A stretch of DNA of 64,000 nucleotides, taken from the IMG/VR virus record IMGVR_UViG_3300047095_000811, positions 1 to 64,000 of that record; one strand, written 5' to 3'. Shown piece by piece: positions 1 to 64,000 of the stretch; the first letter of the stretch is position 1; every line of letters starts with the position of its first letter. The DNA is from a virus. The notes below the pieces were generated by a model. It was given only the letters and a program-made list of their open reading frames with translations, had not been told where the DNA came from and did no database searches. The translations under genes and the position numbers were made by a program.

Positions 1-47
1 GCGTCCTTGATTCTCTTTCCGAACGCGTTGAGTAGGATGGTTGACAT
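1..47 (-). CDS. 5' end of a gene running off the window (MSTILLNAFGKRIKD...)
   Basis: ATG at 47 on the minus strand, downstream of an AACA-N6-TAG motif at 73-85. Confidence 0.5.
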   Translation of the reverse strand, partial: MSTILLNAFGKRIKD

Positions 48-72
48 CTCTGGATTCCCAATGGTTAGATGA

Positions 73-85
73 CTAAATAGCTGTT
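73..85 (-). promoter_or_regulatory. late-type promoter AACA-GCTATT-TAG
   Basis: exact match to the recurrent AACA-N6-TA motif, intergenic, correct orientation. Confidence 0.7.
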
Positions 86-114
86 GCACCGGGCGACTCA
101 CGAAGAAAAAAGAA

Positions 115-141
115 AGACCATACCCTGCTTGGGTATGGTCT
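115..141 (-). terminator. intrinsic terminator hairpin
   Basis: AGACCATACCC/GGGTATGGTCT stem; the A-run on + gives a U-tract on -. Confidence 0.75.
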
Positions 142-145
142 GTCG

Positions 146-664
146 TCAGTACCGCTCTACTACTTCGTAGCGGACTTCCTTCGGTGCGAACCAGCGTTCC
201 TTGAACCGACCGTCGGCGAACGGTCTGTGCTTCATGAACTCCGACTTGTTGGTGTTCGTAATCGTCACCTTCATGGTCCTCTTCATGTACACCGGGTCCA
301 AGATGCAGTACTCCTGAGTCATGTGGGCGTCGTGGACGAACCTCGACTTCCTCAGATCCTCCGGGGTGAGCACCCTCTCCGAGCCCTTCAGCTGCGGCTG
401 GTAGACGTAGAAGTCCATGTGGGGGTAGTTCTCCTTCTCGAAGTACCTGCACACGTTCGGGTAGATCGCTTGGAAGCACTGCTCTATCGTCGGAGCACAG
501 GAAATTCTAGGGAGGTCCGGTTCAGACGTGCTGGACGCATGGCTCTGCTCTGATCCTGCCGGGTTCTGAGGGTACCACGTCTTCTCCAGACTGCCGTCGA
601 AGGAGATGTGGTACAGCTCGGGGATCACCGGCCTGCTCTCAAGGAGCAAAAAGGTGTCTAGCAT
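146..664 (-). CDS. hypothetical phage protein, possible ADP-ribosyltransferase-like fold
   Basis: LYHIS...PRISCAPTIEQC...HDAHMTQEY spacing resembles the H-S-E ART core; fold call is inference. Confidence 0.55.
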   Translation of the reverse strand: MLDTFLLLESRPVIPELYHISFDGSLEKTWYPQNPAGSEQSHASSTSEPDLPRISCAPTIEQCFQAIYPNVCRYFEKENYPHMDFYVYQPQLKGSERVLTPEDLRKSRFVHDAHMTQEYCILDPVYMKRTMKVTITNTNKSEFMKHRPFADGRFKERWFAPKEVRYEVVERY

Positions 665-667
665 CGG

Positions 668-883
668 TCACTGGTAGCGCATCTGCCAGAGCTTCAGGTC
701 GCGGAGAGAGTACGCGCCTTCGGCATTAGATGGTACCACCTCGTAGACGAAGCCGTCTTCAGAAGGGTAGAAGGCGGCACAGTCGCTCGGACTGGACTCG
801 ATGAGCGCCGCCGCCTCTTCGACGAGGGCCTTCATCTGAGGGGAATAGAGGTTCTTGATGTTGGTACCGGTTTTTACGGACAT
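668..883 (-). CDS. hypothetical protein (71 aa)
   Basis: ATG with AGGAGA RBS; abuts the next gene. Confidence 0.7.
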   Translation of the reverse strand: MSVKTGTNIKNLYSPQMKALVEEAAALIESSPSDCAAFYPSEDGFVYEVVPSNAEGAYSLRDLKLWQMRYQ

Positions 884-999
884 TTCTTTCTCCTTTTGGG
901 ATGGATGACCGCAATGCGGTCGCTATCTATGAGTTCGGGAAGGAAAAAAGAACGAGGGAGGAGCCGGTCTCCCGGCCCCGTCCTCGTCTCTGTATCGGC

Positions 1000-1713
1000 T
1001 TACTTCTTGGAGCGGTTCAGGAACCAACCCAGAGTAGCGCCAGAGTCCTTCTTGGCGGATGCCTTGGCTGCGACCAGCTCGACCGGGGCCTTGTCGGCTT
1101 CCGGCTTGTCGGCCTTCTTGGATTTCTTGCTCTCAGCCTTCTTCTCGGCCTTCAGGATCTTCTTGGACATCTCGACGTCTTCGGGGGTGAAGACGACCTT
1201 GACGCCGGGGATCTTGGCCAGCTTGGCGGCGTACTTCTCGGCAGCCTCGACGCGGTCCTCGCGGGTCTTGGCAGTCTTGACCTTCTGGCGGGCGGCTTCG
1301 GCCTTGGAAGCCTTGGCCTTAACCTCGTCCTCGGCCTTCAGACGCATCACCTTCTTCTCGGCGGGCTTCTTGGTCTCGGTCGTAACCTCTTCTGCGATAG
1401 GAGCGGTTTCGGCGGCGGGTGCAACGGTCTTCTTGGTGGCGGTGGTCTTCTTCACGGTATTCTCCTTCTTGGGTTCGTTACCCATCATCACTGCGATGAT
1501 GGAGCTGATTTGCTGCTCGGACATCTTGTGGCCGGTGGTCTTGGCGACTTCGTCCATCGTCTTCTTGACCGCCTTGGCGATCACTTCGTTGATGTCGACG
1601 TCCTTGGCGATCTTGCCGCCCTTCTGGGCGTTCTTGAGACCTGCTTGCGCCTTGGCCATGGCGGCTTGCATGGCGTTCATTTCGGCGGCGGCGGTGCTGG
1701 TGGTCTTGTTCAT
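1000..1713 (-). CDS. Lys/Ala-rich basic protein (histone-H1-like composition)
   Basis: start reassigned to ATG 1713 (GAAAGGA RBS); K/A/E-rich low-complexity sequence; early-type promoter upstream. Confidence 0.7.
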   Translation of the reverse strand: MNKTTSTAAAEMNAMQAAMAKAQAGLKNAQKGGKIAKDVDINEVIAKAVKKTMDEVAKTTGHKMSEQQISSIIAVMMGNEPKKENTVKKTTATKKTVAPAAETAPIAEEVTTETKKPAEKKVMRLKAEDEVKAKASKAEAARQKVKTAKTREDRVEAAEKYAAKLAKIPGVKVVFTPEDVEMSKKILKAEKKAESKKSKKADKPEADKAPVELVAAKASAKKDSGATLGWFLNRSKK

Positions 1714-1775
1714 GGTCGTTTCCTTTCTTGGAACACAGAAAATTGTCGGGGGTATAGAGGAAGTTTCCTCTGGAT

Positions 1776-1791
1776 CACGAAAATAATATAC
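1776..1791 (-). promoter_or_regulatory. early-type promoter ATATAT-TAT-TTTC-GTG
   Basis: one of 11 intergenic copies of ATATATHAT-N4-VTG. Confidence 0.75.
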
Positions 1792-1816
1792 CCCCAAACG
1801 TCCTTCAGTTACGGTT

Positions 1817-3010
1817 TCACTGCGGCTTCACCGAATCCCTCGTCTTCCCATCGCTGACGTAGGTCAGCTCGAAGGGCTTGTCTACGAAGTTGCTCGGCTC
1901 CCGGAGCTCCTTGTAGGCGCTCTCTCCCTCCACCGTGGGAGGAGTGACGTTCGCCCAAGTGAGGGCGATCCTCGACTCGGCGACCCTCACCCAGCGGCTC
2001 ATGGACGCTAGGTGGAAGTCCGCGCTGACTGCGTGGTCCAACTGCGCCACAGAGAGACGGTCGAGGCGGAGTCCCTCTTGCCACTCGTTGTACACGTTGG
2101 TCTCGTCTTTGGGGATCCCGTATGCGTCAGCATCGAACGGACTCAAATGCTCGAAACTGTCGTGGTACATAGGGCCAGCCCCGTGTCTCGTCAGGTACGA
2201 CCGGGTGACGTACACAGGATCCACCCGATGCATCTTGTTCTCGGTCACGGCAGGGAAAGCCTCCCCGAGCAGTCGCATCACGTTTGCCAGACCGGTGTTG
2301 GACGGCGTGACGTGGGGGAAGAAGCCGCTGTTCTGGTCCAGCAGGAGTCCCTGAGCTCCCTCGAAGATGCAAGGGCTCTTCATGACGAAGTGGTCTCGTC
2401 GAACGTGGACAAAGTCCATCATGTCCTTGGTGGCAGCGCAGAACGCCTCCACCGCCATCAGCTCTTCGAGAGACATGTCCTTCTCTTTTTTGTTCAGGAC
2501 GAATAGGAAGATCTTCCTTATCTCGGATTTGGAGGACTCGGTCACGTCTTGGACTGTCAGCCTGCGATTCCTGTGGTAAGATCGGACGATCGCCTTGCGG
2601 ACGCCGTGGCCGACCGAGCCGTGCTTGAGACCGCCACGGGCCTTCTCCTCCCATCGGTTGTCCATGACGTCTTGTGGGATGATCAGGCAGACGTCCGGGT
2701 CCATAGAGACTTTCGGGGTGATTCCGTGCGCCTCCAGCGCGGCGACCTCCCTCATGAAGAAGATCGGGTTGACCAGCATGAACCGGGAGATGTGGGTAGG
2801 TAGTCCAGCGAAGGTTCCCGATCCGATCTGGGAGAAGACGTGCCGCTTCCCGTCCGGGGTCTCGACCGTGTGGCCTGCCTGAGAGCCTCCGTTGAACCTG
2901 ATGACCGTCTCGTACTTCCCGGTGGCGGCGAAGTAGTCCGTCATCATCCCCTTGCCCTCGTCCCCGAAGTTGGCCCCGATCACTGCTACGTGGTTGATTG
3001 TCATACTCAC
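1817..3010 (-). CDS. purA: adenylosuccinate synthetase-like protein (divergent PurA)
   Basis: GANFGDEGKG P-loop, GGSQAGHT, EGAQG, PHVTPS and TRHGAGP motifs; lacks the TTGRxR Asp-binding loop. Confidence 0.85.
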   Translation of the reverse strand: MSMTINHVAVIGANFGDEGKGMMTDYFAATGKYETVIRFNGGSQAGHTVETPDGKRHVFSQIGSGTFAGLPTHISRFMLVNPIFFMREVAALEAHGITPKVSMDPDVCLIIPQDVMDNRWEEKARGGLKHGSVGHGVRKAIVRSYHRNRRLTVQDVTESSKSEIRKIFLFVLNKKEKDMSLEELMAVEAFCAATKDMMDFVHVRRDHFVMKSPCIFEGAQGLLLDQNSGFFPHVTPSNTGLANVMRLLGEAFPAVTENKMHRVDPVYVTRSYLTRHGAGPMYHDSFEHLSPFDADAYGIPKDETNVYNEWQEGLRLDRLSVAQLDHAVSADFHLASMSRWVRVAESRIALTWANVTPPTVEGESAYKELREPSNFVDKPFELTYVSDGKTRDSVKPQ

Positions 3011-3058
3011 TCCAAAAAAGAATGGGGAACCGCCGAAGCGGTCCCCTGTTGTTTCAGA

Positions 3059-3640
3059 TTAGCCGTTGAACACGACTTCGCCCACTTCGGACGGCACGAC
3101 GAGGGTCACGCCGGAGGCTGCGAGGCTATTGAAGAGAACCTCGTTCTCCTTGTGGATCGCGTTGACCTCAGCCTCGATGGACTCGACGATCTTCGCCTTG
3201 GCGGTGTTCGCGGCGTAGATGCGGTCGATGTTCTTGTAAGCCTTGTAGGCTTGGGTAGCCTGGTCGATGCTCATGTCGGCGACGTGGGTCAGGGTGACCT
3301 CGCCATCCTCGTCGCTCGGATCATAGGCCACCGGGCAGACCTCGCGGCTCGGGCAGGAAGCGCACTTGGATGCTTGCTCCTCGTCCACCTCGACGGCTAC
3401 GTCTGCGGTGTACATCGACACGACACCAGACACGACGCGGCGCTGAACCATGTCGGCTGCGTTCATGGTGCTCAGCAGGCCGCTGTTGAGCAGCTGCTTC
3501 AGACCGCTGGTCCCCTCGAAGATCATGGCGTCTTCGATCTTGTCTGCCAGCCCGAGGCCGAAGCCGCTCTGGGAGAGGAACACGGCCTTGCCGTTCATGT
3601 TGTACTTGATTGCGAAGGCCAGAGTTTGTTGCTTGTTCAT
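3059..3640 (-). CDS. hypothetical protein with Cys cluster (CASCPSREVC)
   Basis: ATG with AGGA RBS; phage-like codon usage. Confidence 0.75.
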   Translation of the reverse strand: MNKQQTLAFAIKYNMNGKAVFLSQSGFGLGLADKIEDAMIFEGTSGLKQLLNSGLLSTMNAADMVQRRVVSGVVSMYTADVAVEVDEEQASKCASCPSREVCPVAYDPSDEDGEVTLTHVADMSIDQATQAYKAYKNIDRIYAANTAKAKIVESIEAEVNAIHKENEVLFNSLAASGVTLVVPSEVGEVVFNG

Positions 3641-3715
3641 GATTCAGTTTCCTTGTTTTGTTGCACCGAAATTATTCGGGGTAGGAGGCCCATCCCCCTA
3701 CCCCGTCTGCTTCTC

Positions 3716-4654
3716 TTAGCGGAAGCGGGTCACCGCGCCGGTTTCGCCCGGACGGGTTGCGAGCGAGTTGAGGCCGCTCACCGCCTTGGCGACCACCAGA
3801 GAGGTGTCGCCGGACCAGCTGCTGATCACGTCGTCGACGCTCTTGCCCTCCACGACCTCGATGGTGGAGATCATGACCTCGGACAGGTTGCCGACGTCGG
3901 CCAGCAGGATGGCGCGTTGGCCCATCAGCTTCGTCCAGCTGTTGATCACGTCGTCGCGGTAGCTGCGCATGTGCGAGCCCTGCTCCACCATGATGTGGAA
4001 GACGTGCCACTGCTTGCTCAGAGCTTCGAGCAGCTGCTCGTTGGAAGGAGCCACCTGGACGTCGTCGCCGAACGCCCGCTTGATCTGCTCTGCGGTCAGG
4101 TTCGGAGGAACTTCCTCGTCGCCCACGGTGAAGAGGTAGCCCTTCTTGCCGCGCTTGACGAAGTGGTCGTGGACCACGCGGGAGTTGGCACCGTACCAGA
4201 CGAGGTTGTCGCTCTCGCTGTCGTTGCCGCCCCCGCCCTGACCGACGCGGTACATCTTCTCGATCTGGGGCGTCAGGGAAGCGGTGTCGCTCTCGAACTG
4301 CGACATCTGGATCCACGCGGTACTGTCCTGCGCCACGTCGCCAAACCCGGCGAACGCGAACTGCGGACCCTTGACGGTGCCGCGCTTGATCAGCTCCTCG
4401 AAGATCTGGCCCAGACCCTTGGTGACGATCTGACGGGACAGGTCGCCCATCGAGCCGGTCAGGTCGATGCCAGCCAGAACCGGGGTGGTGACCGGATTGA
4501 CGGCGCTATCGCGGGCCTCGCGGACCTGGAACTTCTTCGGGTCAAGGCTGTCGTCCATGCCGCTGCGATTGACGAAGATGTCGCGGGTGGACTTGGCGGC
4601 GGTGCGGGTGGAGTAGCTGCTCCAGTCGGAGCTGCTGTAAGAGGTGGAACCCAT
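3716..4654 (-). CDS. vWA-domain protein
   Basis: MIDAS-like GIDLTGSM, GGGGNDSES and FTVGDE motifs. Confidence 0.8.
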   Translation of the reverse strand: MGSTSYSSSDWSSYSTRTAAKSTRDIFVNRSGMDDSLDPKKFQVREARDSAVNPVTTPVLAGIDLTGSMGDLSRQIVTKGLGQIFEELIKRGTVKGPQFAFAGFGDVAQDSTAWIQMSQFESDTASLTPQIEKMYRVGQGGGGNDSESDNLVWYGANSRVVHDHFVKRGKKGYLFTVGDEEVPPNLTAEQIKRAFGDDVQVAPSNEQLLEALSKQWHVFHIMVEQGSHMRSYRDDVINSWTKLMGQRAILLADVGNLSEVMISTIEVVEGKSVDDVISSWSGDTSLVVAKAVSGLNSLATRPGETGAVTRFR

Positions 4655-4667
4655 GTCTTTCTTCCTT

Positions 4668-5678
4668 TCAGTTGAAGAGGTTTGACGGCTGATCGAACAC
4701 TACGAATTTCCGCTTGCCGAACGCGGCATCGCGGGCTTTTTCCCACTGGGGATACAGGTCCGTCGCCGTGGGGGCGACGAACGGGTTGACTAAGAAGTCT
4801 GCCAACTTCTGGGGCACGTCTTTCATCATTCGGAGCTCTGTGGCAGACGAGGCTCCTAGTAGCTCGATGGCGACCTGACGGGCGCACTCGAAGTCGATCC
4901 GCTGGTCTCCCATCTTGGCGTAAGATGAGAGTATCATGCTTGAAGGTGCCAGCCTCATCGAGCGCGGAGGGAGAGCGATGAGGTCTCCCCCGATGGAGGC
5001 GGAGTACCACCATCCGCCGTACAGGTGGAGGCTGTGGTTTTCGAGGTTGACGTAGAGGGAGTCCACCGAGATGTCTCCGTGCATCAGCTTCTTCCACTCC
5101 AGCATGCACAGGATGTGCATCAGGCGACCGATCGCCCAAGCAGCGTGTACCGGCTCGAAACGCTTCACCTTGTCCAGCACCGCTCTGAGAGGGACGATCT
5201 TCTCGTCCTTCGTCAGCATCAGCGCCGAGGGTCCAACGTCAGTCTTGACCGGCTCCGGGAGAATCCAGCCGTTGACTTCCGCCAGCTTCTCGTTGGGACC
5301 GGCGATGTTGCGGCAGTAGGCGATGTTCTTCTTCGCCACCTCCAGCAGGTCCTCGTTGCCGGGTTCGATGTGGTAGAGCACCTTGCCCTTCGAGACGTAC
5401 TGCTTGCCGATCTCGAACTGCCTGGACCACAGATAATCCAGCTTCAGCAGCGAGGAACCTCGCCACCAAGAGACGCACTTACCGCTGTCCCAAGGCTTGT
5501 TCTCGGCCACCTTCTTCAGAGCAGCCTCGTACAGCTCCTTGACCTTCTGGAAGTCCTCGGTGTTCCCGCCCTTGTCGGGGTGGTGCTCGGAGGAGAGTCG
5601 GCGGTACTGCGCCTTCAACTCCTCCGGGGTGCCGAGCTCGTAGAGCTCTTCTGGTCGTGTCGCTTCGATGACCGCCAT
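4668..5678 (-). CDS. J-domain + kinase-like (probable pseudokinase) protein
   Basis: YRRLSSEHHPDKGG J-domain; HGDIS catalytic loop; YGGWWY in place of DFG; start at ATG 5678 with GAAAGGA RBS. Confidence 0.8.
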   Translation of the reverse strand: MAVIEATRPEELYELGTPEELKAQYRRLSSEHHPDKGGNTEDFQKVKELYEAALKKVAENKPWDSGKCVSWWRGSSLLKLDYLWSRQFEIGKQYVSKGKVLYHIEPGNEDLLEVAKKNIAYCRNIAGPNEKLAEVNGWILPEPVKTDVGPSALMLTKDEKIVPLRAVLDKVKRFEPVHAAWAIGRLMHILCMLEWKKLMHGDISVDSLYVNLENHSLHLYGGWWYSASIGGDLIALPPRSMRLAPSSMILSSYAKMGDQRIDFECARQVAIELLGASSATELRMMKDVPQKLADFLVNPFVAPTATDLYPQWEKARDAAFGKRKFVVFDQPSNLFN

Positions 5679-5762
5679 GTCAGAATTCCTTTCAAACAAA
5701 AAGCGAGAACCACGAAGACTCGTGGTTCTCATGGATTGCTGGAGGCGACTATCGTTCTCCAT

Positions 5763-5778
5763 CACGGAAATAATATAT
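5763..5778 (-). promoter_or_regulatory. early-type promoter ATATAT-TAT-TTCC-GTG
   Basis: recurrent motif. Confidence 0.75.
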
Positions 5779-5795
5779 CGCCTCCTTGATCGCAG

Positions 5796-6041
5796 TTACG
5801 ATTCTGCGGTATTCTGAGCAGCTTCCGCCATTTCGAAGATGTTTCTGGCGATCGTGCTAGGAGAATAGCGTTCGAACGGTTGCCACACGGTTACTTCGTA
5901 GCGTTCGAACGCCTCAGCGATCAGCGAATCGTCTCCGTTGGCTTCGGCGATCGCGTCGTAGAGTTCTTCGGGAGTCTCCGAGTCGTACTCAGACAACACT
6001 TGGTCGAGCGCGAAGACTTTCCATTTTGCTTGGATTTCCAT
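5796..6041 (-). CDS. small acidic hypothetical protein
   Basis: ATG with AAAGGA RBS; in operon after rtcB. Confidence 0.75.
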   Translation of the reverse strand: MEIQAKWKVFALDQVLSEYDSETPEELYDAIAEANGDDSLIAEAFERYEVTVWQPFERYSPSTIARNIFEMAEAAQNTAES

Positions 6042-6053
6042 ACTTGTTTCCTT

Positions 6054-7262
6054 TCAGATGCAGGGGATCTCGCCCTTGAATTCCTTCATTGCCTTCTTCT
6101 TGGCCTTCCAGTCCATCGGAGCCTCGTCGGCCTTGACGTTCAAGATGGGCTTGACGTGGGCGACGACGTCCACGAGATCCTTCTGCAGGTCCATGACCTC
6201 GAAGATGTTCTTGTAGACGAACGGACTCTCGTCGAGGGTGCCCTTGTTGACCGTGGCGTAGACGCCAGATTCGGTCATGGTCTTCTCGAACTCCTCCAGA
6301 GAGACGGTCTCAAGCGCCTGCTTGCGGCTCATGACTCGACCGGCACCGTGGGAGCTGGAGCACATGGAGTCCAGGTTGCCCTTACCGCGAACGATGAAGG
6401 ACCCGTCCCGCATGTTTCCGGGGATGACCCCCATCATCCCCTCCTCTGCGTGAGTGGCACCCTTGCGGTGGATCCAGAGACCGTCAGTCAGCTCGGCGTG
6501 GTTGTGGTTCCGGTTGATCAGGAGGTCCCAGTCCACGTTCGCCTCTCCGAGAACGTCGTTCATGGCTTCGGCGATACGGCGCATCATTGCACGGCGGTTG
6601 GCCAGCGCAAACTGAAGCGCGAAGTTGAGGTCCATGATGTAGTCCTCGCCTTCTTGCGAATCGACGTGGAAGCCGAACGCTCCCTCTCGGGCCTTGCCGT
6701 CTCCCGACGCCAGCTTCATGTAGTGCGAGGCGATGTGGTGGCCGAAGTTCCGGCTACCGGAGTGGATCACCGCCCAGACGACTCCGTCCTGATCGGAGCC
6801 GACCTCGATGAAGTGGTTCCCGCCGCCGAGAGTACCGATCTGGCGCAGACCCTTCTTCTTGAACTCGGTCTGAGCCATCGAGGTGCGGTCGTAGTTGTCT
6901 GCCAGACCCCAGTACTGGTCTTCCGGATGGTGCTTCGGCCCGGTGGGGATTCGCTTCAGGATCCCCGCGTGGATCGCAGCCGCCTCGCGCCTGACGTGTT
7001 CCGCATCGACGCCGACGAGCGGCAGAGCGCACATGCCGCAGCCGATGTCGTAGCCAACGAAGGCGGGATAAACCATGTCCTTGACCGCCACGACTCCGCC
7101 GATGGGGAGGCTGTAGCCGGTGTGGGCGTCCGGCATCAGGGCACCCTTCACCACGGAGTCGAGGGACATCACGTCCAAGAACTGCTGCAGGGCAGACTCT
7201 TCGAGCACCTGCGCGTAGATCTTGTACGGCTTGCCGATGGCCTCCAGTTGTTCGATTTTCAT
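6054..7262 (-). CDS. rtcB: RtcB family RNA ligase
   Basis: MPDAH, DIGCG, GTLGGGNHFIE, HSGSR, HNH, HRKGAT, HGAGR and DESP..YK motifs. Confidence 0.95.
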   Translation of the reverse strand: MKIEQLEAIGKPYKIYAQVLEESALQQFLDVMSLDSVVKGALMPDAHTGYSLPIGGVVAVKDMVYPAFVGYDIGCGMCALPLVGVDAEHVRREAAAIHAGILKRIPTGPKHHPEDQYWGLADNYDRTSMAQTEFKKKGLRQIGTLGGGNHFIEVGSDQDGVVWAVIHSGSRNFGHHIASHYMKLASGDGKAREGAFGFHVDSQEGEDYIMDLNFALQFALANRRAMMRRIAEAMNDVLGEANVDWDLLINRNHNHAELTDGLWIHRKGATHAEEGMMGVIPGNMRDGSFIVRGKGNLDSMCSSSHGAGRVMSRKQALETVSLEEFEKTMTESGVYATVNKGTLDESPFVYKNIFEVMDLQKDLVDVVAHVKPILNVKADEAPMDWKAKKKAMKEFKGEIPCI

Positions 7263-7275
7263 GATTTGTTTCCTT

Positions 7276-7809
7276 TTAACGTTCGTCGTTGACCGTCATT
7301 TCGGTCGAGTTGATGACGTCCCAGAGATTTTCTCCGGGCTTGGCCTTGATGGTGAGCTGGCTGTAGCCGTCGTCGAAGGCTATGACCTCGACGCACTGGA
7401 ACAGGTGTCCGTACCGCGCTTCTGCAACCCTGCGGATCATCTCCGGAAGATTCTCCTCTCCGGGGATGGCGATCGGGTAGAACTGGAGGTAGGCGTGGTC
7501 CTCCCCGTAGTACACGAACTCCGTGTTCTCGAAGCGGATGGGGATGCATGCGTAGTACTCGCCGGTGGACTCTTCGAAGATGAACTTCGTCTCGCCCTCG
7601 GGAGGCTGCGCCACGTTCACGGACTGGATTGTGCAGTTCTCGTCCCCGGTCGCCCCGCAGAAGGCGATGGCGATGTCGCTCCGTACGCCGTTCTCGTCGA
7701 AGCAGTTCGTGTCGGAACCCTTGCGGGCCTCGTAAGCGAGCTGCTGGTCGGTGGTGGCGAAACCTTGGGTCTTGGCTTCGTTCCAGGCCACGTAGAATTT
7801 CTCAGGCAT
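7276..7809 (-). CDS. hypothetical protein
   Basis: ATG 7809 with AGGAG RBS. Confidence 0.7.
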   Translation of the reverse strand: MPEKFYVAWNEAKTQGFATTDQQLAYEARKGSDTNCFDENGVRSDIAIAFCGATGDENCTIQSVNVAQPPEGETKFIFEESTGEYYACIPIRFENTEFVYYGEDHAYLQFYPIAIPGEENLPEMIRRVAEARYGHLFQCVEVIAFDDGYSQLTIKAKPGENLWDVINSTEMTVNDER

Positions 7810-8065
7810 TTTCGTTCTCCTTGTCAAATTCCTGACGAGCAACCAGCAATCCGGTGCTCTCGAACGCGTCATTGAACTCGATGCGCTGGTACTCGATCCT
7901 CTTGGAGGATTCGATTCGATGTCGCAGCAAGCTGAGAGCGTGGTCGATTCCTTTGAACGCCACGGTCTTGTCCATCATTCGACGGGCGTAAGTCTCTTTT
8001 GCTTCGTCCTCGGTCATGTCGAGGAAGCAGAGGAAGCCGATCTTGGTGATGCTGTGCTTCTTCAT
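7802..8065 (-). CDS. hypothetical protein
   Basis: ATG 8065 with AGGAGA RBS; overlaps the next start. Confidence 0.65.
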   Translation of the reverse strand: MKKHSITKIGFLCFLDMTEDEAKETYARRMMDKTVAFKGIDHALSLLRHRIESSKRIEYQRIEFNDAFESTGLLVARQEFDKENENA

Positions 8066-8132
8066 TCTTTCTCCTTCCAAAAAATAAGGCGGGTCCTTTC
8101 GGAGCCCGCCTCTGATTACTTCACTTCAACGA

Positions 8133-9788
8133 TCAGTCCCAGCGGTCGATGCGGTAGATCTCGGTGCCGATCTCGGTAGTGACCCGGACGGTGATGTCGG
8201 GATCCTTGCCGTTCGAGGTGATCTTCACGCCGGAAGCCAGCTGCTCTTCCGGTGCCTGCTCCAGCGGGGTGCTGCGGGAGAAGGACTCGATTGTCGCACG
8301 GATCTCGTGGAACTCCTTGCGGAGCGTCTCCGGGAACAGAGCGACGGAGCCACCGTTTTCGTCCTTAGCGCCGCGCAGTACCAGAAGGGCTCCCTCCCCC
8401 TGATGCTTGAAGTTTTCGCCACTCCACATGTTCGGTTGCGGCAGGATGGCCTCCACCGGAACATAGAAGCCGGACGGCAGGTGCCAGCGGGATGCCGGGG
8501 AGCCGCCCACGTAGAGGTACCACGACGCCGGGTTGCGGGCCTCGTCCAGATCCCACTGAAGGATCGGAGGGGCGTCCTTGTCGGAGGCGGTCACGAGAGC
8601 GCAGTAGTTGTCGTTGTGCTTCTTGGTGAGAAGCTCGATGCTCTGGGCCTTCGGCAGCACGACACGGACGAACTTGTCCCATGTGATGTCCTTCTTCGGG
8701 ACGTTCATCTGGGGCGGGACTTCCTGACGCTGGTCCTTGGTCTTCAGGTGGCCGAAGACGGAGTCTCCCGACTGCGCCTTCTGCTTGGGCTGCGGGCGCT
8801 CCCAGATCGCGTGTTGACGGACTTCGGAGAGGGCTGCGAAGCGACGGCGGAGCGACTGGCGCACACCGAGCTTCTCGACGATCTCTTCTGCCCGCTTCAC
8901 GTTACCGGAAGAGGGAAGAGCCTGCGGGCGTTGGTAGACTTCGCCGCGCATCTTGTCGTCGAAGCGGCGCTTGACCTGATCGAACGACATCCCGGCTGCG
9001 ATGTCCTCCAGCAGGGTTCCGATCACGCCGGAGCGCGGGTGGCAGAAGCCAGCCGGTGCCAGTGCGATCTTCTTCCACAGCAGGTTGGCGGTGCGCTTGC
9101 CCTTCTTCGAAGCCTTGATCTTGTGCAGATCTGCCAGGAACTGAGCGCCGCCGATGATCTTCTCGGAGCGGTACAGCTCGTTGCCTTCGAGGAGCTGGAG
9201 GGCGACCTTGACGTGCTCCGCCTTGAACTCGCTCAGGGCGACCATCAGGTTCTTGTAGTCCTCCTTCTTCTCCGCCATCACCTGATAGGGAGTCTTCAGG
9301 CGGTCGCGATTGGCCGGGAGATAAGACGGGGTGACCTTGTAGTGCGTCCAAGCCGCACCGGAGCCCATCGTGTTGCTCCAGGTCTTCTCTTGGTAGGAGA
9401 AGACGCCGGTCACCTTGGCGTCCCGCACCGCCTCGCGGACGGCGGCGATCGGAGCCTCGTAGATGCCGCTGGCGGTGGTGGGCCACACAGCAGGTTCCGT
9501 GTCGCCAGAATCGTTCACGAAAACCAGATTGCCGTAGTTGCGGAAGTACTGCTTGCAACAGTTGCAGTTGTGGATCTGACGCTGGGCGGGATCCTCGAAG
9601 GCGTTCAGGTAGATCTGGAACAGCTCGTCGCCGGAGACGTCCGTCGTGAAGGCGACCGGAGTTGCGTTCTTGGCGCGGTACTCGTCGGTGCGGTTGTTGA
9701 AGTGGTTCTGGGCTTGAGCCACCAGAGAGTCGAATGCGCGGGCGTCGTGCTCGCTGTTGGAACCGTTTGCGTGCAGGGAAGTTTGCAT
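8133..9788 (-). CDS. phage protein of unknown function with HNCNCC motif (551 aa)
   Basis: long ORF, strong codon bias, RBS, terminator hairpin downstream (~8087-8111). Confidence 0.85.
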   Translation of the reverse strand: MQTSLHANGSNSEHDARAFDSLVAQAQNHFNNRTDEYRAKNATPVAFTTDVSGDELFQIYLNAFEDPAQRQIHNCNCCKQYFRNYGNLVFVNDSGDTEPAVWPTTASGIYEAPIAAVREAVRDAKVTGVFSYQEKTWSNTMGSGAAWTHYKVTPSYLPANRDRLKTPYQVMAEKKEDYKNLMVALSEFKAEHVKVALQLLEGNELYRSEKIIGGAQFLADLHKIKASKKGKRTANLLWKKIALAPAGFCHPRSGVIGTLLEDIAAGMSFDQVKRRFDDKMRGEVYQRPQALPSSGNVKRAEEIVEKLGVRQSLRRRFAALSEVRQHAIWERPQPKQKAQSGDSVFGHLKTKDQRQEVPPQMNVPKKDITWDKFVRVVLPKAQSIELLTKKHNDNYCALVTASDKDAPPILQWDLDEARNPASWYLYVGGSPASRWHLPSGFYVPVEAILPQPNMWSGENFKHQGEGALLVLRGAKDENGGSVALFPETLRKEFHEIRATIESFSRSTPLEQAPEEQLASGVKITSNGKDPDITVRVTTEIGTEIYRIDRWD

Positions 9789-9842
9789 GGTGTTACCTTT
9801 CGGTGTTGTGGCCTCTTGGCCGGATTTGATTAGAGAACGGGA

Positions 9843-10202
9843 TCAGACGGTCCCGAAGTGCTTTTCTTCGTACGCCACGGTGCCGTGGACGTTGCTCATG
9901 ACTGCATTCTCGGTCCGCTCGAAGATCGATCGGCGAACGTCGTACGGGAAGGGAAGCTCGTAACGATTCACCCAGAGTCCGTCGATGTAGACGTAGCTGT
10001 AGATGTCGTTCTCGTACATAACCCTCCCGGTCGGGGAGACTTTGCGGCGGTGGTCGATGGCCTTGAACGGGATATCGCCGCTCTTGAAGTACTCGATCAG
10101 AGGCTCGCAGTCGCCTTGCTTGAATCGCTCGATGAGCTTGTCCTCTTCGGACCCTCCACCGAGACGAGAGAGAAACCTGTTGAAGATTCCCTTGATTGTC
10201 AT
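9843..10202 (-). CDS. hypothetical protein
   Basis: ATG 10202 overlaps the upstream TGA (ATGA). Confidence 0.65.
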   Translation of the reverse strand: MTIKGIFNRFLSRLGGGSEEDKLIERFKQGDCEPLIEYFKSGDIPFKAIDHRRKVSPTGRVMYENDIYSYVYIDGLWVNRYELPFPYDVRRSIFERTENAVMSNVHGTVAYEEKHFGTV

Positions 10203-10357
10203 TCCTTCTTTCCTTTCTTTGCTTCGAAGATAGCAAAGATTTTCATCACAGCCGCGAAGGCCACGACGATCACGACGGCTACCAGCTCCATGCCGGACGG
10301 TTCGTTCGCTACTGGCACTGCGAGAGCCTTGCCGATGGTTTCTAGTGTTGCTTCCAT
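10199..10357 (-). CDS. small single-TM membrane protein (52 aa; not in ORF track)
   Basis: hand-translated MEATLETIGK...LVAVVIVVAFAAVMKIFAIF...KKGKKE; AGGA RBS. Confidence 0.65.
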   Translation of the reverse strand: MEATLETIGKALAVPVANEPSGMELVAVVIVVAFAAVMKIFAIFEAKKGKKE

Positions 10358-10366
10358 CAATCTTTC

Positions 10367-10957
10367 CTATGCGTTGTAGAATATGTGGCGTCCGATCTGG
10401 ACTGCCACCTTCATGGACGAAGCCCACTTCGGGGCGACGTAGTCGGTGTGGTAGTACACGGACTGGGCGAGTCCGCGCACCCGATGGCCCGACAGGTAAG
10501 CCTTGACGGCTTCGACGGACTCATCCCACAGTTTCCCTTTCGGGACGGAATACTTCTTGGACTTGTAGAGAGTCCAGCTGAACTGGGCTTTCGAGTACAC
10601 GACGTCGCACACCTTCTTGCCCCATTCTCCGCTCTCCACCCGGTTCATCGTGACTTGGGCCACGGCAACCATCCCTACGAAGCCCTCTACTCCCGCCTCG
10701 TGGAAGACGTTTCTGGCGAGGCACTCGAACTCCTGCTTCGACAGCCGCAGCACCTTCTTCACTCGGTACGTGGTTGCCTCCTTCTTAGGTCGAGGAGCTT
10801 CCCGGACGACGGCTTGTTGGACGGGCCGCTGGATGACCCCGGACGATTCCCTCGGAGAAGGATCCTTTGCAGCGTTTCCCATCAGAGAGAAGAAAGTGAC
10901 GAAGAACCCTACTGCTATTGACCCCGCTACGGCCAACATGTTTTTCCCGTGTTGCAT
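10367..10957 (-). CDS. cell wall hydrolase (SleB/Hydrolase_2 family), N-terminal membrane anchor
   Basis: CLARNVFHEA, VAQVTMNRV, CDVVY..QFSW, YYHTDYVAPKW and IGRHIFY motifs. Confidence 0.9.
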   Translation of the reverse strand: MQHGKNMLAVAGSIAVGFFVTFFSLMGNAAKDPSPRESSGVIQRPVQQAVVREAPRPKKEATTYRVKKVLRLSKQEFECLARNVFHEAGVEGFVGMVAVAQVTMNRVESGEWGKKVCDVVYSKAQFSWTLYKSKKYSVPKGKLWDESVEAVKAYLSGHRVRGLAQSVYYHTDYVAPKWASSMKVAVQIGRHIFYNA

Positions 10958-10985
10958 GGTAATCCTTTCTTTATAAGTCTTTTAT

Positions 10986-11001
10986 CACGATAATGATATA
11001 T
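10986..11001 (-). promoter_or_regulatory. early-type promoter ATATAT-CAT-TATC-GTG
   Basis: recurrent motif. Confidence 0.75.
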
Positions 11002-11090
11002 CGGTAGTCTTACGACGGATGCGGTTTCCGCCTTCGGATCACAAGAAAAGAAAGGTGGGAAGGGAACCTTTCGGCTCCCTTCCCGGTGGT

Positions 11091-12224
11091 TTACCTCTTA
11101 GTCGCTTTGCGCGACTTCTTCCAGACGGCGTTGATTCCGTCCTTGCCCTCTTCGTTCTGAACTATCTCGAAGCCCTGAGCGCGAAGCCAACGCTTCATCC
11201 AGCTGATCTTGTCCACGTTCTTGCCGCGTTCTTCGCAATACTTGGCATAACGCTTGCGGAACTCTTCGAGCGAGATGAACCCGAACATGTCGCCGTCCAC
11301 GAACTCACGGCAGAAGTTCTTCATCAGAGTCTGACGAGCGCCGGGTCCGTACGAGTTGCCGTCGTCCTCTTCTTCCTCGATCACCCCGGCCTTGGCCGCA
11401 GTGCCGCGAATCAGAGATTCGAGCTCTGCTACCCGTTTCTCCAGCTTGTCGACCTTAGCCTTCGTCTCGCGGAATTCGACGTTGTGTCCGTCGAGTATCT
11501 TGATGCGGACGAGATGCTTGATCTCCAGCACCTGAAGCACGTCGGAAACCACCTCCGGATAGAGCTCTTCCATCCACTTCGGAGGACGGTTGATGTACGC
11601 GTCCGGCTCGAAGTGACGCTTCTCCCAGCTGGTGTGGAGACCAGCGTAGTGGAGAGACTTGTGGAAGTGCCCCTTGATGTCGATCTCTTCCTCGATCTTA
11701 CCTTCTTTCAGGTCGGCGAAGACCATGCGATTCAGGCGGCGAAGGAACTTCGTGTAGAGATCCTTGTGCAGCTCGAAGTGCTCTCGACTCTCGTTCCGGG
11801 TGTTCGGCTCGTCGGAGACGCGCTGCACCCCGGTCTTGCGGGTCACGTTGCTGCGAGAGTAGACCGCCGTCTTGTTGTAGCACTTCGCATGCTCGTCGCA
11901 GTACTTCGACTTCAAGGCGTCGTCGAACTGCTCCACCTGCTCCTGAGTGAGCACCAGCTTCGGGTGGGAGTCGATGAAGTCCCACAGGCGCTTGCGTCCA
12001 TAGAAGCTCCAGGACGACGGGTAGCAGTACGTCTCCCGCTCCGTGGGGAAGGGACTTTTCCCGCTGCCGTTGTCGATCCCGGCGATGATGTCGCGAGTGA
12101 CATCGGTCACCTTCCTCGGTTCCGGCCAGTGGCGGCTCTCCCGATTCACATAGTCTATGAAACGCTGGATGAACTCATCATAGCACTTCGTCGCCCTCAT
12201 TGTTTCTTCGGATACTGCAGACAT
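11091..12224 (-). CDS. hypothetical protein (coiled coil + possible C-terminal winged helix)
   Basis: 377-aa ORF with AGGAGA RBS; AACA-N6-TG at 12272-12284. Confidence 0.75.
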   Translation of the reverse strand: MSAVSEETMRATKCYDEFIQRFIDYVNRESRHWPEPRKVTDVTRDIIAGIDNGSGKSPFPTERETYCYPSSWSFYGRKRLWDFIDSHPKLVLTQEQVEQFDDALKSKYCDEHAKCYNKTAVYSRSNVTRKTGVQRVSDEPNTRNESREHFELHKDLYTKFLRRLNRMVFADLKEGKIEEEIDIKGHFHKSLHYAGLHTSWEKRHFEPDAYINRPPKWMEELYPEVVSDVLQVLEIKHLVRIKILDGHNVEFRETKAKVDKLEKRVAELESLIRGTAAKAGVIEEEEDDGNSYGPGARQTLMKNFCREFVDGDMFGFISLEEFRKRYAKYCEERGKNVDKISWMKRWLRAQGFEIVQNEEGKDGINAVWKKSRKATKR

Positions 12225-12296
12225 CTCTTCTTTCTCCTTATGAAATAGACGCAGGAGAACTCGGTCCTCCTACATCATGGTGTTGCAATTTCTCGA

Positions 12297-12938
12297 TTAC
12301 GCTACTTCCTTTTCGTCATCCCACTCCTTGTGTCCGACCTTGGGCTTCATCTGCTGCCAGTAGTGACCGCAGATCTCCCTGCCGAGCATGGTCACGCGGC
12401 TCGGCTCAGCCCAGTCGGCAGAATTCCCGAGCGCGAAGTCAAGGCTTTCTTGCGATAGCCCCAGACGGTTAGCTTCCGCTATCGCGTCCATCATGGTCGG
12501 AAAACTCCTCGTTCCCCAGATGGAGTGCGACCGGATTCCGGGGATCCCGATGCCGACGAGCTCCCAGACGCACTGCTGGACGGGGTTTCCTTCGAGGTCT
12601 TTGGTGATCGCGTGGACTGGACCGTAGCATCCATCGGAGATTTGCCTTTCGGGCATGACCTCGACCAGACCGAGGCGCTCCTTGGCTTCCTCGAACCAAT
12701 CGGAGTTTTCCAAGCAGCCCCCTCCGGTGCAGGACCACTCTCCGAACGGAGTTCCTATCGAGGAAGGACCGCCGTAGTAGTGGATCAGGACGAGACCGTC
12801 CAAGGTTGTCCCGTAGTACGGGTTCGGGCGCTCATTCAGACGCGGAATGAGGCCGGACAAGTTGCAGAGCCATTCGCGGATGGTCTTCGCCTGACGGATC
12901 ATCTCAACGTCAGCTACAATTTCATGCATGGTGCGCAT
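12297..12938 (-). CDS. hypothetical protein
   Basis: ORF with AGGAGA RBS. Confidence 0.7.
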   Translation of the reverse strand: MRTMHEIVADVEMIRQAKTIREWLCNLSGLIPRLNERPNPYYGTTLDGLVLIHYYGGPSSIGTPFGEWSCTGGGCLENSDWFEEAKERLGLVEVMPERQISDGCYGPVHAITKDLEGNPVQQCVWELVGIGIPGIRSHSIWGTRSFPTMMDAIAEANRLGLSQESLDFALGNSADWAEPSRVTMLGREICGHYWQQMKPKVGHKEWDDEKEVA

Positions 12939-12948
12939 TCTACTCTCC

Positions 12949-13164
12949 TTAGATACTCAAGTTGGTGGTTGCGATCCCGAGCCTGTTGCAGATCGACTTT
13001 GCCTCTTTGCGGGCGGCGTAGCGGGTGACGTGCTCCCCATCGACCTTTTTCGATCCGATGACGTCGTACAGGTCAGGACCGACCTGCTCGACCATGATGA
13101 TCGAAGCAGTGAAGACGCCAGCAGCCTGAGCGGTCTCGGAGGTAACGATAAAACCCATTGCCAT
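12949..13164 (-). CDS. hypothetical protein
   Basis: GAAAGGA RBS; first gene after an early promoter. Confidence 0.7.
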   Translation of the reverse strand: MAMGFIVTSETAQAAGVFTASIIMVEQVGPDLYDVIGSKKVDGEHVTRYAARKEAKSICNRLGIATTNLSI

Positions 13165-13213
13165 TTCGATTTTCCTTTCGGTTGAAAATATGATGCCTAT
13201 AATGGCATCGGTT

Positions 13214-13229
13214 CATGGAAATTATATAT
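13214..13229 (-). promoter_or_regulatory. early-type promoter ATATAT-AAT-TTCC-ATG
   Basis: recurrent motif. Confidence 0.7.
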
Positions 13230-13274
13230 ACGGAGCATCGGCACAAATTCGGTAAAAATCTTCCATCGGGAAAG

Positions 13275-13287
13275 AACATTACATTAG
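13275..13287 (+). promoter_or_regulatory. late-type promoter AACA-TTACAT-TAG
   Basis: exact motif just upstream of the PBP/porin pair. Confidence 0.75.
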
Positions 13288-13306
13288 TTCTCCGATGAGG
13301 TTTAAT

Positions 13307-13744
13307 ATGAGATACGTAGTGATAGCTCTGCTCTCGATGGCGCTGATGGCGTTTGGGGGCAATGTGAGCGCACAAACCATCAGCGTTATCGTGAACTCCA
13401 AGGTCGAAGTGAAAGAGATGACCATACAGGAGCTCCAAGAAGTGTTCACCCTGAAGAGAGGGTATTGGAGGAACGGCTCCAGAGTGAAGATCTTCATCAT
13501 GCCGAGCGACTCCATCACCGCTCGCCGCTTCATCGTCGAGGTCCTGCAGCTCTCCCCTGCAATGTACTTTGATCTGATCGAAAGCGCGTATGCGATGGGG
13601 AAGTCCAATATCCCAACTACCGTCCCTAGGGCGGAGACTGTGATTATCAAAGTGATGATCACGCCGGGGGGCATCGGCTACACTGATATCCCTGAGAGCA
13701 AGTTGAACGTTGACAACGTCACAGTCATCAAGGTGATGCCATGA
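13307..13744 (+). CDS. small periplasmic binding-protein-like protein (PBP2/phosphate-binding-like fold)
   Basis: signal peptide; ISVIVN, ELQEVF..KRGYWRNG and VMITPGGIGY motifs; GAGG RBS favours ATG 13307. Confidence 0.8.
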   Translation: MRYVVIALLSMALMAFGGNVSAQTISVIVNSKVEVKEMTIQELQEVFTLKRGYWRNGSRVKIFIMPSDSITARRFIVEVLQLSPAMYFDLIESAYAMGKSNIPTTVPRAETVIIKVMITPGGIGYTDIPESKLNVDNVTVIKVMP

Positions 13745-14976
13745 GAACGATACTTACATTCATTGCCGCCGTGCTGGCGGTGCCAGCAGCCAATGCAGAG
13801 GAGCCTCCGGCTTACGAGGTTCCCTCATTCACTTACATGGGCTACATCTCGCAGTCTTGGGTCAAGACGAGTGCGAACAACGTCGGTGGGAACTCCTCTT
13901 CAAAGTGGGGTTCCCTCGACAAACGTGAGATTGGAATGCTTGCTTCGTATTCCGTCAATGATAATCTGGATGTCAGAGGAATGGCCTCCTACGAGCGGTA
14001 CGGAGAGCAGATCGACCGCTTCAAGGTGAACTATGCTCTTGCCGATCTACACGACTCCAGCGAGACTGGGAGGGTGACCTACGGGGCCAGAGTCGGGCGC
14101 ATCAAGCTAGGAATGGGCACGATGAACGACACCAGAGAGAACCCGGTCCTCCGAGATCTAGACTTTGCACCGCAGGGACTGTACCGTGACCAGTTCCGCG
14201 ACATGGCGACGATGGGCGACGGGGCGCAACTGTACGTGTCTCATGCCTTCGACAACGGTAAGCTCTTCACCGTCGAGTACGGGCAGGTCAGGCCGATCAT
14301 CAGCAGCGACGACCAAGACGACGTTGTGAACGTCTTGTTCAACATACCGCAAAACAGCGGGAAGATCGACAACTCGGACAGCAAGATCAAGACCCTCAGC
14401 CTGCAGTACGCCGTGCCAGCCAGCGGGTGGATCTTCAGATACGACAGAGTCTCAATGGACTACTCATACGTCGCTAACCCCGCTTCGATCTATTCTCGCT
14501 TTGTTCCCTCTGGACAGATGGAGACGACCGTCAACTACTACTCCGCTCGCAAGTACTTCATGAACGGAGTGGACATAACTGGCGAAGTCATCAAAGTGGA
14601 TCGCAGAAAACCGCTGTGGGACAAGGTTCTGGAAGGACGCGGGTACGGAGACCCGTATGCCTTTAGCGTCTTGGTCAGGTATAAGCCTGACGAACGCTGG
14701 ACGCTCTACGGGAACTACAACGCTTGGTACACTGACATCAACGACAGGAGTGGAGAGAAGCATGGTTCCATACCGGGCAACGCCCCGGCTTCCCGGTACC
14801 GCTATCAAGACTTCAACGTTGGGTTCAAGTACAACTCCAGAGACCATTGGATCTACCGTATGAGCTTCCACGCAATCAGAGGCACCAACACCCTCAGCCT
14901 CGACGATAACCCGTCCATGATCTCCCAGAAGGACAGGTACAACATGGTGACCGCCTCCATCACATACGCCTTCTGA
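13741..14976 (+). CDS. outer-membrane beta-barrel (porin-like) protein
   Basis: signal peptide ending ANA, amphipathic strands, GARVGRIKL..G..N.TR motif, C-terminal ITYAF beta-signal; ATGA-coupled to the PBP gene. Confidence 0.85.
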   Translation: MRTILTFIAAVLAVPAANAEEPPAYEVPSFTYMGYISQSWVKTSANNVGGNSSSKWGSLDKREIGMLASYSVNDNLDVRGMASYERYGEQIDRFKVNYALADLHDSSETGRVTYGARVGRIKLGMGTMNDTRENPVLRDLDFAPQGLYRDQFRDMATMGDGAQLYVSHAFDNGKLFTVEYGQVRPIISSDDQDDVVNVLFNIPQNSGKIDNSDSKIKTLSLQYAVPASGWIFRYDRVSMDYSYVANPASIYSRFVPSGQMETTVNYYSARKYFMNGVDITGEVIKVDRRKPLWDKVLEGRGYGDPYAFSVLVRYKPDERWTLYGNYNAWYTDINDRSGEKHGSIPGNAPASRYRYQDFNVGFKYNSRDHWIYRMSFHAIRGTNTLSLDDNPSMISQKDRYNMVTASITYAF

Positions 14977-14984
14977 AAAAAAGA

Positions 14985-15014
14985 AACCCCTATGCCCGCA
15001 AAGGCATAGGGGTT
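14985..15014. terminator. bidirectional terminator between convergent genes
   Basis: AACCCCTATGCC/GGCATAGGGGTT stem flanked by A- and T-rich runs. Confidence 0.8.
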
Positions 15015-15026
15015 CTTTACTTGCGC

Positions 15027-16700
15027 TTACAGCAGCTGCGCGGCGTCCTTCTTCAGGTTTTCACGGACCTGCCAGAGAGTCAGAAGGTTGTGGGGCTTGC
15101 CGTCCTCGAAAACGAGGCGCAGCTCGCCGCGATCCTCTTGCTCCCAAGACTGACGGTCGTGCAGGGTGTAGCCGAAGCCGTCCTTCTCGACACGCAGCAG
15201 ACCACGAGCGGACTTCTTGGTGCCAGAGTCGGTCTTGGGATCCTTGAAGATCTCACGGCCTTCCCCATTCACTTCCCCGTAGGTGGCCTTCATTGCGAAG
15301 CCGAGGGTGTCACGAGTGGCGTACTGGTAGGTGAAGGAGCCCACACCCAGCACCGTGTTGCACGATGCGAAGCCCTTCTCGTACAGACGCGTCATGATCT
15401 GATTGGCACGCTCCGGGGTGATGGAGTCGCCGTAGATCAGGCCCACTCGCTGGTTGAGAACCTTGAAGCCCTTTTCGGTCGTGGTACCGCCGAAGATGTC
15501 CCAGAGGCACTGTACTGCGCCGCGCTCGTCCGGGGTGGCTTCAACGTCGGTAACGTAGGAGAACTCCGGAGTGTCCACGCCACGGTCGATGATGCGGACG
15601 TAACCGCCGTTGTGGAAGACGGTGACTGCCTTGCCTTCCCACTTGGAGGTTTCCGGGCCGAACTGCTGCTCGAACACGCGGCATACTTCGGTGTGGTTCA
15701 GCGCCGCGATCGCACGGGCGGTGCCGCACAGGATCTCCACCGGGTCTCCGGAGTCCGGACGGAAGACGACCTTGGCGAAGCCCATCGAGTCCGGCTGGCG
15801 CGACAGGATCTTGTCCTTCAGGGCACTGGCGTAAGTCGTCACGACCTGCCAGAAGTCCCAGGTGTCACTGACGATGGACACGATCCCGGAAGGATACACG
15901 TCCTCGATCAAACGACGGAAGGTCTCGATCTCGTCTTCCTTGCCACCCATGCACATGACGCTGTGCTCGGTGGCCGGGACAGAACCACCAACGAAGGTAG
16001 TGCCACCAGCGTAGTAGCTCTCCAGCCAGTCAACAGCAGGGAGGCTGTCGGTGCCGAGGAACGAGACGAGGTGGCCTGCGCCGCTCTTCGCTGCATCATG
16101 GACGCCGGACATACCGCGCATCGAGAAGTCGTGAGCCTGCCAGTCAACGAACTCCATCGGAGCTCCGGTGCGATCTGCCCACAGTTCGAGGATCTGGCGG
16201 TACGCGAACGCGGTGGTCGCACTAGTCACGCCTTTCCACATCTCGGCGGAGATCCAGGTCTCCAAGAAGTTGGTGATCCAGTAGAACTCCGGTAGCGTGT
16301 TGACCACGGTCATGACCGGAATCTTCACGTTCACCAGCGAACCTTCAGGAAGAGCCTTCACCCGGATCGGCAGGTACCCGAGGTCGTGCAGCGCCTCGAC
16401 CTTGCTCATGTCGAAGCCAGACGGACCGACGAACGGGGCGATGCGATGGGCGAACTTCGCCAGAACCTTTTCCTTCGGCTGCTGGAAGAAGTTGGCGTCC
16501 CACAGGTCCTTCATTTCCTGCAGCAGGCCCTGCAGACCGAACCAGACGATGCGATCGTTCTGGAAGGCATCCGGGACTTTGGAGTGGATCACACTGCGCG
16601 GCGTGAAGTTGGAGTACACCAGAGTCGTACCAGCCGGGTACTGAGCCATGTGGCCAAGTTTGTAGGAGTCGCAGTTGTGCAGGGGATTCTGTTGAAACAT
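15027..16700 (-). CDS. nadV: nicotinamide phosphoribosyltransferase-family protein (Nampt/Namat-like)
   Basis: DSYKLGH, HDFSMRG, ATEHSVM, SIVSDTWD, RPDSGDP, GDSI and KKSARG motifs. Confidence 0.92.
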   Translation of the reverse strand: MFQQNPLHNCDSYKLGHMAQYPAGTTLVYSNFTPRSVIHSKVPDAFQNDRIVWFGLQGLLQEMKDLWDANFFQQPKEKVLAKFAHRIAPFVGPSGFDMSKVEALHDLGYLPIRVKALPEGSLVNVKIPVMTVVNTLPEFYWITNFLETWISAEMWKGVTSATTAFAYRQILELWADRTGAPMEFVDWQAHDFSMRGMSGVHDAAKSGAGHLVSFLGTDSLPAVDWLESYYAGGTTFVGGSVPATEHSVMCMGGKEDEIETFRRLIEDVYPSGIVSIVSDTWDFWQVVTTYASALKDKILSRQPDSMGFAKVVFRPDSGDPVEILCGTARAIAALNHTEVCRVFEQQFGPETSKWEGKAVTVFHNGGYVRIIDRGVDTPEFSYVTDVEATPDERGAVQCLWDIFGGTTTEKGFKVLNQRVGLIYGDSITPERANQIMTRLYEKGFASCNTVLGVGSFTYQYATRDTLGFAMKATYGEVNGEGREIFKDPKTDSGTKKSARGLLRVEKDGFGYTLHDRQSWEQEDRGELRLVFEDGKPHNLLTLWQVRENLKKDAAQLL

Positions 16701-16746
16701 GGTTTGTTACCTTTCTAAGTTGCTAACCGCCAATGGATTTTTGTTA

Positions 16747-16902
16747 TTACGCCAGCGCGGCGTATACGAGACCTGCAATGACCAAGTGGACGATGATCAC
16801 GGCGTACACCTTCATCGAACCACCGAATGCGTTCACGATCGGCTTCGTCAGGAAGACGAAGGAGAGAATGAACACCAACACCGAAATTGCGATTGCTTTC
16901 AT
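16747..16902 (-). CDS. small two-TM membrane protein (51 aa; not in ORF track)
   Basis: hand-translated MKAIAISVLVFILSFVFL...VIIVHLVIAGLVYAALA; AGGA RBS; lies between prs-like and nadV-like genes. Confidence 0.65.
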   Translation of the reverse strand: MKAIAISVLVFILSFVFLTKPIVNAFGGSMKVYAVIIVHLVIAGLVYAALA

Positions 16903-16911
16903 CTTGCTTCC

Positions 16912-17805
16912 TTACTTGAGGATGACCCGGTTGTTCAGGTCCTGGAACTGTTGCTTCAGGCTGTCGTTCATCACGTTGGGGCACATGATGCCGTCGTAGA
17001 AGCCTTCGAACACGTTGATGCCCTTGCTGAAGATGCCGTGGGTCACGTACAGCAGGAGCTTGTTGTCCCAATCCGCCTTGATGACGGTCGCGAGATCGAT
17101 GAACGTGCGGCCTCCGTCGCAGATGTCATCGATGACGAGCAGGATCGAATCCTTCTGGATCACAGAAGGATTCACCAGACGAGTACCGTTGATCTGACCC
17201 GTCACGGTGTCCCGGCTCTTCTCTGCATAGAGGATCGGCAGCCCCCCGAGAGCCTTAGAGCACTTCGAGATCTTCTTCGTGGCTCCGGCGTCCGGCGGCA
17301 CCAGAACGACTCGCTTCATGTCGTCTTCGAGAATCATCCCGCTAACGATGTCCGCAAGGATCTCGTGTTGCTCCGCCACCTGAAGTACACCGGCAGGGAA
17401 CAGTGCGCGGCTTACGTCCGAGTGGGGGTCCATGACGGTCACTCGGTTGAAATTGCACAGACCGATGATCTGGGACAGGACCTGCAGAGAGTGCGCCTCG
17501 CCGGGGTTGGCGACGCGGTCTTGACGAGCGTAGGGCAGGTACGGGATGGAGCACAGGTATTCCATGCCGTCGTTCCCGTACACGTTGCGCAGGGCGTTCA
17601 CGACCAGCAGCATGTCGATGAGGTCGTTCGAGCCACGGAAGTCCACGGTGATGCGGACGGAGTCACGTCCTGCTACGACGATGGCGAAGTCCTCTTCGAT
17701 CACGCCTTCGGCATTTGCCAGCTGGACATGGCGCTCACCTCCGGGGAAGGTGATGATCTTCGGCTCGACGCCGGGGAAAGAGTCGCGGGTTTGAATCCGA
17801 ATCAT
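16912..17805 (-). CDS. prs: ribose-phosphate pyrophosphokinase-like protein (Prs/Adps-like)
   Basis: FPGGE, PYLPYARQDR, DPHS, PDAGA, IDDICDGGRTF and THGIFS motifs. Confidence 0.92.
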   Translation of the reverse strand: MIRIQTRDSFPGVEPKIITFPGGERHVQLANAEGVIEEDFAIVVAGRDSVRITVDFRGSNDLIDMLLVVNALRNVYGNDGMEYLCSIPYLPYARQDRVANPGEAHSLQVLSQIIGLCNFNRVTVMDPHSDVSRALFPAGVLQVAEQHEILADIVSGMILEDDMKRVVLVPPDAGATKKISKCSKALGGLPILYAEKSRDTVTGQINGTRLVNPSVIQKDSILLVIDDICDGGRTFIDLATVIKADWDNKLLLYVTHGIFSKGINVFEGFYDGIMCPNVMNDSLKQQFQDLNNRVILK

Positions 17806-17844
17806 GTTGCATCTTCCTTTCAGTTGCAGTTGATAGACAAGGTA

Positions 17845-17860
17845 CACCAAAATTATATAT
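17845..17860 (-). promoter_or_regulatory. early-type promoter ATATAT-AAT-TTTG-GTG
   Basis: recurrent motif upstream of the prs-nadV operon. Confidence 0.75.
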
Positions 17861-17883
17861 AACTGAGGTGTACCTCGTTGCGA

Positions 17884-18207
17884 TTACATCTCGCCGAGGG
17901 AGGACTCGATCTCGAACTCTTCAGGCTTGTACTGTTCGATCCAGTCGTTCTCGCACTGCTCGATCTCCCAGTTGTAGAGGAACTCAACCGTCTGGCCCTC
18001 GGCACCAGCCGTGAAGTAGCTGGCGCGGTGGTGCTCGTTCACTAGTCCTTCTCGGCCTACGTACATCCCGCTCTCTTTGTGCTTCAAGCGGAGGTCGAAC
18101 TGGAGGTCGTCGAAGTGCTTGGCGATTAGCGGAGTCATCGCAGGTTCTTTCTTCTTGCAGCCGCCGCAGCACTTGCCAGTGGTTTCTTTCTTGCATTCGT
18201 GAGTCAT
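17884..18207 (-). CDS. hypothetical protein with N-terminal Cys cluster
   Basis: directly follows the upstream stop codon. Confidence 0.7.
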   Translation of the reverse strand: MTHECKKETTGKCCGGCKKKEPAMTPLIAKHFDDLQFDLRLKHKESGMYVGREGLVNEHHRASYFTAGAEGQTVEFLYNWEIEQCENDWIEQYKPEEFEIESSLGEM

Positions 18208-18208
18208 G

Positions 18209-18919
18209 CTAGTCTTCCTTGTGTTCTAAAAGATTTCCGATGTTTCCGGCCTGGAGCTGCTTGAGCCCGAGGTCTTGCGCCACTCGCTTGAAGTGGTTTT
18301 CTACTTCGATCTTGGCGGCAGATGTCGCCTCTTCCAGAGCCTCTTCAGCCTGCTCCACTGCGAAGAGCATGTTGCTCGGAAGGTTCCCAACCACGATCTG
18401 GAGGTTGCGGTGGATCTCCTTCAGCGCAGCCTTCGAGGTCTTTCCGGACTCGATGAGCCTCCCGAGTTCCTCTATCTGCTTCTTGATGCCCTCAAGACCT
18501 TCGTCGGCGCTTTCGACGATTTCTCGTTTGATCAGCTCTGCTTTGGTCTCGATCGGCAGGATCTCCGGCATCTGTATGCACATGGAGTCCGCGTCCGGCG
18601 CGTACCGGAGTGTCACGGGAGTGCCGGTCCCGCACCCGGTCGAGGTGATGAACTGAGCCAACTGGGCGTGACTCATCTCGAATTCGACGATCGGATGGTT
18701 GTCGGAATGGATCCAGTCGCTGTTCAGGTTCCGAACGACGTCGGCCCTCTGGACGCTGATCCTGACCCGACGAGAGTGCTTGATGGAGGAGCCAAAGAGA
18801 TTGACGTCTCCTCCCTGCGTGATCGACATCTGGACTGTGGCGAAGGCAGGGTGCTCGTATCGAACCTTCCCGCCTTCTTCCTCGATGGCGATCGGTCGCT
18901 GGCGCAACCGTTTGCTCAT
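18209..18919 (-). CDS. hypothetical phage protein
   Basis: GAGGTG RBS; HPAF...LFGS...VPVTL pattern; coiled-coil C-terminus. Confidence 0.8.
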   Translation of the reverse strand: MSKRLRQRPIAIEEEGGKVRYEHPAFATVQMSITQGGDVNLFGSSIKHSRRVRISVQRADVVRNLNSDWIHSDNHPIVEFEMSHAQLAQFITSTGCGTGTPVTLRYAPDADSMCIQMPEILPIETKAELIKREIVESADEGLEGIKKQIEELGRLIESGKTSKAALKEIHRNLQIVVGNLPSNMLFAVEQAEEALEEATSAAKIEVENHFKRVAQDLGLKQLQAGNIGNLLEHKED

Positions 18920-18927
18920 GGGTCACC

Positions 18928-19341
18928 TCACTTCGAATAGTAGATCCAAGATGCCGTGACGCGCATGACCTCGTAGAAGTCGCTGTCGCAGACCTCGACG
19001 ATCCAGCCTTTGTTGGACGAGCCATCTCCGTCGGACATCGGATCTTCTCCGTGGTCGGCTTGGGCCAGCCATGACTGGACGAAGTTGAAGACCTTCTCAT
19101 CGGTGTCGAGAGGGGTGAAGGGAACCTTCTGGACGTCCCGCTCGATGGCCTTGAAGGTTTTCGGGTCACGGTCTTCCGACTTGTCAGTCCAGTAAAGATG
19201 AAGGACGTCCGCACCTCGCTCGTCCTTGGATACGGCGTAGTGGGAGACCTTGCGGTTCCACTCCAGAGGGATGGCGAGGGCCAGCTTCAGATTGCGGGCG
19301 GTGTCGGATGATACTTTCATGGTTTCGATCAGGCCAGACAT
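18928..19341 (-). CDS. hypothetical protein
   Basis: ATG with AAAGGA RBS. Confidence 0.75.
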   Translation of the reverse strand: MSGLIETMKVSSDTARNLKLALAIPLEWNRKVSHYAVSKDERGADVLHLYWTDKSEDRDPKTFKAIERDVQKVPFTPLDTDEKVFNFVQSWLAQADHGEDPMSDGDGSSNKGWIVEVCDSDFYEVMRVTASWIYYSK

Positions 19342-19352
19342 TGCTTTTCCTT

Positions 19353-19952
19353 TCACAGTTTGGTCGATTGCTCGACGTGGTATTTGAATGAAGCTTCCTC
19401 ATTCGGAAGGGTGAAGTCGAGGTCTCCGAGAGCGACTTCCTTCGGGACGGGCTTGACGTAGGCGACCGAGTCGTTGAGGCCGAGCCGCTGGATGCGCTCG
19501 ATGAGCTGCCAGTCTTGCTCGTCCTCGGAGCAAACCCAGAGGGTAGAAGGCAGGCCGGAGACCGTGTAGTCCTCGTGCTTGCCCTCTACCATCCCCACCT
19601 CGTAGAAATAGACGGGTTTGTCGTCTTGGCGGTGGGCCATCATTGAGATGACCGAGTCGGCGTATTTGGTCAAAACTTCCCGACCGTACTCCGAATCTTT
19701 GCAGGGATGGATCGACCACACCTCCATCCCGAAGTGCCGGTAGTCCGGGTCGGCGGTCGTGTGCTCGCCGAAGCCAGCGGTGCCGAGGACGCGGATCCGG
19801 TCGCTGGCGAGGAGCGCGTTCCAGCGAGCAGCTGCCTCCTCGGCTTTCTGCAGTCGGTCGAGTAGGGTCTTGTTGTCTACCGGCTTCCACTCACCGTCCG
19901 GCGAGGTGCGGCACATGAGCACGCCCTCGATTACTTTCTCTTCGTAGAACAT
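19353..19952 (-). CDS. hypothetical protein
   Basis: ATG with AAAGGA RBS. Confidence 0.75.
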   Translation of the reverse strand: MFYEEKVIEGVLMCRTSPDGEWKPVDNKTLLDRLQKAEEAAARWNALLASDRIRVLGTAGFGEHTTADPDYRHFGMEVWSIHPCKDSEYGREVLTKYADSVISMMAHRQDDKPVYFYEVGMVEGKHEDYTVSGLPSTLWVCSEDEQDWQLIERIQRLGLNDSVAYVKPVPKEVALGDLDFTLPNEEASFKYHVEQSTKL

Positions 19953-19965
19953 TCGACTTCCTTTC

Positions 19966-20265
19966 TCAGGCAAAAGTGTAACCTTTGTGGTCGTCCCAAG
20001 GCTCCAAATGGGCTTGGGACATCTCGATCTCGTTCAGGATGCTGCGGTTCTTGGCTTGGAGGTCCACCGCAGCCTCGTAGTTGACGATCCGTGGATTGTT
20101 GTAGTGAAGCTTCGACAGAGCCGCCTTGGCGGTCTCGTAGTTCCGGAAGTTCTTGACGTCGTCCAGACGGTCACTCCAGAAAGAAGCTCTTTGCTTGGCG
20201 CGGTCTACCATGAAGAGCGTCACGCCCCTGATGTCGCGCTTGTTGCTGATGATGACGAATCCCAT
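19966..20265 (-). CDS. hypothetical protein
   Basis: tightly packed ORF in operon. Confidence 0.7.
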   Translation of the reverse strand: MGFVIISNKRDIRGVTLFMVDRAKQRASFWSDRLDDVKNFRNYETAKAALSKLHYNNPRIVNYEAAVDLQAKNRSILNEIEMSQAHLEPWDDHKGYTFA

Positions 20266-20266
20266 T

Positions 20267-21238
20267 TCATTTCCTTCCGTGAGGCTTTCCCTCAGAAATA
20301 AGAACTTCCGGGGATTTCTTGATCCATCCCGGAACCTTGACCATTCTCTTCTCCTCCCAATCTTCCTCGGTGAATCCGAGCATCTTGAGGTCGGACTTCC
20401 GCTTCGGCGTCAGCTCGTTCTCGGTCATGCAGGTTATGTTGAAGCCCGAGAGAGTCGTGAAGAGAGACGATGCCGCCGACACGCTCTCGACGAGAGCAGG
20501 TCTGCCGTAGCCGAAGAAATACACCATAGGCATCCCTTCGACCTTGAAAGCTTCGACCATAGTATTGGTCTCCTCGTGTACCGCGTAGGCATACTCTCTC
20601 TGCTTACCCCAGTACTTCGGGCCGCAAGTGAGGAATTCTGCAAGCGCAGCTTCCTTCTCGCTATAACGAGTGAAGTACTCCGTTGGGAGAACCCGCTCGA
20701 CGAAGCGATCCACAAAGTGATCCATTACGATCATGCTTCTGGTCATCAAATGAACGTATCTCGACACCCCGTACGCCGCGAAGCTCTCAAGGTGCAGGTG
20801 GACGTTCTTCCCAAAGATTGCCTTCAGCTCGCTGAACCTGTTGACGTCGGCAACGAACAGCAAGTGGCCATGCAAGTAGATGCTGCTCCCGGTGAGGTCG
20901 GCGAGGTAGCCCGGAAGACGCGCCCGGATGGCCCTGAAATAAAGACGCGAGTTCCCCTCTAGACCATCCTTCAGATGGACTTTGCTCATAGCAACGCGAG
21001 CGGCCTTCTCACTGTGCGGGTTGTTGGGATGGCAAGTCTTGTAGATGTTGTCGAAGATGTTCTCGCTCGGGTCGTACTTGATCTCAGTATCAAGCTCCGA
21101 ACGAAGACCAGCCGATCGCAGGATGTGGACCAATCGATCTCCCGTGGAGCTGGAGAGCTCTTCTGAGTACCGCTCCCACATCTCGGCGTACTTGGGATTC
21201 TCTTTCTCGAATAACGTTCTTGGCAGTATATCGCCCAT
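20267..21238 (-). CDS. hypothetical protein
   Basis: 323-aa ORF with GAGGAGA RBS. Confidence 0.75.
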   Translation of the reverse strand: MGDILPRTLFEKENPKYAEMWERYSEELSSSTGDRLVHILRSAGLRSELDTEIKYDPSENIFDNIYKTCHPNNPHSEKAARVAMSKVHLKDGLEGNSRLYFRAIRARLPGYLADLTGSSIYLHGHLLFVADVNRFSELKAIFGKNVHLHLESFAAYGVSRYVHLMTRSMIVMDHFVDRFVERVLPTEYFTRYSEKEAALAEFLTCGPKYWGKQREYAYAVHEETNTMVEAFKVEGMPMVYFFGYGRPALVESVSAASSLFTTLSGFNITCMTENELTPKRKSDLKMLGFTEEDWEEKRMVKVPGWIKKSPEVLISEGKPHGRK

Positions 21239-21313
21239 GATTTCTCCTCGCAAAAAAGAGACCCCTTAGCGGGTGCTAAGGGGTCCACAGGGGGGGGGGT
21301 GCAACGAAAACAA

Positions 21314-21388
21314 TGGTACAGCCACAGGGAGTCGAACCCTGCTTCTCAGGTTGAAAACCTGATGTCCTAACCGATAGACGATGGCTGC
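21314..21388 (-). tRNA. tRNA-Glu(UUC)
   Basis: cloverleaf; TCAGG-TTTTCAA-CCTGA anticodon arm; TTCGA T-loop; encoded CCA. Confidence 0.95.
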
Positions 21389-21444
21389 ACATAAAAATGA
21401 TATCTGCGCAAATGCGCTGCAAAAACGATGAGAATAAACGTTGG

Positions 21445-21963
21445 TTAAAGTAAACCTAGCTTTTTATTAGTGAGAGCCTTTCCACCAAATACTTTTTCGC
21501 ATTCGATGTCATAGATTAAAGCAAGCTCTCGCGGGTCATCTCCCGCAGCTATGGTTCTTCCTTGAAAACGAGCCCGGAATTTAGCGCGACCTTTGCGTCG
21601 ATCACCGTTTACTTCGACTCCCTTATATCCGGATCCTCCGATTTTTGAGTTCGGGTTTTCGTTAAGATGAGTCTTTCTCGTTGCTGAACTATTACACTTG
21701 TGATGACTAAATGCAACGTTGCCGAGATCGAAGAAAAGTTCTTTAGCATTTGGCTCGTGCAGCCAAGGTTTCATATGCTCTACCGACAGATTGTCGGCAT
21801 CTTCAATTTCGGTCTTACACCTGTAACAGGTAGTCAATTCGAGAGCCTGCGCCATTTGAAACACAAGAAGCTTGTTCAGCTTATTTCTTGCAGTTCCGTA
21901 TGGCATTCCAAGCTGTATAGCTCGTTCTTGCATCGCTCTACGTTCATCTTTACATCCACTCAT
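21445..21963 (-). CDS. HNH homing endonuclease with AP2-like C-terminus, inside the tRNA cluster
   Basis: CYRC...VEHMKPW...NVAFSHHKCN, then SGYKGV; AT-richer than flanks. Confidence 0.75.
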   Translation of the reverse strand: MSGCKDERRAMQERAIQLGMPYGTARNKLNKLLVFQMAQALELTTCYRCKTEIEDADNLSVEHMKPWLHEPNAKELFFDLGNVAFSHHKCNSSATRKTHLNENPNSKIGGSGYKGVEVNGDRRKGRAKFRARFQGRTIAAGDDPRELALIYDIECEKVFGGKALTNKKLGLL

Positions 21964-21999
21964 TTTTGAACCCTCGTTCGTATGAGAAAAAAAAAACAT

Positions 22000-22089
22000 T
22001 GGCGGAAGTTACAGGATTTGAACCTGTGAAGGAGATTAATCCTTGCTCGCTTTCCAAGCGAGTGCCTTAAGCCGCTCAGCCAAACTTCC
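22000..22089 (-). tRNA. tRNA-Ser(GGA)
   Basis: CTCGC-TTGGAAA-GCGAG anticodon arm; long variable arm; G73-CCA. Confidence 0.95.
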
Positions 22090-22090
22090 A

Positions 22091-22126
22091 TTGAGAACTG
22101 CCTTAAACCAACTCAGCCATCTCACT
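22091..22126 (-). pseudogene. tRNA-Ser-like 5' fragment (acceptor 5' strand + D arm only)
   Basis: TGGCTGAGTTGGTTTAAGGCA resembles the D arm of the neighbouring tRNA-Ser; no anticodon or T arm. Confidence 0.5.
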
Positions 22127-22132
22127 TCAATC

Positions 22133-22208
22133 GGGTGAGAACAGCGTCTTTACGCTTGCAACGGCCAGTCGCCGAAGGTTTGCAACCTCATGGGTAGACG
22201 CCATTCTC
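22133..22208 (-). ncRNA. candidate ~75-nt structured RNA
   Basis: 13-bp closing stem GAGAAUGGCGUCU/AGACGCUGUUCUC with two G-U pairs that only form on the minus strand; lies between tRNAs. Confidence 0.5.
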
Positions 22209-22217
22209 TGAACTAAT

Positions 22218-22310
22218 TGGTGGGTGTCCACGGAGTCGAACCGCGAATGTTTACCACGAGGGACCAGATTTACAGTCTGGTGATGCACACGCCATAGCAT
22301 CAAGACACCC
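22218..22310 (-). tRNA. tRNA-Tyr(GUA), atypical D arm
   Basis: CCAGA-CTGTAAA-TCTGG anticodon arm; TTCGA T-loop; ACCA end; 5-bp D stem. Confidence 0.88.
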
Positions 22311-22312
22311 AT

Positions 22313-22388
22313 TGGTGGAGGTAGTCAGGATCGAACTGACGACATCCAGCTTGCAAAGCTGGCGCTCTCCCATCTGAGCTATACCCCC
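22313..22388 (-). tRNA. tRNA-Ala(UGC)
   Basis: CCAGC-TTTGCAA-GCTGG anticodon arm; G3-U70; CCA. Confidence 0.96.
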
Positions 22389-22406
22389 ATCAAACTACTT
22401 TAAACT

Positions 22407-22482
22407 TGGCTCCCCAGCCTCGGCTCGAACGAGGGACCTAGCGATTAACAGTCGCTTGCTCTACCAACTGAGCTACTGAGGA
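22407..22482 (-). tRNA. tRNA-Asn(GUU)
   Basis: AGCGA-CTGTTAA-TCGCT anticodon arm; CCA. Confidence 0.96.
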
Positions 22483-22531
22483 ATTTGGGAGGCATTACCT
22501 CCTCGACGGAAGATTTTTCAATCCCCGGAAA

Positions 22532-22660
22532 TGGTGGCAGGGGCCGAAGCCCCGCCGAAGGGCGGATTCTCCCGGCATGGCCTTATCAGGGCGCATGCGG
22601 GGGGAGCAAGGAGCGACCTCGGGTAACGAACTTGTGGTCCGACGTCATCGCTCAATCCTA
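22532..22660 (-). ncRNA. candidate ~130-nt structured RNA ending in ACCA
   Basis: GGAUU/AAUCC junction enclosing two long hairpins, then two short GC hairpins and UGCCACCA-3'. Confidence 0.5.
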
Positions 22661-22683
22661 TTTGCATCGTGTTAAAGAGCAAA

Positions 22684-22962
22684 AGCCCACCTCATAAGAT
22701 AGACGCCACCCCTATCCGACCGAAGTTCCCGAAAGAGCGGATAGATTCGGTCGTGCCTCGCGCTTATGTCTTGGCCAAAGGTGTTCGCATCGAAGTCCGC
22801 GAGTCTTCGCCCCACCGGCTGAGACCAGTATAGAGAGGAGAGTCGCGACAAGACTCATGGACGGCGGAGCGCGTCGGAGGAAAGGATTCTCAGGTCCAAT
22901 CCTCACGAGGGCTGCGGCAACGTGCAAGAGCTACAGGTAGCGCCTAACTTATGAGGCGGGCT
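22684..22962 (-). ncRNA. candidate ~280-nt structured RNA of unknown class
   Basis: 15-bp + 11-bp terminal stem with G-U pairs on the minus strand; multibranched interior; 5' end coincides with the predicted +1 of a late promoter. Confidence 0.75.
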
Positions 22963-22973
22963 AGACTGATGTT
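22961..22973 (-). promoter_or_regulatory. late-type promoter AACA-TCAGTC-TAG driving the ncRNA/tRNA operon
   Basis: exact motif; its A (22962) is the first paired base of the ncRNA stem. Confidence 0.8.
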
Positions 22974-23047
22974 AGGAGACCGATGCGGCAGAAGGAGGCC
23001 AAAAAAATAAACTTCCAGATGGCTTTGCGGGCCATCTGGAAACTGCA

Positions 23048-23329
23048 TCACACTTCTCGGTAAACTTCCTTGAAGGTATTTTGATACGAGCGTAGACACT
23101 CGATCGGAGAAAGAAGGAAAAGCATGGTCTTCTCTACTGCCTCTCCGAATTTGGAATGGATGTCGCATTCCTGCTCGAAGTTCTTGAAAAACACTTCGGC
23201 ACTTTCCACAGGCAGATTAACGACTCGACGAACCGAGTCTGCCAGACGGTTGACGCGGATCTGATGCGTCATGGGGAAGGCTTGGCGGAGAAATTCCGTG
23301 TTCGCCTTCCTGATTGCTTCGACTGCCAT
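23048..23329 (-). CDS. hypothetical protein
   Basis: AAGGAG RBS. Confidence 0.7.
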   Translation of the reverse strand: MAVEAIRKANTEFLRQAFPMTHQIRVNRLADSVRRVVNLPVESAEVFFKNFEQECDIHSKFGEAVEKTMLFLLSPIECLRSYQNTFKEVYREV

Positions 23330-23353
23330 TTGATGCTCCTTCGTATTGAGAAA

Positions 23354-23575
23354 CTAGGCTACGTCGCCGCCTCCTTCGGAGGGGCGTTCGATTCCCACAG
23401 CGTCGTAGAACCCCTGCGGGTTGCTGCGGAAGAACTCGACGTCGGACTGAACCAGAGGCTCGCTGGCGTCGATGATGTGCGTGTCGGTCTTACCGACGAA
23501 GCGGGTGTAACGGAGGTTGTCCTTCGCCTTGATGTCCACCAGAACGAGGGCGGGTTTCTTGTGCTTTTTGTTCAC
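23354..23575 (-). CDS. hypothetical protein
   Basis: GTG start, AAAGGA RBS. Confidence 0.6.
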   Translation of the reverse strand: MNKKHKKPALVLVDIKAKDNLRYTRFVGKTDTHIIDASEPLVQSDVEFFRSNPQGFYDAVGIERPSEGGGDVA

Positions 23576-23594
23576 TGCATCTTCCTTTCTTTGC

Positions 23595-23801
23595 TTACGT
23601 CGTCATCGCGCTGGAGACTCCTGAGAATCCCCACTGCGATGACGAGTAAAAAACCTCCGTCCTGCGGCTGTCACGACTCATCTTCCTTACGGAACGAACG
23701 TGGACCTGATGACCCTTTTGGACGAGGAACTGGTTGGCCTCGAAGTTACGGGGCTTGGCGTTCACCTTGACAGTGATGGTTTGCTTTTTCTTCTTGCTCA
23801 T
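23595..23801 (-). CDS. small basic hypothetical protein
   Basis: ATG 23801 with GGAGA RBS. Confidence 0.55.
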   Translation of the reverse strand: MSKKKKQTITVKVNAKPRNFEANQFLVQKGHQVHVRSVRKMSRDSRRTEVFYSSSQWGFSGVSSAMTT

Positions 23802-23844
23802 TTGAATCTCCAAAAAGTAGCGGAGGCATTCCGCCTCCGCAATT

Positions 23845-25311
23845 TCATGCAAGAACTGCAATCAGCTCTTGCTCGCTCATCGGCTTGTAGAAATAGAATC
23901 CTTGGCAAACGGTGCATCCCTTTTCACGGAGATACGATACTTGCTGTTGATCTTCTACTCCTTCTGCGATTAGATCCTTGCCAAGGCTCTCGCCCATAGC
24001 TATGATCGTGTTAAGTAGTATCGTATCTTTGGAGCCGATGGAAGATACGAACGCTCGATCAATCTTGATCGTGTCGATCGGGAACTTCTGAAGGTATGAC
24101 AGCGAAGAGTACCCCGTCCCGAAATCGTCGAGCGCAAGCTTGACACCCATCCCGCTGAGCGTCTTGAGCTTTTGCTCGACCTCTTCGGTGTAGTGGATGA
24201 GCACTCCCTCGGTGAACTCAAGCTCGATCAGCGACGGGTCCACATTGTAGGTGGTGGTCACGTCGTGTATGAGTTTCACCAAGTCGTTGTCTCGTCGCTT
24301 GAGATGCGCCGCCGAGACGTTGACGCTGATCGGAACGTGCAAGTCATTCGCTCGGATGATTCTTGCTGCCGTCCTGATTAGCTGCTCCGTCAGATGTACG
24401 ATCTCTCCGCTTTCCTCCAGCACCGGGATAAACTGCGACGGAGGAATCTGCCCCTTCTGTGGATGGTACCATCTTGAAAGGACTTCGACACCAACGATGG
24501 CGTTGGTCTCAGAGTCCACCTGCGGCTGGAACACAGGAAAGAGGTTACCATTCCTTAGTGATTCTCTGAAGGTGTTCTGGATGTCGGAGATTTGGTTCAC
24601 CTTGTCCTGCAGGGGAGAGTCGAAGTACGAGTAAGTATTCTTACCGCTCTCTTTCGAGTCGTACATCGCCATGTCTGCTTTCTTCAGGAGGTCAGTTACG
24701 TTGTCGCCGTCGTCCGGATAGCTGCTTATTCCAATGCTGCAGGAGAGCGTGATCTCGACGCCGTCGATGAATATCGGTTGGTTGATCTTCTTCAGGATTC
24801 GGTTGGCAATCTCCGAGATAGATTTCCTGTTTGAGACCTTCTTGATGATGACGACAAACTCGTCTCCGCCTATGCGGTATATGTCGGTACCGTCTCGTAC
24901 GCTTCCGATCAGGGCTTCGGCCATTTTTGTCAGCACTTTGTCGCCGAATCCGTGCCCGTAAGTGTCGTTGTAAATCTTGAACCTGTCGAGGTCTATGTAC
25001 ATGACCGAGAACTCACAGCACCCTCTTCCAGAGAGACTTTCCATTGCGTTCATGAACATGAGTCGGTTCGGCAGGCCGGTTAGGATGTCGTAGTGCGCCA
25101 TCTTGAAGAAATTCTCTTTCTTCTGGCGGATCTCCTTCAGAAGTTTGAAGTTCCAGGCAGTGACCAAGCCGAATGCGACTGATATCGGGATGAAATACAT
25201 GAAGAAACTGCTTGGGTCTTTTGTATTTTGAGAGCTGACGAGGTAGAGCAGAAGAAAGATCGGCATGTACAAAGATCCACCGAACGCCAGCCTGTTCGAG
25301 ACAGAATGCAC
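23845..25311 (-). CDS. membrane-anchored diguanylate cyclase/phosphodiesterase (2 TM + GGDEF + EAL)
   Basis: DILTGLPNR, DLDRFK.YND..GH..GD, RIGGDEF, EVL, EFTEG, DDFGTGYSSL, KIDRAF, EGVE and QGF all intact. Confidence 0.95.
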   Translation of the reverse strand: MHSVSNRLAFGGSLYMPIFLLLYLVSSQNTKDPSSFFMYFIPISVAFGLVTAWNFKLLKEIRQKKENFFKMAHYDILTGLPNRLMFMNAMESLSGRGCCEFSVMYIDLDRFKIYNDTYGHGFGDKVLTKMAEALIGSVRDGTDIYRIGGDEFVVIIKKVSNRKSISEIANRILKKINQPIFIDGVEITLSCSIGISSYPDDGDNVTDLLKKADMAMYDSKESGKNTYSYFDSPLQDKVNQISDIQNTFRESLRNGNLFPVFQPQVDSETNAIVGVEVLSRWYHPQKGQIPPSQFIPVLEESGEIVHLTEQLIRTAARIIRANDLHVPISVNVSAAHLKRRDNDLVKLIHDVTTTYNVDPSLIELEFTEGVLIHYTEEVEQKLKTLSGMGVKLALDDFGTGYSSLSYLQKFPIDTIKIDRAFVSSIGSKDTILLNTIIAMGESLGKDLIAEGVEDQQQVSYLREKGCTVCQGFYFYKPMSEQELIAVLA

Positions 25312-25331
25312 TTGATACCCCTAGTTGTTGA

Positions 25332-25344
25332 CTATCTATATGTA
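25332..25344 (-). promoter_or_regulatory. near-consensus late-type promoter TACA-TATAGA-TAG
   Basis: one mismatch to AACA-N6-TAG; 21 nt upstream of the GTG start, with an AGGGG RBS between. Confidence 0.5.
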
Positions 25345-25408
25345 CTGCGTTCAATAAAATAGACGGTAAGATGCTGCTTTGCACCTTACCGTCCGTTAGA
25401 TTACTCCA

Positions 25409-26077
25409 TCAACCGCATTTCGAATCGCCACAAGAGAGACACGTCATGCAGTTATCCATCGGGATCATTGCCTTGACGCTGCACTTGGGGCAGACGATGG
25501 CGTTACGGGGGTAGCCCGTGTGGCTGTCGTCCTTGTCGCCGGTCTTGGCAACGTACTCTTGCTTCTTGCCCGCCAGATACTCCTTGGTGAACTCGTCGTG
25601 CTCCGGGTTCTCGATCAGGCCCAGAGACATGAAGTGCTTGCGGATGGCGAACAGGGAGATCTCGGCGACGAGCGACGGGATCTGACGACCGCCCTTGGCG
25701 ATGTAGCCGGTCGAGCCGGGGGTGATGATGCACTCCAGCTCTTCCAGAATGAAGGACAGGTCGCCGCCGCGACGGAAGCAGGCGGAGATCATGCGGGTCA
25801 GCGCGGTGATCCACTCGTAGTGGGTGCTGTCCTTCGAGTAGACGAAGATCTCGAACGGCTGGCGAGCGCCATCTTCGTTCACGATGTCGTTGATCGTGAC
25901 GTACATGGCGCTCTTGGCCAGCGGAGACTTCAGCTTGTAGGTGGTTCCCTGCAGCATGTCAGGACGCTTCACTTCTTTGATGGTCGGCTTGACTTGCTCG
26001 ACCTTGGGATTCTCGAACTTGGTGTCCACCACCTTGAAGCCGGTGATGCGAGAGCTGATTTCGACAGGCTGTGTCAT
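25409..26077 (-). CDS. nrdJb: class II ribonucleotide reductase C-terminal subunit (NrdJb/TSCPD)
   Basis: RP..LQGTTYK, YVTIND, PFEIF, ALTRMIS and CPKC...CMTCLSCGDSKCG motifs. Confidence 0.9.
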   Translation of the reverse strand: MTQPVEISSRITGFKVVDTKFENPKVEQVKPTIKEVKRPDMLQGTTYKLKSPLAKSAMYVTINDIVNEDGARQPFEIFVYSKDSTHYEWITALTRMISACFRRGGDLSFILEELECIITPGSTGYIAKGGRQIPSLVAEISLFAIRKHFMSLGLIENPEHDEFTKEYLAGKKQEYVAKTGDKDDSHTGYPRNAIVCPKCSVKAMIPMDNCMTCLSCGDSKCG

Positions 26078-26454
26078 GCAGTTTCCTTTTGATTGATCTT
26101 GTAGTCGCGGAAGGGGGATACCTTCTCGGCGTCCGGAGCAGAGTCGTAAGCTTTTTTGAGGCGCATGGTCTCCATGACCCACGTCCCGAAGAGTTCTTCG
26201 ACCTCCCACTCGACTCCCTTGTACTCCACCTTCTGGTGGGCGTAGATGAGGAAGCGGTCGTACTTTGTGTAGATGCAGATCTTGTACCCGTTGCGGGAAC
26301 CGATCAGCTTTGGCTGGAAGGTGTGTTCCTCCGTCCGGATCATCTCCATGCTGGTGATGTCAGAGTCGATCCGGCGGAGGGACTGGACGAAGCCTTTCGG
26401 CCCCGCCGCTTTACCGATTCCTCTGACCGATTGGTCAGAACTTGCCATAATCAT
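26074..26454 (-). CDS. hypothetical protein inserted between nrdJa and nrdJb
   Basis: ATGA overlaps on both sides. Confidence 0.65.
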   Translation of the reverse strand: MIMASSDQSVRGIGKAAGPKGFVQSLRRIDSDITSMEMIRTEEHTFQPKLIGSRNGYKICIYTKYDRFLIYAHQKVEYKGVEWEVEELFGTWVMETMRLKKAYDSAPDAEKVSPFRDYKINQKETA

Positions 26455-26957
26455 TTTCCATTCTTGATTCTCCAAACGGTTTTCTGATTCACGCCGTATT
26501 CATCAGCGATCACGCGTTGAGTGCGTTTATCTTTCTTGATCGCCTCAGTTTCCTCGTCGGTCAGCTTTCGACCATGATGAACGTATCCGTTGGCGAATTT
26601 GTCCTTCATGTTTTGACTCTGAGTACCCCATTCAAGATTATCAAGACGGAAGTCCATCGGATCATCATTGAGATGGCGAGCAACATGCTCATCCGATGGC
26701 TTTTTCCCCTTGAAGAGCTCAAGAAGCAGAAGATGTATCTTGAACTTCTGCTTCTTGCCATCTTTTTGAATTGTGACGGTCGGATACTTGGTACTATCGC
26801 CAGACAGATGAGGCACGATAACACGTTCTTTCAGATTCCGAGTCTTCACCGAGCTGGTGGTGCTGTACACGGTTCTTTCAAGACTTTTGACAGTTCCGAG
26901 ATTCGAGATTTGATAGAACCCTTCGTACCCCGGAATGTCTTTCCATGCCTCTTTCAT
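26451..26957 (-). CDS. NUMOD4-HNH homing endonuclease
   Basis: WKDIPGYEGFYQISNLG (NUMOD4); RHLNDDPMDFRLDNLEWGTQSQN (HNH); C-terminal HTH. Confidence 0.9.
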   Translation of the reverse strand: MKEAWKDIPGYEGFYQISNLGTVKSLERTVYSTTSSVKTRNLKERVIVPHLSGDSTKYPTVTIQKDGKKQKFKIHLLLLELFKGKKPSDEHVARHLNDDPMDFRLDNLEWGTQSQNMKDKFANGYVHHGRKLTDEETEAIKKDKRTQRVIADEYGVNQKTVWRIKNGK

Positions 26958-26958
26958 G

Positions 26959-29085
26959 TCAGAACTTTCCGTAATAGCCTTCCTTCAAAGCGTCGAACAG
27001 ATTGGCGGCGGAAGATTCGTGACCGTCGTAGATCACGGTGTCGCTGCCACGGACGCGGATGGTCTGGCCGTCTTCGGTCGTGAACTCATACTGGGTTGCA
27101 TCGAGGTCTTCCTTCTTAACCAGAACGCCTTGGAAAGCTTCAGGATTAAAACGGAAGGTTGTCGCACCTTTGAGGCCGCTGTCGTAGGCGGAGATGTAGA
27201 TGTCTTGGAACTTCTCGAACGGGTAGTCGGTCGGTACGTTGATCGTCTTGCTGATCGAAGAGTCAATCCACTTCTGAGCCGCCGCTTGGACCTTGACGTG
27301 ATCGAACGGATCGATGTCGTCGGCAGCACCCCACTCGGGACGCAGCTTCAGTTCAGCGATCAGCTTGTCATCGTCGATCGGACCTTTGACGATCTTGCCG
27401 CCAGTCAGTGCGCCGGACGCGTACAGCTGGCGGTACAGCATGTACTCGAAGGAGTACACCGGCTTCTGAACTTTCGTCGCCTTGCCGACTTCGATCACGT
27501 TGCGGAGATAGAAGTGAGAGAACGAAGGTTCGATGCCGTTGGACGCGTTGTTGCCGAACGACAGAGCCAGAGTCCCGGTCGGAGCGATGGAGGTCCCATG
27601 AGTGAAGCGGGAGCCGTGTTCGAGCATCTGAAGGATGATCGCACGAGCTTCTTCGTCATCGTGCCAAGCTTGGAAGTAGCCGGACATGACGTAGAGCTGC
27701 TTCGCAGAAATCGTCTGGCCGATCTGAATGTCACCGTTGACGATGTGCTCGCGCAGGTTCGGGTTCTTGTTGGCCAGCTCCTGAGTGACGGTGAACGACT
27801 CACTGAAGATCGGGGCGGCACCGCGAGTCTTCGCCATTGCCACGCCAGTCTTGAAGTTGTTCAGGGCCAGGGAGCGAGTGATCTTCTCAGTGAAAGTCAC
27901 GGACTCATCGGAGCCGTAACGGATGCCCATCATGATCAGGGCGGAGCCGAGGCCGAGGTAGCCCATACCGTGACGACGCTTGCGAAGGATCTCGTCGCGC
28001 TGTTCCGGCAGAGGCAGACCGTTGATCTCGACCACGTTGTCCAGCATGCGGGCGAAGAGCTGAACGTTCTTGGCGAACTCGTCGAAGTCGAAGTATGCTT
28101 CTTCGGTGAACGGGTTGCGCACGTAGCGGGTCAGGTTCACGGATCCGAGCAGGCAGGAACCGTTCGGAGGAAGAGGTTGCTCGCCGCAGGGGTTCGTGGC
28201 GCGGATGTTCTCGCAGAACCACAGGTTGTTGCGACGGTTGACTTCGTCGATCAGGATGAAGCCGGGTTCGGCGAAGTCGTAGGTGGACTTCATGATGATG
28301 CCCCACAGTTCACGGGCAGGCATCTTGCGGTCTTCGAACGGCTTGCCATTCCACATGAACACCCACTCGCGATCGTTCTTGACCGCTTCCATGAATTCGT
28401 CGGTGATCAGGATGGAGATGTTGAAGTGGCGCAGACGACCGTCTTCACGCTTGGCCTTGATGACGTCGATAACGTCGGGGTGGCTCACGTCGAAGGTCAG
28501 CATCTGTGCGCCGCGACGGCCACCGGCAGACGAGACCGTGAAACAAGCCTTGTCGTAGGTGTCGGCGAAAGCCAGAGGGCCGTTGGTGGAAGCGCCAGCG
28601 CCGTTCACGAAAGCGCCTTTCGGACGCAGCGTGGAGAACTCGTAGCCGATGCCGCAGCCGAACTTCAGGGTGATCGCAGCCTTGTACAGCGATTGGAAGA
28701 TGCCGTCCATCGAATCCTCGATGGTCTGGCTCACGGTGCAGTTGATCGTCGAGGTCTTGGGCTTGTGCTCGCCAGCACCTGCGTTCGACATGATCCGACC
28801 GGCAGGCCAGCAGCCGCCGATCTTCATCGCGTTGTAGTATTCGGTAGCGATGCGACCGATCCAACCTTCGCGGTCTTCGGTGTATTCGCCGTGTTGGATG
28901 CCGGTCTCGTACTCGACCGCTGCCAGTTCCTTGGCGACCCGCCAGAAGCTGGCGTCGAGGTCTTGGTCGATGGGTTCATGCGTCTTGCCGTCCTTCAGGC
29001 AATACTTACTCTGCCAGATCTCTTGCGAGGTTTCCTGCAGAGGCAGGACGTTGTTCAACGTTTCTTGTTGTACTTGCTGTGTCAT
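26959..29085 (-). CDS. nrdJa: adenosylcobalamin-dependent (class II) ribonucleotide reductase NrdJa
   Basis: PAGRIMSNAG, INC, RRGAQM, FNISI, TNPCGEQPL, CLLGSVNL, SIAPTGT and SISKTIN motifs. Confidence 0.95.
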   Translation of the reverse strand: MTQQVQQETLNNVLPLQETSQEIWQSKYCLKDGKTHEPIDQDLDASFWRVAKELAAVEYETGIQHGEYTEDREGWIGRIATEYYNAMKIGGCWPAGRIMSNAGAGEHKPKTSTINCTVSQTIEDSMDGIFQSLYKAAITLKFGCGIGYEFSTLRPKGAFVNGAGASTNGPLAFADTYDKACFTVSSAGGRRGAQMLTFDVSHPDVIDVIKAKREDGRLRHFNISILITDEFMEAVKNDREWVFMWNGKPFEDRKMPARELWGIIMKSTYDFAEPGFILIDEVNRRNNLWFCENIRATNPCGEQPLPPNGSCLLGSVNLTRYVRNPFTEEAYFDFDEFAKNVQLFARMLDNVVEINGLPLPEQRDEILRKRRHGMGYLGLGSALIMMGIRYGSDESVTFTEKITRSLALNNFKTGVAMAKTRGAAPIFSESFTVTQELANKNPNLREHIVNGDIQIGQTISAKQLYVMSGYFQAWHDDEEARAIILQMLEHGSRFTHGTSIAPTGTLALSFGNNASNGIEPSFSHFYLRNVIEVGKATKVQKPVYSFEYMLYRQLYASGALTGGKIVKGPIDDDKLIAELKLRPEWGAADDIDPFDHVKVQAAAQKWIDSSISKTINVPTDYPFEKFQDIYISAYDSGLKGATTFRFNPEAFQGVLVKKEDLDATQYEFTTEDGQTIRVRGSDTVIYDGHESSAANLFDALKEGYYGKF

Positions 29086-29145
29086 TAACGAACTCCGGTT
29101 GATGATGCTCGATGAGGGGTCTCATCGAGCTACGAACGATTTAAA

Positions 29146-29222
29146 TGGCACCGCCAGAGGGATTCGAACCCCCGACAACCTGCTTAGAAGGCAGGTGCTC
29201 TATCCGACTGAGCTATGGCGGC
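29146..29222 (-). tRNA. tRNA-Arg(UCU)
   Basis: CCTGC-CTTCTAA-GCAGG anticodon arm; TTCGAAT T-loop; CCA. Confidence 0.96.
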
Positions 29223-29230
29223 ACTGGAGG

Positions 29231-29578
29231 CTACTCTCCTGTTATCCCATACAAATCATGCACAAATTTGTACACGTCCAAAGTACATCCGGGGCGCATC
29301 ATCACCTTGACGGAGGATGCAGATGCATTGCTGGAGGAGGTCACGTCGAGCCAATTAGTCCCGATGCCATCTTGGATCGTCTTGACTGCTTCTGCGACCA
29401 TCTGGACTTCCTCGGAGTCAATAGACCCACCGTTAGCCAAGACGATTCGATCCACGTTCTCGGAGATGCTCTGGAAGACATCGACTTCGGTCGATTCCAC
29501 CATAATCCGGAACGTCTTGCTGAAGTTATTGAGCCTGCTGATGCAGAACGTTAGCTCTATCACGCTCTTTTCACTCAT
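29231..29578 (-). CDS. hypothetical protein
   Basis: AAAGGA RBS; first gene after an early promoter. Confidence 0.7.
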   Translation of the reverse strand: MSEKSVIELTFCISRLNNFSKTFRIMVESTEVDVFQSISENVDRIVLANGGSIDSEEVQMVAEAVKTIQDGIGTNWLDVTSSSNASASSVKVMMRPGCTLDVYKFVHDLYGITGE

Positions 29579-29660
29579 GCTTTTCCTTTTCTGTTTGAAG
29601 ATTCATGCACCGTACCCAGCCTTTTGTTTTCTTCTTACCTTTCTGTGGAAGTTTTCGAAG

Positions 29661-29676
29661 CACGGTCATAATATAT
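29661..29676 (-). promoter_or_regulatory. early-type promoter ATATAT-TAT-GACC-GTG
   Basis: recurrent motif; heads the tRNA-Arg/nrdJ unit. Confidence 0.75.
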
Positions 29677-29733
29677 ACTAATAATATAAATAGAAAAGGG
29701 GGTTACGGCGTGTACCGTAACCTCCGTTTTCTG

Positions 29734-30738
29734 TCACTTCACAAGCTTACGACGCTTGTCGATGCATTCCTGGATGATCTGCTCTTTAGAGCGACCGAGA
29801 AGTTCGATCGCATTCAGGGTTTCCAGAACCGTGTATTGGGCGATGGATTCACCGAGGATCTGATCCTGAGTGAAGCCTTCCATCGATGCCTTGGCATGGA
29901 CGGTCTTGTAGACTTCTTTGAACACAGAGGGAGACTTCGCACTGCGGATGAGCTGCGCGTTGGACTTGTTGGAGTACTTGTCTTCCTTGTAGGACTCTTC
30001 GAGGAACTCCAGCATCTCTGCCTTCTCGGACTCTACCTTCAGCGCGGAGATGACCTTCGATTCCACGTCCTCGGTGAGTTTACCGACGAAGTCTTCGTAG
30101 ACCTGCTCTGCGATCGTGATGTTGCCCTTCTGCTTGGACTCGCCATTGTCGATGTCGCCGAAGGTCAGAAGGTTGTCCATGTAGTTCTGGACGGTGTAGG
30201 TCTGAGCGTTCGGATTGTCGGACAGCTGCTCCCGGACTGCACTGATGGTGCCTGCGATGGAGATCGCCATCTGGGATGCCTTGATCTCGGTTGCAGCGCC
30301 GAGGTCGATCGAGGAGGAGCGAGCGTACTGGTCACCGACCATCATGGAGGTGGTGGAGTCCTTCGTCACGAAGTCAGAAACGACTTCGTACATCTTCTGG
30401 AATGCCTGCGGCTGCTCGGAGATGGGAGCATCCTCACGGAGTGCTTCCTTGCCATCGACGGGCATCGCGTTGTAGGCGGCTACGGCGATCATGGAGGTCA
30501 GAGCCTCGTTGAATGCCTTGCGTTTCGCTTGGTTGGCTTCACGGCGGAGCACAGCCTTGGTCTTGATGCTGCGGAAGGTGGAGCCGTTCATCTGCTCCAT
30601 CAGAGCCTTGGTCTTGCCAGCCTGCACGGACTGGAACTGAGACTGCTGCTCGTGGAGTTCCTTCGCACAAGCCTGCAGGCGGCTGGCCTGACGGGCGTTG
30701 TAGAAGGGCTTGATGACTTTCTTCGGAGGAACGTTCAT
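29734..30738 (-). CDS. putative virion structural protein
   Basis: ATG 30738 with AAGGA RBS; late promoter at 30773-30785. Confidence 0.7.
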   Translation of the reverse strand: MNVPPKKVIKPFYNARQASRLQACAKELHEQQSQFQSVQAGKTKALMEQMNGSTFRSIKTKAVLRREANQAKRKAFNEALTSMIAVAAYNAMPVDGKEALREDAPISEQPQAFQKMYEVVSDFVTKDSTTSMMVGDQYARSSSIDLGAATEIKASQMAISIAGTISAVREQLSDNPNAQTYTVQNYMDNLLTFGDIDNGESKQKGNITIAEQVYEDFVGKLTEDVESKVISALKVESEKAEMLEFLEESYKEDKYSNKSNAQLIRSAKSPSVFKEVYKTVHAKASMEGFTQDQILGESIAQYTVLETLNAIELLGRSKEQIIQECIDKRRKLVK

Positions 30739-30772
30739 GGTGTATCCTTGGCGTTTTAGTGGATAGGAAAGA

Positions 30773-30785
30773 CTATCTAGGTGTT
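30773..30785 (-). promoter_or_regulatory. late-type promoter AACA-CCTAGA-TAG
   Basis: exact motif. Confidence 0.75.
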
Positions 30786-30803
30786 CTCGATTGCAATGAA
30801 AAA

Positions 30804-30829
30804 CCCCCATGAGAGATCTCTCATGGGGG
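30804..30829 (-). terminator. perfect 26-bp palindrome / terminator
   Basis: CCCCCATGAGAGATCTCTCATGGGGG followed by a T-run on the minus strand. Confidence 0.7.
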
Positions 30830-30835
30830 AATTCA

Positions 30836-33427
30836 TTACAGGTAGTCGATCGTGAGGGACGGCAGGAAGTCGTTGCCGTACTCGTCGGCACCAGTCAACT
30901 TCTTCACGGTCAGGAACTCGGGGACGTAGTCCGCAAGCTTCTTCTCCTCGTTCCCCTCGATCGCGGAGATCGTCTGGATGTTGGAGTTGTTCACAGTGTA
31001 GATCTGGATGAACGCGATGTCCGTGAACTTGCGTTCGAGCGCCGTGATTAGGTTCGAGATCGAGAAGCGTTTCTCCATCGTGTAGTTCGACGCTTCCACG
31101 ATCTTGACGATTTCGTCCCGGATGCTCTTGTCGAGCTCCTTGGAGTAGACTGTACGGAGCTTGATCTGGAGGTGGATCTTGATGTCCACGGTGTCGATCG
31201 AGTAGTTCCGGCTCACGCCAGAGGTGTTGTAGTACTTCAGATCGAGCTGCGTGTTGTTCTCCAGCTCGACGTCGGTCTCGTCAACGACCTTGAACAACTG
31301 GGCGATCGTCGCCATGATGTCTCGGTTGTACTTCTCGTTGAAAAAGAAGTTTGCGCCGATCAGGGGGACCCTCTTCAGGACCACTTCACCAGTGGTCTCG
31401 TTGAGGTGGATCGGGCAGTGGACGTACGGAGAGATGTCCTCCGCGATCCCGATCGTCTCGCTCGAATTGAACTCGATGACGGGAGTAACGAGCGAGTAAT
31501 CCGTGATGGAAGAACCATCCGAATTTCTCGGGTCGTAAACCGCGATGTCTATCCTGTACTTGCCGACGAGATGCACCTCCGGGATCACAGAAGTGATGTC
31601 CGTGGGACTGTAGAACGTGTTCTCGATGATGTACTCGCCCTTGTCAGTGAACGAGTCATTCGTGAGGATGTCTAGATAGAACTGTCCTGTCTCTCCTACC
31701 TGAGTCATCGGGGCCATGCCGATCAGGACATTCTCGTCATAGAGCATCGCCATGATCTTCCGAGTCTCGCCCGTCTTCGGGTTCTTCAGTGCGTTCTTGT
31801 CGCCAAGAATGTCGCATGAGAGGATGAAACGGTCCAGATGGACTAGACTATTCCGCTGGATGCTGTAGTGGTTCAGCGAGATCGCGTCGATCACGCCGGA
31901 CTGGATCTTCTTCGGGTTGTACACTACCGGAACGGTGTACGAGTAGTCCGTCTGGTACACGTTTAGCTTGGGAAAGCTCTGGAAGTCCATGTTCAGCAGG
32001 TAGGGCACGACGAATACGTACGCGTCTGTGTTGTACATGTAAGGATCGGGAATCTCCCCGAGGCTCAGCAGCCGGTAGGACGAGGTTGCCCGATCGTAGA
32101 TGACGACAGTTCCGGCCTTGATCGAGAAGTTCCGCTCGGAGATCTCTTGGAAGTCCAGCTTCAGATCGACCGTGTTCGTCGGAACCACGGTGCCGTCGGC
32201 GAGGCGGAGGAGCAGGTACACCGAGTAGATTCGCCGGAAGAAATCGTCCCGGACCTTGATGACTTTGGTGTCGATGCTCTTCTTGATGCGCTCGCTCTTG
32301 ATCAGATCGAACAAATTCTCCAAGTCCTTCTCGGTGATGTAAGAATCTCTCGTGCGCAGACGGTTGATCAGCGCGATCTTGGACTCCTTGAAGTTACCTT
32401 GGTCCTGACCACCAGTGGGATCGGTCAGGCTGATCATGTTGTAACTTGCCTGATCCAGCCAAGAGTCCTTGGCGGTGATCGAGCCGGAGTAGGAGAAGTT
32501 GCCCTCCGTGCCCTCGGTGGTCATCAGGCTAACCCGGAGACGAGAGTTGAACGCAGGGTTGAAGTCCCCAACCTTCGGAGAGAAGTACACGCGCAGGGTG
32601 GAATCGCCAGTCATCGTGTAGTAGCCGAAGAAGTTGCTGTCAGACGAGATGACTTCCCCGAAGTACATCGGGACCTCCGTCCAGACGTCCTTATTGGCAA
32701 AGCGGTCGTCCGGGGTCTGATAGAAGGTGTTGAACGACACCAGATTGGAGCCGAAGTTGATGTCGTAGATGGAACGTTCGAGGATGTCGTTGTTCATGAC
32801 GTCGAACGTCATGGACTTCTTCGAGAACTGGTAGAGGTTGAAGAAAATCGTGAGCGTGTCGCCCTCGACCAATACCTTCAAGTGCTCGGTGGTGATCAGC
32901 GGGTCGCGGTAGTTTGCGTCCTCGGTGCCGGTCTTGTAACGGGCGTAGGCCGAGACTGAGGTCGTCCCGGTGTACCAGACCTTGAGCTCGATCGTGTAAG
33001 GAAGCATGAACTTCTTGGTGCCGACGATGAACTCTTGGTCGCGGCTGATCTCGAACAGCTTCGTGCCGTCCTGAGTGTACGTGTTGAACGTAGACTGGGA
33101 GGGAAGCTTCATCAGCTTCGTGGTGTTCAGCTTCAGCGCCACTTGCAGCGATGCGGGTTTTGCGAACTCGATGTTGTAGTCGAGCAAGCGAGCCCAGTTG
33201 AAGATGGAGTTCTTCATCGTCGCGGTATTCAGGAAGAACTCTTTGTAGAGCATGTTCCGGTGGAAAGCCGCGTCCTTTGCGATGTGAGAAGCGATGCCAG
33301 TGACGTATCCGAACATGCCGGTCTTCGCAGTCGAGATGTCCTCGATCTTGAAGTAGTCTCTGGCCATTTCGAGGAACAGTTCGTCGTAATTGTAACTGAC
33401 CTCGGAGATGGATGGAGTAATTGCCAT
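30836..33427 (-). CDS. baseplate wedge-like structural protein (863 aa)
   Basis: EFFLNTA..KNSIFNWA, TTEGTEGNF, PTGGQD and ITEKDLE patterns typical of gp6-like wedge proteins. Confidence 0.75.
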   Translation of the reverse strand: MAITPSISEVSYNYDELFLEMARDYFKIEDISTAKTGMFGYVTGIASHIAKDAAFHRNMLYKEFFLNTATMKNSIFNWARLLDYNIEFAKPASLQVALKLNTTKLMKLPSQSTFNTYTQDGTKLFEISRDQEFIVGTKKFMLPYTIELKVWYTGTTSVSAYARYKTGTEDANYRDPLITTEHLKVLVEGDTLTIFFNLYQFSKKSMTFDVMNNDILERSIYDINFGSNLVSFNTFYQTPDDRFANKDVWTEVPMYFGEVISSDSNFFGYYTMTGDSTLRVYFSPKVGDFNPAFNSRLRVSLMTTEGTEGNFSYSGSITAKDSWLDQASYNMISLTDPTGGQDQGNFKESKIALINRLRTRDSYITEKDLENLFDLIKSERIKKSIDTKVIKVRDDFFRRIYSVYLLLRLADGTVVPTNTVDLKLDFQEISERNFSIKAGTVVIYDRATSSYRLLSLGEIPDPYMYNTDAYVFVVPYLLNMDFQSFPKLNVYQTDYSYTVPVVYNPKKIQSGVIDAISLNHYSIQRNSLVHLDRFILSCDILGDKNALKNPKTGETRKIMAMLYDENVLIGMAPMTQVGETGQFYLDILTNDSFTDKGEYIIENTFYSPTDITSVIPEVHLVGKYRIDIAVYDPRNSDGSSITDYSLVTPVIEFNSSETIGIAEDISPYVHCPIHLNETTGEVVLKRVPLIGANFFFNEKYNRDIMATIAQLFKVVDETDVELENNTQLDLKYYNTSGVSRNYSIDTVDIKIHLQIKLRTVYSKELDKSIRDEIVKIVEASNYTMEKRFSISNLITALERKFTDIAFIQIYTVNNSNIQTISAIEGNEEKKLADYVPEFLTVKKLTGADEYGNDFLPSLTIDYL

Positions 33428-33436
33428 GACCTATCC

Positions 33437-34507
33437 TTAAGATTGCTCCGGGTTCGGGAGCACCAATTTGAAAACCGGCATCCCGGTGTACAAGTCCTTG
33501 CCGCCATAGACGACGCCAGGGTATTTGCTGCTGGATGCTCCGCGAAGCGAGTCCACGGCGCTGCCGGTGTAGTAGCTCCCGGTAGGGTTGCTGAGTGCGT
33601 CGCCGGTAGAGAGAAGGTTGAAGTCCCGGAGGATGTAGAGATTCATGTCCTCCTTGTAGGAGAACTGGTACTCCACGGGGATCGTCTTCTTGATGTCGAT
33701 CCCACCGTCCTCGCTGGTGAGCTCACCCCAAGGCACCTTGGTCGGGAAGCACCCCGTATAGCGGCACCAGTGGGTGATGGTCTCACCGTCCGGCTGGACG
33801 GTGAACACGTAGATGCTGCACATGTAGTCGATCGTTCTCGACAGATGGCTCAGCATGTCCGCACCGGCGAGGTACCTGCCGGTCAGAGTGTCGCCCATGA
33901 AAGCTTTCTCGATGTACTCCAGCCAGAGCCGATGCAGCTTCATGATGGTCAGGTGGCCGTCTTCGAGGTAGTTGACGGTCATTTGGCCGCTGATCCGAGA
34001 GTCCTTTGCCGTGGTGCCTAGGACGATCTTGTAGCGGTTCCAGGTTTCGCTGTAGTCAACGGTAGCAAGAGCCTCGTCGGACGTCATGTACGAAGCGGCT
34101 CGGTTGGACAGGACCGGGATCATAGACATCGTGGAGCCGGATAGCGCCTCGATAATCTCTCTTGAGTAGATGCTGATCCTGCTGTCGCCTCCCTCAGAAG
34201 GAAGTCCGAGAACTCGCTGGTTGTTACTCAGGATCAGTTCGGTGTTGTTTCCGCCAGTCATCGAAGGGCTCTTGCTGTGGATGGGCAGCTCCGGGGCGGT
34301 GATGAATAGGTAGTTGTACCCGGTGACGAGAGGATCGTCCTTGACCTTCCGGTTCCTCCAGAAAGTCCAGTTCTCATCTCTTCCGGAGGGAGACTCGCTA
34401 GCGTAGTAATCTACGTCTTCGCGGTCCACCTTGGTTTTATCGAGGGACTGCTGGGGCAGACCGAGGATGTACGATTTGTATTCAGACGAAATTGAATCAT
34501 CAGGCAT
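33437..34507 (-). CDS. virion structural protein (tail tube/baseplate-like)
   Basis: DYMCSIYVF...YTGCFPTKVP...VEYQF tube-like pattern; late promoter at 34539-34551. Confidence 0.65.
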   Translation of the reverse strand: MPDDSISSEYKSYILGLPQQSLDKTKVDREDVDYYASESPSGRDENWTFWRNRKVKDDPLVTGYNYLFITAPELPIHSKSPSMTGGNNTELILSNNQRVLGLPSEGGDSRISIYSREIIEALSGSTMSMIPVLSNRAASYMTSDEALATVDYSETWNRYKIVLGTTAKDSRISGQMTVNYLEDGHLTIMKLHRLWLEYIEKAFMGDTLTGRYLAGADMLSHLSRTIDYMCSIYVFTVQPDGETITHWCRYTGCFPTKVPWGELTSEDGGIDIKKTIPVEYQFSYKEDMNLYILRDFNLLSTGDALSNPTGSYYTGSAVDSLRGASSSKYPGVVYGGKDLYTGMPVFKLVLPNPEQS

Positions 34508-34538
34508 GGTGATTCCTCGTGGAAAGCCGTTGGTTGAT

Positions 34539-34600
34539 TTATTATGATGTTTTCCATTATAAATATAGGGAAAGCATCGTCAATATGAACATCCTCTTAG
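34539..34600. promoter_or_regulatory. divergent pair of late-type promoters (minus 34539-34551; plus 34588-34600)
   Basis: AACA-TCATAA-TAA and AACA-TCCTCT-TAG, each facing its gene. Confidence 0.7.
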
Positions 34601-34651
34601 AAAATCCTAGATGTCTAGGCTGATTTACTTCCAATCTAGAGGGCCAAAACT

Positions 34652-35767
34652 ATGCCTTTCTCAACTCTCATCGATCGGGCATCTGACAAGGTGCAGGATC
34701 TCGCCGCGAACCTGTTCAGCAAGACCAGATTCAAGAAGATCACCGATATCAACAAAGAATCCAAGAAGCTCTCTCTGGAGCTGTACGGCGTCTACTCCAC
34801 CAACATCTCCCCGCAGACCATGATGGCGGTGCAGAAGCTGATGGCAGCAAAGTACACCAGCTCGGTTGCATCCGTGCTGAAGCTTCTGGTTCACCAGATC
34901 AACGAGGCTCGCCAGAACGGTCAGAAGGTGGATACCGTCGGTACCGTTCATCGAGTTCTTGCCAACTCCGGTGAGACCAACAACAACGCAATTCAGTCCA
35001 TCGCTGACCGCGTCAACTTCGCCGAGAACGTCGTTTTCAACAAGAACACCCTCTCCTCCACCACCAAGGTTCTGAGCGAGGCTGGAAACAACAACGCCGG
35101 ACTGGGCGACGCCATCGCCGGGACAAGGATGGACTTCGACATCAACATCGACGTCCCGGTGCGCGACAAGTCCGGTAACATCGTCTGGGACGACAAGGGT
35201 TACGCCGAGACCAAGTCGGACAGCATCCGCTTCGACGTGCTGACCACTGTCAACATGGTTCCCATCGACGCTCCGAAGCTCGTCGAGACGGTTGGTACCA
35301 CGAAGGACCGTAGCATTCTCTTCAACTACATCAAGCTCCGTGCTGGCAACTCCTCGCCGCTGCAGGGGTTCTTGATGAACCTGAAGGAAATCGATAAGGA
35401 GGTCCAGCGCAACGTCTCCGACTCGATGGAGGACCGAATCCTCGCTTCCATGATGAAGAAGGGCGGCTTCCTGATTCCCGAGTACTTCTCCGAGCTGACC
35501 GAGTCCCGCCACTACGTCATGTGCATCGAGAAGTCTGATGCAGATATGCTCCGTTCGAACTACGGCTTCGACCTTAGAAAGCCGAACGCCCTGCGCACCC
35601 TGTTCGACCGCTACAAGATCCTCTCTCTGGTCATCGTTGACTCCGTCAGCAAGAACCTGATCATCCACGACAGCGACAACCCGCTGACCGGCGTGACGAT
35701 CAACTACGACAAGAGCATGGACAACAACGAAGCTCTCGACACCTTCATGAAGCTCGTTCGCAACTAA
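34652..35767 (+). CDS. putative virion structural protein
   Basis: 371-aa ORF, strong codon bias, late promoter. Confidence 0.75.
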   Translation: MPFSTLIDRASDKVQDLAANLFSKTRFKKITDINKESKKLSLELYGVYSTNISPQTMMAVQKLMAAKYTSSVASVLKLLVHQINEARQNGQKVDTVGTVHRVLANSGETNNNAIQSIADRVNFAENVVFNKNTLSSTTKVLSEAGNNNAGLGDAIAGTRMDFDINIDVPVRDKSGNIVWDDKGYAETKSDSIRFDVLTTVNMVPIDAPKLVETVGTTKDRSILFNYIKLRAGNSSPLQGFLMNLKEIDKEVQRNVSDSMEDRILASMMKKGGFLIPEYFSELTESRHYVMCIEKSDADMLRSNYGFDLRKPNALRTLFDRYKILSLVIVDSVSKNLIIHDSDNPLTGVTINYDKSMDNNEALDTFMKLVRN

Positions 35768-35777
35768 GGAGCCAGAA

Positions 35778-36908
35778 ATGGAAAAAATGAAAACGTGCGA
35801 GGAGTTTCTCAACGAAACCGCGTACCAATTCTTCACCAATGAGGACGTGAACAAGTTCGCGTTCCACGCTCTGCCCAAGGCCGAGAAGCATCAAGTTGCG
35901 GCACACGCTTCCCTGATCGGCCTGAGCGAGTTCGTCAACAACCCGCTGACCGTCAAGGATGCTGTCAAGGTTGCTGACAACCACGACACCGCCAACGGCG
36001 AGAAGTATCAGGCTTCCACTTCCCTGAGCGCCGGGTACTTCAGCAAGATCGTGTCCTCCAACGGCGACGTTCGCAAGACTGCGAACTACGTCAGCAACCG
36101 CTCGCTGATCGCGTACGCCAAGTCCGTCTGCGGTTCCAACGGCGCTGGCAACACCGGTCACTTCATGAAGAAGCTTACCGAGCTGGAGCTGGCCCTGAAC
36201 AATCTGGAGAAGTACGCTCCCGAATTCGCCAAGGTGATGGACTACGAGGCCCGCACCTACAAAGAAGAGAGCAAGCGCGTGATGACTCAGTTCTACACGA
36301 ACGTAGTCGTCGCGGTGGACGTCGGCGTGGACGTGCTGTATTCCTACAGCATCAACGCGGACATCGACTACTCTCGTCGCCCTGCATTCGTGAAGACCGT
36401 TCACTTCGAGTGCCCGGCAGAGTTCATGGCGGAGCACTTCACCCTGATCCATTACTTCAACTCACTGGCGATCTCCGGCAAGCTCCGTAACGTGCTCGAC
36501 AAGGGCACTCTGGACTCGCTGCTGACCGCCCGTGACAAGGTACTGCGCGAAGAGAACGTTCTGGACGCCGTCTTCGCGATGGTGGCTTCGAACAAGTACA
36601 CCGATCTGCTGCTGCTTCCCCTGTACGTCATCCGCATGGTGGTGTACACTGTGAAGTACCTGTCGGCTTCCTACCAGAAGCTGACCTTCAGCATCGGCCA
36701 AAGCATTGCGATGGTCCGCAAGACCACCGTGACTGAGGACGAATTCAAGTCCTACAAGAAGGAAGCTAACTTCAAGGCTGCTCAATTTGATCAGGCCAGC
36801 AAGAAGGCTGCGATGGACACCTCCGCGACGGTCAAGGCCGACACCGAAGGAGTTGTTGACCTCGCGAAACAACGTTCTGACGGCGTTTCTAACTCGACGC
36901 TCATCTGA
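35778..36908 (+). CDS. putative virion structural protein
   Basis: 376-aa ORF with AAGGAG RBS in a late operon. Confidence 0.75.
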   Translation: MEKMKTCEEFLNETAYQFFTNEDVNKFAFHALPKAEKHQVAAHASLIGLSEFVNNPLTVKDAVKVADNHDTANGEKYQASTSLSAGYFSKIVSSNGDVRKTANYVSNRSLIAYAKSVCGSNGAGNTGHFMKKLTELELALNNLEKYAPEFAKVMDYEARTYKEESKRVMTQFYTNVVVAVDVGVDVLYSYSINADIDYSRRPAFVKTVHFECPAEFMAEHFTLIHYFNSLAISGKLRNVLDKGTLDSLLTARDKVLREENVLDAVFAMVASNKYTDLLLLPLYVIRMVVYTVKYLSASYQKLTFSIGQSIAMVRKTTVTEDEFKSYKKEANFKAAQFDQASKKAAMDTSATVKADTEGVVDLAKQRSDGVSNSTLI

Positions 36909-36911
36909 CAG

Positions 36912-36967
36912 AACATTAAAGTAGATCTGGCTCACGATTCTAAGACGCCGTAAGAACATTACGGTAG
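36912..36967 (+). promoter_or_regulatory. tandem late-type promoters (36912-36924; 36955-36967)
   Basis: AACA-TTAAAG-TAG and AACA-TTACGG-TAG. Confidence 0.75.
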
Positions 36968-37025
36968 CTTAGCACACTGTGAGCCAAAACTCCCATTTGA
37001 CTTACCCTTACAAAGGATACAAAAC

Positions 37026-37874
37026 ATGGCACTGTTTCTCTCCGAATCCGTGGAAATCATCCGCGAAGTGAGCCTGCAAGAAGCGATGGAATCCATCGTC
37101 GAGATGGTTCAAGAAGACGCCAACCTGACCGAAGCGATGCTGAAGGCCGACTTCGCCATCCACGAGAAGACCCGCGTTCTGCGCGAGTCCGGCGACGAAG
37201 CTGGCGCTGGTTCCCAAGAGAAGGGCTTCCTGGCCCGCGTCTGGGACGCCATCGTTGCTTTCTGCAAGAAGGTCTATGACGTGATCGTGAAGGTCGCTGC
37301 ATGGGTCAAGGACCATCTGGTCAAGTTCTGGAACTGGGTCTCCGGCAAGTTCGGCGATGCCAAGGAATTCGTCATCGACAAGTACAAGTCCGTGACCGGC
37401 GAGAAGGAAGACCAGATCCGCGCCGAGCTGGCCGCTGAAGCCGACAAGGCCGAAGCTGCTTCCGCTGCCAAGGTCGCCGAACTGGAAAAGCAGCTGGCTG
37501 AAGTCTCTGCCCGCGCCGACAAGGCCGAGTCCGTGACCATCAACGCCGCTTCCCTGAAGAAGATGCAAGACGCTGCCGCCGCCGACCTGGCCAAGGCACA
37601 GAAGGCTCTGAAGAAGACCGAAGCTGCTGCCGAGAAGGCCAAGGGCGAAGTCTCCAAGCTGGAAGATGGCAAGAAGGCATTCAAGGCCAACCAGAAAGAA
37701 GCTGGCAAGATGGGCATCAAGGCTTCCTTCGATGAAGAAGGTCTGTCCGGCGCCAAGGAAAAGGCTGCCAATGCCAAGGCTGCTGTCAAGGCTGCTCAGG
37801 CTGTGGTGAAGTCCGCTCAGAAGCGCGTGGCTCAACTGACCACCGGCATCAAGGTCTCCGCACCGAAGAAGTAA
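37026..37874 (+). CDS. putative abundant internal head protein (acidic N-terminus, Lys/Ala-rich C-terminus)
   Basis: extreme codon bias; tandem late promoters; repeated L/I-x-E motifs at the N-terminus. Confidence 0.7.
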   Translation: MALFLSESVEIIREVSLQEAMESIVEMVQEDANLTEAMLKADFAIHEKTRVLRESGDEAGAGSQEKGFLARVWDAIVAFCKKVYDVIVKVAAWVKDHLVKFWNWVSGKFGDAKEFVIDKYKSVTGEKEDQIRAELAAEADKAEAASAAKVAELEKQLAEVSARADKAESVTINAASLKKMQDAAAADLAKAQKALKKTEAAAEKAKGEVSKLEDGKKAFKANQKEAGKMGIKASFDEEGLSGAKEKAANAKAAVKAAQAVVKSAQKRVAQLTTGIKVSAPKK

Positions 37875-37893
37875 TCCGTTTCCACGGATAAAG

Positions 37894-37923
37894 AATCCCC
37901 ATACCCGCGAGGGTATGGGGATT
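37894..37923. terminator. bidirectional terminator
   Basis: AATCCCCATACCC-GCGA-GGGTATGGGGATT between convergent genes. Confidence 0.85.
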
Positions 37924-37931
37924 TCTTTGCT

Positions 37932-40640
37932 CTAGTAGCCGCCTCTCAACTTGCTGGCCTTGGCGAATGCCAGCTGGCTTGGAGAGGTCAGAGAAGCTCG
38001 GTCGATCTTTGGATAGCTGGATGACATGCTGTTCATCGCCAGCCTGATCTCGCCTCGCTGCTGACCGTTGTAGTGCATGCCGATGTGAATCCAACGCCAC
38101 TCGGATCCGTTGCCCTCCAGAATTATCTGGTCGAAAGGGATGCCACTCTGGGTCGCCAGCCAGAAGAATGGTTCGCACAGCAGGTCGCCGGTGCCCGGAG
38201 ATGGAACGATGTCCGCAGCCATAGCCCAGATGTGCATCGAAGACTTGCTGCCCCCGGAAGGGATGTGGTAACGATAGAACGAGTTCATCCTCCCGCCTCC
38301 GCCGACGAACTTCCCGTACTTGGCGATGATCGGGTCAAGAGCAACCTTAGCGAACTTCTGAGCGAAACAGAACAGGTTGAAATCCTGACACAGCGCAGAT
38401 CCACGGTCCGGGTATGCCCCGTCCTTCGTGGTGTAGCAGTCCTCCAGTTTCAGGTTGGCCGACATCGGGTATGACGCCGGGATCTGCTGAGGTATGGAGC
38501 GACCGTTATAGTCGTTTTTCCCTGAGAACGAGCACGAGAACGGGCCAGTGTCGCCGGTCCTCCTGATGATTGGAGGGGTGCGGACGCTGCCGGTGCGGGC
38601 TGACCCGACGCCGAGAGACTGCTGGCGGAAGTAGGCGTACTCCTGCTTCATGCGCTTCACCTTGTCCACGTAGGACTCCCTCTGGATCACTGCGCCGTTG
38701 ACGGTGATCTTCGGGATGTTCGTAAAGTACATGTTGGCGTTCATCGGGACGCCGGTCTTGCCCTCCGACTGCGGGGAAGTGAAGTAGAACTTCACCGCCT
38801 TGAGACGGTACTCGCCGGAGTGGAGCTCGTCGTCCTTGTTGTAGAACTTCAGCACGTACTGCATGTTCTCCGTGAAGGCAAAGATGTCCACGTTGCACAG
38901 CTGGATGACCACGTTCAGCTGCTTCTCCCTGATGCTGTCCTGCAGCTGCGTCAGGTTGTACGGATTGTCGTTGCTCCCCCAGTAAGTCCTCTGGGTGGCC
39001 TCGTCGTCCATATTGATGTCGCACTCGGAGAAGACCGTGTCGTCCTGACTGGTCTGGATGATCCGCACGTTGTCTCCGTCGAGGATCTTCCCGGCGTTCT
39101 TCTTGTCGATCTGGTAGGGCTGCATGGTCCGGGCGATCAAGATATTCGACTTCTGGTCGATGTTCGAACCTTCCTCGAATTCCGGAATAGTCGTCTTCGA
39201 CACCTTGTCTAGGATCTCGATGAGCACCTGCTCCACCGTGTTCTTGCCGGGGGCGGTGCCGCCCTTGTCGGTGACCGTGACGAGAGTCTTGTTGCTGAAT
39301 CTGCCCGTTTCCTCGTCCTTCTCGGATACCACCGTGTCGAACATCACCCGGATGCCGGTGCGGTAGACGCCGTACTTCTCCTGAAGTTGCTTGATGTTCT
39401 GGGCGATCGTTCCGGGGTCAAGGATCACCTGCTCGTAGGTAGTGACGTTATCCGGAGGAGTGATCGCAAACTTCACGATGTCCTTCTCTGCGGAGTTGAT
39501 CTTCTTCTGGTCGTTGTACGCCTCGTTGAGGAGCGCGGTGATCACGTCCAACATGGTGACATTGTTGTAGACCTTGCTCTTCACCTTGCCGTTGATTTCT
39601 ACGTTCCGCTTGCTCACCAGATCCAGCTTGACCTTGTGGCGTGGGATGCCGGACGTTGGGTTCTCCTCCACCACCGAATCGGTCGGCAGCGACGGATTGA
39701 TCGGTATGAGGGGATGGTTGTCGAGGACTACGGTCTTCATGATGTAGTCCTCTTTGCCCTTGAGCTTGTTCCGCTCCCACTTCTTAACGTTGATGAAGAA
39801 GCGAAGCTGCTCGAAGTCGCTCTTGAAGTCCTTGAAGTTCAAGTCAGTCAGGGTCAGCAGTACAGAGAAGACCGGCATGACGAGCAGGTCGTACTCCATC
39901 GTGTAGATGAACTCGTTGATGAACGGGTCCAGCTTCACGACCTCGTTGTCCGGGCGGATGTAGTAGAGCTCGATGTCGTACACCCACTGGTCTAGGACTC
40001 TCTCCGGGATCTTTGGGTTCTTGTCCGGGTTCTCGGAGGAGTTCAGCCTTGTCGGCTTGTCCGACAGCTGCTCGGTCCTCGATTCCTCCAGGATTTTCTT
40101 CTTGATCTTCTCGACCTCGGCGACCAGAGGAGCGACGTCGTTGATGAACGAGACTAGCACCTGCTTCTGCTCGGAGACTAGATCGTCGGACTTGACTTTC
40201 TCCTCCAAATCCTTGATGCTGTACTCGGTTAGCTGCGCCGGGTCAAAAACTTTGTCCTTCAGCTTGTCTTGGAGCAGGTTGAAGTCGCTGAACGCCAAGC
40301 GCATCTTCGGAAACTTCTCGTGCGCCATGACTTCGTCGTCGGTCGGAGTCCCGGTAGCCGACGTGGCTTTCACCTCGTCGTATATGGTCTGCCCGATGTA
40401 GACTGCAGCGTTGTTGTAGTCCAGTTCGTACTTCTTGAGGATGTCTGAATACTTTAGCTTGATAGCATTCAGATCCATGAATTCTTTTTGGTACTTGCGG
40501 ACCTCGTCCTGTTTCTTGCCGCTGGTCGGCTTCAGGCGAGATTTTCTCGGGTCAAGGCGAACCGTGATGTCGTTCACGGCGCTCGATACCTTGTTTACCT
40601 CAGAGAAAGTCTTTGCGAGGTCGAAGAGGGTTCCGGCCAT
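37932..40640 (-). CDS. tail/baseplate-hub-like protein with C-terminal peptidase M15 domain
   Basis: C-terminal NSFYR...SSMHIWAMAAD...FDQIILE...WIHIG (H-x6-D...H); structural role inferred. Confidence 0.75.
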   Translation of the reverse strand: MAGTLFDLAKTFSEVNKVSSAVNDITVRLDPRKSRLKPTSGKKQDEVRKYQKEFMDLNAIKLKYSDILKKYELDYNNAAVYIGQTIYDEVKATSATGTPTDDEVMAHEKFPKMRLAFSDFNLLQDKLKDKVFDPAQLTEYSIKDLEEKVKSDDLVSEQKQVLVSFINDVAPLVAEVEKIKKKILEESRTEQLSDKPTRLNSSENPDKNPKIPERVLDQWVYDIELYYIRPDNEVVKLDPFINEFIYTMEYDLLVMPVFSVLLTLTDLNFKDFKSDFEQLRFFINVKKWERNKLKGKEDYIMKTVVLDNHPLIPINPSLPTDSVVEENPTSGIPRHKVKLDLVSKRNVEINGKVKSKVYNNVTMLDVITALLNEAYNDQKKINSAEKDIVKFAITPPDNVTTYEQVILDPGTIAQNIKQLQEKYGVYRTGIRVMFDTVVSEKDEETGRFSNKTLVTVTDKGGTAPGKNTVEQVLIEILDKVSKTTIPEFEEGSNIDQKSNILIARTMQPYQIDKKNAGKILDGDNVRIIQTSQDDTVFSECDINMDDEATQRTYWGSNDNPYNLTQLQDSIREKQLNVVIQLCNVDIFAFTENMQYVLKFYNKDDELHSGEYRLKAVKFYFTSPQSEGKTGVPMNANMYFTNIPKITVNGAVIQRESYVDKVKRMKQEYAYFRQQSLGVGSARTGSVRTPPIIRRTGDTGPFSCSFSGKNDYNGRSIPQQIPASYPMSANLKLEDCYTTKDGAYPDRGSALCQDFNLFCFAQKFAKVALDPIIAKYGKFVGGGGRMNSFYRYHIPSGGSKSSMHIWAMAADIVPSPGTGDLLCEPFFWLATQSGIPFDQIILEGNGSEWRWIHIGMHYNGQQRGEIRLAMNSMSSSYPKIDRASLTSPSQLAFAKASKLRGGY

Positions 40641-40725
40641 TTCCACTCCGAAAAAAAAAGATAGCTATGAAGAAGTTCCATACCGCCAAAGCATATTCTG
40701 CCGGAGCGGTATGGAACTCTTCTTG

Positions 40726-41793
40726 CTACACCATGAACAGGGTGGTCTCGTCTACCACATTGCCGAAGTACTCTCGGTTGTAGTACGAGAACTCGTCTCT
40801 TGAGGGTCGGTTCGAGTCGGAGTACTGGTTTACGATGTGCATGGAGTCTGCCTCCTTGATCATCGCCGCATGGATGTGTGGGTTGTAGCACACGTCTCGC
40901 GCCTTCAGCTCTTCGATCAAGTCATCCCGGCCCTTAAACTCCGGGTGCTCGGCGAGAGCGTCGTAGCCCATGAACTTGATGTCAGATTCTTTGAGTTTAT
41001 TGATGATCTTGACCGCTTTCTTGTTCTTGATGTCGGCGATGGGGCATCCGTCATCCCAGCCGGTCAAGTTCAGGAAGAGCCGGATGTAAGAGTCATCGAT
41101 CTTCATCTCGGAATCGTCGGAGATGACCCACTTGTTCTTCTCGTACAGGTGTCGGAAGTACCCGTTCTTCCCGACTGACTTCGAGTGGACGCCGTTCGGG
41201 CGAATGCTGAAGCAGTTGGGAAGAGTCGATGACAGCATCTGCAGCAGCGGATCGTCACTGAGGAAGATGTTGTACTTTGACTTGAGCGTGTCTGTCAGCA
41301 CGTACGGGATGCAGGTCAGCTCGTTAGTGTCAGAGTCCACCACCTTCATGCCCGGAAGACACGGCGCGATGCGCTGGATCTTCTTGCCGATGAACTGGAG
41401 GAAGGCTGGCTTCACAGTCTTCTCCATCTTTTTCGTGCCGTAAGCTGCGTTAGCCTCAAGCTTGATGGGGTCAACCTTCCCGTCGTCAAACATCAGCAGG
41501 AACGTCACTTTACAGTTGCGTTTCTCCACGAGGTAGCGCCGGTAGTGGACCACCAGATTCATGAACTCGGCGATCACCCTGTTCGAGTTGGGGATCAGCT
41601 CGTTCGTCACCGCCTGCTTGTAGTAGTCGATGCGCATGATGTCGAGCATGTACTTCATGTCAATGAAGAAGGTGACCGTGGTGTCGAGCATGCTCTCCGG
41701 CAACACCTCGTCAAGCACGGAGTACTTGACCTTCTTTCTTGTGAACGCGAATCCAACGATGTCGGACGTACTAGCTTCGTCTCTTTCTGTCAT
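40726..41793 (-). CDS. hypothetical protein, possibly a divergent 5'-3' exonuclease/PIN-like fold
   Basis: FFID, LMFDD and FLSDD acidic motifs after strands; ORF solid, function weak. Confidence 0.5.
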   Translation of the reverse strand: MTERDEASTSDIVGFAFTRKKVKYSVLDEVLPESMLDTTVTFFIDMKYMLDIMRIDYYKQAVTNELIPNSNRVIAEFMNLVVHYRRYLVEKRNCKVTFLLMFDDGKVDPIKLEANAAYGTKKMEKTVKPAFLQFIGKKIQRIAPCLPGMKVVDSDTNELTCIPYVLTDTLKSKYNIFLSDDPLLQMLSSTLPNCFSIRPNGVHSKSVGKNGYFRHLYEKNKWVISDDSEMKIDDSYIRLFLNLTGWDDGCPIADIKNKKAVKIINKLKESDIKFMGYDALAEHPEFKGRDDLIEELKARDVCYNPHIHAAMIKEADSMHIVNQYSDSNRPSRDEFSYYNREYFGNVVDETTLFMV

Positions 41794-42092
41794 AATTCTT
41801 CCTCTTCTATGTCCTTCATTGCTAGAGGTTTTCGGTTGGCGTACTTGAGAATGATATCTCCGTGACACGGGAGTGGTGCGCAGAAGCAGACGACGTCTCT
41901 GCCCGCTAGCTTCTCCCTCATCTCAGCTATGATCTCCGGGTGCCTCAGCAGCCAGAGCTCGTACTTTCGGATGACTTCTTCTCTGGTGCCGTCTCGGCCA
42001 ATGACGTATCTGTTCCCCCACTTGCTGGGGCGGCCCACGAACACTGCGCCTTGGGGAACGCGGTCTCTCTTTCGGTTGTACACTTTCGGCAC
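41790..42092 (-). CDS. DUF4326-family protein
   Basis: VFVGRPSKWGNRY...CFCAPLPCHGDII signature. Confidence 0.85.
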   Translation of the reverse strand: MPKVYNRKRDRVPQGAVFVGRPSKWGNRYVIGRDGTREEVIRKYELWLLRHPEIIAEMREKLAGRDVVCFCAPLPCHGDIILKYANRKPLAMKDIEEEEL

Positions 42093-42146
42093 GTTGATCT
42101 CCTTATTGTGGGCAAAGAGGATTAGACCCCTTTGCCCACCTAAAGA

Positions 42147-43631
42147 TCAGCCGAACTCGGGGATCTCGTGTTTCTTCTCGAAGAACATGTCATCCACGCT
42201 GTCACAGAACGGAACGATGGTTCCGCTCATGCCGGGGTCGCCAGCCGAAGATGCATTGAGCGACAGGTTCCCGATGAACGACGGATGGATGCTGCGGTAC
42301 TTCACCAGCACGTTGCCGCCGCCTGCGCCGAGAGACTGAGGGCCGCGAGCGGAAAACTTCAGAGCGACGCTGAACAGGTTCAACGCGTTCGTGATGTTGG
42401 AGTAGCGGAGCAGCTCGTTGGTGATGAGGCGCTTCACGAGGAACATCGCGCCGATGTTGGAGAACACCGTTTCGAGGCGCTTCATGTCCACGTTCCGGCT
42501 GTTCAGAATGCGAACGGCGATCTCGGACCACTTGATCAGCAGCGGGAAGATCAGGTACTCGTAGAGACGGATGCGGCGGGTGTAGAGGTCGAGACCGTCC
42601 ATCTTGTGGATCTCTTCGTAGTTCCACATCATGTGCTGCACCACGTCAAACGTGTTGCGTTTCTCGTCGTCATCGAGCTCACGCAAGTTCTTCTTGGTGC
42701 GCTCGTCGAGGATCCGCTCCAGAGACGCGATGGACTTGTCTGCCTTGTCGAGCTTGGCGGTGGGAGAAGTCAGGATGCGGCGCTTCCAGAAGTCCTTGTT
42801 CTCCAGATTCCCCAGCTTCTTGATGTTCTCCAGCGCGTTGTGGAGCGAGATGATGATGTTACGGAAGTCTTCGCTGCTCTCCAGCCACTCTTTGCTGACG
42901 AACATCTGGTTGCGGTGAATGTTGAACACCTCCCAGTCCTTCTCCGTGTCGAACGCGTCGAGGTCAAGCTCTTCGCCGGACGGGTTCTTTCCGCTGTCGT
43001 CGACAAGGTAGACCATCTCGTCGAGGCCCATCATCTGCATCGTCTCGGAGTAGCCGTACTTGATGAAGAAGTAGATGAATGCGTTCTTGAAGCTGTTGAT
43101 GCTGTTCGACTTGGTCTTGAAGAAGTCCAGCAGGAACACCTTGCCGCGATAGGTGGTGCCGGAGTTCAGGGACTCGATCGAAGCCGCCTTGTGGCGGATG
43201 CCGAGAGGCATCAGCAGTGTCTTTAGGTAGATACCGTTGCGGATGGCGTACCAGTTCTTGTCAGCAATCTGGAGGATGGCGTAGTAGCGGTTCCCGTTCA
43301 GCACGAAGAAGAAGTCATCGACCAGCTTCGGGATGAACAGGTGGAGCTTGACTTCTTTCTTCTCTCCTTCCCACTCGATCTTGAAGCGAGCTTCGATCAG
43401 GTCAAGACGGGACTCCTCGATGCTGATGTTCCGCTTGGTGATGTACGCAGCACACTCTTCCTCGTTGACTCGCTGCATGTCGAGGAACGTGATGCCGGGG
43501 ATGCTGTTCAGGGTGGTGAACAGATCTCGGAAGTACGAGTCTACGTCGTCTTTGTGACGAATGTAGATCAGGTCCTCATTGAATTTCTCCGGATTACCGT
43601 CTTGGTATTCCTTGTACATTGCAAGCTGCAT
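42147..43631 (-). CDS. rpoB: multisubunit RNA polymerase beta subunit, N-terminal half (non-virion RNAP type)
   Basis: FVLNGNRYY, LKTLLMP and RSIHPSFIG...SSAGDPGMSG; from recall, closely resembles AR9 gp105 in length and N-terminus. Confidence 0.85.
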   Translation of the reverse strand: MQLAMYKEYQDGNPEKFNEDLIYIRHKDDVDSYFRDLFTTLNSIPGITFLDMQRVNEEECAAYITKRNISIEESRLDLIEARFKIEWEGEKKEVKLHLFIPKLVDDFFFVLNGNRYYAILQIADKNWYAIRNGIYLKTLLMPLGIRHKAASIESLNSGTTYRGKVFLLDFFKTKSNSINSFKNAFIYFFIKYGYSETMQMMGLDEMVYLVDDSGKNPSGEELDLDAFDTEKDWEVFNIHRNQMFVSKEWLESSEDFRNIIISLHNALENIKKLGNLENKDFWKRRILTSPTAKLDKADKSIASLERILDERTKKNLRELDDDEKRNTFDVVQHMMWNYEEIHKMDGLDLYTRRIRLYEYLIFPLLIKWSEIAVRILNSRNVDMKRLETVFSNIGAMFLVKRLITNELLRYSNITNALNLFSVALKFSARGPQSLGAGGGNVLVKYRSIHPSFIGNLSLNASSAGDPGMSGTIVPFCDSVDDMFFEKKHEIPEFG

Positions 43632-43718
43632 TGTTCTTTCTTCCTTTCAGCAGTTCATGATACGCGATCATCAGGAGTGATCGCAACTCCTTATTTTAAC
43701 CCGTTTTGGATATTCCGG

Positions 43719-43731
43719 GTAATCTTCTGTT
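43719..43731 (-). promoter_or_regulatory. late-type promoter AACA-GAAGAT-TAC
   Basis: motif upstream of the RNAP beta gene. Confidence 0.65.
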
Positions 43732-43777
43732 CGCCCTTTAGCCGACATGGCTTTACGGCGAATCGAGATTCTGTCGG

Positions 43778-44077
43778 CTAGCTGCGGAGCAGCACCAGTT
43801 TCTTCAAGATGTCTTCGTACTGCTCAGAGAGCTCGGAATACCAGAAGTTGAGCACCAGCTCTTCGCCTTGGATCGTCATGAACGTGACCTTGTTGTGGAT
43901 CTCGTCCAGGCTGTAGGCTCCGGGAACCCGATCGTGTTTGGCATATACCGGCTTGAATAACACCGGACCCTTGAGGTGGAAGTTGGCGATATTCATCAGG
44001 ATGACCGGCTTGCCCTCTCGCATGAATCGTTCGACATCCTCCAAAGTCATACTCTGAAAAGTCAGGTTCAGGTCCAT
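43778..44077 (-). CDS. hypothetical protein
   Basis: ATG 44077 with AAAGGAG RBS. Confidence 0.7.
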   Translation of the reverse strand: MDLNLTFQSMTLEDVERFMREGKPVILMNIANFHLKGPVLFKPVYAKHDRVPGAYSLDEIHNKVTFMTIQGEELVLNFWYSELSEQYEDILKKLVLLRS

Positions 44078-44089
44078 ATTTTCTCCTTT

Positions 44090-44105
44090 CACGATCATTA
44101 TATAT
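44090..44105 (-). promoter_or_regulatory. early-type promoter ATATAT-AAT-GATC-GTG
   Basis: recurrent motif. Confidence 0.75.
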
Positions 44106-44145
44106 AAACAAAACGCCCTATGGAGGCTATCCATAGGGCGAATTA

Positions 44146-45711
44146 TCAGTCTTTTGTCAGCATGTACAGCGCTAGCCCACCTTCGCGGTGGATGCCACGG
44201 ATGAACCCGCCCTTGGCGTCAACGTAGTTGAGCGGGGAGTTCATCATCTTTGCGGCCTCCATGTTCGCCTCAGAGGAGAACAGGCCGATCACGCGCATCG
44301 TGTCACCGTCGAAGTCGCCGCCGAGACCCTTAAGGAAGGAAACGTTCGGGACGTAGGTGTCGATCCACTTGATCTTGTCATGGAGGATATTCCCCTTTCC
44401 GTCGGTCGGGAAGTAGGGGTAGTGGGTGAACCGCTTGTCGTTCATCCCGCCCTCTTCGGCAGGTCCGGTCATGTTGATCGTGTCTTCGGTGGTGAGCAGC
44501 TTGATCCGACACGCGATCACCGACTCAGGGCCGGTCACAGGGTAGCGAGTCGCGATGACGTGCTTGTTCTGAGTGACGTCCATGCACGCCTCGTAGAACA
44601 GGTCAGTCAGCGTGAACGGGCGATCTGGAAAGCGAACGTGCTTGAACTCTTTGACCAGCTTGGAATCGTTCCCGAGACCGTCGAGCCAGAAGTGCTGGCT
44701 TCGGATCATACGAGTCTTGTCCTTGATGTAGCCGTCAACCAACTTGGAGAGGCTAGTCGATGTCAGCTTACCGTAAGTGGTCTGCGGTAGGTCGTACCGC
44801 TTGTCGCCGTCAACGACGATGGAGGCAGCGTGTTCGTAGCCGTGGAAGAAGTCTTCCAGCCACTTGATCACGAACGGATAGAAGAGCGACAGCGCGAAGT
44901 GCAGCGGGACGCCGAATTCGTTGTACTTGACCTGCTGCAGGCCAGGATCGTCTGCCGAGAGCTTCGGGCAAGACAGAACGCCGATCGTGGAGTAGTCGAT
45001 GGATTTGCCCATAACCGCCTGACGGATGACGCCCTTCTTACCAGCAATCTTCTTGGTCAGCTCCGAGTAGATCTCAACTAGGATGCGCTGCACTGAGGAC
45101 TGCGTCAGGTACGAGTTGGTGAAGGTGATCGACTCGGACGTTGCAGCGTTGATCAGCTTGATGTAGTTGGCGTTGACGCCCTCGACCGAGATCTTCTTGG
45201 AGCCGGAGGCAGTGGAGAAGTTGATGTCCCGGTAGTACGCCGGGATGATCAGCCACTTGTCGATGAAGACCTCTTTCATGTCCAGCATGGAGAGTAGGTT
45301 CTCCTTCTTGGAGCGGGAGGCGTTCTCCTCGCCGATCTTGGTCCACTTGATCTTCTTCCAGTTCTTGATGAAGAACTCGATGCCGGTCTCTCCGTCTTCC
45401 GGCTTGTCTCCGGTGACGATCTTGCCGGAGACGTCTAGGCGGCAGAACTTCTCTCCGGAAATGACCTGCGGCAGGGCACGGAACATGCCGTACACGGTCA
45501 TGTAGACCAGCGGGTGGAAGAACTTACGACGGAGATCCACGAACCCGAAGTTGTACTTGCGAGCGTCGGAGCCGAACTTACCGAAGATCTTGGTCGAGAA
45601 GAGACCGTCATCGGAAGGGCCACCGTTGCTGTCCAGATAGAACCGGCTGGTCACTTGCTGACAGCCGTTCTTCTGGATGAATTGGTCGATGTCAAAAAGA
45701 TCGAGTTTCAT
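44146..45711 (-). CDS. rpoC: multisubunit RNA polymerase beta' subunit with catalytic DFDGD (virion RNAP type)
   Basis: DGLFSTKIFG, GKKGVIR...GKSIDY, TRYPV and GGDFDGD motifs; late promoter at 45737-45749. Confidence 0.9.
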   Translation of the reverse strand: MKLDLFDIDQFIQKNGCQQVTSRFYLDSNGGPSDDGLFSTKIFGKFGSDARKYNFGFVDLRRKFFHPLVYMTVYGMFRALPQVISGEKFCRLDVSGKIVTGDKPEDGETGIEFFIKNWKKIKWTKIGEENASRSKKENLLSMLDMKEVFIDKWLIIPAYYRDINFSTASGSKKISVEGVNANYIKLINAATSESITFTNSYLTQSSVQRILVEIYSELTKKIAGKKGVIRQAVMGKSIDYSTIGVLSCPKLSADDPGLQQVKYNEFGVPLHFALSLFYPFVIKWLEDFFHGYEHAASIVVDGDKRYDLPQTTYGKLTSTSLSKLVDGYIKDKTRMIRSQHFWLDGLGNDSKLVKEFKHVRFPDRPFTLTDLFYEACMDVTQNKHVIATRYPVTGPESVIACRIKLLTTEDTINMTGPAEEGGMNDKRFTHYPYFPTDGKGNILHDKIKWIDTYVPNVSFLKGLGGDFDGDTMRVIGLFSSEANMEAAKMMNSPLNYVDAKGGFIRGIHREGGLALYMLTKD

Positions 45712-45736
45712 CTCTTATTCCTGAGAGGTATGCGAA

Positions 45737-45815
45737 TTATTAAGGTGTTGCATAAAGCTTTTATCCGAGACTTTCCATTTTAGGTTGTCACAAATCGTGC
45801 CGAACAACAGGTTAG
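45737..45815. promoter_or_regulatory. divergent pair of late-type promoters (minus 45737-45749; plus 45803-45815)
   Basis: AACA-CCTTAA-TAA and AACA-ACAGGT-TAG. Confidence 0.7.
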
Positions 45816-45855
45816 TCATGAATATTCTCTTCATTTTCCACAAGGAATTCTAGCA

Positions 45856-46326
45856 ATGGAACTCCAGATTGCAAAGATAGCGTTCGTCCTGCTGCAGTTT
45901 ACGAACATCGTGATCTCCAGCATGCTGATCATATCTGGCATCATTCTCTTCTCATACATCAAAAGAGTGATTCACCACGTCGATGTGTACATCCACACGA
46001 TGATCGTGCTTCACATTCTAGCGAGTGTCTTGATTCTGAGTTATTACGAGCTCAAGAGTCTCGACACTTTCAACATCTTGAACCAGTTTCTCATTCAGCT
46101 AACGATCTTGACGCTAGTCGTGATCAACGGCATGTTCCAGATCGGGATCTATCGGTTCTTCCACAATGCCACATGTAAGGTGTGCGTGATTAACGACTTC
46201 TTGAAGTTCTTGAGGAGTCTCCAAGTTGATGAGAGTGGTGCCGACACCACCGGATGCAACAGCTGCTCCGCTCAAGAGCGAGTAGCAGTCTTCAGAAGGA
46301 TGAATACAGATGCTGAACACGAATAG
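45856..46326 (+). CDS. three-TM membrane protein with two CxxC motifs (holin candidate)
   Basis: three hydrophobic segments, then CKVC...CNSC; late promoter. Confidence 0.65.
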   Translation: MELQIAKIAFVLLQFTNIVISSMLIISGIILFSYIKRVIHHVDVYIHTMIVLHILASVLILSYYELKSLDTFNILNQFLIQLTILTLVVINGMFQIGIYRFFHNATCKVCVINDFLKFLRSLQVDESGADTTGCNSCSAQERVAVFRRMNTDAEHE

Positions 46327-46846
46327 AGGGTTCATCACCCCTGACGGAAGATACTACGAGGCTCCCTTCCCACTCTCTCCCGACCATCGAGAGGCAGTTG
46401 CAAGAAACACTCCAGAGCCTTCGTGTCCTCCGCACGGTGACGTTGCTCCCTCGCAACACTCCGAACAAAGGACCAGCCGAATGGACGGGAACCATCAATA
46501 CCCTCAGCCAGCGCCACAGCAACAGCCTCAACCGTACACGCCTCCTCCCCAGCAGATACCGGGGGTGAACGCGCCGTACACCATCAACCAAGACTCTCAG
46601 TTCAACTTCAAGCTCAAGGATGTCCTAATCATCGCTGGAGCAATTGCAAGTGCTGCAGTTTCCTGGAACAATGCTGACGGGCGTCTCTCTCGGCTTGAAG
46701 AACGAGTCTCCACCGACATCGTCAAGAAGATCGAATCGATCGAGCGCAAGCAGGATGAGAACATCAAAGCCCAAGCAGATTCGATCAAAGCGTTGTCTTC
46801 GCAGATCGCAGATCTCGAACGCGCCATTGCATCAGGTCGTAAATGA
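46310..46846 (+). CDS. single-TM protein with Pro/Gln-rich N-terminus and coiled coil
   Basis: VLIIAGAIASAAVSW TM segment, heptad tail; overlaps the upstream gene. Confidence 0.7.
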   Translation: MLNTNRGFITPDGRYYEAPFPLSPDHREAVARNTPEPSCPPHGDVAPSQHSEQRTSRMDGNHQYPQPAPQQQPQPYTPPPQQIPGVNAPYTINQDSQFNFKLKDVLIIAGAIASAAVSWNNADGRLSRLEERVSTDIVKKIESIERKQDENIKAQADSIKALSSQIADLERAIASGRK

Positions 46847-46862
46847 CCAAGAAAAAAGAAAG

Positions 46863-46890
46863 AGCCATAGACCCGAGAGGGCCTATGGCT
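46863..46890. terminator. bidirectional terminator
   Basis: AGCCATAGACCC-GAGA-GGGCCTATGGCT between convergent genes. Confidence 0.75.
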
Positions 46891-46895
46891 TCTTC

Positions 46896-47654
46896 TTAGT
46901 TCCAAGCCAGCTGGAACTTCTTGAATTCAGAGTGGTCGTAAAGCTTGTCGCAGAGCATGTTGGAGGCGGAATCGAGGATCATGTCGTTGTCAAACCAAAC
47001 GATGTTCGCGCCGTGTTTCTCGGTCAGCTCGGCGGCGTCTGGGAGCTCCACGTTGTAGCGGTATCGCGGGATCAGGAATTCCTTGTCCTTTGAGTCGGTG
47101 TTGACGATGACATCGCGGATGTTGGCGACGTGGTCGTCCACGAACGAGCTGTACTTGATTTCTCGCTCGTTGATGGCGTGGGACTTGGTCTCGCCGCTCT
47201 CGGTGAAGACGTAGTGGATCGGGACTTCCAGCTTCAGCTCGCCGAAGACGCGTTCGAGGAACCGGACCTTGCTTCCGGTCACGGGGTACTTGAGGTCGAT
47301 GCAGCTCGTGACGATCCAGATGCTGTCGATGACGCCCATGCGCACCATCTGCTTAAGCGCGATGGTGTACGCGCTCGGGTTGAGGTCGTCGTAGAACTTC
47401 GAGTCCATGAAGTACTTGTCCAGCATCTTCTTCTTCAGTCCGGCGTCGAGCCAGTCGCCCGACTTGAAGTGGGACGAGATGTCAAAGTCCTCCCGATTCA
47501 TGGGATGGGAGGAGATCGCATATCGCACTGATTCTTCCGGGATTTGCTTCAGCAAGGCGTCGTCGGAGAGGATGTGTTGGATCCACTTCCCTGCTGTGTT
47601 GACGAGCACGTCGTCGCAGTCGGTGGCGATGACAAATTTTGGGGCTTGGATCAT
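46896..47654 (-). CDS. HAD-superfamily 5'(3')-deoxyribonucleotidase-like phosphatase
   Basis: IATDCDDVL (motif I), IVTS, K and FVDD (motif IV). Confidence 0.8.
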   Translation of the reverse strand: MIQAPKFVIATDCDDVLVNTAGKWIQHILSDDALLKQIPEESVRYAISSHPMNREDFDISSHFKSGDWLDAGLKKKMLDKYFMDSKFYDDLNPSAYTIALKQMVRMGVIDSIWIVTSCIDLKYPVTGSKVRFLERVFGELKLEVPIHYVFTESGETKSHAINEREIKYSSFVDDHVANIRDVIVNTDSKDKEFLIPRYRYNVELPDAAELTEKHGANIVWFDNDMILDSASNMLCDKLYDHSEFKKFQLAWN

Positions 47655-47726
47655 TTTGTGTCCTTTAAAGAAAAAAGAGAGACCGGTCATCCCGGTCTCT
47701 CTCATTATTCTGACTTCAGGTCAGGA

Positions 47727-48458
47727 TCAGTCAGCGAACTCGTCGTCCAGCTTGGCTTTCTTCTTCGGCGGAGTCTTCTTGCTACCGCTGTCGTCGTCGC
47801 CGGAATCGCTGTCGCTATCGCCGCCATCTTCTTCCTCGACGCTGCGACGGCTACCGCCGCGACGAGCACCGCCACCGGAAGCAGGGCTACCACCGGCGCG
47901 TTTCGCACCGTGGTAGGCGACGTTGAAGGAGTTGTTGATCAGCTGAGAGCAGAACTCCAGCAGCAGCAGCATGTCGATGTCGAGGGTCTCTGCGCTTTCC
48001 TCGTTGTCGGTGGTCTTGTAGTTCACGTCGCCGTGCTGCATGACGTGGTACATCTTTTCTTCCTCGTCGTCCTTCTTGGTGGTCAGACGCAGGATGTAGT
48101 TGTCGTAGTGCTTGCCGGACAGCTTCAGCGTGTTCGGCTTGAAGATGGCGATGGTGCGGGAGTTCTTACCGCCGCCGAAGGTGATGGTTGCCATCTTCAG
48201 TTCTTCGTTTTCCATCAGGTTGGTGATGGCGGAACGGAGCTGGATGGCACCTTGGGCGTCCATCGCGAAGTTCAGCTTCGAGTCATAGTCGAAGACGTTG
48301 TCCCCCTTCTTCGGCTCCTTGCCGACGAATTCGTCGAAGATCGGAGCCAGCGAGATCATGCCGCGACCTTCGACCCAGACGAAGCTCATCGCGGTGAAGT
48401 GACGCTCATAGGAGCTCAGGTCGGCATTGGTGAAGGTGGATTTGCGTTGCTCAGCCAT
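47727..48458 (-). CDS. putative single-stranded DNA-binding protein
   Basis: Gly-rich linker and acidic tail ending DDEFAD; strong codon bias; replication context. Confidence 0.55.
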   Translation of the reverse strand: MAEQRKSTFTNADLSSYERHFTAMSFVWVEGRGMISLAPIFDEFVGKEPKKGDNVFDYDSKLNFAMDAQGAIQLRSAITNLMENEELKMATITFGGGKNSRTIAIFKPNTLKLSGKHYDNYILRLTTKKDDEEEKMYHVMQHGDVNYKTTDNEESAETLDIDMLLLLEFCSQLINNSFNVAYHGAKRAGGSPASGGGARRGGSRRSVEEEDGGDSDSDSGDDDSGSKKTPPKKKAKLDDEFAD

Positions 48459-48462
48459 GGTT

Positions 48463-49191
48463 TTAGCCTTTCTTGGTGGTGTACTTGTGGAGATCGAAGA
48501 GATGGAATTGATAGCAGACATCGTACTCTGCGTTTCCGTAGTGTACGTACAGCCGATTTCCTCCGCTGTGGAGCATAAGAAACTCGGTTGTGTCTTTCTT
48601 CTTCGTCTTGAGTTTGACGAAGTTGTTGAGGCAGATCAGAGTCTTATTCCGGAGACTCAACCCCAATTTGCTGTTGAAGAGATGCACCTCGTCGCCCTTG
48701 ATCTCAAGGAAGACGAACTCGTTCTGGACGAGCGACTTCTTGTGGTCGAGGATGTCGATGATGTCGCCGATCAGGATCTTCTCCTCCTTCAGCATTTCGC
48801 CTTCGTACCACAGCGACATGGTAGAGCAGTCGTGCTCCTCCAGCTGCGAGATCGGAACGTCGGTGAGTCTCTGAGGGGGGAAACTGTCGGTGTAAGACAC
48901 CGGAAAGCTATGGCCTGCAAGGGTGATGTCCTTGGAGGAAATCATGCTCTCCTTTTCTTCTTTGCCCTTCTTGTGCTCTGCAATGAATGCGTAGAGCTCC
49001 TTCCCGTTGGGGATCGACAAGAATCTCTTCCCGGAAGGATTATCGATTTTGAACCCTTTGGGTTCGATGTAGACGTCTGACTGCTCGTCCGCGCCAATGA
49101 AATGGCCGTCCTTGAAGTCATACCAGTACGGGTCGTTCTTGAGCCACTGATTTACGTCGTACAGCCTCTTGTAGTCTAATGGATGCGCCAT
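48463..49191 (-). CDS. hypothetical protein
   Basis: ATG 49191 with GAGGA RBS. Confidence 0.7.
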   Translation of the reverse strand: MAHPLDYKRLYDVNQWLKNDPYWYDFKDGHFIGADEQSDVYIEPKGFKIDNPSGKRFLSIPNGKELYAFIAEHKKGKEEKESMISSKDITLAGHSFPVSYTDSFPPQRLTDVPISQLEEHDCSTMSLWYEGEMLKEEKILIGDIIDILDHKKSLVQNEFVFLEIKGDEVHLFNSKLGLSLRNKTLICLNNFVKLKTKKKDTTEFLMLHSGGNRLYVHYGNAEYDVCYQFHLFDLHKYTTKKG

Positions 49192-49211
49192 CGAATGGTC
49201 CCTCAACGCTA

Positions 49212-49255
49212 GTAAATTTGTGTTGTCACGTATCACTAGCACGGAAATGATATAT
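49212..49255 (-). promoter_or_regulatory. tandem early (49240-49255) and late-type (49212-49224) promoters
   Basis: ATATAT-CAT-TTCC-GTG followed by AACA-CAAATT-TAC. Confidence 0.7.
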
Positions 49256-49275
49256 CGATGAACCTGCCTTTGGGG

Positions 49276-49833
49276 TTAGTCGTCGTCCGATTCGTCAGAA
49301 GGCTCGACACCCATGAGCTCGGAGAAGATCTTCCTTGCGTCTTCTTTTGCCTTCTCGTGGACCAGACGTTCCAGCTCCCACTCAAGGTGGTTGCGGTAAG
49401 AGGAGACAATCTTGTCTTTCGACTTCTGAGTCAGCTTGAGATCCTGCATCCGGTCGGAGAAGTGCTCCAAGAAGAACTGTTTTGCCGTTGCCTCCATCTT
49501 GTCTTGGAAGAAGCGGTACATCGCAGTCTTGTTGAAGTCGTGGCTCTTGGGTTGGAGCCCGGAGTGCCAGCTGTCTTCGAACCCGATGAAGCCGAGGATC
49601 ATCGACTTCATGTGTTCTTCGAAGAAGTTCTCTACGTAAACCTTGACGCTGTTTTCATTGAAGAGTTTGTCAAACTCCTCCTTGGCAACAGGCTGAGCCT
49701 CCGCCAGACCTTTCTTAGCTGCCGCCGAGATTAGCCCTTTTCGTTGCATGGCTTCTCGCAGCTGGACTACTACATCAGGGGGAAGCATCCCGCCTGCGAT
49801 TTTCTTTAACTCGGTGTCGTTTTCGAGCGCCAT
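49276..49833 (-). CDS. hypothetical protein
   Basis: coupled ORF. Confidence 0.7.
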   Translation of the reverse strand: MALENDTELKKIAGGMLPPDVVVQLREAMQRKGLISAAAKKGLAEAQPVAKEEFDKLFNENSVKVYVENFFEEHMKSMILGFIGFEDSWHSGLQPKSHDFNKTAMYRFFQDKMEATAKQFFLEHFSDRMQDLKLTQKSKDKIVSSYRNHLEWELERLVHEKAKEDARKIFSELMGVEPSDESDDD

Positions 49834-50147
49834 CAGTTACTCCACTTGACCCCTTCGGTCATTGCTTCTTTGATGAATTTCAGCATCAAAGCTTTGTCAG
49901 ACTCGCGGTGAATGAAGGGAACGTCGGAGATTCCGATACTCCCGTTCTTGGTTCCAGACTGGTAGCTCTTCACGACCCGGTATGGAACCCCGGAGGTCTT
50001 GTCGAACTCGAAGTAGGTGTCGAGTTCTATCGTTCCGTCCTGAAAGATTCGGAACTTGTAGAAGTGCTTCTCTTTGGCGTCTTCTTTCGGAGTGACGAGG
50101 ACAATTGCTGCGTCATACTTGTTCTTGGGGTTTTCAAAAGTGAACAT
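49833..50147 (-). CDS. hypothetical protein
   Basis: GGAG RBS. Confidence 0.7.
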   Translation of the reverse strand: MFTFENPKNKYDAAIVLVTPKEDAKEKHFYKFRIFQDGTIELDTYFEFDKTSGVPYRVVKSYQSGTKNGSIGISDVPFIHRESDKALMLKFIKEAMTEGVKWSN

Positions 50148-50189
50148 TCGATTCTCCGGCTGAAGAGGGCGGGTTTCCCCACCCTGCTG

Positions 50190-51896
50190 TCAAGTTACAT
50201 AGTGCTCAAGGTCCGAGAGGATGTCGGAGACGTTGGGCAAGCCAAGAAGCTCTTTCCCGATCTTCACCGGGTCGGCTTCGGCCAGCATCGTCGGGATCTC
50301 GTCGTCCAGCTCCGGTCTCTCCTTGCACATGATCTTCCCGATCATGGTGTCTGCGTCGATGTTGAACGCCAAGATGATGGACGGATACAGGGACGCCAAG
50401 TCTTCGTCGATGACGTTCTCGTAAACTTTCGTGGATCTCTGCCCGTTGAGTTTGATCCCGACCGGGACCATCTTGCTCGGAAGGGCTACGAAAGCTCCAC
50501 GGAATTTCTTCTTTTCTCCGTGGTCCTTCTGCTTGTTGTGGTTGTTGGAGAGGATGTACCCTTCTTTCTCCAACAGCATGGCTGCGAAGTTCCGGATCGA
50601 CGTGGTCTTCGTCATCACCTTGGAGAAGCGAGTGGCGGTCATCAGCCCCATGTTGTACAGGAGGTCGATGTCCTTGTTCTTCTCCTCCAGCTGGTACAGG
50701 CGGAAGGAGTCGTAGAGCGAGTACTTCAGGAACCCCTCGAAGTCGATGTACATGGCATCTTGGATGTCTCCCTCGTACTCGAACTTGCTCTCGCCAATCT
50801 CCTCGAACAGGATCGCGTCAAGAGCATAGGACTCCCGCTTGCCCATCGTAGCCCGGATCGAGGCGAAGTTCTCCAGAAGACAGATGAATTGCGTGTACCC
50901 GGTGACGTCGAACACCGACTTGCGCTTCGACCAGTCCGTATTGAAGGTATCCGGGCGAATGTCCACCTGACGGTAAGGAAAGTCTTGATGACACATGATC
51001 CGAGTAACGTTCTCCTTTTCCTTCAGGAGACGGTTCATGAGCGTCGGCATATCGAACGAGGCGTTCCACGCACCGCAGAAGTCCGGCTTGTCTCGCTTCA
51101 CCAGCGCGAAGAACTTGGCGATCAGGGTCGCCTCGTCGTCGTAGATGTGGAAGCGGATGTCTTTCAGCTTCTTGTAGTTTGCTTTCCCGTTGTTCGTGTT
51201 GAACTCTTCGAGAAGTATCTGGACGTACTCTTCCTTGTGCTCTTCGAACGCTTCTAGGAACTCCGTCTGGCTATGGTTATTCGGGTTGCGGAGGATGAAC
51301 GAGTGCAGCGTCATCGTCGGCTCGTACATGTACGAGATCAGAGACACTGCGCATGGCGCAGCTTCTGGCTCCGGGAAGCCTTCGAATCCGTAGATGTCCA
51401 CCTCGATGTCAAAGAAAGCTTTGGCCAGAGGTATGTGCATCATCTGGCTTTTGTTCTTGTCTAGCCACTCCCGGATCTTGTAGTCTGCGAGGTGGATGTC
51501 TGTCAGATGAAGGTCGATGTCCTTCTCAAGCGTCCAGAGTTCTCTGTACTTGCCGTTCGAGACGCAGTCCTTGAAGAACTTCATCTGGTTGGAGACTTCA
51601 GCCATCTTGCGGTAGATGTCCTCGTAACGGACCGTGTACGCCTTGCAATCCTCCTTCTTGACGTAGTTGACCTCGCTACGGTCTTTCTTCTCTTGAGGCG
51701 TCTCACCTTGATGGAGGTGGTGAGTGCTGTAGAAGGTGTACTCCGGGTTTTCCTCGACAACAACCTCCTTGCGAATCGTGCCGTCGTCCATCGCGTGATT
51801 CTCGACGTACATGATCTTCGGAATGCTACGGTAGCCCCGGTCGTTCTCCGCCCGTAGGTAGATCACGTTGGACAGTGCTTTTCCTATTGTCTTCAT
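50190..51896 (-). CDS. polB: family B DNA polymerase, N-terminal part (3'-5' exonuclease + motif A)
   Basis: FFDIEVD (ExoI), AWNASFD (ExoII), YSLYD (ExoIII), FRGAFV and DLASLYPS (motif A); ends before motif B. Confidence 0.92.
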   Translation of the reverse strand: MKTIGKALSNVIYLRAENDRGYRSIPKIMYVENHAMDDGTIRKEVVVEENPEYTFYSTHHLHQGETPQEKKDRSEVNYVKKEDCKAYTVRYEDIYRKMAEVSNQMKFFKDCVSNGKYRELWTLEKDIDLHLTDIHLADYKIREWLDKNKSQMMHIPLAKAFFDIEVDIYGFEGFPEPEAAPCAVSLISYMYEPTMTLHSFILRNPNNHSQTEFLEAFEEHKEEYVQILLEEFNTNNGKANYKKLKDIRFHIYDDEATLIAKFFALVKRDKPDFCGAWNASFDMPTLMNRLLKEKENVTRIMCHQDFPYRQVDIRPDTFNTDWSKRKSVFDVTGYTQFICLLENFASIRATMGKRESYALDAILFEEIGESKFEYEGDIQDAMYIDFEGFLKYSLYDSFRLYQLEEKNKDIDLLYNMGLMTATRFSKVMTKTTSIRNFAAMLLEKEGYILSNNHNKQKDHGEKKKFRGAFVALPSKMVPVGIKLNGQRSTKVYENVIDEDLASLYPSIILAFNIDADTMIGKIMCKERPELDDEIPTMLAEADPVKIGKELLGLPNVSDILSDLEHYVT

Positions 51897-51902
51897 TTTT
51901 CC

Positions 51903-52586
51903 TCACTTAAACATCATGGAGTATTTCTCCAGTTGGTCTTTCATCTCGGCTTCCTGATCTGGCTTCAGATCGCAAGAGCCGCTCGGGGCGACGATCTTGT
52001 TCACTCTCGAATCTGCCGAGAAGCCTATTGTTTGCTGTATCTTTACCCCACTTCCGATCATCTTCTCAGCAATGGCACCGGTTTTCCCGGCGAAGTTGAC
52101 TGGCACGAGAACTCGCATCTTCGGGTTAGTGACCGGCCTCTCGATTGAGATGTGATCGGTGACAATGCGCTCCAGAACTCCTTTTCGTATCACAGGAAAA
52201 GCAAGGAGCATTATCCAGCATCCGTAGTAGACGAGCTTGTAGTGCTTCTCGTCCACTCGGTACAGAATCGTAGTCTCTTCTTCTTCGCACCTGGCTTCGT
52301 GGAAGGATACGGTCAGGTTCGCGTTTTCGACAAAGAAGGACGGGTCCACAACGAGCTCGTCTTTGTACTCGTCGAGCTCGTTCATTCTGACAAACTTCCC
52401 ATTTCTCGAAATCCCCAACGTGCCGTCTTCCATGACGACCATCGTGTTGTCTGGGAGAGAGTCCTGAGACAGTTTCCCTCGAATGACGCTACTGGAGCAA
52501 GATGCGTCTATGGACATCAGGTTCGCGTTGGAGAGACCGACGCTGAGAGACTGGTTTGAGAGGATTGGCGGTGTTAGAGTACTCAT
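51903..52586 (-). CDS. hypothetical protein
   Basis: overlap-coupled ORF. Confidence 0.65.
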   Translation of the reverse strand: MSTLTPPILSNQSLSVGLSNANLMSIDASCSSSVIRGKLSQDSLPDNTMVVMEDGTLGISRNGKFVRMNELDEYKDELVVDPSFFVENANLTVSFHEARCEEEETTILYRVDEKHYKLVYYGCWIMLLAFPVIRKGVLERIVTDHISIERPVTNPKMRVLVPVNFAGKTGAIAEKMIGSGVKIQQTIGFSADSRVNKIVAPSGSCDLKPDQEAEMKDQLEKYSMMFK

Positions 52587-53395
52587 AAGAGAAGAATCAT
52601 CTTTCGCTTTTCATCATCGCTGACGAACTTGTTGTTGGAGTAAGCTTGCTTGAGCTTCTCGATGGCCTCCTGTGCGACGTTGCCAGTTTTTGACCTGTGA
52701 TACATGAACCTACGGCTTGCTGGCTGAGTCGAAGTCTTGACACTGACGAAGTGCTCGTAGATCCCGAAGAATTCTTCTGCGTCGAGGATCATGTACTGCA
52801 TGCACTTCAGGAGGGCATCGCTAGAGCTAAGTTGGCACTTCTCCAGAAGGTTCATCTCCAGAATCTTCTCGAAGACCTCGGTGTTCCGCTTTGCCTCTTT
52901 CCGGTCGGCGGTCTTGAACGCCAGAAAGAATCCCCGAATCGGGTTGGAGTCGAATGACCCTTCGTTCGGCTCCGGGTATTTGAACACGAGCTCTATTAAC
53001 CCTGCGTCGTAGATGAGCGCCGGACTGCCGATGGCGTCAACGATTCCACGTACAAAGCATCGTCTGTGGCTCATGTTTGGTAGCGTTTCTGACACTTCAT
53101 CGAACTCGCTCGTGTCAGATTCCGATATCAGCTTTGGGATCAGCACGTCTCGAACCTCTTTCAACGCAGCAGCTCTTGCGCTTGAGAAGTGGAACCCCTC
53201 TTTATTCTTACTCCAATCATAAATGCCAAGTCGCTTGGTTTCGCGATCAGCATACGACAGTGTGGTTTCTCTCACCTTCGGGGCCTTCTTGGTGCGCCCA
53301 GCGTGGTACTTCTCCAAAGACGTCATCTCGTTGGCAAAAGTGTGTCGATCGACGAGACGCTCAATGGTCTCCTTGGTTCTTGCGGATAGGCTCAT
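52583..53395 (-). CDS. hypothetical protein
   Basis: ATG 53395 with GAGGA RBS. Confidence 0.7.
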   Translation of the reverse strand: MSLSARTKETIERLVDRHTFANEMTSLEKYHAGRTKKAPKVRETTLSYADRETKRLGIYDWSKNKEGFHFSSARAAALKEVRDVLIPKLISESDTSEFDEVSETLPNMSHRRCFVRGIVDAIGSPALIYDAGLIELVFKYPEPNEGSFDSNPIRGFFLAFKTADRKEAKRNTEVFEKILEMNLLEKCQLSSSDALLKCMQYMILDAEEFFGIYEHFVSVKTSTQPASRRFMYHRSKTGNVAQEAIEKLKQAYSNNKFVSDDEKRKMILLL

Positions 53396-53414
53396 TTGCG
53401 TTTCCTCTGGTTTC

Positions 53415-53432
53415 AACAGACCAATAATATAT
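53415..53432. promoter_or_regulatory. overlapping divergent promoters: late-type plus (53415-53427) and early-type minus (53417-53432)
   Basis: AACA-GACCAA-TAA overlaps ATATAT-TAT-TGGT-CTG. Confidence 0.65.
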
Positions 53433-53466
53433 TTTCAAAATCCGTTATAGGATTGAAAGGGCTCAC

Positions 53467-54264
53467 ATGAGTAGCACGGACGTAGTTAGATCCGACGAGC
53501 CAGTAAACGATCCGACCGAAATCACCCTGCGCGACATCCTCCAGCGAAACCAATTCAAGGAGAACGACGGCCTTCTCGACAGTGAAATCACTGAGCTTGA
53601 GAGTCTGTACTCGATGTCGAAGCAGATCCTCATGGACGAGGCTAACGGCGGCGCAAGCAGCAGTGCGCCAAAGAGGCTCGGCACGATCGACGCTGGTAAG
53701 AAGAAGAACTTCATGTTCATCGCAAACCAGACCGCTAACCTCATCAGCATCCGTAAGCTGAAGATGGAGCTGGTCCGGCAGAAGGCTGACCTGAAGCGAG
53801 ACGAGTTGGACCGCTCCATAAAGGCGCTAGTTCAGATCGCCAAAGAGGCGAAGTCTGGAGACGACGAGGGAAATCCGAAGCGCGTTCTCGACTTCCTCAT
53901 CAACAACCTCAACATCAACATTCCGATCGGACCTTCTCCAGTGCTCCGCAACGAGGCGGATGTGGATGCTCTTCTGGAGAGAGCCTTGGAGGACGCCGGT
54001 TTCGGATCCCCCAAAGAGAAGGTGGTCGATGCCGAGATCTTGGAGACGATCGAGACCGCCGGGGGAGACTCTCAGTACGTGCGGGAGTACAACGGCACCG
54101 ACGACATTCTGGTGTACAACCCGGATGGCGAGAAGGTGTACGTCGTCACCAAGGACTACGAGATCGTCCGAGAGCTGGCCGAAGACGAGTACGACGCCGA
54201 GATCCTCGACGACGGCACATTCGTAGACACTTTGACCAACACCATCATCGAAATACTGGAGTAA
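53467..54264 (+). CDS. hypothetical late protein (coiled coil)
   Basis: 265-aa ORF heading the capsid block. Confidence 0.75.
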   Translation: MSSTDVVRSDEPVNDPTEITLRDILQRNQFKENDGLLDSEITELESLYSMSKQILMDEANGGASSSAPKRLGTIDAGKKKNFMFIANQTANLISIRKLKMELVRQKADLKRDELDRSIKALVQIAKEAKSGDDEGNPKRVLDFLINNLNINIPIGPSPVLRNEADVDALLERALEDAGFGSPKEKVVDAEILETIETAGGDSQYVREYNGTDDILVYNPDGEKVYVVTKDYEIVRELAEDEYDAEILDDGTFVDTLTNTIIEILE

Positions 54265-54267
54265 AAG

Positions 54268-54777
54268 ATGGCAAACGAAGAAATGAGAACTGGCGTTGGC
54301 GGCAAGTCCGTCATCACGCACTACGAACAAGGGCCGGAAGGCGGCTTTGCCAAGAAGCGGTACTACTGCTCCTCCGGCAAGCCGACCATCGGCTGGGGTC
54401 ACGTCATCCTCCCGGAAGAGAAAGCAGAGCTCTGGGACGCCACGATCGACGCAGCCAAGGCAGACTCGATCCTCGCCAAGGACCTCGTCAAATACGAGTC
54501 CTCGGTCAAGAAGCTGGTGAAGGTCAAGCTGACTCAGAACCAGTTCGACGCGCTGGTGAGCTTCTGCCTGAACGCAGGCGAAGGTTCTCTCGCTGCATCG
54601 ACCCTACTGAAGAAGGTTAACGCCGGTCTGCATGCGGAAGTCCCTGCTGAATTCCTCAAGTGGAAGTACGGCACCGACCCGAAGACCAAGCAGAAGATTG
54701 AGCTCAAGGGTCTCCTGTACCGCCGCCAGACCGAAGCCCTTCTGTACGACAAGGGTGAAGTGAAATTCTTCAACTAA
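54268..54777 (+). CDS. GH24 phage lysozyme (endolysin)
   Basis: E...YYCSSGKPTIGWGH, LTQNQFDALVSF..NAG, STLLKK and GLLYRRQTE motifs. Confidence 0.93.
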   Translation: MANEEMRTGVGGKSVITHYEQGPEGGFAKKRYYCSSGKPTIGWGHVILPEEKAELWDATIDAAKADSILAKDLVKYESSVKKLVKVKLTQNQFDALVSFCLNAGEGSLAASTLLKKVNAGLHAEVPAEFLKWKYGTDPKTKQKIELKGLLYRRQTEALLYDKGEVKFFN

Positions 54778-54786
54778 GGACACGGC

Positions 54787-55434
54787 ATGGCAAACCCTCT
54801 CTTTCTAGACGAGTCTGCCCTGTACCAGTTCTTCCTCAGTGAAGACGCGGTATTGATGGAAGCAGACGACGAAGACACCGAGGATCCGCAGGGATCCGAC
54901 AAAGAAAAAGACGCTCCGGACGCCGGAGCAGACGGTAAAGACACCGAGGCAGACGCGAGCGATGCTTCTGAGACCGACGATGCTCCCGCTGAGAGCGACG
55001 ACGAGTCCGAAGAATCTAGCGACGACTCCTCTGACGACGAGAGCGAACCCCCGGCTCCTAAGAAGAAGCCCTCTCGGTTTGCAATCAAGGTAGACGATAC
55101 GCCGCAGAATAGAGCGTTCATGTTCGAGAAGTTTGAAGCTCTCAACACGATGCACCAGAATCTGCGCCAGTTCATCGAGAACATCAGAGATCGGGCGAAC
55201 CTCTCTCCGGCGCAAGAAAAGATCTTCAGCCAGCTGGAGGTCAAGATCGGCTCGAACATCGACCTCCTGAAGGAAATGGTCGATGGTGAGATGCTTCTTG
55301 AGATGGAAATGTCCGACATCTTCGGCCTGTATAAAATTTACTTCAACGACGCTAGCAGCGTCAACAAAGTGATCAGGTCAATCATGAACACTGGACAAAA
55401 GGACGGTAAGAAGCGCCAGCCCAAACGTGGCTGA
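54787..55434 (+). CDS. acidic head-assembly/scaffold-like protein
   Basis: D/E-rich N-terminal tract with LxE motifs; immediately upstream of the capsid gene. Confidence 0.6.
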   Translation: MANPLFLDESALYQFFLSEDAVLMEADDEDTEDPQGSDKEKDAPDAGADGKDTEADASDASETDDAPAESDDESEESSDDSSDDESEPPAPKKKPSRFAIKVDDTPQNRAFMFEKFEALNTMHQNLRQFIENIRDRANLSPAQEKIFSQLEVKIGSNIDLLKEMVDGEMLLEMEMSDIFGLYKIYFNDASSVNKVIRSIMNTGQKDGKKRQPKRG

Positions 55435-55452
55435 AACCTACTGTCATGAAGT

Positions 55453-55465
55453 AACATCCGATTAG
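55453..55465 (+). promoter_or_regulatory. late-type promoter AACA-TCCGAT-TAG
   Basis: exact motif followed by a 5' hairpin. Confidence 0.8.
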
Positions 55466-55527
55466 AGAGCTCCCTTCGGAGGGGAGCTAAAGTCAATCAT
55501 TCGACTCTTTTCAAAGGAACCATAACT

Positions 55528-57111
55528 ATGGCTATCTCCTACGATACCATTCATCAGAGCTCGGTCGGCGTTCGCATTTCCGGCGCTCTGGAAGGTCTGC
55601 AGTCCATCAACGAGGCTTTCCAACAAGAAGGCATCAATGTTCTGAACGAAGGCTTCAGCGAAGTCGCCACCAACTCTCACTTCTTCTCCGACTACGTCGC
55701 GAAGCTGTCCGAGGGCATGGATCCCGAAATCGCTGGTCAGTTCCAGGCCATCGCCAACAACACCCGCACCCAGATCCTGCAAGAAAGCTCGATCTCCGGC
55801 ATCAACCCGATCACCGCTCTGTCCCTGCCGATGCTGCGCGTGGCGTTCCCGAAGACCGCCATCCGTGAAGGCTTCCCGACCGAGCCGGTTCTGCAGCCGA
55901 AGTTCAAGGTGACTTGGCTGAAGCCGTACGTGATCGACTCCGCCAACAACCAGAAGGTCTACATGCCCCTCGGCATCAAGACCAAGAAGTCCCTGTTCAA
56001 GCTGAAGTCCCTGTCCGAGTCCGCAATCGCCGTTGGCGCTTCCGGCGCTGCTGGCGTTGACCTGCTGACCCCGGCTGGCGGCAACTCCGCTCTGGGCGAC
56101 GAGATCGACCCGAACTTCCGCATCGTGGCTGTGACCTTCAAGGCTCTGGACGCTGCTGGTGCCAACGCCGAGAACGTGACTGTCGAGTGCGACCTGCCGC
56201 TGGACACCAACATCGACGTCGTCGAAGGCTCCGTCAAAGGCGCTCACAGCGACAATACCGTCAACACCGTCCGCGTGTTCGCCAAGCTGAACCGCCGCGA
56301 AGGCGAGATGGACGTCGTTGGCCTGGGCCGCGAAGTGGTTTCCATCAAGATCCAGGGCTACATCAGCTCTGAATCCAACAACCGCTCCACCCAAGTCGGC
56401 TTCGACATCACCAGCGACGAGACCGTCATCGGTACCGGCGCTCCGATCGAGTCCCCGATCAACATCCAGCAGATGACCGACACGATGGCGATGTACAACA
56501 TCGACTCCACCGTTCGCACTCTGGAGATCATGTCCACCGCTCTGGCTCAATCCACTGACCTCGAAGGCATCGACTTCTTGGCCAAGAAGTGGTCCCTCGG
56601 CCTGAAGCTGGAGACCTCGTTCGACGTCAACCCGCCGTCCAACTTCACCCTCGGCAACACCGCATGGCGTGAAGAGATGAAGATCAAGATCGACAATCTG
56701 GTGACCCGTCTGATGCAGTCGACGAACATCACCGCTGGTCAGGCCGTGATCTTCGGCAACCCGCTCGACACCCAAGTGCTGCACAACGTTCGTTGGATGT
56801 ACTCCGGCGAAGAGCAGGTGAACGGCGTGAACGTGGAATACCGCGTCGGCTCCTACACCTCCGGTGTGACCACCTACAAGGTGCTGTCCAGCTTCAACTT
56901 CGACCAAGGCGACATGTACGTGTGCTTCCTGCCGTCCGCTCCGGATCAGGCAACCCTGAAGTACTACCCGTACAGCTTCAACGTCGTTCGTGGTACCGCT
57001 TCCCCGAACCATCCCTACACTCCGGCTGTCATGATGCTCAAGCGTCATGTCTTCAAGGAGTACAGCCCGATGATCGGCAAGCTGAAGATCCTGAACAACA
57101 ACGGCCAGTAA
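55528..57111 (+). CDS. major capsid protein precursor
   Basis: 527 aa; very strong codon bias; own late promoter and terminator; ILQESSISGINP...LPMLR pattern recalled from AR9/PBS1-type head proteins. Confidence 0.8.
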   Translation: MAISYDTIHQSSVGVRISGALEGLQSINEAFQQEGINVLNEGFSEVATNSHFFSDYVAKLSEGMDPEIAGQFQAIANNTRTQILQESSISGINPITALSLPMLRVAFPKTAIREGFPTEPVLQPKFKVTWLKPYVIDSANNQKVYMPLGIKTKKSLFKLKSLSESAIAVGASGAAGVDLLTPAGGNSALGDEIDPNFRIVAVTFKALDAAGANAENVTVECDLPLDTNIDVVEGSVKGAHSDNTVNTVRVFAKLNRREGEMDVVGLGREVVSIKIQGYISSESNNRSTQVGFDITSDETVIGTGAPIESPINIQQMTDTMAMYNIDSTVRTLEIMSTALAQSTDLEGIDFLAKKWSLGLKLETSFDVNPPSNFTLGNTAWREEMKIKIDNLVTRLMQSTNITAGQAVIFGNPLDTQVLHNVRWMYSGEEQVNGVNVEYRVGSYTSGVTTYKVLSSFNFDQGDMYVCFLPSAPDQATLKYYPYSFNVVRGTASPNHPYTPAVMMLKRHVFKEYSPMIGKLKILNNNGQ

Positions 57112-57126
57112 GACGTTGTGAGAACT

Positions 57127-57159
57127 CCCCATACCTGCAAGGGTATGGGGGTTTTCTTT
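57127..57159 (+). terminator. intrinsic terminator
   Basis: CCCCATACC/GGTATGGGG stem then TTTTCTTT. Confidence 0.85.
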
Positions 57160-57411
57160 GTTCCGAGAAGAAAAATAGAGCGCCACTAGGGAATTCCCTA
57201 GTGGCGTCTTTGGCGATTCAGTTTGCATATTGGTGCGATCTACTGGAGGAGACCGTTTCCTTGCCCCGGAGGTACGAGAGCAAGGCGAAAGGAGACACGA
57301 TTAAACTTCCCGACCCTGATATGCAAGCATAAGGTCTCGGTCTTGCTCGCGGAAACTATCAAACGCGAGCAACACATCGGCATATGAACCCACACAAGCT
57401 TCCCAGCCGTG

Positions 57412-57840
57412 CTACTCAGTTGTTCGCAGCAGCTCTGCTCTTGCCTTCATCCGCTTCATGAACTCTCTAGCAAACTTGTCCGATTTTGCCGGAGCCGAAC
57501 AACCGACCGCCTCGGAGAAGAGTGGTAGAGATCGGTTGATTTTTTGGGTTTTAGCCTCGGCCACGTCTCTCCCGTAGACTTTGGCCTTACCAGCGAAATG
57601 GTACCCATATGCCAGCCGATTTCTGCCGAGCTTGACCGAGCTGAACTCCCCGTCGGTGAGAAACCGGCTCATGTACTCGTTGAAGGTCATCGGATTGTAA
57701 TTCGGCTCGATGTCGTCTCGGACAGCGTAGAAGATTTCTCTCAGGTCGTCCACGGTGAAAAACACCCCCATGTTGTGACCTAGGAATTTCTTGATCTCTC
57801 TGGTCAAGACAAAGAACCCAGACAATCGATCATTGCTCAT
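57412..57840 (-). CDS. hypothetical protein
   Basis: GGGAG RBS. Confidence 0.65.
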   Translation of the reverse strand: MSNDRLSGFFVLTREIKKFLGHNMGVFFTVDDLREIFYAVRDDIEPNYNPMTFNEYMSRFLTDGEFSSVKLGRNRLAYGYHFAGKAKVYGRDVAEAKTQKINRSLPLFSEAVGCSAPAKSDKFAREFMKRMKARAELLRTTE

Positions 57841-57902
57841 GTGCTTCTCCCATAAAAAAAGATCGGAGGGCTAACGCTCTCCGATCTTGTCATGCAGCTT
57901 CT

Positions 57903-60236
57903 TTACACCTTGACGATTTCCTCGCCGAGGTTGAAGGTGGCGAGAACATCCTCGCCGTCAGCTTGGATGGTCACGGTGTTCTCATCCAGAGAAGAGAACT
58001 CCTTGAACCATGTCTGACCGACGACGATGGTGTACGACACGCGGGCCATCAGACCCTGCAGTGCGCGGACGCCGTTGATGAACTCCTTGCGCTTCGCATC
58101 CAGCCACTCGCGCAGCTTCGCCTCGTCCTTGGCTTCTTCCGTCGCCATGAACTCGGTGTACTCCTTGTAAGGAGCTACGAAGCCCTTCTCGCGACCAGTC
58201 AGAGCCTTACCGGCGTCGATCTTGGCGATCACGTCGGCGGTCTTCGGCAGGGACTTCAGACCCTTCAGCTCGACCGACAGCTCCTTGGTGGTGTACTGGT
58301 CGGTGGACGGAGACACGGCACGCTTCGGATTGAACCCGGCGTCGGTCACGCCCATCTCGATCAGGTAAGCCACCTGCTCGGCGCTGTACTTCTCGACCAG
58401 ACCGGCAGACTTCGCACGGGCGAACTTCTGATCGTAGAAGTAGTTGAACACGGCCTGACCGCACTTCTTCAGGTACAGGTCGTACTGCGAGCGAGCGGTG
58501 TCCACGGCGGAGACTTCGCCGACCATCTTGCGGTTGATCAGCGGGATATCCATCAGGTTCAGCTCGAAGACCTTACCGGCTTCCCAGTCGATGGACTCGT
58601 CCAGAATCTTCTCGGCTACCAGCTTGTCGAAGGTTGCCTTGGAGAAGGACACCGGCAGAGTCTTGGTGTTGATGATCCCGTCCCGGATAATGTTGTAGTT
58701 GCGATAGACTTTGGACTCGACTTCGGTCAGGCCCAGGTCGTTCTTCGGCAGCTTCACGGTACCCTTGCGCTCGACCCGGATCGACACGTTGGGACGGGTC
58801 GAGTTCAGCACGATCGCGTGGAACGGAACGTCACCGGCATCGCCTTCGACGAACTTGGCAGCTTGCTTGGTCTCCAGCAGTCCATCGATGTAGTCGTTCA
58901 CTGCCTTGATGTCTTTCGCATTGCGAGCCTTGGCGCTGCGGGCAGCGACTTCGGCCTTCTCTTCTTCGCTCAGAAGCTCCATCGCGTCTTCCGTTGCGCG
59001 GGAGATGCGGCTGTAGTTCTCGAAGAACTTCTCGCTGAGGATCAGCTTGGCATCTTCGTCCTTGATCAGGTCGTCGAGCAGCTGCACCACAGTGTAGGCA
59101 TCTTCCGCCGGGACCATCGTCGGATCATAGCCTTCCTTCATGCGCTCGGAGTTGTTGAAGACGCACTTCAGCACTTCGGCTTGGAAGGAGGTGTAGTGCT
59201 GCTTGCCGAAGCAGTTCGCGAACATCTTGATCAGACGGACGTCGCCAATGGCGCGGAGGAAGCCGTAGCCCTCGTTGCTCATCATGCGCTGCGCCAGCAC
59301 GAACATGCCAGCGTACAGACCGGGGATCACTGCGCTGGTAGTGCGCTTGCCTTCTTCGAACTTCTTGGCGAAGATGTCTGCTGCAGACTCCTTCTTGCGA
59401 CCGCTTTGGACGGTGGAGAGGAACCAGACGGTCTTCGTGGTGGAGGGAACCGCCACCTTGCCGTCAACCACAGCGTACGCCACGACTGCGTCGTCGGTGA
59501 TGGTATAAGCCACCTTACCGATGCTCTCGGTCGGGATTTCCACCTCGATGCGCTTTGCCATAGCGGCGCTTGGCTGGTTGGTGAACTCGGCCTCGATGAT
59601 CGGGACGTAGTCCTGGAACTTCTCGGCGAAGATCAAGTTACCGCCAGCGGCTTCGGCCATCTTGGTGAGGAGCGGACGGTTGCAGTACCAGCCGTACTCG
59701 ACGATGGTGAAGGTTGCCATCTTCATTGCGGCTTCTTCAGTTGCTTTCAGGATCTGGTCGACGGCCCATTCGTTGTCGCCACCGTCAGTCATGAAGCTCA
59801 GAGAGAAGACGTTGTCGGAGCCGAGCGTGGAGATGATGCGGTCCACGAGACGGCTGGCTTCTTCCATCGGCTCCTTGAAGCCGGTCAGACCGACGGTCGT
59901 CAGGTAGCGATCGATGGCAGCGTTGACCTGCTGGAGGCTGGTCGCGCTCTTCATCGAGTACGCTTCGACGACGGTGCCGAACTGGCCGCGACCGCTGAAC
60001 CAGATGATCGACAGAGTGTCGTTCTCGGCGATGGAGGTAGCGATCTTGTTCTTCAGCTCTTGACGCAGGCGGTCCAGACTGCCGTACATGGAGCCGGAGC
60101 AGTCGATGGCGAAGATGTGGTTGACCTTGGGAGGAGCGACCACTACCGGCTCCTTACCTTCCTTCTCCTTGGGGATGGTGACGGAGATCAGGTTCAGTTC
60201 TTCGGAGACGGGGTAGGAAACAACAGTGTTTGCCAT
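57903..60236 (-). CDS. large vWA-domain protein (777 aa)
   Basis: AIDCSGSM MIDAS, LTGF and FMTDG motifs; early promoter. Confidence 0.85.
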   Translation of the reverse strand: MANTVVSYPVSEELNLISVTIPKEKEGKEPVVVAPPKVNHIFAIDCSGSMYGSLDRLRQELKNKIATSIAENDTLSIIWFSGRGQFGTVVEAYSMKSATSLQQVNAAIDRYLTTVGLTGFKEPMEEASRLVDRIISTLGSDNVFSLSFMTDGGDNEWAVDQILKATEEAAMKMATFTIVEYGWYCNRPLLTKMAEAAGGNLIFAEKFQDYVPIIEAEFTNQPSAAMAKRIEVEIPTESIGKVAYTITDDAVVAYAVVDGKVAVPSTTKTVWFLSTVQSGRKKESAADIFAKKFEEGKRTTSAVIPGLYAGMFVLAQRMMSNEGYGFLRAIGDVRLIKMFANCFGKQHYTSFQAEVLKCVFNNSERMKEGYDPTMVPAEDAYTVVQLLDDLIKDEDAKLILSEKFFENYSRISRATEDAMELLSEEEKAEVAARSAKARNAKDIKAVNDYIDGLLETKQAAKFVEGDAGDVPFHAIVLNSTRPNVSIRVERKGTVKLPKNDLGLTEVESKVYRNYNIIRDGIINTKTLPVSFSKATFDKLVAEKILDESIDWEAGKVFELNLMDIPLINRKMVGEVSAVDTARSQYDLYLKKCGQAVFNYFYDQKFARAKSAGLVEKYSAEQVAYLIEMGVTDAGFNPKRAVSPSTDQYTTKELSVELKGLKSLPKTADVIAKIDAGKALTGREKGFVAPYKEYTEFMATEEAKDEAKLREWLDAKRKEFINGVRALQGLMARVSYTIVVGQTWFKEFSSLDENTVTIQADGEDVLATFNLGEEIVKV

Positions 60237-60280
60237 GAGTATTCTTCCTTTACGGTGAGTTACGGTTCTTCCACTAGAAC

Positions 60281-60296
60281 CACTCGAATTATATAT
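60281..60296 (-). promoter_or_regulatory. early-type promoter ATATAT-AAT-TCGA-GTG
   Basis: recurrent motif. Confidence 0.75.
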
Positions 60297-60395
60297 CAGC
60301 CATGGCTACTTTGCAGTTGGAGCATAGAAAACCCTCCATCCCTTTTGAGGATGGAGGGTCAATGCCGTAGGAACGGCGGTCCCTAAGGTAGGGGA

Positions 60396-60788
60396 TTACT
60401 TCTTCGGCGCGGCACCGATGCCAGCCATGAGCTGACGAGCGCGAGCGATGGCCTTGGAGCCATACTTGCGGTAGATCACCTCGCGGATTTGCAGGCGGAT
60501 GCCGTTGAACTTCGCGTACTTGGTGTACAGCGGGTCCAGCTTGGCCTTTGCCAGCAGCAGGGCTTGGCGGTGAGCCAGATTGTTGGTCTTGGCCTGACGG
60601 TTCAGACGAACGATGTTCTGCTGCTCTTGCAGGACTTCTTCGGAAGCTTCCGGATCCAGAGCGTTCATGGCAGCAGCCATGCGACGCATCGCCAGCTCTT
60701 CGTCGAGCTGGAGAGCCTCGCTCTCGGAACCGACTTCGGCTTCATGGGATTCCTGCTCTTCGCCCAACAGTTGATTGATGAGAGACAT
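60396..60788 (-). CDS. putative virion head protein (acidic N-terminus, basic C-terminus)
   Basis: late promoter at 60867-60879; VLQE boundary between acidic and basic halves. Confidence 0.7.
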   Translation of the reverse strand: MSLINQLLGEEQESHEAEVGSESEALQLDEELAMRRMAAAMNALDPEASEEVLQEQQNIVRLNRQAKTNNLAHRQALLLAKAKLDPLYTKYAKFNGIRLQIREVIYRKYGSKAIARARQLMAGIGAAPKK

Positions 60789-60866
60789 GATGGTTTCCTT
60801 TAACAGAATGATTGGTGGCTCGTGTCGAGCTCCGAAAAACTCGATACGATTGAGCGTAAAGCTCTT

Positions 60867-60879
60867 CTAATCAGTTGTT
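60867..60879 (-). promoter_or_regulatory. late-type promoter AACA-ACTGAT-TAG
   Basis: exact motif. Confidence 0.75.
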
Positions 60880-60931
60880 ACGGTGGATAAAATATAAATA
60901 GACGAATGGACCCTCAAAGAATTTGTCAATG

Positions 60932-60947
60932 ATATATAATGATAGTG
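60932..60947 (+). promoter_or_regulatory. early-type promoter ATATAT-AAT-GATA-GTG
   Basis: the only plus-strand copy; precedes the plus-strand replication operon. Confidence 0.75.
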
Positions 60948-60987
60948 TAGTAGAAACTACATTCTCTCTTACCACCAAGGAAGAACC

Positions 60988-61749
60988 ATGCAGAAAAAGG
61001 TACTGAGCATCAACGATCTTCTGGCGGCTAAGCGCCTCAAGACCCAGCAGCAACAACAGCAAAAGGAAGCTCAGGAAAAGCAGACTTCCGAAGCACCCAA
61101 GCCGCGAATCCGCCGCCTCGTCGAAGCTCTCGACGAGAGCGAAGCGAACACGCCGAAGTTCGACGTGACCAACGTGAAGCACTTCCGCTTCCGAGAGCAC
61201 AATGAGAACGGGTCTGCGATCAGCAACCGTTTCGCAATCACGGTCTCCTACACCAACCCTCAAATCGACATCATCGAAGGGACTACCTACGTCGATGTCG
61301 GGGTAGCAATTTGCTTCGGCGACAATTTCGACCGCCGCGTCGGTGCCGCGATCGCCAACGAACGTGCGCTGAACCGCTGCAGCCCCGAACTCCGGACTCG
61401 CATCTATCTCCGGGAGGTTGACCCCGAGAGTCAGTATGCGAACTACACCTTACTCAACTGGCGCGAGCTCCTGCTGGATCCGGACGGTCGCCGCCGCATC
61501 AACGTCGCCATCCGGGAAATTCTCTGGAAATACGTTGAAAAGAGGTTCCTGTCTGAAAGCATGCGCGACATGATCGACCAAGGATTCCTCGAACTGATCG
61601 GCGACAACCCTTCGGAAGCGAAGGCTGCGCGAAACGATAGCGAAAGCGAGCAATCTCCCCGCCAGCCGAAAGTCCGTGTACACCGCATCAACTCGCTGGA
61701 GGACTTCGCGAAGTTCATGACCTCCGTGATTGGCCGCGAGATCAAGTAA
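60988..61749 (+). CDS. hypothetical protein
   Basis: AAGGAAG RBS; GVAICFGDNFDRRVGAAIA motif. Confidence 0.75.
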   Translation: MQKKVLSINDLLAAKRLKTQQQQQQKEAQEKQTSEAPKPRIRRLVEALDESEANTPKFDVTNVKHFRFREHNENGSAISNRFAITVSYTNPQIDIIEGTTYVDVGVAICFGDNFDRRVGAAIANERALNRCSPELRTRIYLREVDPESQYANYTLLNWRELLLDPDGRRRINVAIREILWKYVEKRFLSESMRDMIDQGFLELIGDNPSEAKAARNDSESEQSPRQPKVRVHRINSLEDFAKFMTSVIGREIK

Positions 61750-61800
61750 AACGTGTGGGTTGCATCCGTGCAACCCACCTTTCTTTTTTCAGGAGACGAT

Positions 61801-63756
61801 ATGTCATACTCACAGCTCGGCGAATTCTACGTTCGATACTTCACGGCGCTCTTCAGCCGCCTCGGAAAGATCGTGGACCTCGACGAAGATGCAATGCAGA
61901 AGATCGTCGAGAAGGTCATGGCGAAAGTCAAACCGATCGACCTGCGCATCGAGAATAACTACAAGAACAGCGAGATCGACGTAGACTCCGAGAAGCTTCT
62001 TAACCTGTACTACTCCAAGAAGCCGTCGATCTCCGGGTACGGCGTCCTCTTCAAGCAGAACGCAGTCAACGCGCCGGGTAAAATTCTTGAGTACTTGATC
62101 AAACAGCGGAAAGTTGTGAAGAAGGAGATGTTTGCTCACGAGAAAGATGCAGACCGATCCGTCTACAACCAGCTTGACGTCGAGCAGAAGGTGATCAAGG
62201 TTCTAGCAAACGCATTCTACGGCGCGTTCGGCCAGAGCAGCTTCCACTTCTACAACCCGGTGCTTGGCCCCTCGGTGACGTATTCCGGTCAGAATATCAC
62301 ATTGAGTGCGATCCTCGGATTCGAAGCCTTCATGACCGGCAATTTCGAGCTGTTCAGCTTCGACGAGCTAATGATCTACATCGAGAATATCGAGAGCGAG
62401 GAGTTGCATGAGATCTCGATCATGGACTCCCCGGTGCAGACCACCACCGTGTTCCAGTGGCTCAAGGAACACTGCAAGTTCGACTTCACCGAGGAACACG
62501 AGATGTACCTCGAACAGATCCTCGAACGGATGAACGAGTACCAGCTCGAAAGGCTGTACCTGAAGAACAACCTCGAACAGCTCCTAGCGACCTCGACGAT
62601 CACAGAGATCTTCGGACAGTGCTTTGACCAGGACTTCCTCGACTCAGCCCACCCGACCGATCGCAACAAGGAAGCTATCGAGACTCTCGATGAGTACTTC
62701 CGCTATTTCTTGTCTTACCCCTACCAGTGGAACGACAAGTTCGAACGCATCGACAACATGCAGCGCAGGTGCGTCATCATTTCCGACACCGACTCGACGT
62801 TCCTCAACATCAATCCTGTGGTGGAATGGTACGAAGACAAGATCAACGGAGGTGAGCGCCTCGACAAGATCGGTCGCATGGTGATCTGCAACGTCATGGT
62901 CTACTCCATCACCAAGTACATCGAGCAGGTGTTCTGGGAGCTGACGAAGAACATGAACGTTCCGGAAGAGCGCCGGAAGCTGATCAACATGAAGTCAGAG
63001 TTCAACTACTCCCGGATCATCCTGACGAAGAACAAGAAGCAGTACGCTGGCATAATCGTTCTTCAAGAGGGCAACCTGCTGGAGAAGCCGAAGTTCGATA
63101 TCAAGGGCCTCGACATCAAGAAGGTAAAGACCCCGAAGATCGCCCGGAAGTACTTCGGAGACGTTCTGGAGAAGGACATGCTGCTGTGCCCGGAGATCGA
63201 TCCGATGAAGGTGTTCATGCGCTTCATGGACTTCGAGCGTCAAATTCACGACTCCCTGATGAACGGAGAGACGAACTTCGCCAAACCCGGAAAGTTCTCC
63301 AACGCAGCCGGTTACAAGAATCCGGGAACGATCCAAGCTTACCGTGGTGTCAAGCTCTGGAACGTGATGTACCCGAAGAAGACTATCCCTGACTTCTCCA
63401 ACGTGAACCTGCTGAAGCTCCGCAAGATCACCAGAGAGAACTACAAGGAGATCTTCTCCGAGGAATGGCACGAGAAGATCGAAGAGTACTTCGACATGCC
63501 GATCGAGATCAGCGACAAGGAAGCCAAGAAGAAGGCCGAAGCCGCTGGCAAGACGACGTTCGGAGACTACGGCATCGACGTGGTCGCTGTTCCGAAGGGA
63601 GAAGAGTCGATCCCCGAAATCTTCCGGGAGCTGATCGACGTCACAAGCATTACTGACGCCAACATGAAGAACGGCAACATTCTCCTTGAGAGCATCGGCT
63701 TCAAGGTGATCAAGTCGCTCAGTCAGAACACAATCACCAACATAGTGGAGATATAG
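61801..63756 (+). CDS. polB: family B DNA polymerase, C-terminal part (motifs B and C, thumb)
   Basis: QKVIKVLANAFYG (motif B), ISDTDS (motif C), KKQYAG and IKGLD; ATG 61801 with AGGAG RBS. Confidence 0.92.
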   Translation: MSYSQLGEFYVRYFTALFSRLGKIVDLDEDAMQKIVEKVMAKVKPIDLRIENNYKNSEIDVDSEKLLNLYYSKKPSISGYGVLFKQNAVNAPGKILEYLIKQRKVVKKEMFAHEKDADRSVYNQLDVEQKVIKVLANAFYGAFGQSSFHFYNPVLGPSVTYSGQNITLSAILGFEAFMTGNFELFSFDELMIYIENIESEELHEISIMDSPVQTTTVFQWLKEHCKFDFTEEHEMYLEQILERMNEYQLERLYLKNNLEQLLATSTITEIFGQCFDQDFLDSAHPTDRNKEAIETLDEYFRYFLSYPYQWNDKFERIDNMQRRCVIISDTDSTFLNINPVVEWYEDKINGGERLDKIGRMVICNVMVYSITKYIEQVFWELTKNMNVPEERRKLINMKSEFNYSRIILTKNKKQYAGIIVLQEGNLLEKPKFDIKGLDIKKVKTPKIARKYFGDVLEKDMLLCPEIDPMKVFMRFMDFERQIHDSLMNGETNFAKPGKFSNAAGYKNPGTIQAYRGVKLWNVMYPKKTIPDFSNVNLLKLRKITRENYKEIFSEEWHEKIEEYFDMPIEISDKEAKKKAEAAGKTTFGDYGIDVVAVPKGEESIPEIFRELIDVTSITDANMKNGNILLESIGFKVIKSLSQNTITNIVEI

Positions 63757-63759
63757 CCT

Positions 63760-64000
63760 ATGGCGTATTTTGCAGTACTGGCGGTGACCGACAATAGCCG
63801 GGAGAACAACGTCGTCACTGACGTTGTCTTCAACTCCGTCGGTTCCTACAAGAGTGCGCTGGACTTCCACGCACAGCTCTACGAGAAGATGAACGGGATG
63901 TCCAGTAACCCGTTTTCCAAGAAGCATCTTGACATGATTCGAAGGGGCGGAGTCGACATCCACGCCCTTCTCATCGACCCCGACATCTTCCACATCTGCC
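63760..64000 (+). CDS. 5' part of a gene running off the window
   Basis: ATG 63760 after a GGAG RBS; open to the window end. Confidence 0.6.
   Translation, partial: MAYFAVLAVTDNSRENNVVTDVVFNSVGSYKSALDFHAQLYEKMNGMSSNPFSKKHLDMIRRGGVDIHALLIDPDIFHIC

Follow-up and report, generated by a model that had tools for sequence, protein, structure and literature searches.

Within the tRNA gene cluster of bacteriophage T4 lie RNAC and RNAD (the species 1 and species 2 RNAs), which are the closest analogues of the element described here, although they are only about half its length. Long-range pairing is also familiar from RNase III processing stalks, such as the stems flanking 16S and 23S rRNA and the early sites of phage T7. 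The passages of the literature that deal with RNAC and RNAD describe them as phage-encoded non-coding RNAs, classed as late, whose function is unknown (PMC9697503). GOLLD and ROOL are presented, in the relevant part of their source, as large RNAs that often occur near tRNAs and in prophages, also with unknown function (PMC5737381). For the jumbo phage AR9, the sections of the transcriptome paper on late transcription give the consensus AACA-(6N)-TA/G, in which transcription begins from the final base, and class the single tRNA gene of AR9 as late (PMC5312081).

Here, we describe an element in the first 64 kb (the window, that is, the whole stretch of DNA analysed) of a 136,853-base IMG/VR record with an estimated completeness of ~52%. 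Read along the minus strand, a terminator is followed by a promoter motif, a 279-nt unit with a U-run, a spacer, four tRNAs, an HNH endonuclease ORF (sitting between tRNA-Ser and tRNA-Glu), tRNA-Glu, and a further terminator (Table 1), and the element and the five downstream tRNAs share the same orientation. This gene-free stretch heading the tRNA cluster is probably a non-coding RNA.

Table 1. Positions of the element and its neighbouring features in the window.
Feature	Position	Strand	Basis or remark
Hairpin resembling an intrinsic terminator (14 pairs, TATTTTTTT after them), at the end of the small-gene unit upstream	23010..23044	-	simple terminator scan, sequence
Promoter motif AACATCAGTCTA, AR9-type (non-virion RNA polymerase, 'late')	22962..22973	-	enrichment, position before genes, AR9 consensus
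Non-coding unit whose ends pair together	22684..22962 (279 nt)	-	folding; no coding signal; no Rfam family
Closing helix, 5' strand (RNA 1-28)	22935..22962	-	inverted-repeat search and folding
Interior; hairpins as stable as shuffles, with an unpaired pyrimidine loop (RNA 119-132) that holds the sole natural variant seen	22712..22934	-	
Closing helix, 3' strand (RNA 252-279)	22684..22711	-	inverted-repeat search and folding
UUUUGCUCUUU tail right after the helix, terminator-like	22673..22683	-	sequence; simple terminator scan
Non-coding spacer with GC-rich hairpins, up to tRNA-Asn (~190 nt)	22483..22672	-	z -2.14 for 22483-22683
tRNA-Asn, tRNA-Ala, tRNA-Tyr, tRNA-Ser, HNH endonuclease ORF (21445-21999), tRNA-Glu	21314..22482	-	downstream of the element
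Terminator-like hairpin closing the tRNA unit	21259..21286	-	simple terminator scan

Promoter motif and tRNA-cluster setting

Judging from its sequence, the source is an uncultured AR9/PBS1/phiR1-37-like jumbo phage, and the window encodes split multisubunit RNA polymerase subunits, a family B DNA polymerase, ribonucleotide reductase (RNR), NAMPT, and baseplate-like proteins. The RNA polymerase subunit at 44146-45711 was closest to that of the Yersinia phage phiR1-37 (42.6% identity), followed by those of AR9/PBS1-like jumbo phages of Bacillus, Listeria, and Staphylococcus (31-34%), which makes the AR9 promoter rule a reasonable one for the present phage. Among other genes in the window, NAMPT (nicotinamide phosphoribosyltransferase; 15027-16700, minus strand) matched phrog_448 with an E value of 2.5e-191, and a 488-aa protein with GGDEF and EAL domains (23845-25311, minus strand; E 3.7e-45 and 2.8e-63, respectively) is linked to cyclic-di-GMP turnover. 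The RNR large subunit is split into two ORFs (25409-29085, minus strand): ORF 26959-29085 aligns to profile positions 203-785 of 975 and ORF 25409-26209 to positions 791-973, with a 168-aa homing-endonuclease ORF (NUMOD4 and HNH_3; 26451-26957) between them. The arrangement suggests either an intron or the insertion of a free-standing endonuclease; no Rfam group I intron model matched at the gathering score.

The motif occurs in the window far more often than expected. We counted 19 copies of AACANNNNNNTA (9.67 expected) and 13 of AACANNNNNNTAG, the AACA-N6-TAG form (2.67 expected), and none of 100 shuffles reached the observed count for either; 29 copies of AACANNNNNNTAG are spread across the 137-kb record. 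By a crude ORF call, 28 of 78 AACA-N6-TW sites fall within the ORF-free 6.3% of the record, and many of the sites lie 17-90 nt ahead of start codons. One further tRNA gene, tRNA-Arg(TCT) (29146-29243, minus strand), has its own AACAGGAGAGTAG motif (29243-29232) 10 nt upstream and the reductase gene directly downstream, indicating that this tRNA heads an mRNA unit.

At the element, the site AACATCAGTCTAG (22973-22961) fits the AR9 late consensus. Transcription is predicted from the motif to start at the final A of AACATCAGTCTA, at 22962, with G as the next base. The first-pass annotation had placed a late-promoter +1 at the element's start and taken the A of AACATCAGTCTA as the first paired base. 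Both proposals hold up here: the motif is enriched, it sits before genes across the genome and precedes a tRNA as well, it equals the AR9 late consensus, and its A at 22962 is indeed the first base of the closing helix. The 'late' timing of the element would follow by analogy with AR9 only.

No other AACA-N6-TA site was found between the element and the five tRNAs, so a 5' leader for the tRNA operon is just as plausible a reading of the element as a discrete ~280-nt RNA. The tRNAs would be transcribed either by read-through from the element or from another, unrecognised promoter type. Within the cluster, tRNA-Tyr(GTA) (22218-22310, minus strand, 93 nt) was called by ARAGORN only, with the Rfam tRNA model silent at the gathering score, and appears to have an unusually long D-arm region. 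Two places in the window, 13253-13272 (plus strand) and 22519-22500 (minus strand), have a 20-nt stretch around AAAAATCTTCC in common (16 of 20 bases), the first just before another AACA-N6-TAG site and the second in the spacer just before tRNA-Asn; these are the only two copies of the AAAAATCTTCC motif in the record.

The element stretch is non-coding. Three ORFs lying mostly within it scored -0.28, -0.20, and -0.06 per codon, where shadow ORFs scored -0.37 (sd 0.38) and 42 long genes +0.46 (sd 0.22); small minus-strand ORFs just upstream scored +0.16 to +0.73 and so look real. Pfam matches were found neither for the ORFs in the element nor for those small upstream ORFs. That the stretch serves to encode a small protein, such as the product of the 71-codon TTG ORF (22712-22927) or of its internal 48-codon AUG form, is barely credible. 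Such a frame is open and its AUG form, as read from the sequence, starts with a hydrophobic stretch, but its codon score of -0.28 is shadow-ORF-like, it has no Pfam match, neither start is preceded by a Shine-Dalgarno-like sequence, and the start falls inside the fold.

Known RNA families were also sought. A cmscan of the element against Rfam returned no family even at E ≤ 10: gathering scores gave only tRNAs, and at E ≤ 10 a cut tRNA and two chance rows (E > 8) were the only additions. Models for RNase P RNA, SRP RNA, 6S RNA, Y RNA, group I introns, and riboswitches did not match at this threshold. Neither ARAGORN (standard or permuted forms) nor the Rfam tmRNA models at E ≤ 10 detected a tmRNA. 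The likeness of a GGGGCGAAGAC...CUUCGAUGCG stretch to the 5' end of a tmRNA is only superficial, and no 3' acceptor strand upstream matches that stretch. These searches bear out the earlier reading that hallmarks of tmRNA, RNase P, SRP, and 6S RNA are lacking, and the Rfam comparison that it proposed as a check gave the outcome it had regarded as favouring novelty.

The closing helix and the interior

The arms at 22684-22710 and 22936-22962 (27 nt, 85% Watson-Crick, 225 nt apart) form an inverted repeat that ranked first of 17 in the window by the search tool's own ranking. The second-ranked repeat (18976-18999 and 19416-19439, 24 nt, 92% complementary, 416 nt apart) lies within ORFs. In the minus-strand RNA, the ends of the element fold into helices of 15 bp (positions 1-15 with 265-279) and 12 bp (17-28 with 252-263), separated by a U-U mismatch and both with pair probabilities of 0.98-0.99. 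Folding within three longer transcripts left these probabilities at 0.98 or above, and of the -127.7 kcal/mol of the fold, the two helices account for about -49.6. The minus-strand end pairing proposed in the first-pass annotation was therefore recovered, with its 15-bp helix intact and its second helix, given there as 11 bp, extended to 12 bp. A 15-bp helix anchored at +1 is unique to the element among the 95 AACA-N6-T[AG] sites in the record, where the next-best helices have 13 bp and are not at +1. We also considered whether transcripts from the AACA-N6-TAG sites of this phage generally begin with a hairpin, and rejected the idea (5 of 29 sites, versus 36% of 600 control positions).

The helix also has a strand preference. 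As had been noted earlier, every one of its three non-Watson-Crick pairs is G-U in the minus-strand RNA, and these would be A-C if the plus strand were transcribed; the odds of three G-U pairs falling on one named strand by chance are 1 in 8. The whole element gave a folding z of -5.93 for the minus strand and -4.62 for the plus strand, and a covariance model scored 372 bits on the minus strand versus 40.6 on the plus strand.

Directly after the 3' strand of the helix comes the UUUUGCUCUUU tail, in line with the U-run reported previously. The simple terminator scan counted 5 T in 8 and flagged the spot as terminator-like, with only four consecutive U's, and the neighbouring terminators, which carry 5-7 T's, are stronger. 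Set against the features of an intrinsic terminator, the element thus offers a strong but long-range stem, four consecutive U's after it, and a positive scan flag. For a terminator, a stem with 250 nt between its strands would be unusual.

In contrast to its ends, the interior shows no excess stability. Folded alone (22711-22935, 225 nt), it reached -78.1 kcal/mol, whereas its shuffles averaged -75.4 (z -0.62) and equalled or exceeded its stability in 56 of 200 cases; values for the plus strand were similar (z -0.64, 58 of 200 shuffles). The statistical signal therefore resides in the closing helix alone. As the interior is 58% G+C and folds like its shuffles, the interior helices of the first-pass annotation are at chance level. 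The minimum free energy (MFE) fold retained GAGUCUU/AAGACUC and CGACCGAA/UUCGGUCG among them, as well as AGGAUU/AAUCCU in a slightly different register, whereas CGCGCU/AGCGCG was absent; CUAUCCG/CGGAUAG is a competing 7-nt complement in the interior. Central junction helices had pair probabilities of 0.2-0.6, and no standard stable hairpin-loop type was present among the predicted loops of the MFE fold. Structural constraint on these 225 nt is probably weak.

These results bear on the idea that the element represents a new class of late RNA, discrete and elaborately folded, that acts in trans as a decoy, scaffold, or similar, or in packaging. Its own promoter motif, end-to-end pairing, and terminator-like tail are the layout of many stable RNAs, it belongs to no Rfam family, and precedents near tRNAs exist in GOLLD and ROOL (PMC5737381) and in RNAC and RNAD of T4 (PMC9697503), as far as the relevant passages of these sources go. 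Yet the shuffle-like interior, the weakly supported central junction, and the missing stable hairpin loops all count against it, as does the failure of every search to return a homologue (see below). Nor were plausible partners detected: the 137-kb record (~52% of the genome) contains no gene for a TROVE protein (the Y RNA partner) and none of the RNase III family, no RVT_1 match to a reverse transcriptase was found in the 137-kb record (and the downstream neighbours are tRNAs, which does not suggest a retron), and no complement of at least 13 nt to the element exists elsewhere in the record that could serve as an antisense target. The one 15-nt identity to the element, inside the RNR gene, is in the same sense. 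We consider an ornate trans-acting RNA of this kind unlikely. Of the earlier description as a structured RNA of unknown class, the closing helix and the lack of a known family stand, while the structured interior does not, and the case for a new structured-RNA class has yet to be made.

Relatives, natural copies, and the variable region

Homologues were sought by several routes. Searches with blastn against 50,697 GenBank phage records returned nothing; the 27-mer of the 5' arm was absent from IMG/VR, and an interior 21-mer was absent from JGI metagenome contigs. A degenerate pattern of the arms had no match in IMG/VR or in GTDB genomes (one genome each of 185,579 prokaryote species), and a pattern of the paired arms had none in the same GTDB genomes. 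Neighbouring proteins used as anchors were equally unproductive: a word search with the GGDEF-EAL protein found no close relative in IMG/VR, and an 863-aa baseplate-like protein gave 87 matched stretches in metagenome contigs and 0 relatives. The RNR protein retrieved 80 loci (best 52% identity), and blastn of the element in five RNR-anchored records found nothing, while in two true relatives it found a single 22-nt match (E 0.85).

We also built a covariance model (R1) from the single sequence, with 77 pairs, on which the element itself scores 372 bits. Across 97 loci (1.39 Mb) nothing credible was found (one match at E ≤ 10, with E 1.2 and 10.6 bits), and the same was true of 46 whole records (one match at E ≤ 1, with E 0.78 and 7.8 bits). 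Six AR9/phiR1-37-like GenBank phages were among these whole records (AR9, vB_BpuM-BpSp, LPJP1, S6, phiR1-37, and Xoo-sp14), and R1 found nothing in them; it likewise had no match in two further relatives or in 64 IMG/VR loci with the same tRNA-Asn anticodon arm, where blastn likeness ends at the tRNA genes. With filters off, R1 run on the tRNA clusters of Stenotrophomonas phage IME-SM1 and Ruegeria phage RpAliso aligned only short hairpins against the closing stem (best 9.5 bits), and the unannotated gaps before tRNA-Asn/Ala in these two phages fold like shuffles. In the RpAliso cluster (OR257569.1), an unannotated 261-nt gap (L103:2241-2501) contains GGCGGGUUCGAAUCCCGUGGGUCCACCA, which looks like a T arm and an acceptor end with CCA, and may be an unannotated tRNA-like piece. 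The collection of homologues from related jumbo phages that the first-pass annotation had recommended thus came back empty by blastn, patterns, gene anchors, and covariance model, leaving the collections searched with no homologue in which compensatory base changes could attest a conserved structure.

The clade itself is rare in IMG/VR, where we recovered four other records (RNA polymerase subunit identity 83, 66, 55, and 30%) in addition to phiR1-37. The record of the relative with 83% polymerase identity stops short of the element's region. In the closest complete relative (263 kb, 66% polymerase identity), tRNA genes are absent and nothing corresponds to window positions 17.8-26.9 kb, and the block missing from it (~17800-26900) comprises the tRNA cluster, the element, the GGDEF-EAL gene, small ORFs, and homing-endonuclease ORFs. 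A 14-bp helix anchored at +1 in this relative spans two convergent ORFs and was dismissed as chance. The region that holds the element is variable and was recently acquired.

Such a location would also suit a feature acting at the level of DNA, either the ends of a MITE-like relic or a site for protein binding or recombination, with transcription being incidental. A size of about 279 bp and imperfect terminal inverted repeats of 27 bp are typical of MITEs, the interior has no structural signal, and the variable region that is missing from the 263-kb relative also carries homing-endonuclease ORFs. However, the element is present as a single copy in the 137-kb record and has no direct repeat at its flanks, and the arm-pattern searches above found no second instance in IMG/VR or the 185,579 prokaryote species, nor the paired pattern in the latter. 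In addition, the repeat begins exactly at the predicted +1, and all of the wobble pairs favour the transcribed strand. On balance, a DNA-level origin seems quite unlikely.

Near-identical copies of the element are present in contigs of other samples. A 6,312-nt contig from sample X2 is identical over the stretch, so the element is not an assembly artefact. The only natural variant seen is 22834 A>G on the plus strand, equivalent to U129C in the RNA, in an unpaired loop. The sequencing data consist of contigs from four runs, and the depth, ends, and gaps of contigs carry no information on transcript ends, strand, or level. Most runs that matched the element share only tRNA words from other organisms. 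A wastewater library labelled as RNA-Seq cDNA (but possibly DNA) yielded a 229-nt contig within the element (22705-22933), which as a contig cannot show a transcript; the same library gave separate contigs for the flank, leaving the helix arms and spacer uncovered, and these gaps are uninformative on transcription. Contigs from a river metatranscriptome cover the upstream gene only and are likewise uninformative on transcription.

Candidate roles and comparison with known systems

Taken together, we rate at about even the chance that the tRNA operon is headed at its 5' end by a lineage-specific non-coding transcript, be it a leader or a discrete RNA, with the end-to-end helix as its working part. 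The phage's own AR9-type RNA polymerase would start, as the motif predicts, at the A of AACA-N6-TA (22962), and the first 28 nt would then pair with nt 252-279 to form the 27-bp helix seen in folding. This helix may sequester both RNA ends, including the 5' triphosphate. In combination with the U-run that follows, it could serve as an attenuator or leaky terminator before the tRNAs are reached. The 27-bp stalk could also be an RNase III-type cut site, whose cleavage would free a closed ~280-nt RNA from the pre-tRNA. As the 137-kb record holds no RNase III gene, cutting would fall to a host enzyme. Several observations count against this reading, namely the lack of a homologue, the interior without excess stability, the weak run of four U's, and a closest complete relative that has neither the element nor tRNAs.

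The released RNA could conceivably act in trans. In its fullest form, the proposal would be a discrete ~280-nt late RNA, made by the phage's own polymerase, with its ends locked in a near-blunt 27-bp duplex, and representing a new, fast-evolving kind of jumbo-phage RNA; we think this very unlikely. Such an RNA might, for example, soak up or misdirect a host double-strand-RNA enzyme or an RNA-sensing defence, or its exposed CUCUCCUCUCU loop might bind Shine-Dalgarno-like sequences.

Several described systems share part of this layout. MITE-like elements resemble it in their length (~280 bp) and 27-bp imperfect terminal inverted repeats, but differ in that the element is single copy, lacks a target-site duplication, and has no copy in the collections searched. 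RNase III stalks resemble it in bringing the 5' and 3' flanks of an RNA together through long-range pairing over more than two helical turns, in this case upstream of tRNA genes. They differ in that the element encloses no known functional RNA and that the 137-kb record has no phage RNase III gene. The folding score derives wholly from one long end-to-end helix, and the element should therefore not be counted as an ornate RNA class. Unlike GOLLD and ROOL, it is 279 nt rather than 580-800 nt long, has no Rfam model match at E ≤ 10, no relatives, and a chance-level interior in place of a conserved multi-junction fold.

With AR9 late transcription units, the element shares the AACA-(6N)-TA/G motif and, by prediction, initiation at its last base, as given in the pertinent sections of the AR9 transcriptome paper; however, those sections report no such RNA (PMC5312081), and the covariance model was blank in AR9. 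Since a promoter rule has been worked out for the AR9/phiR1-37 branch, the predicted start base is directly testable. Were the helix truly a processing or termination device, it would bear on how jumbo phages set their own tRNA supply.

RNAC and RNAD of T4 are like the element in being phage non-coding RNAs alongside tRNA genes (the element's transcript being predicted), but they show no sequence likeness to it by blastn (50,697 GenBank phage records), and the element differs from them in occupying the promoter-proximal head of its cluster and in being defined by the 27-bp end-to-end helix. Judged by the absence of sequence and model matches, and by its different size and complexity, the element is a member of none of RNAC/RNAD, GOLLD, or ROOL. 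It adds a cleanly delimited example, from the AR9/phiR1-37 branch, of the promoter-driven, protein-free units that recur beside the tRNA genes of giant phages, as RNAC and RNAD do in T4.
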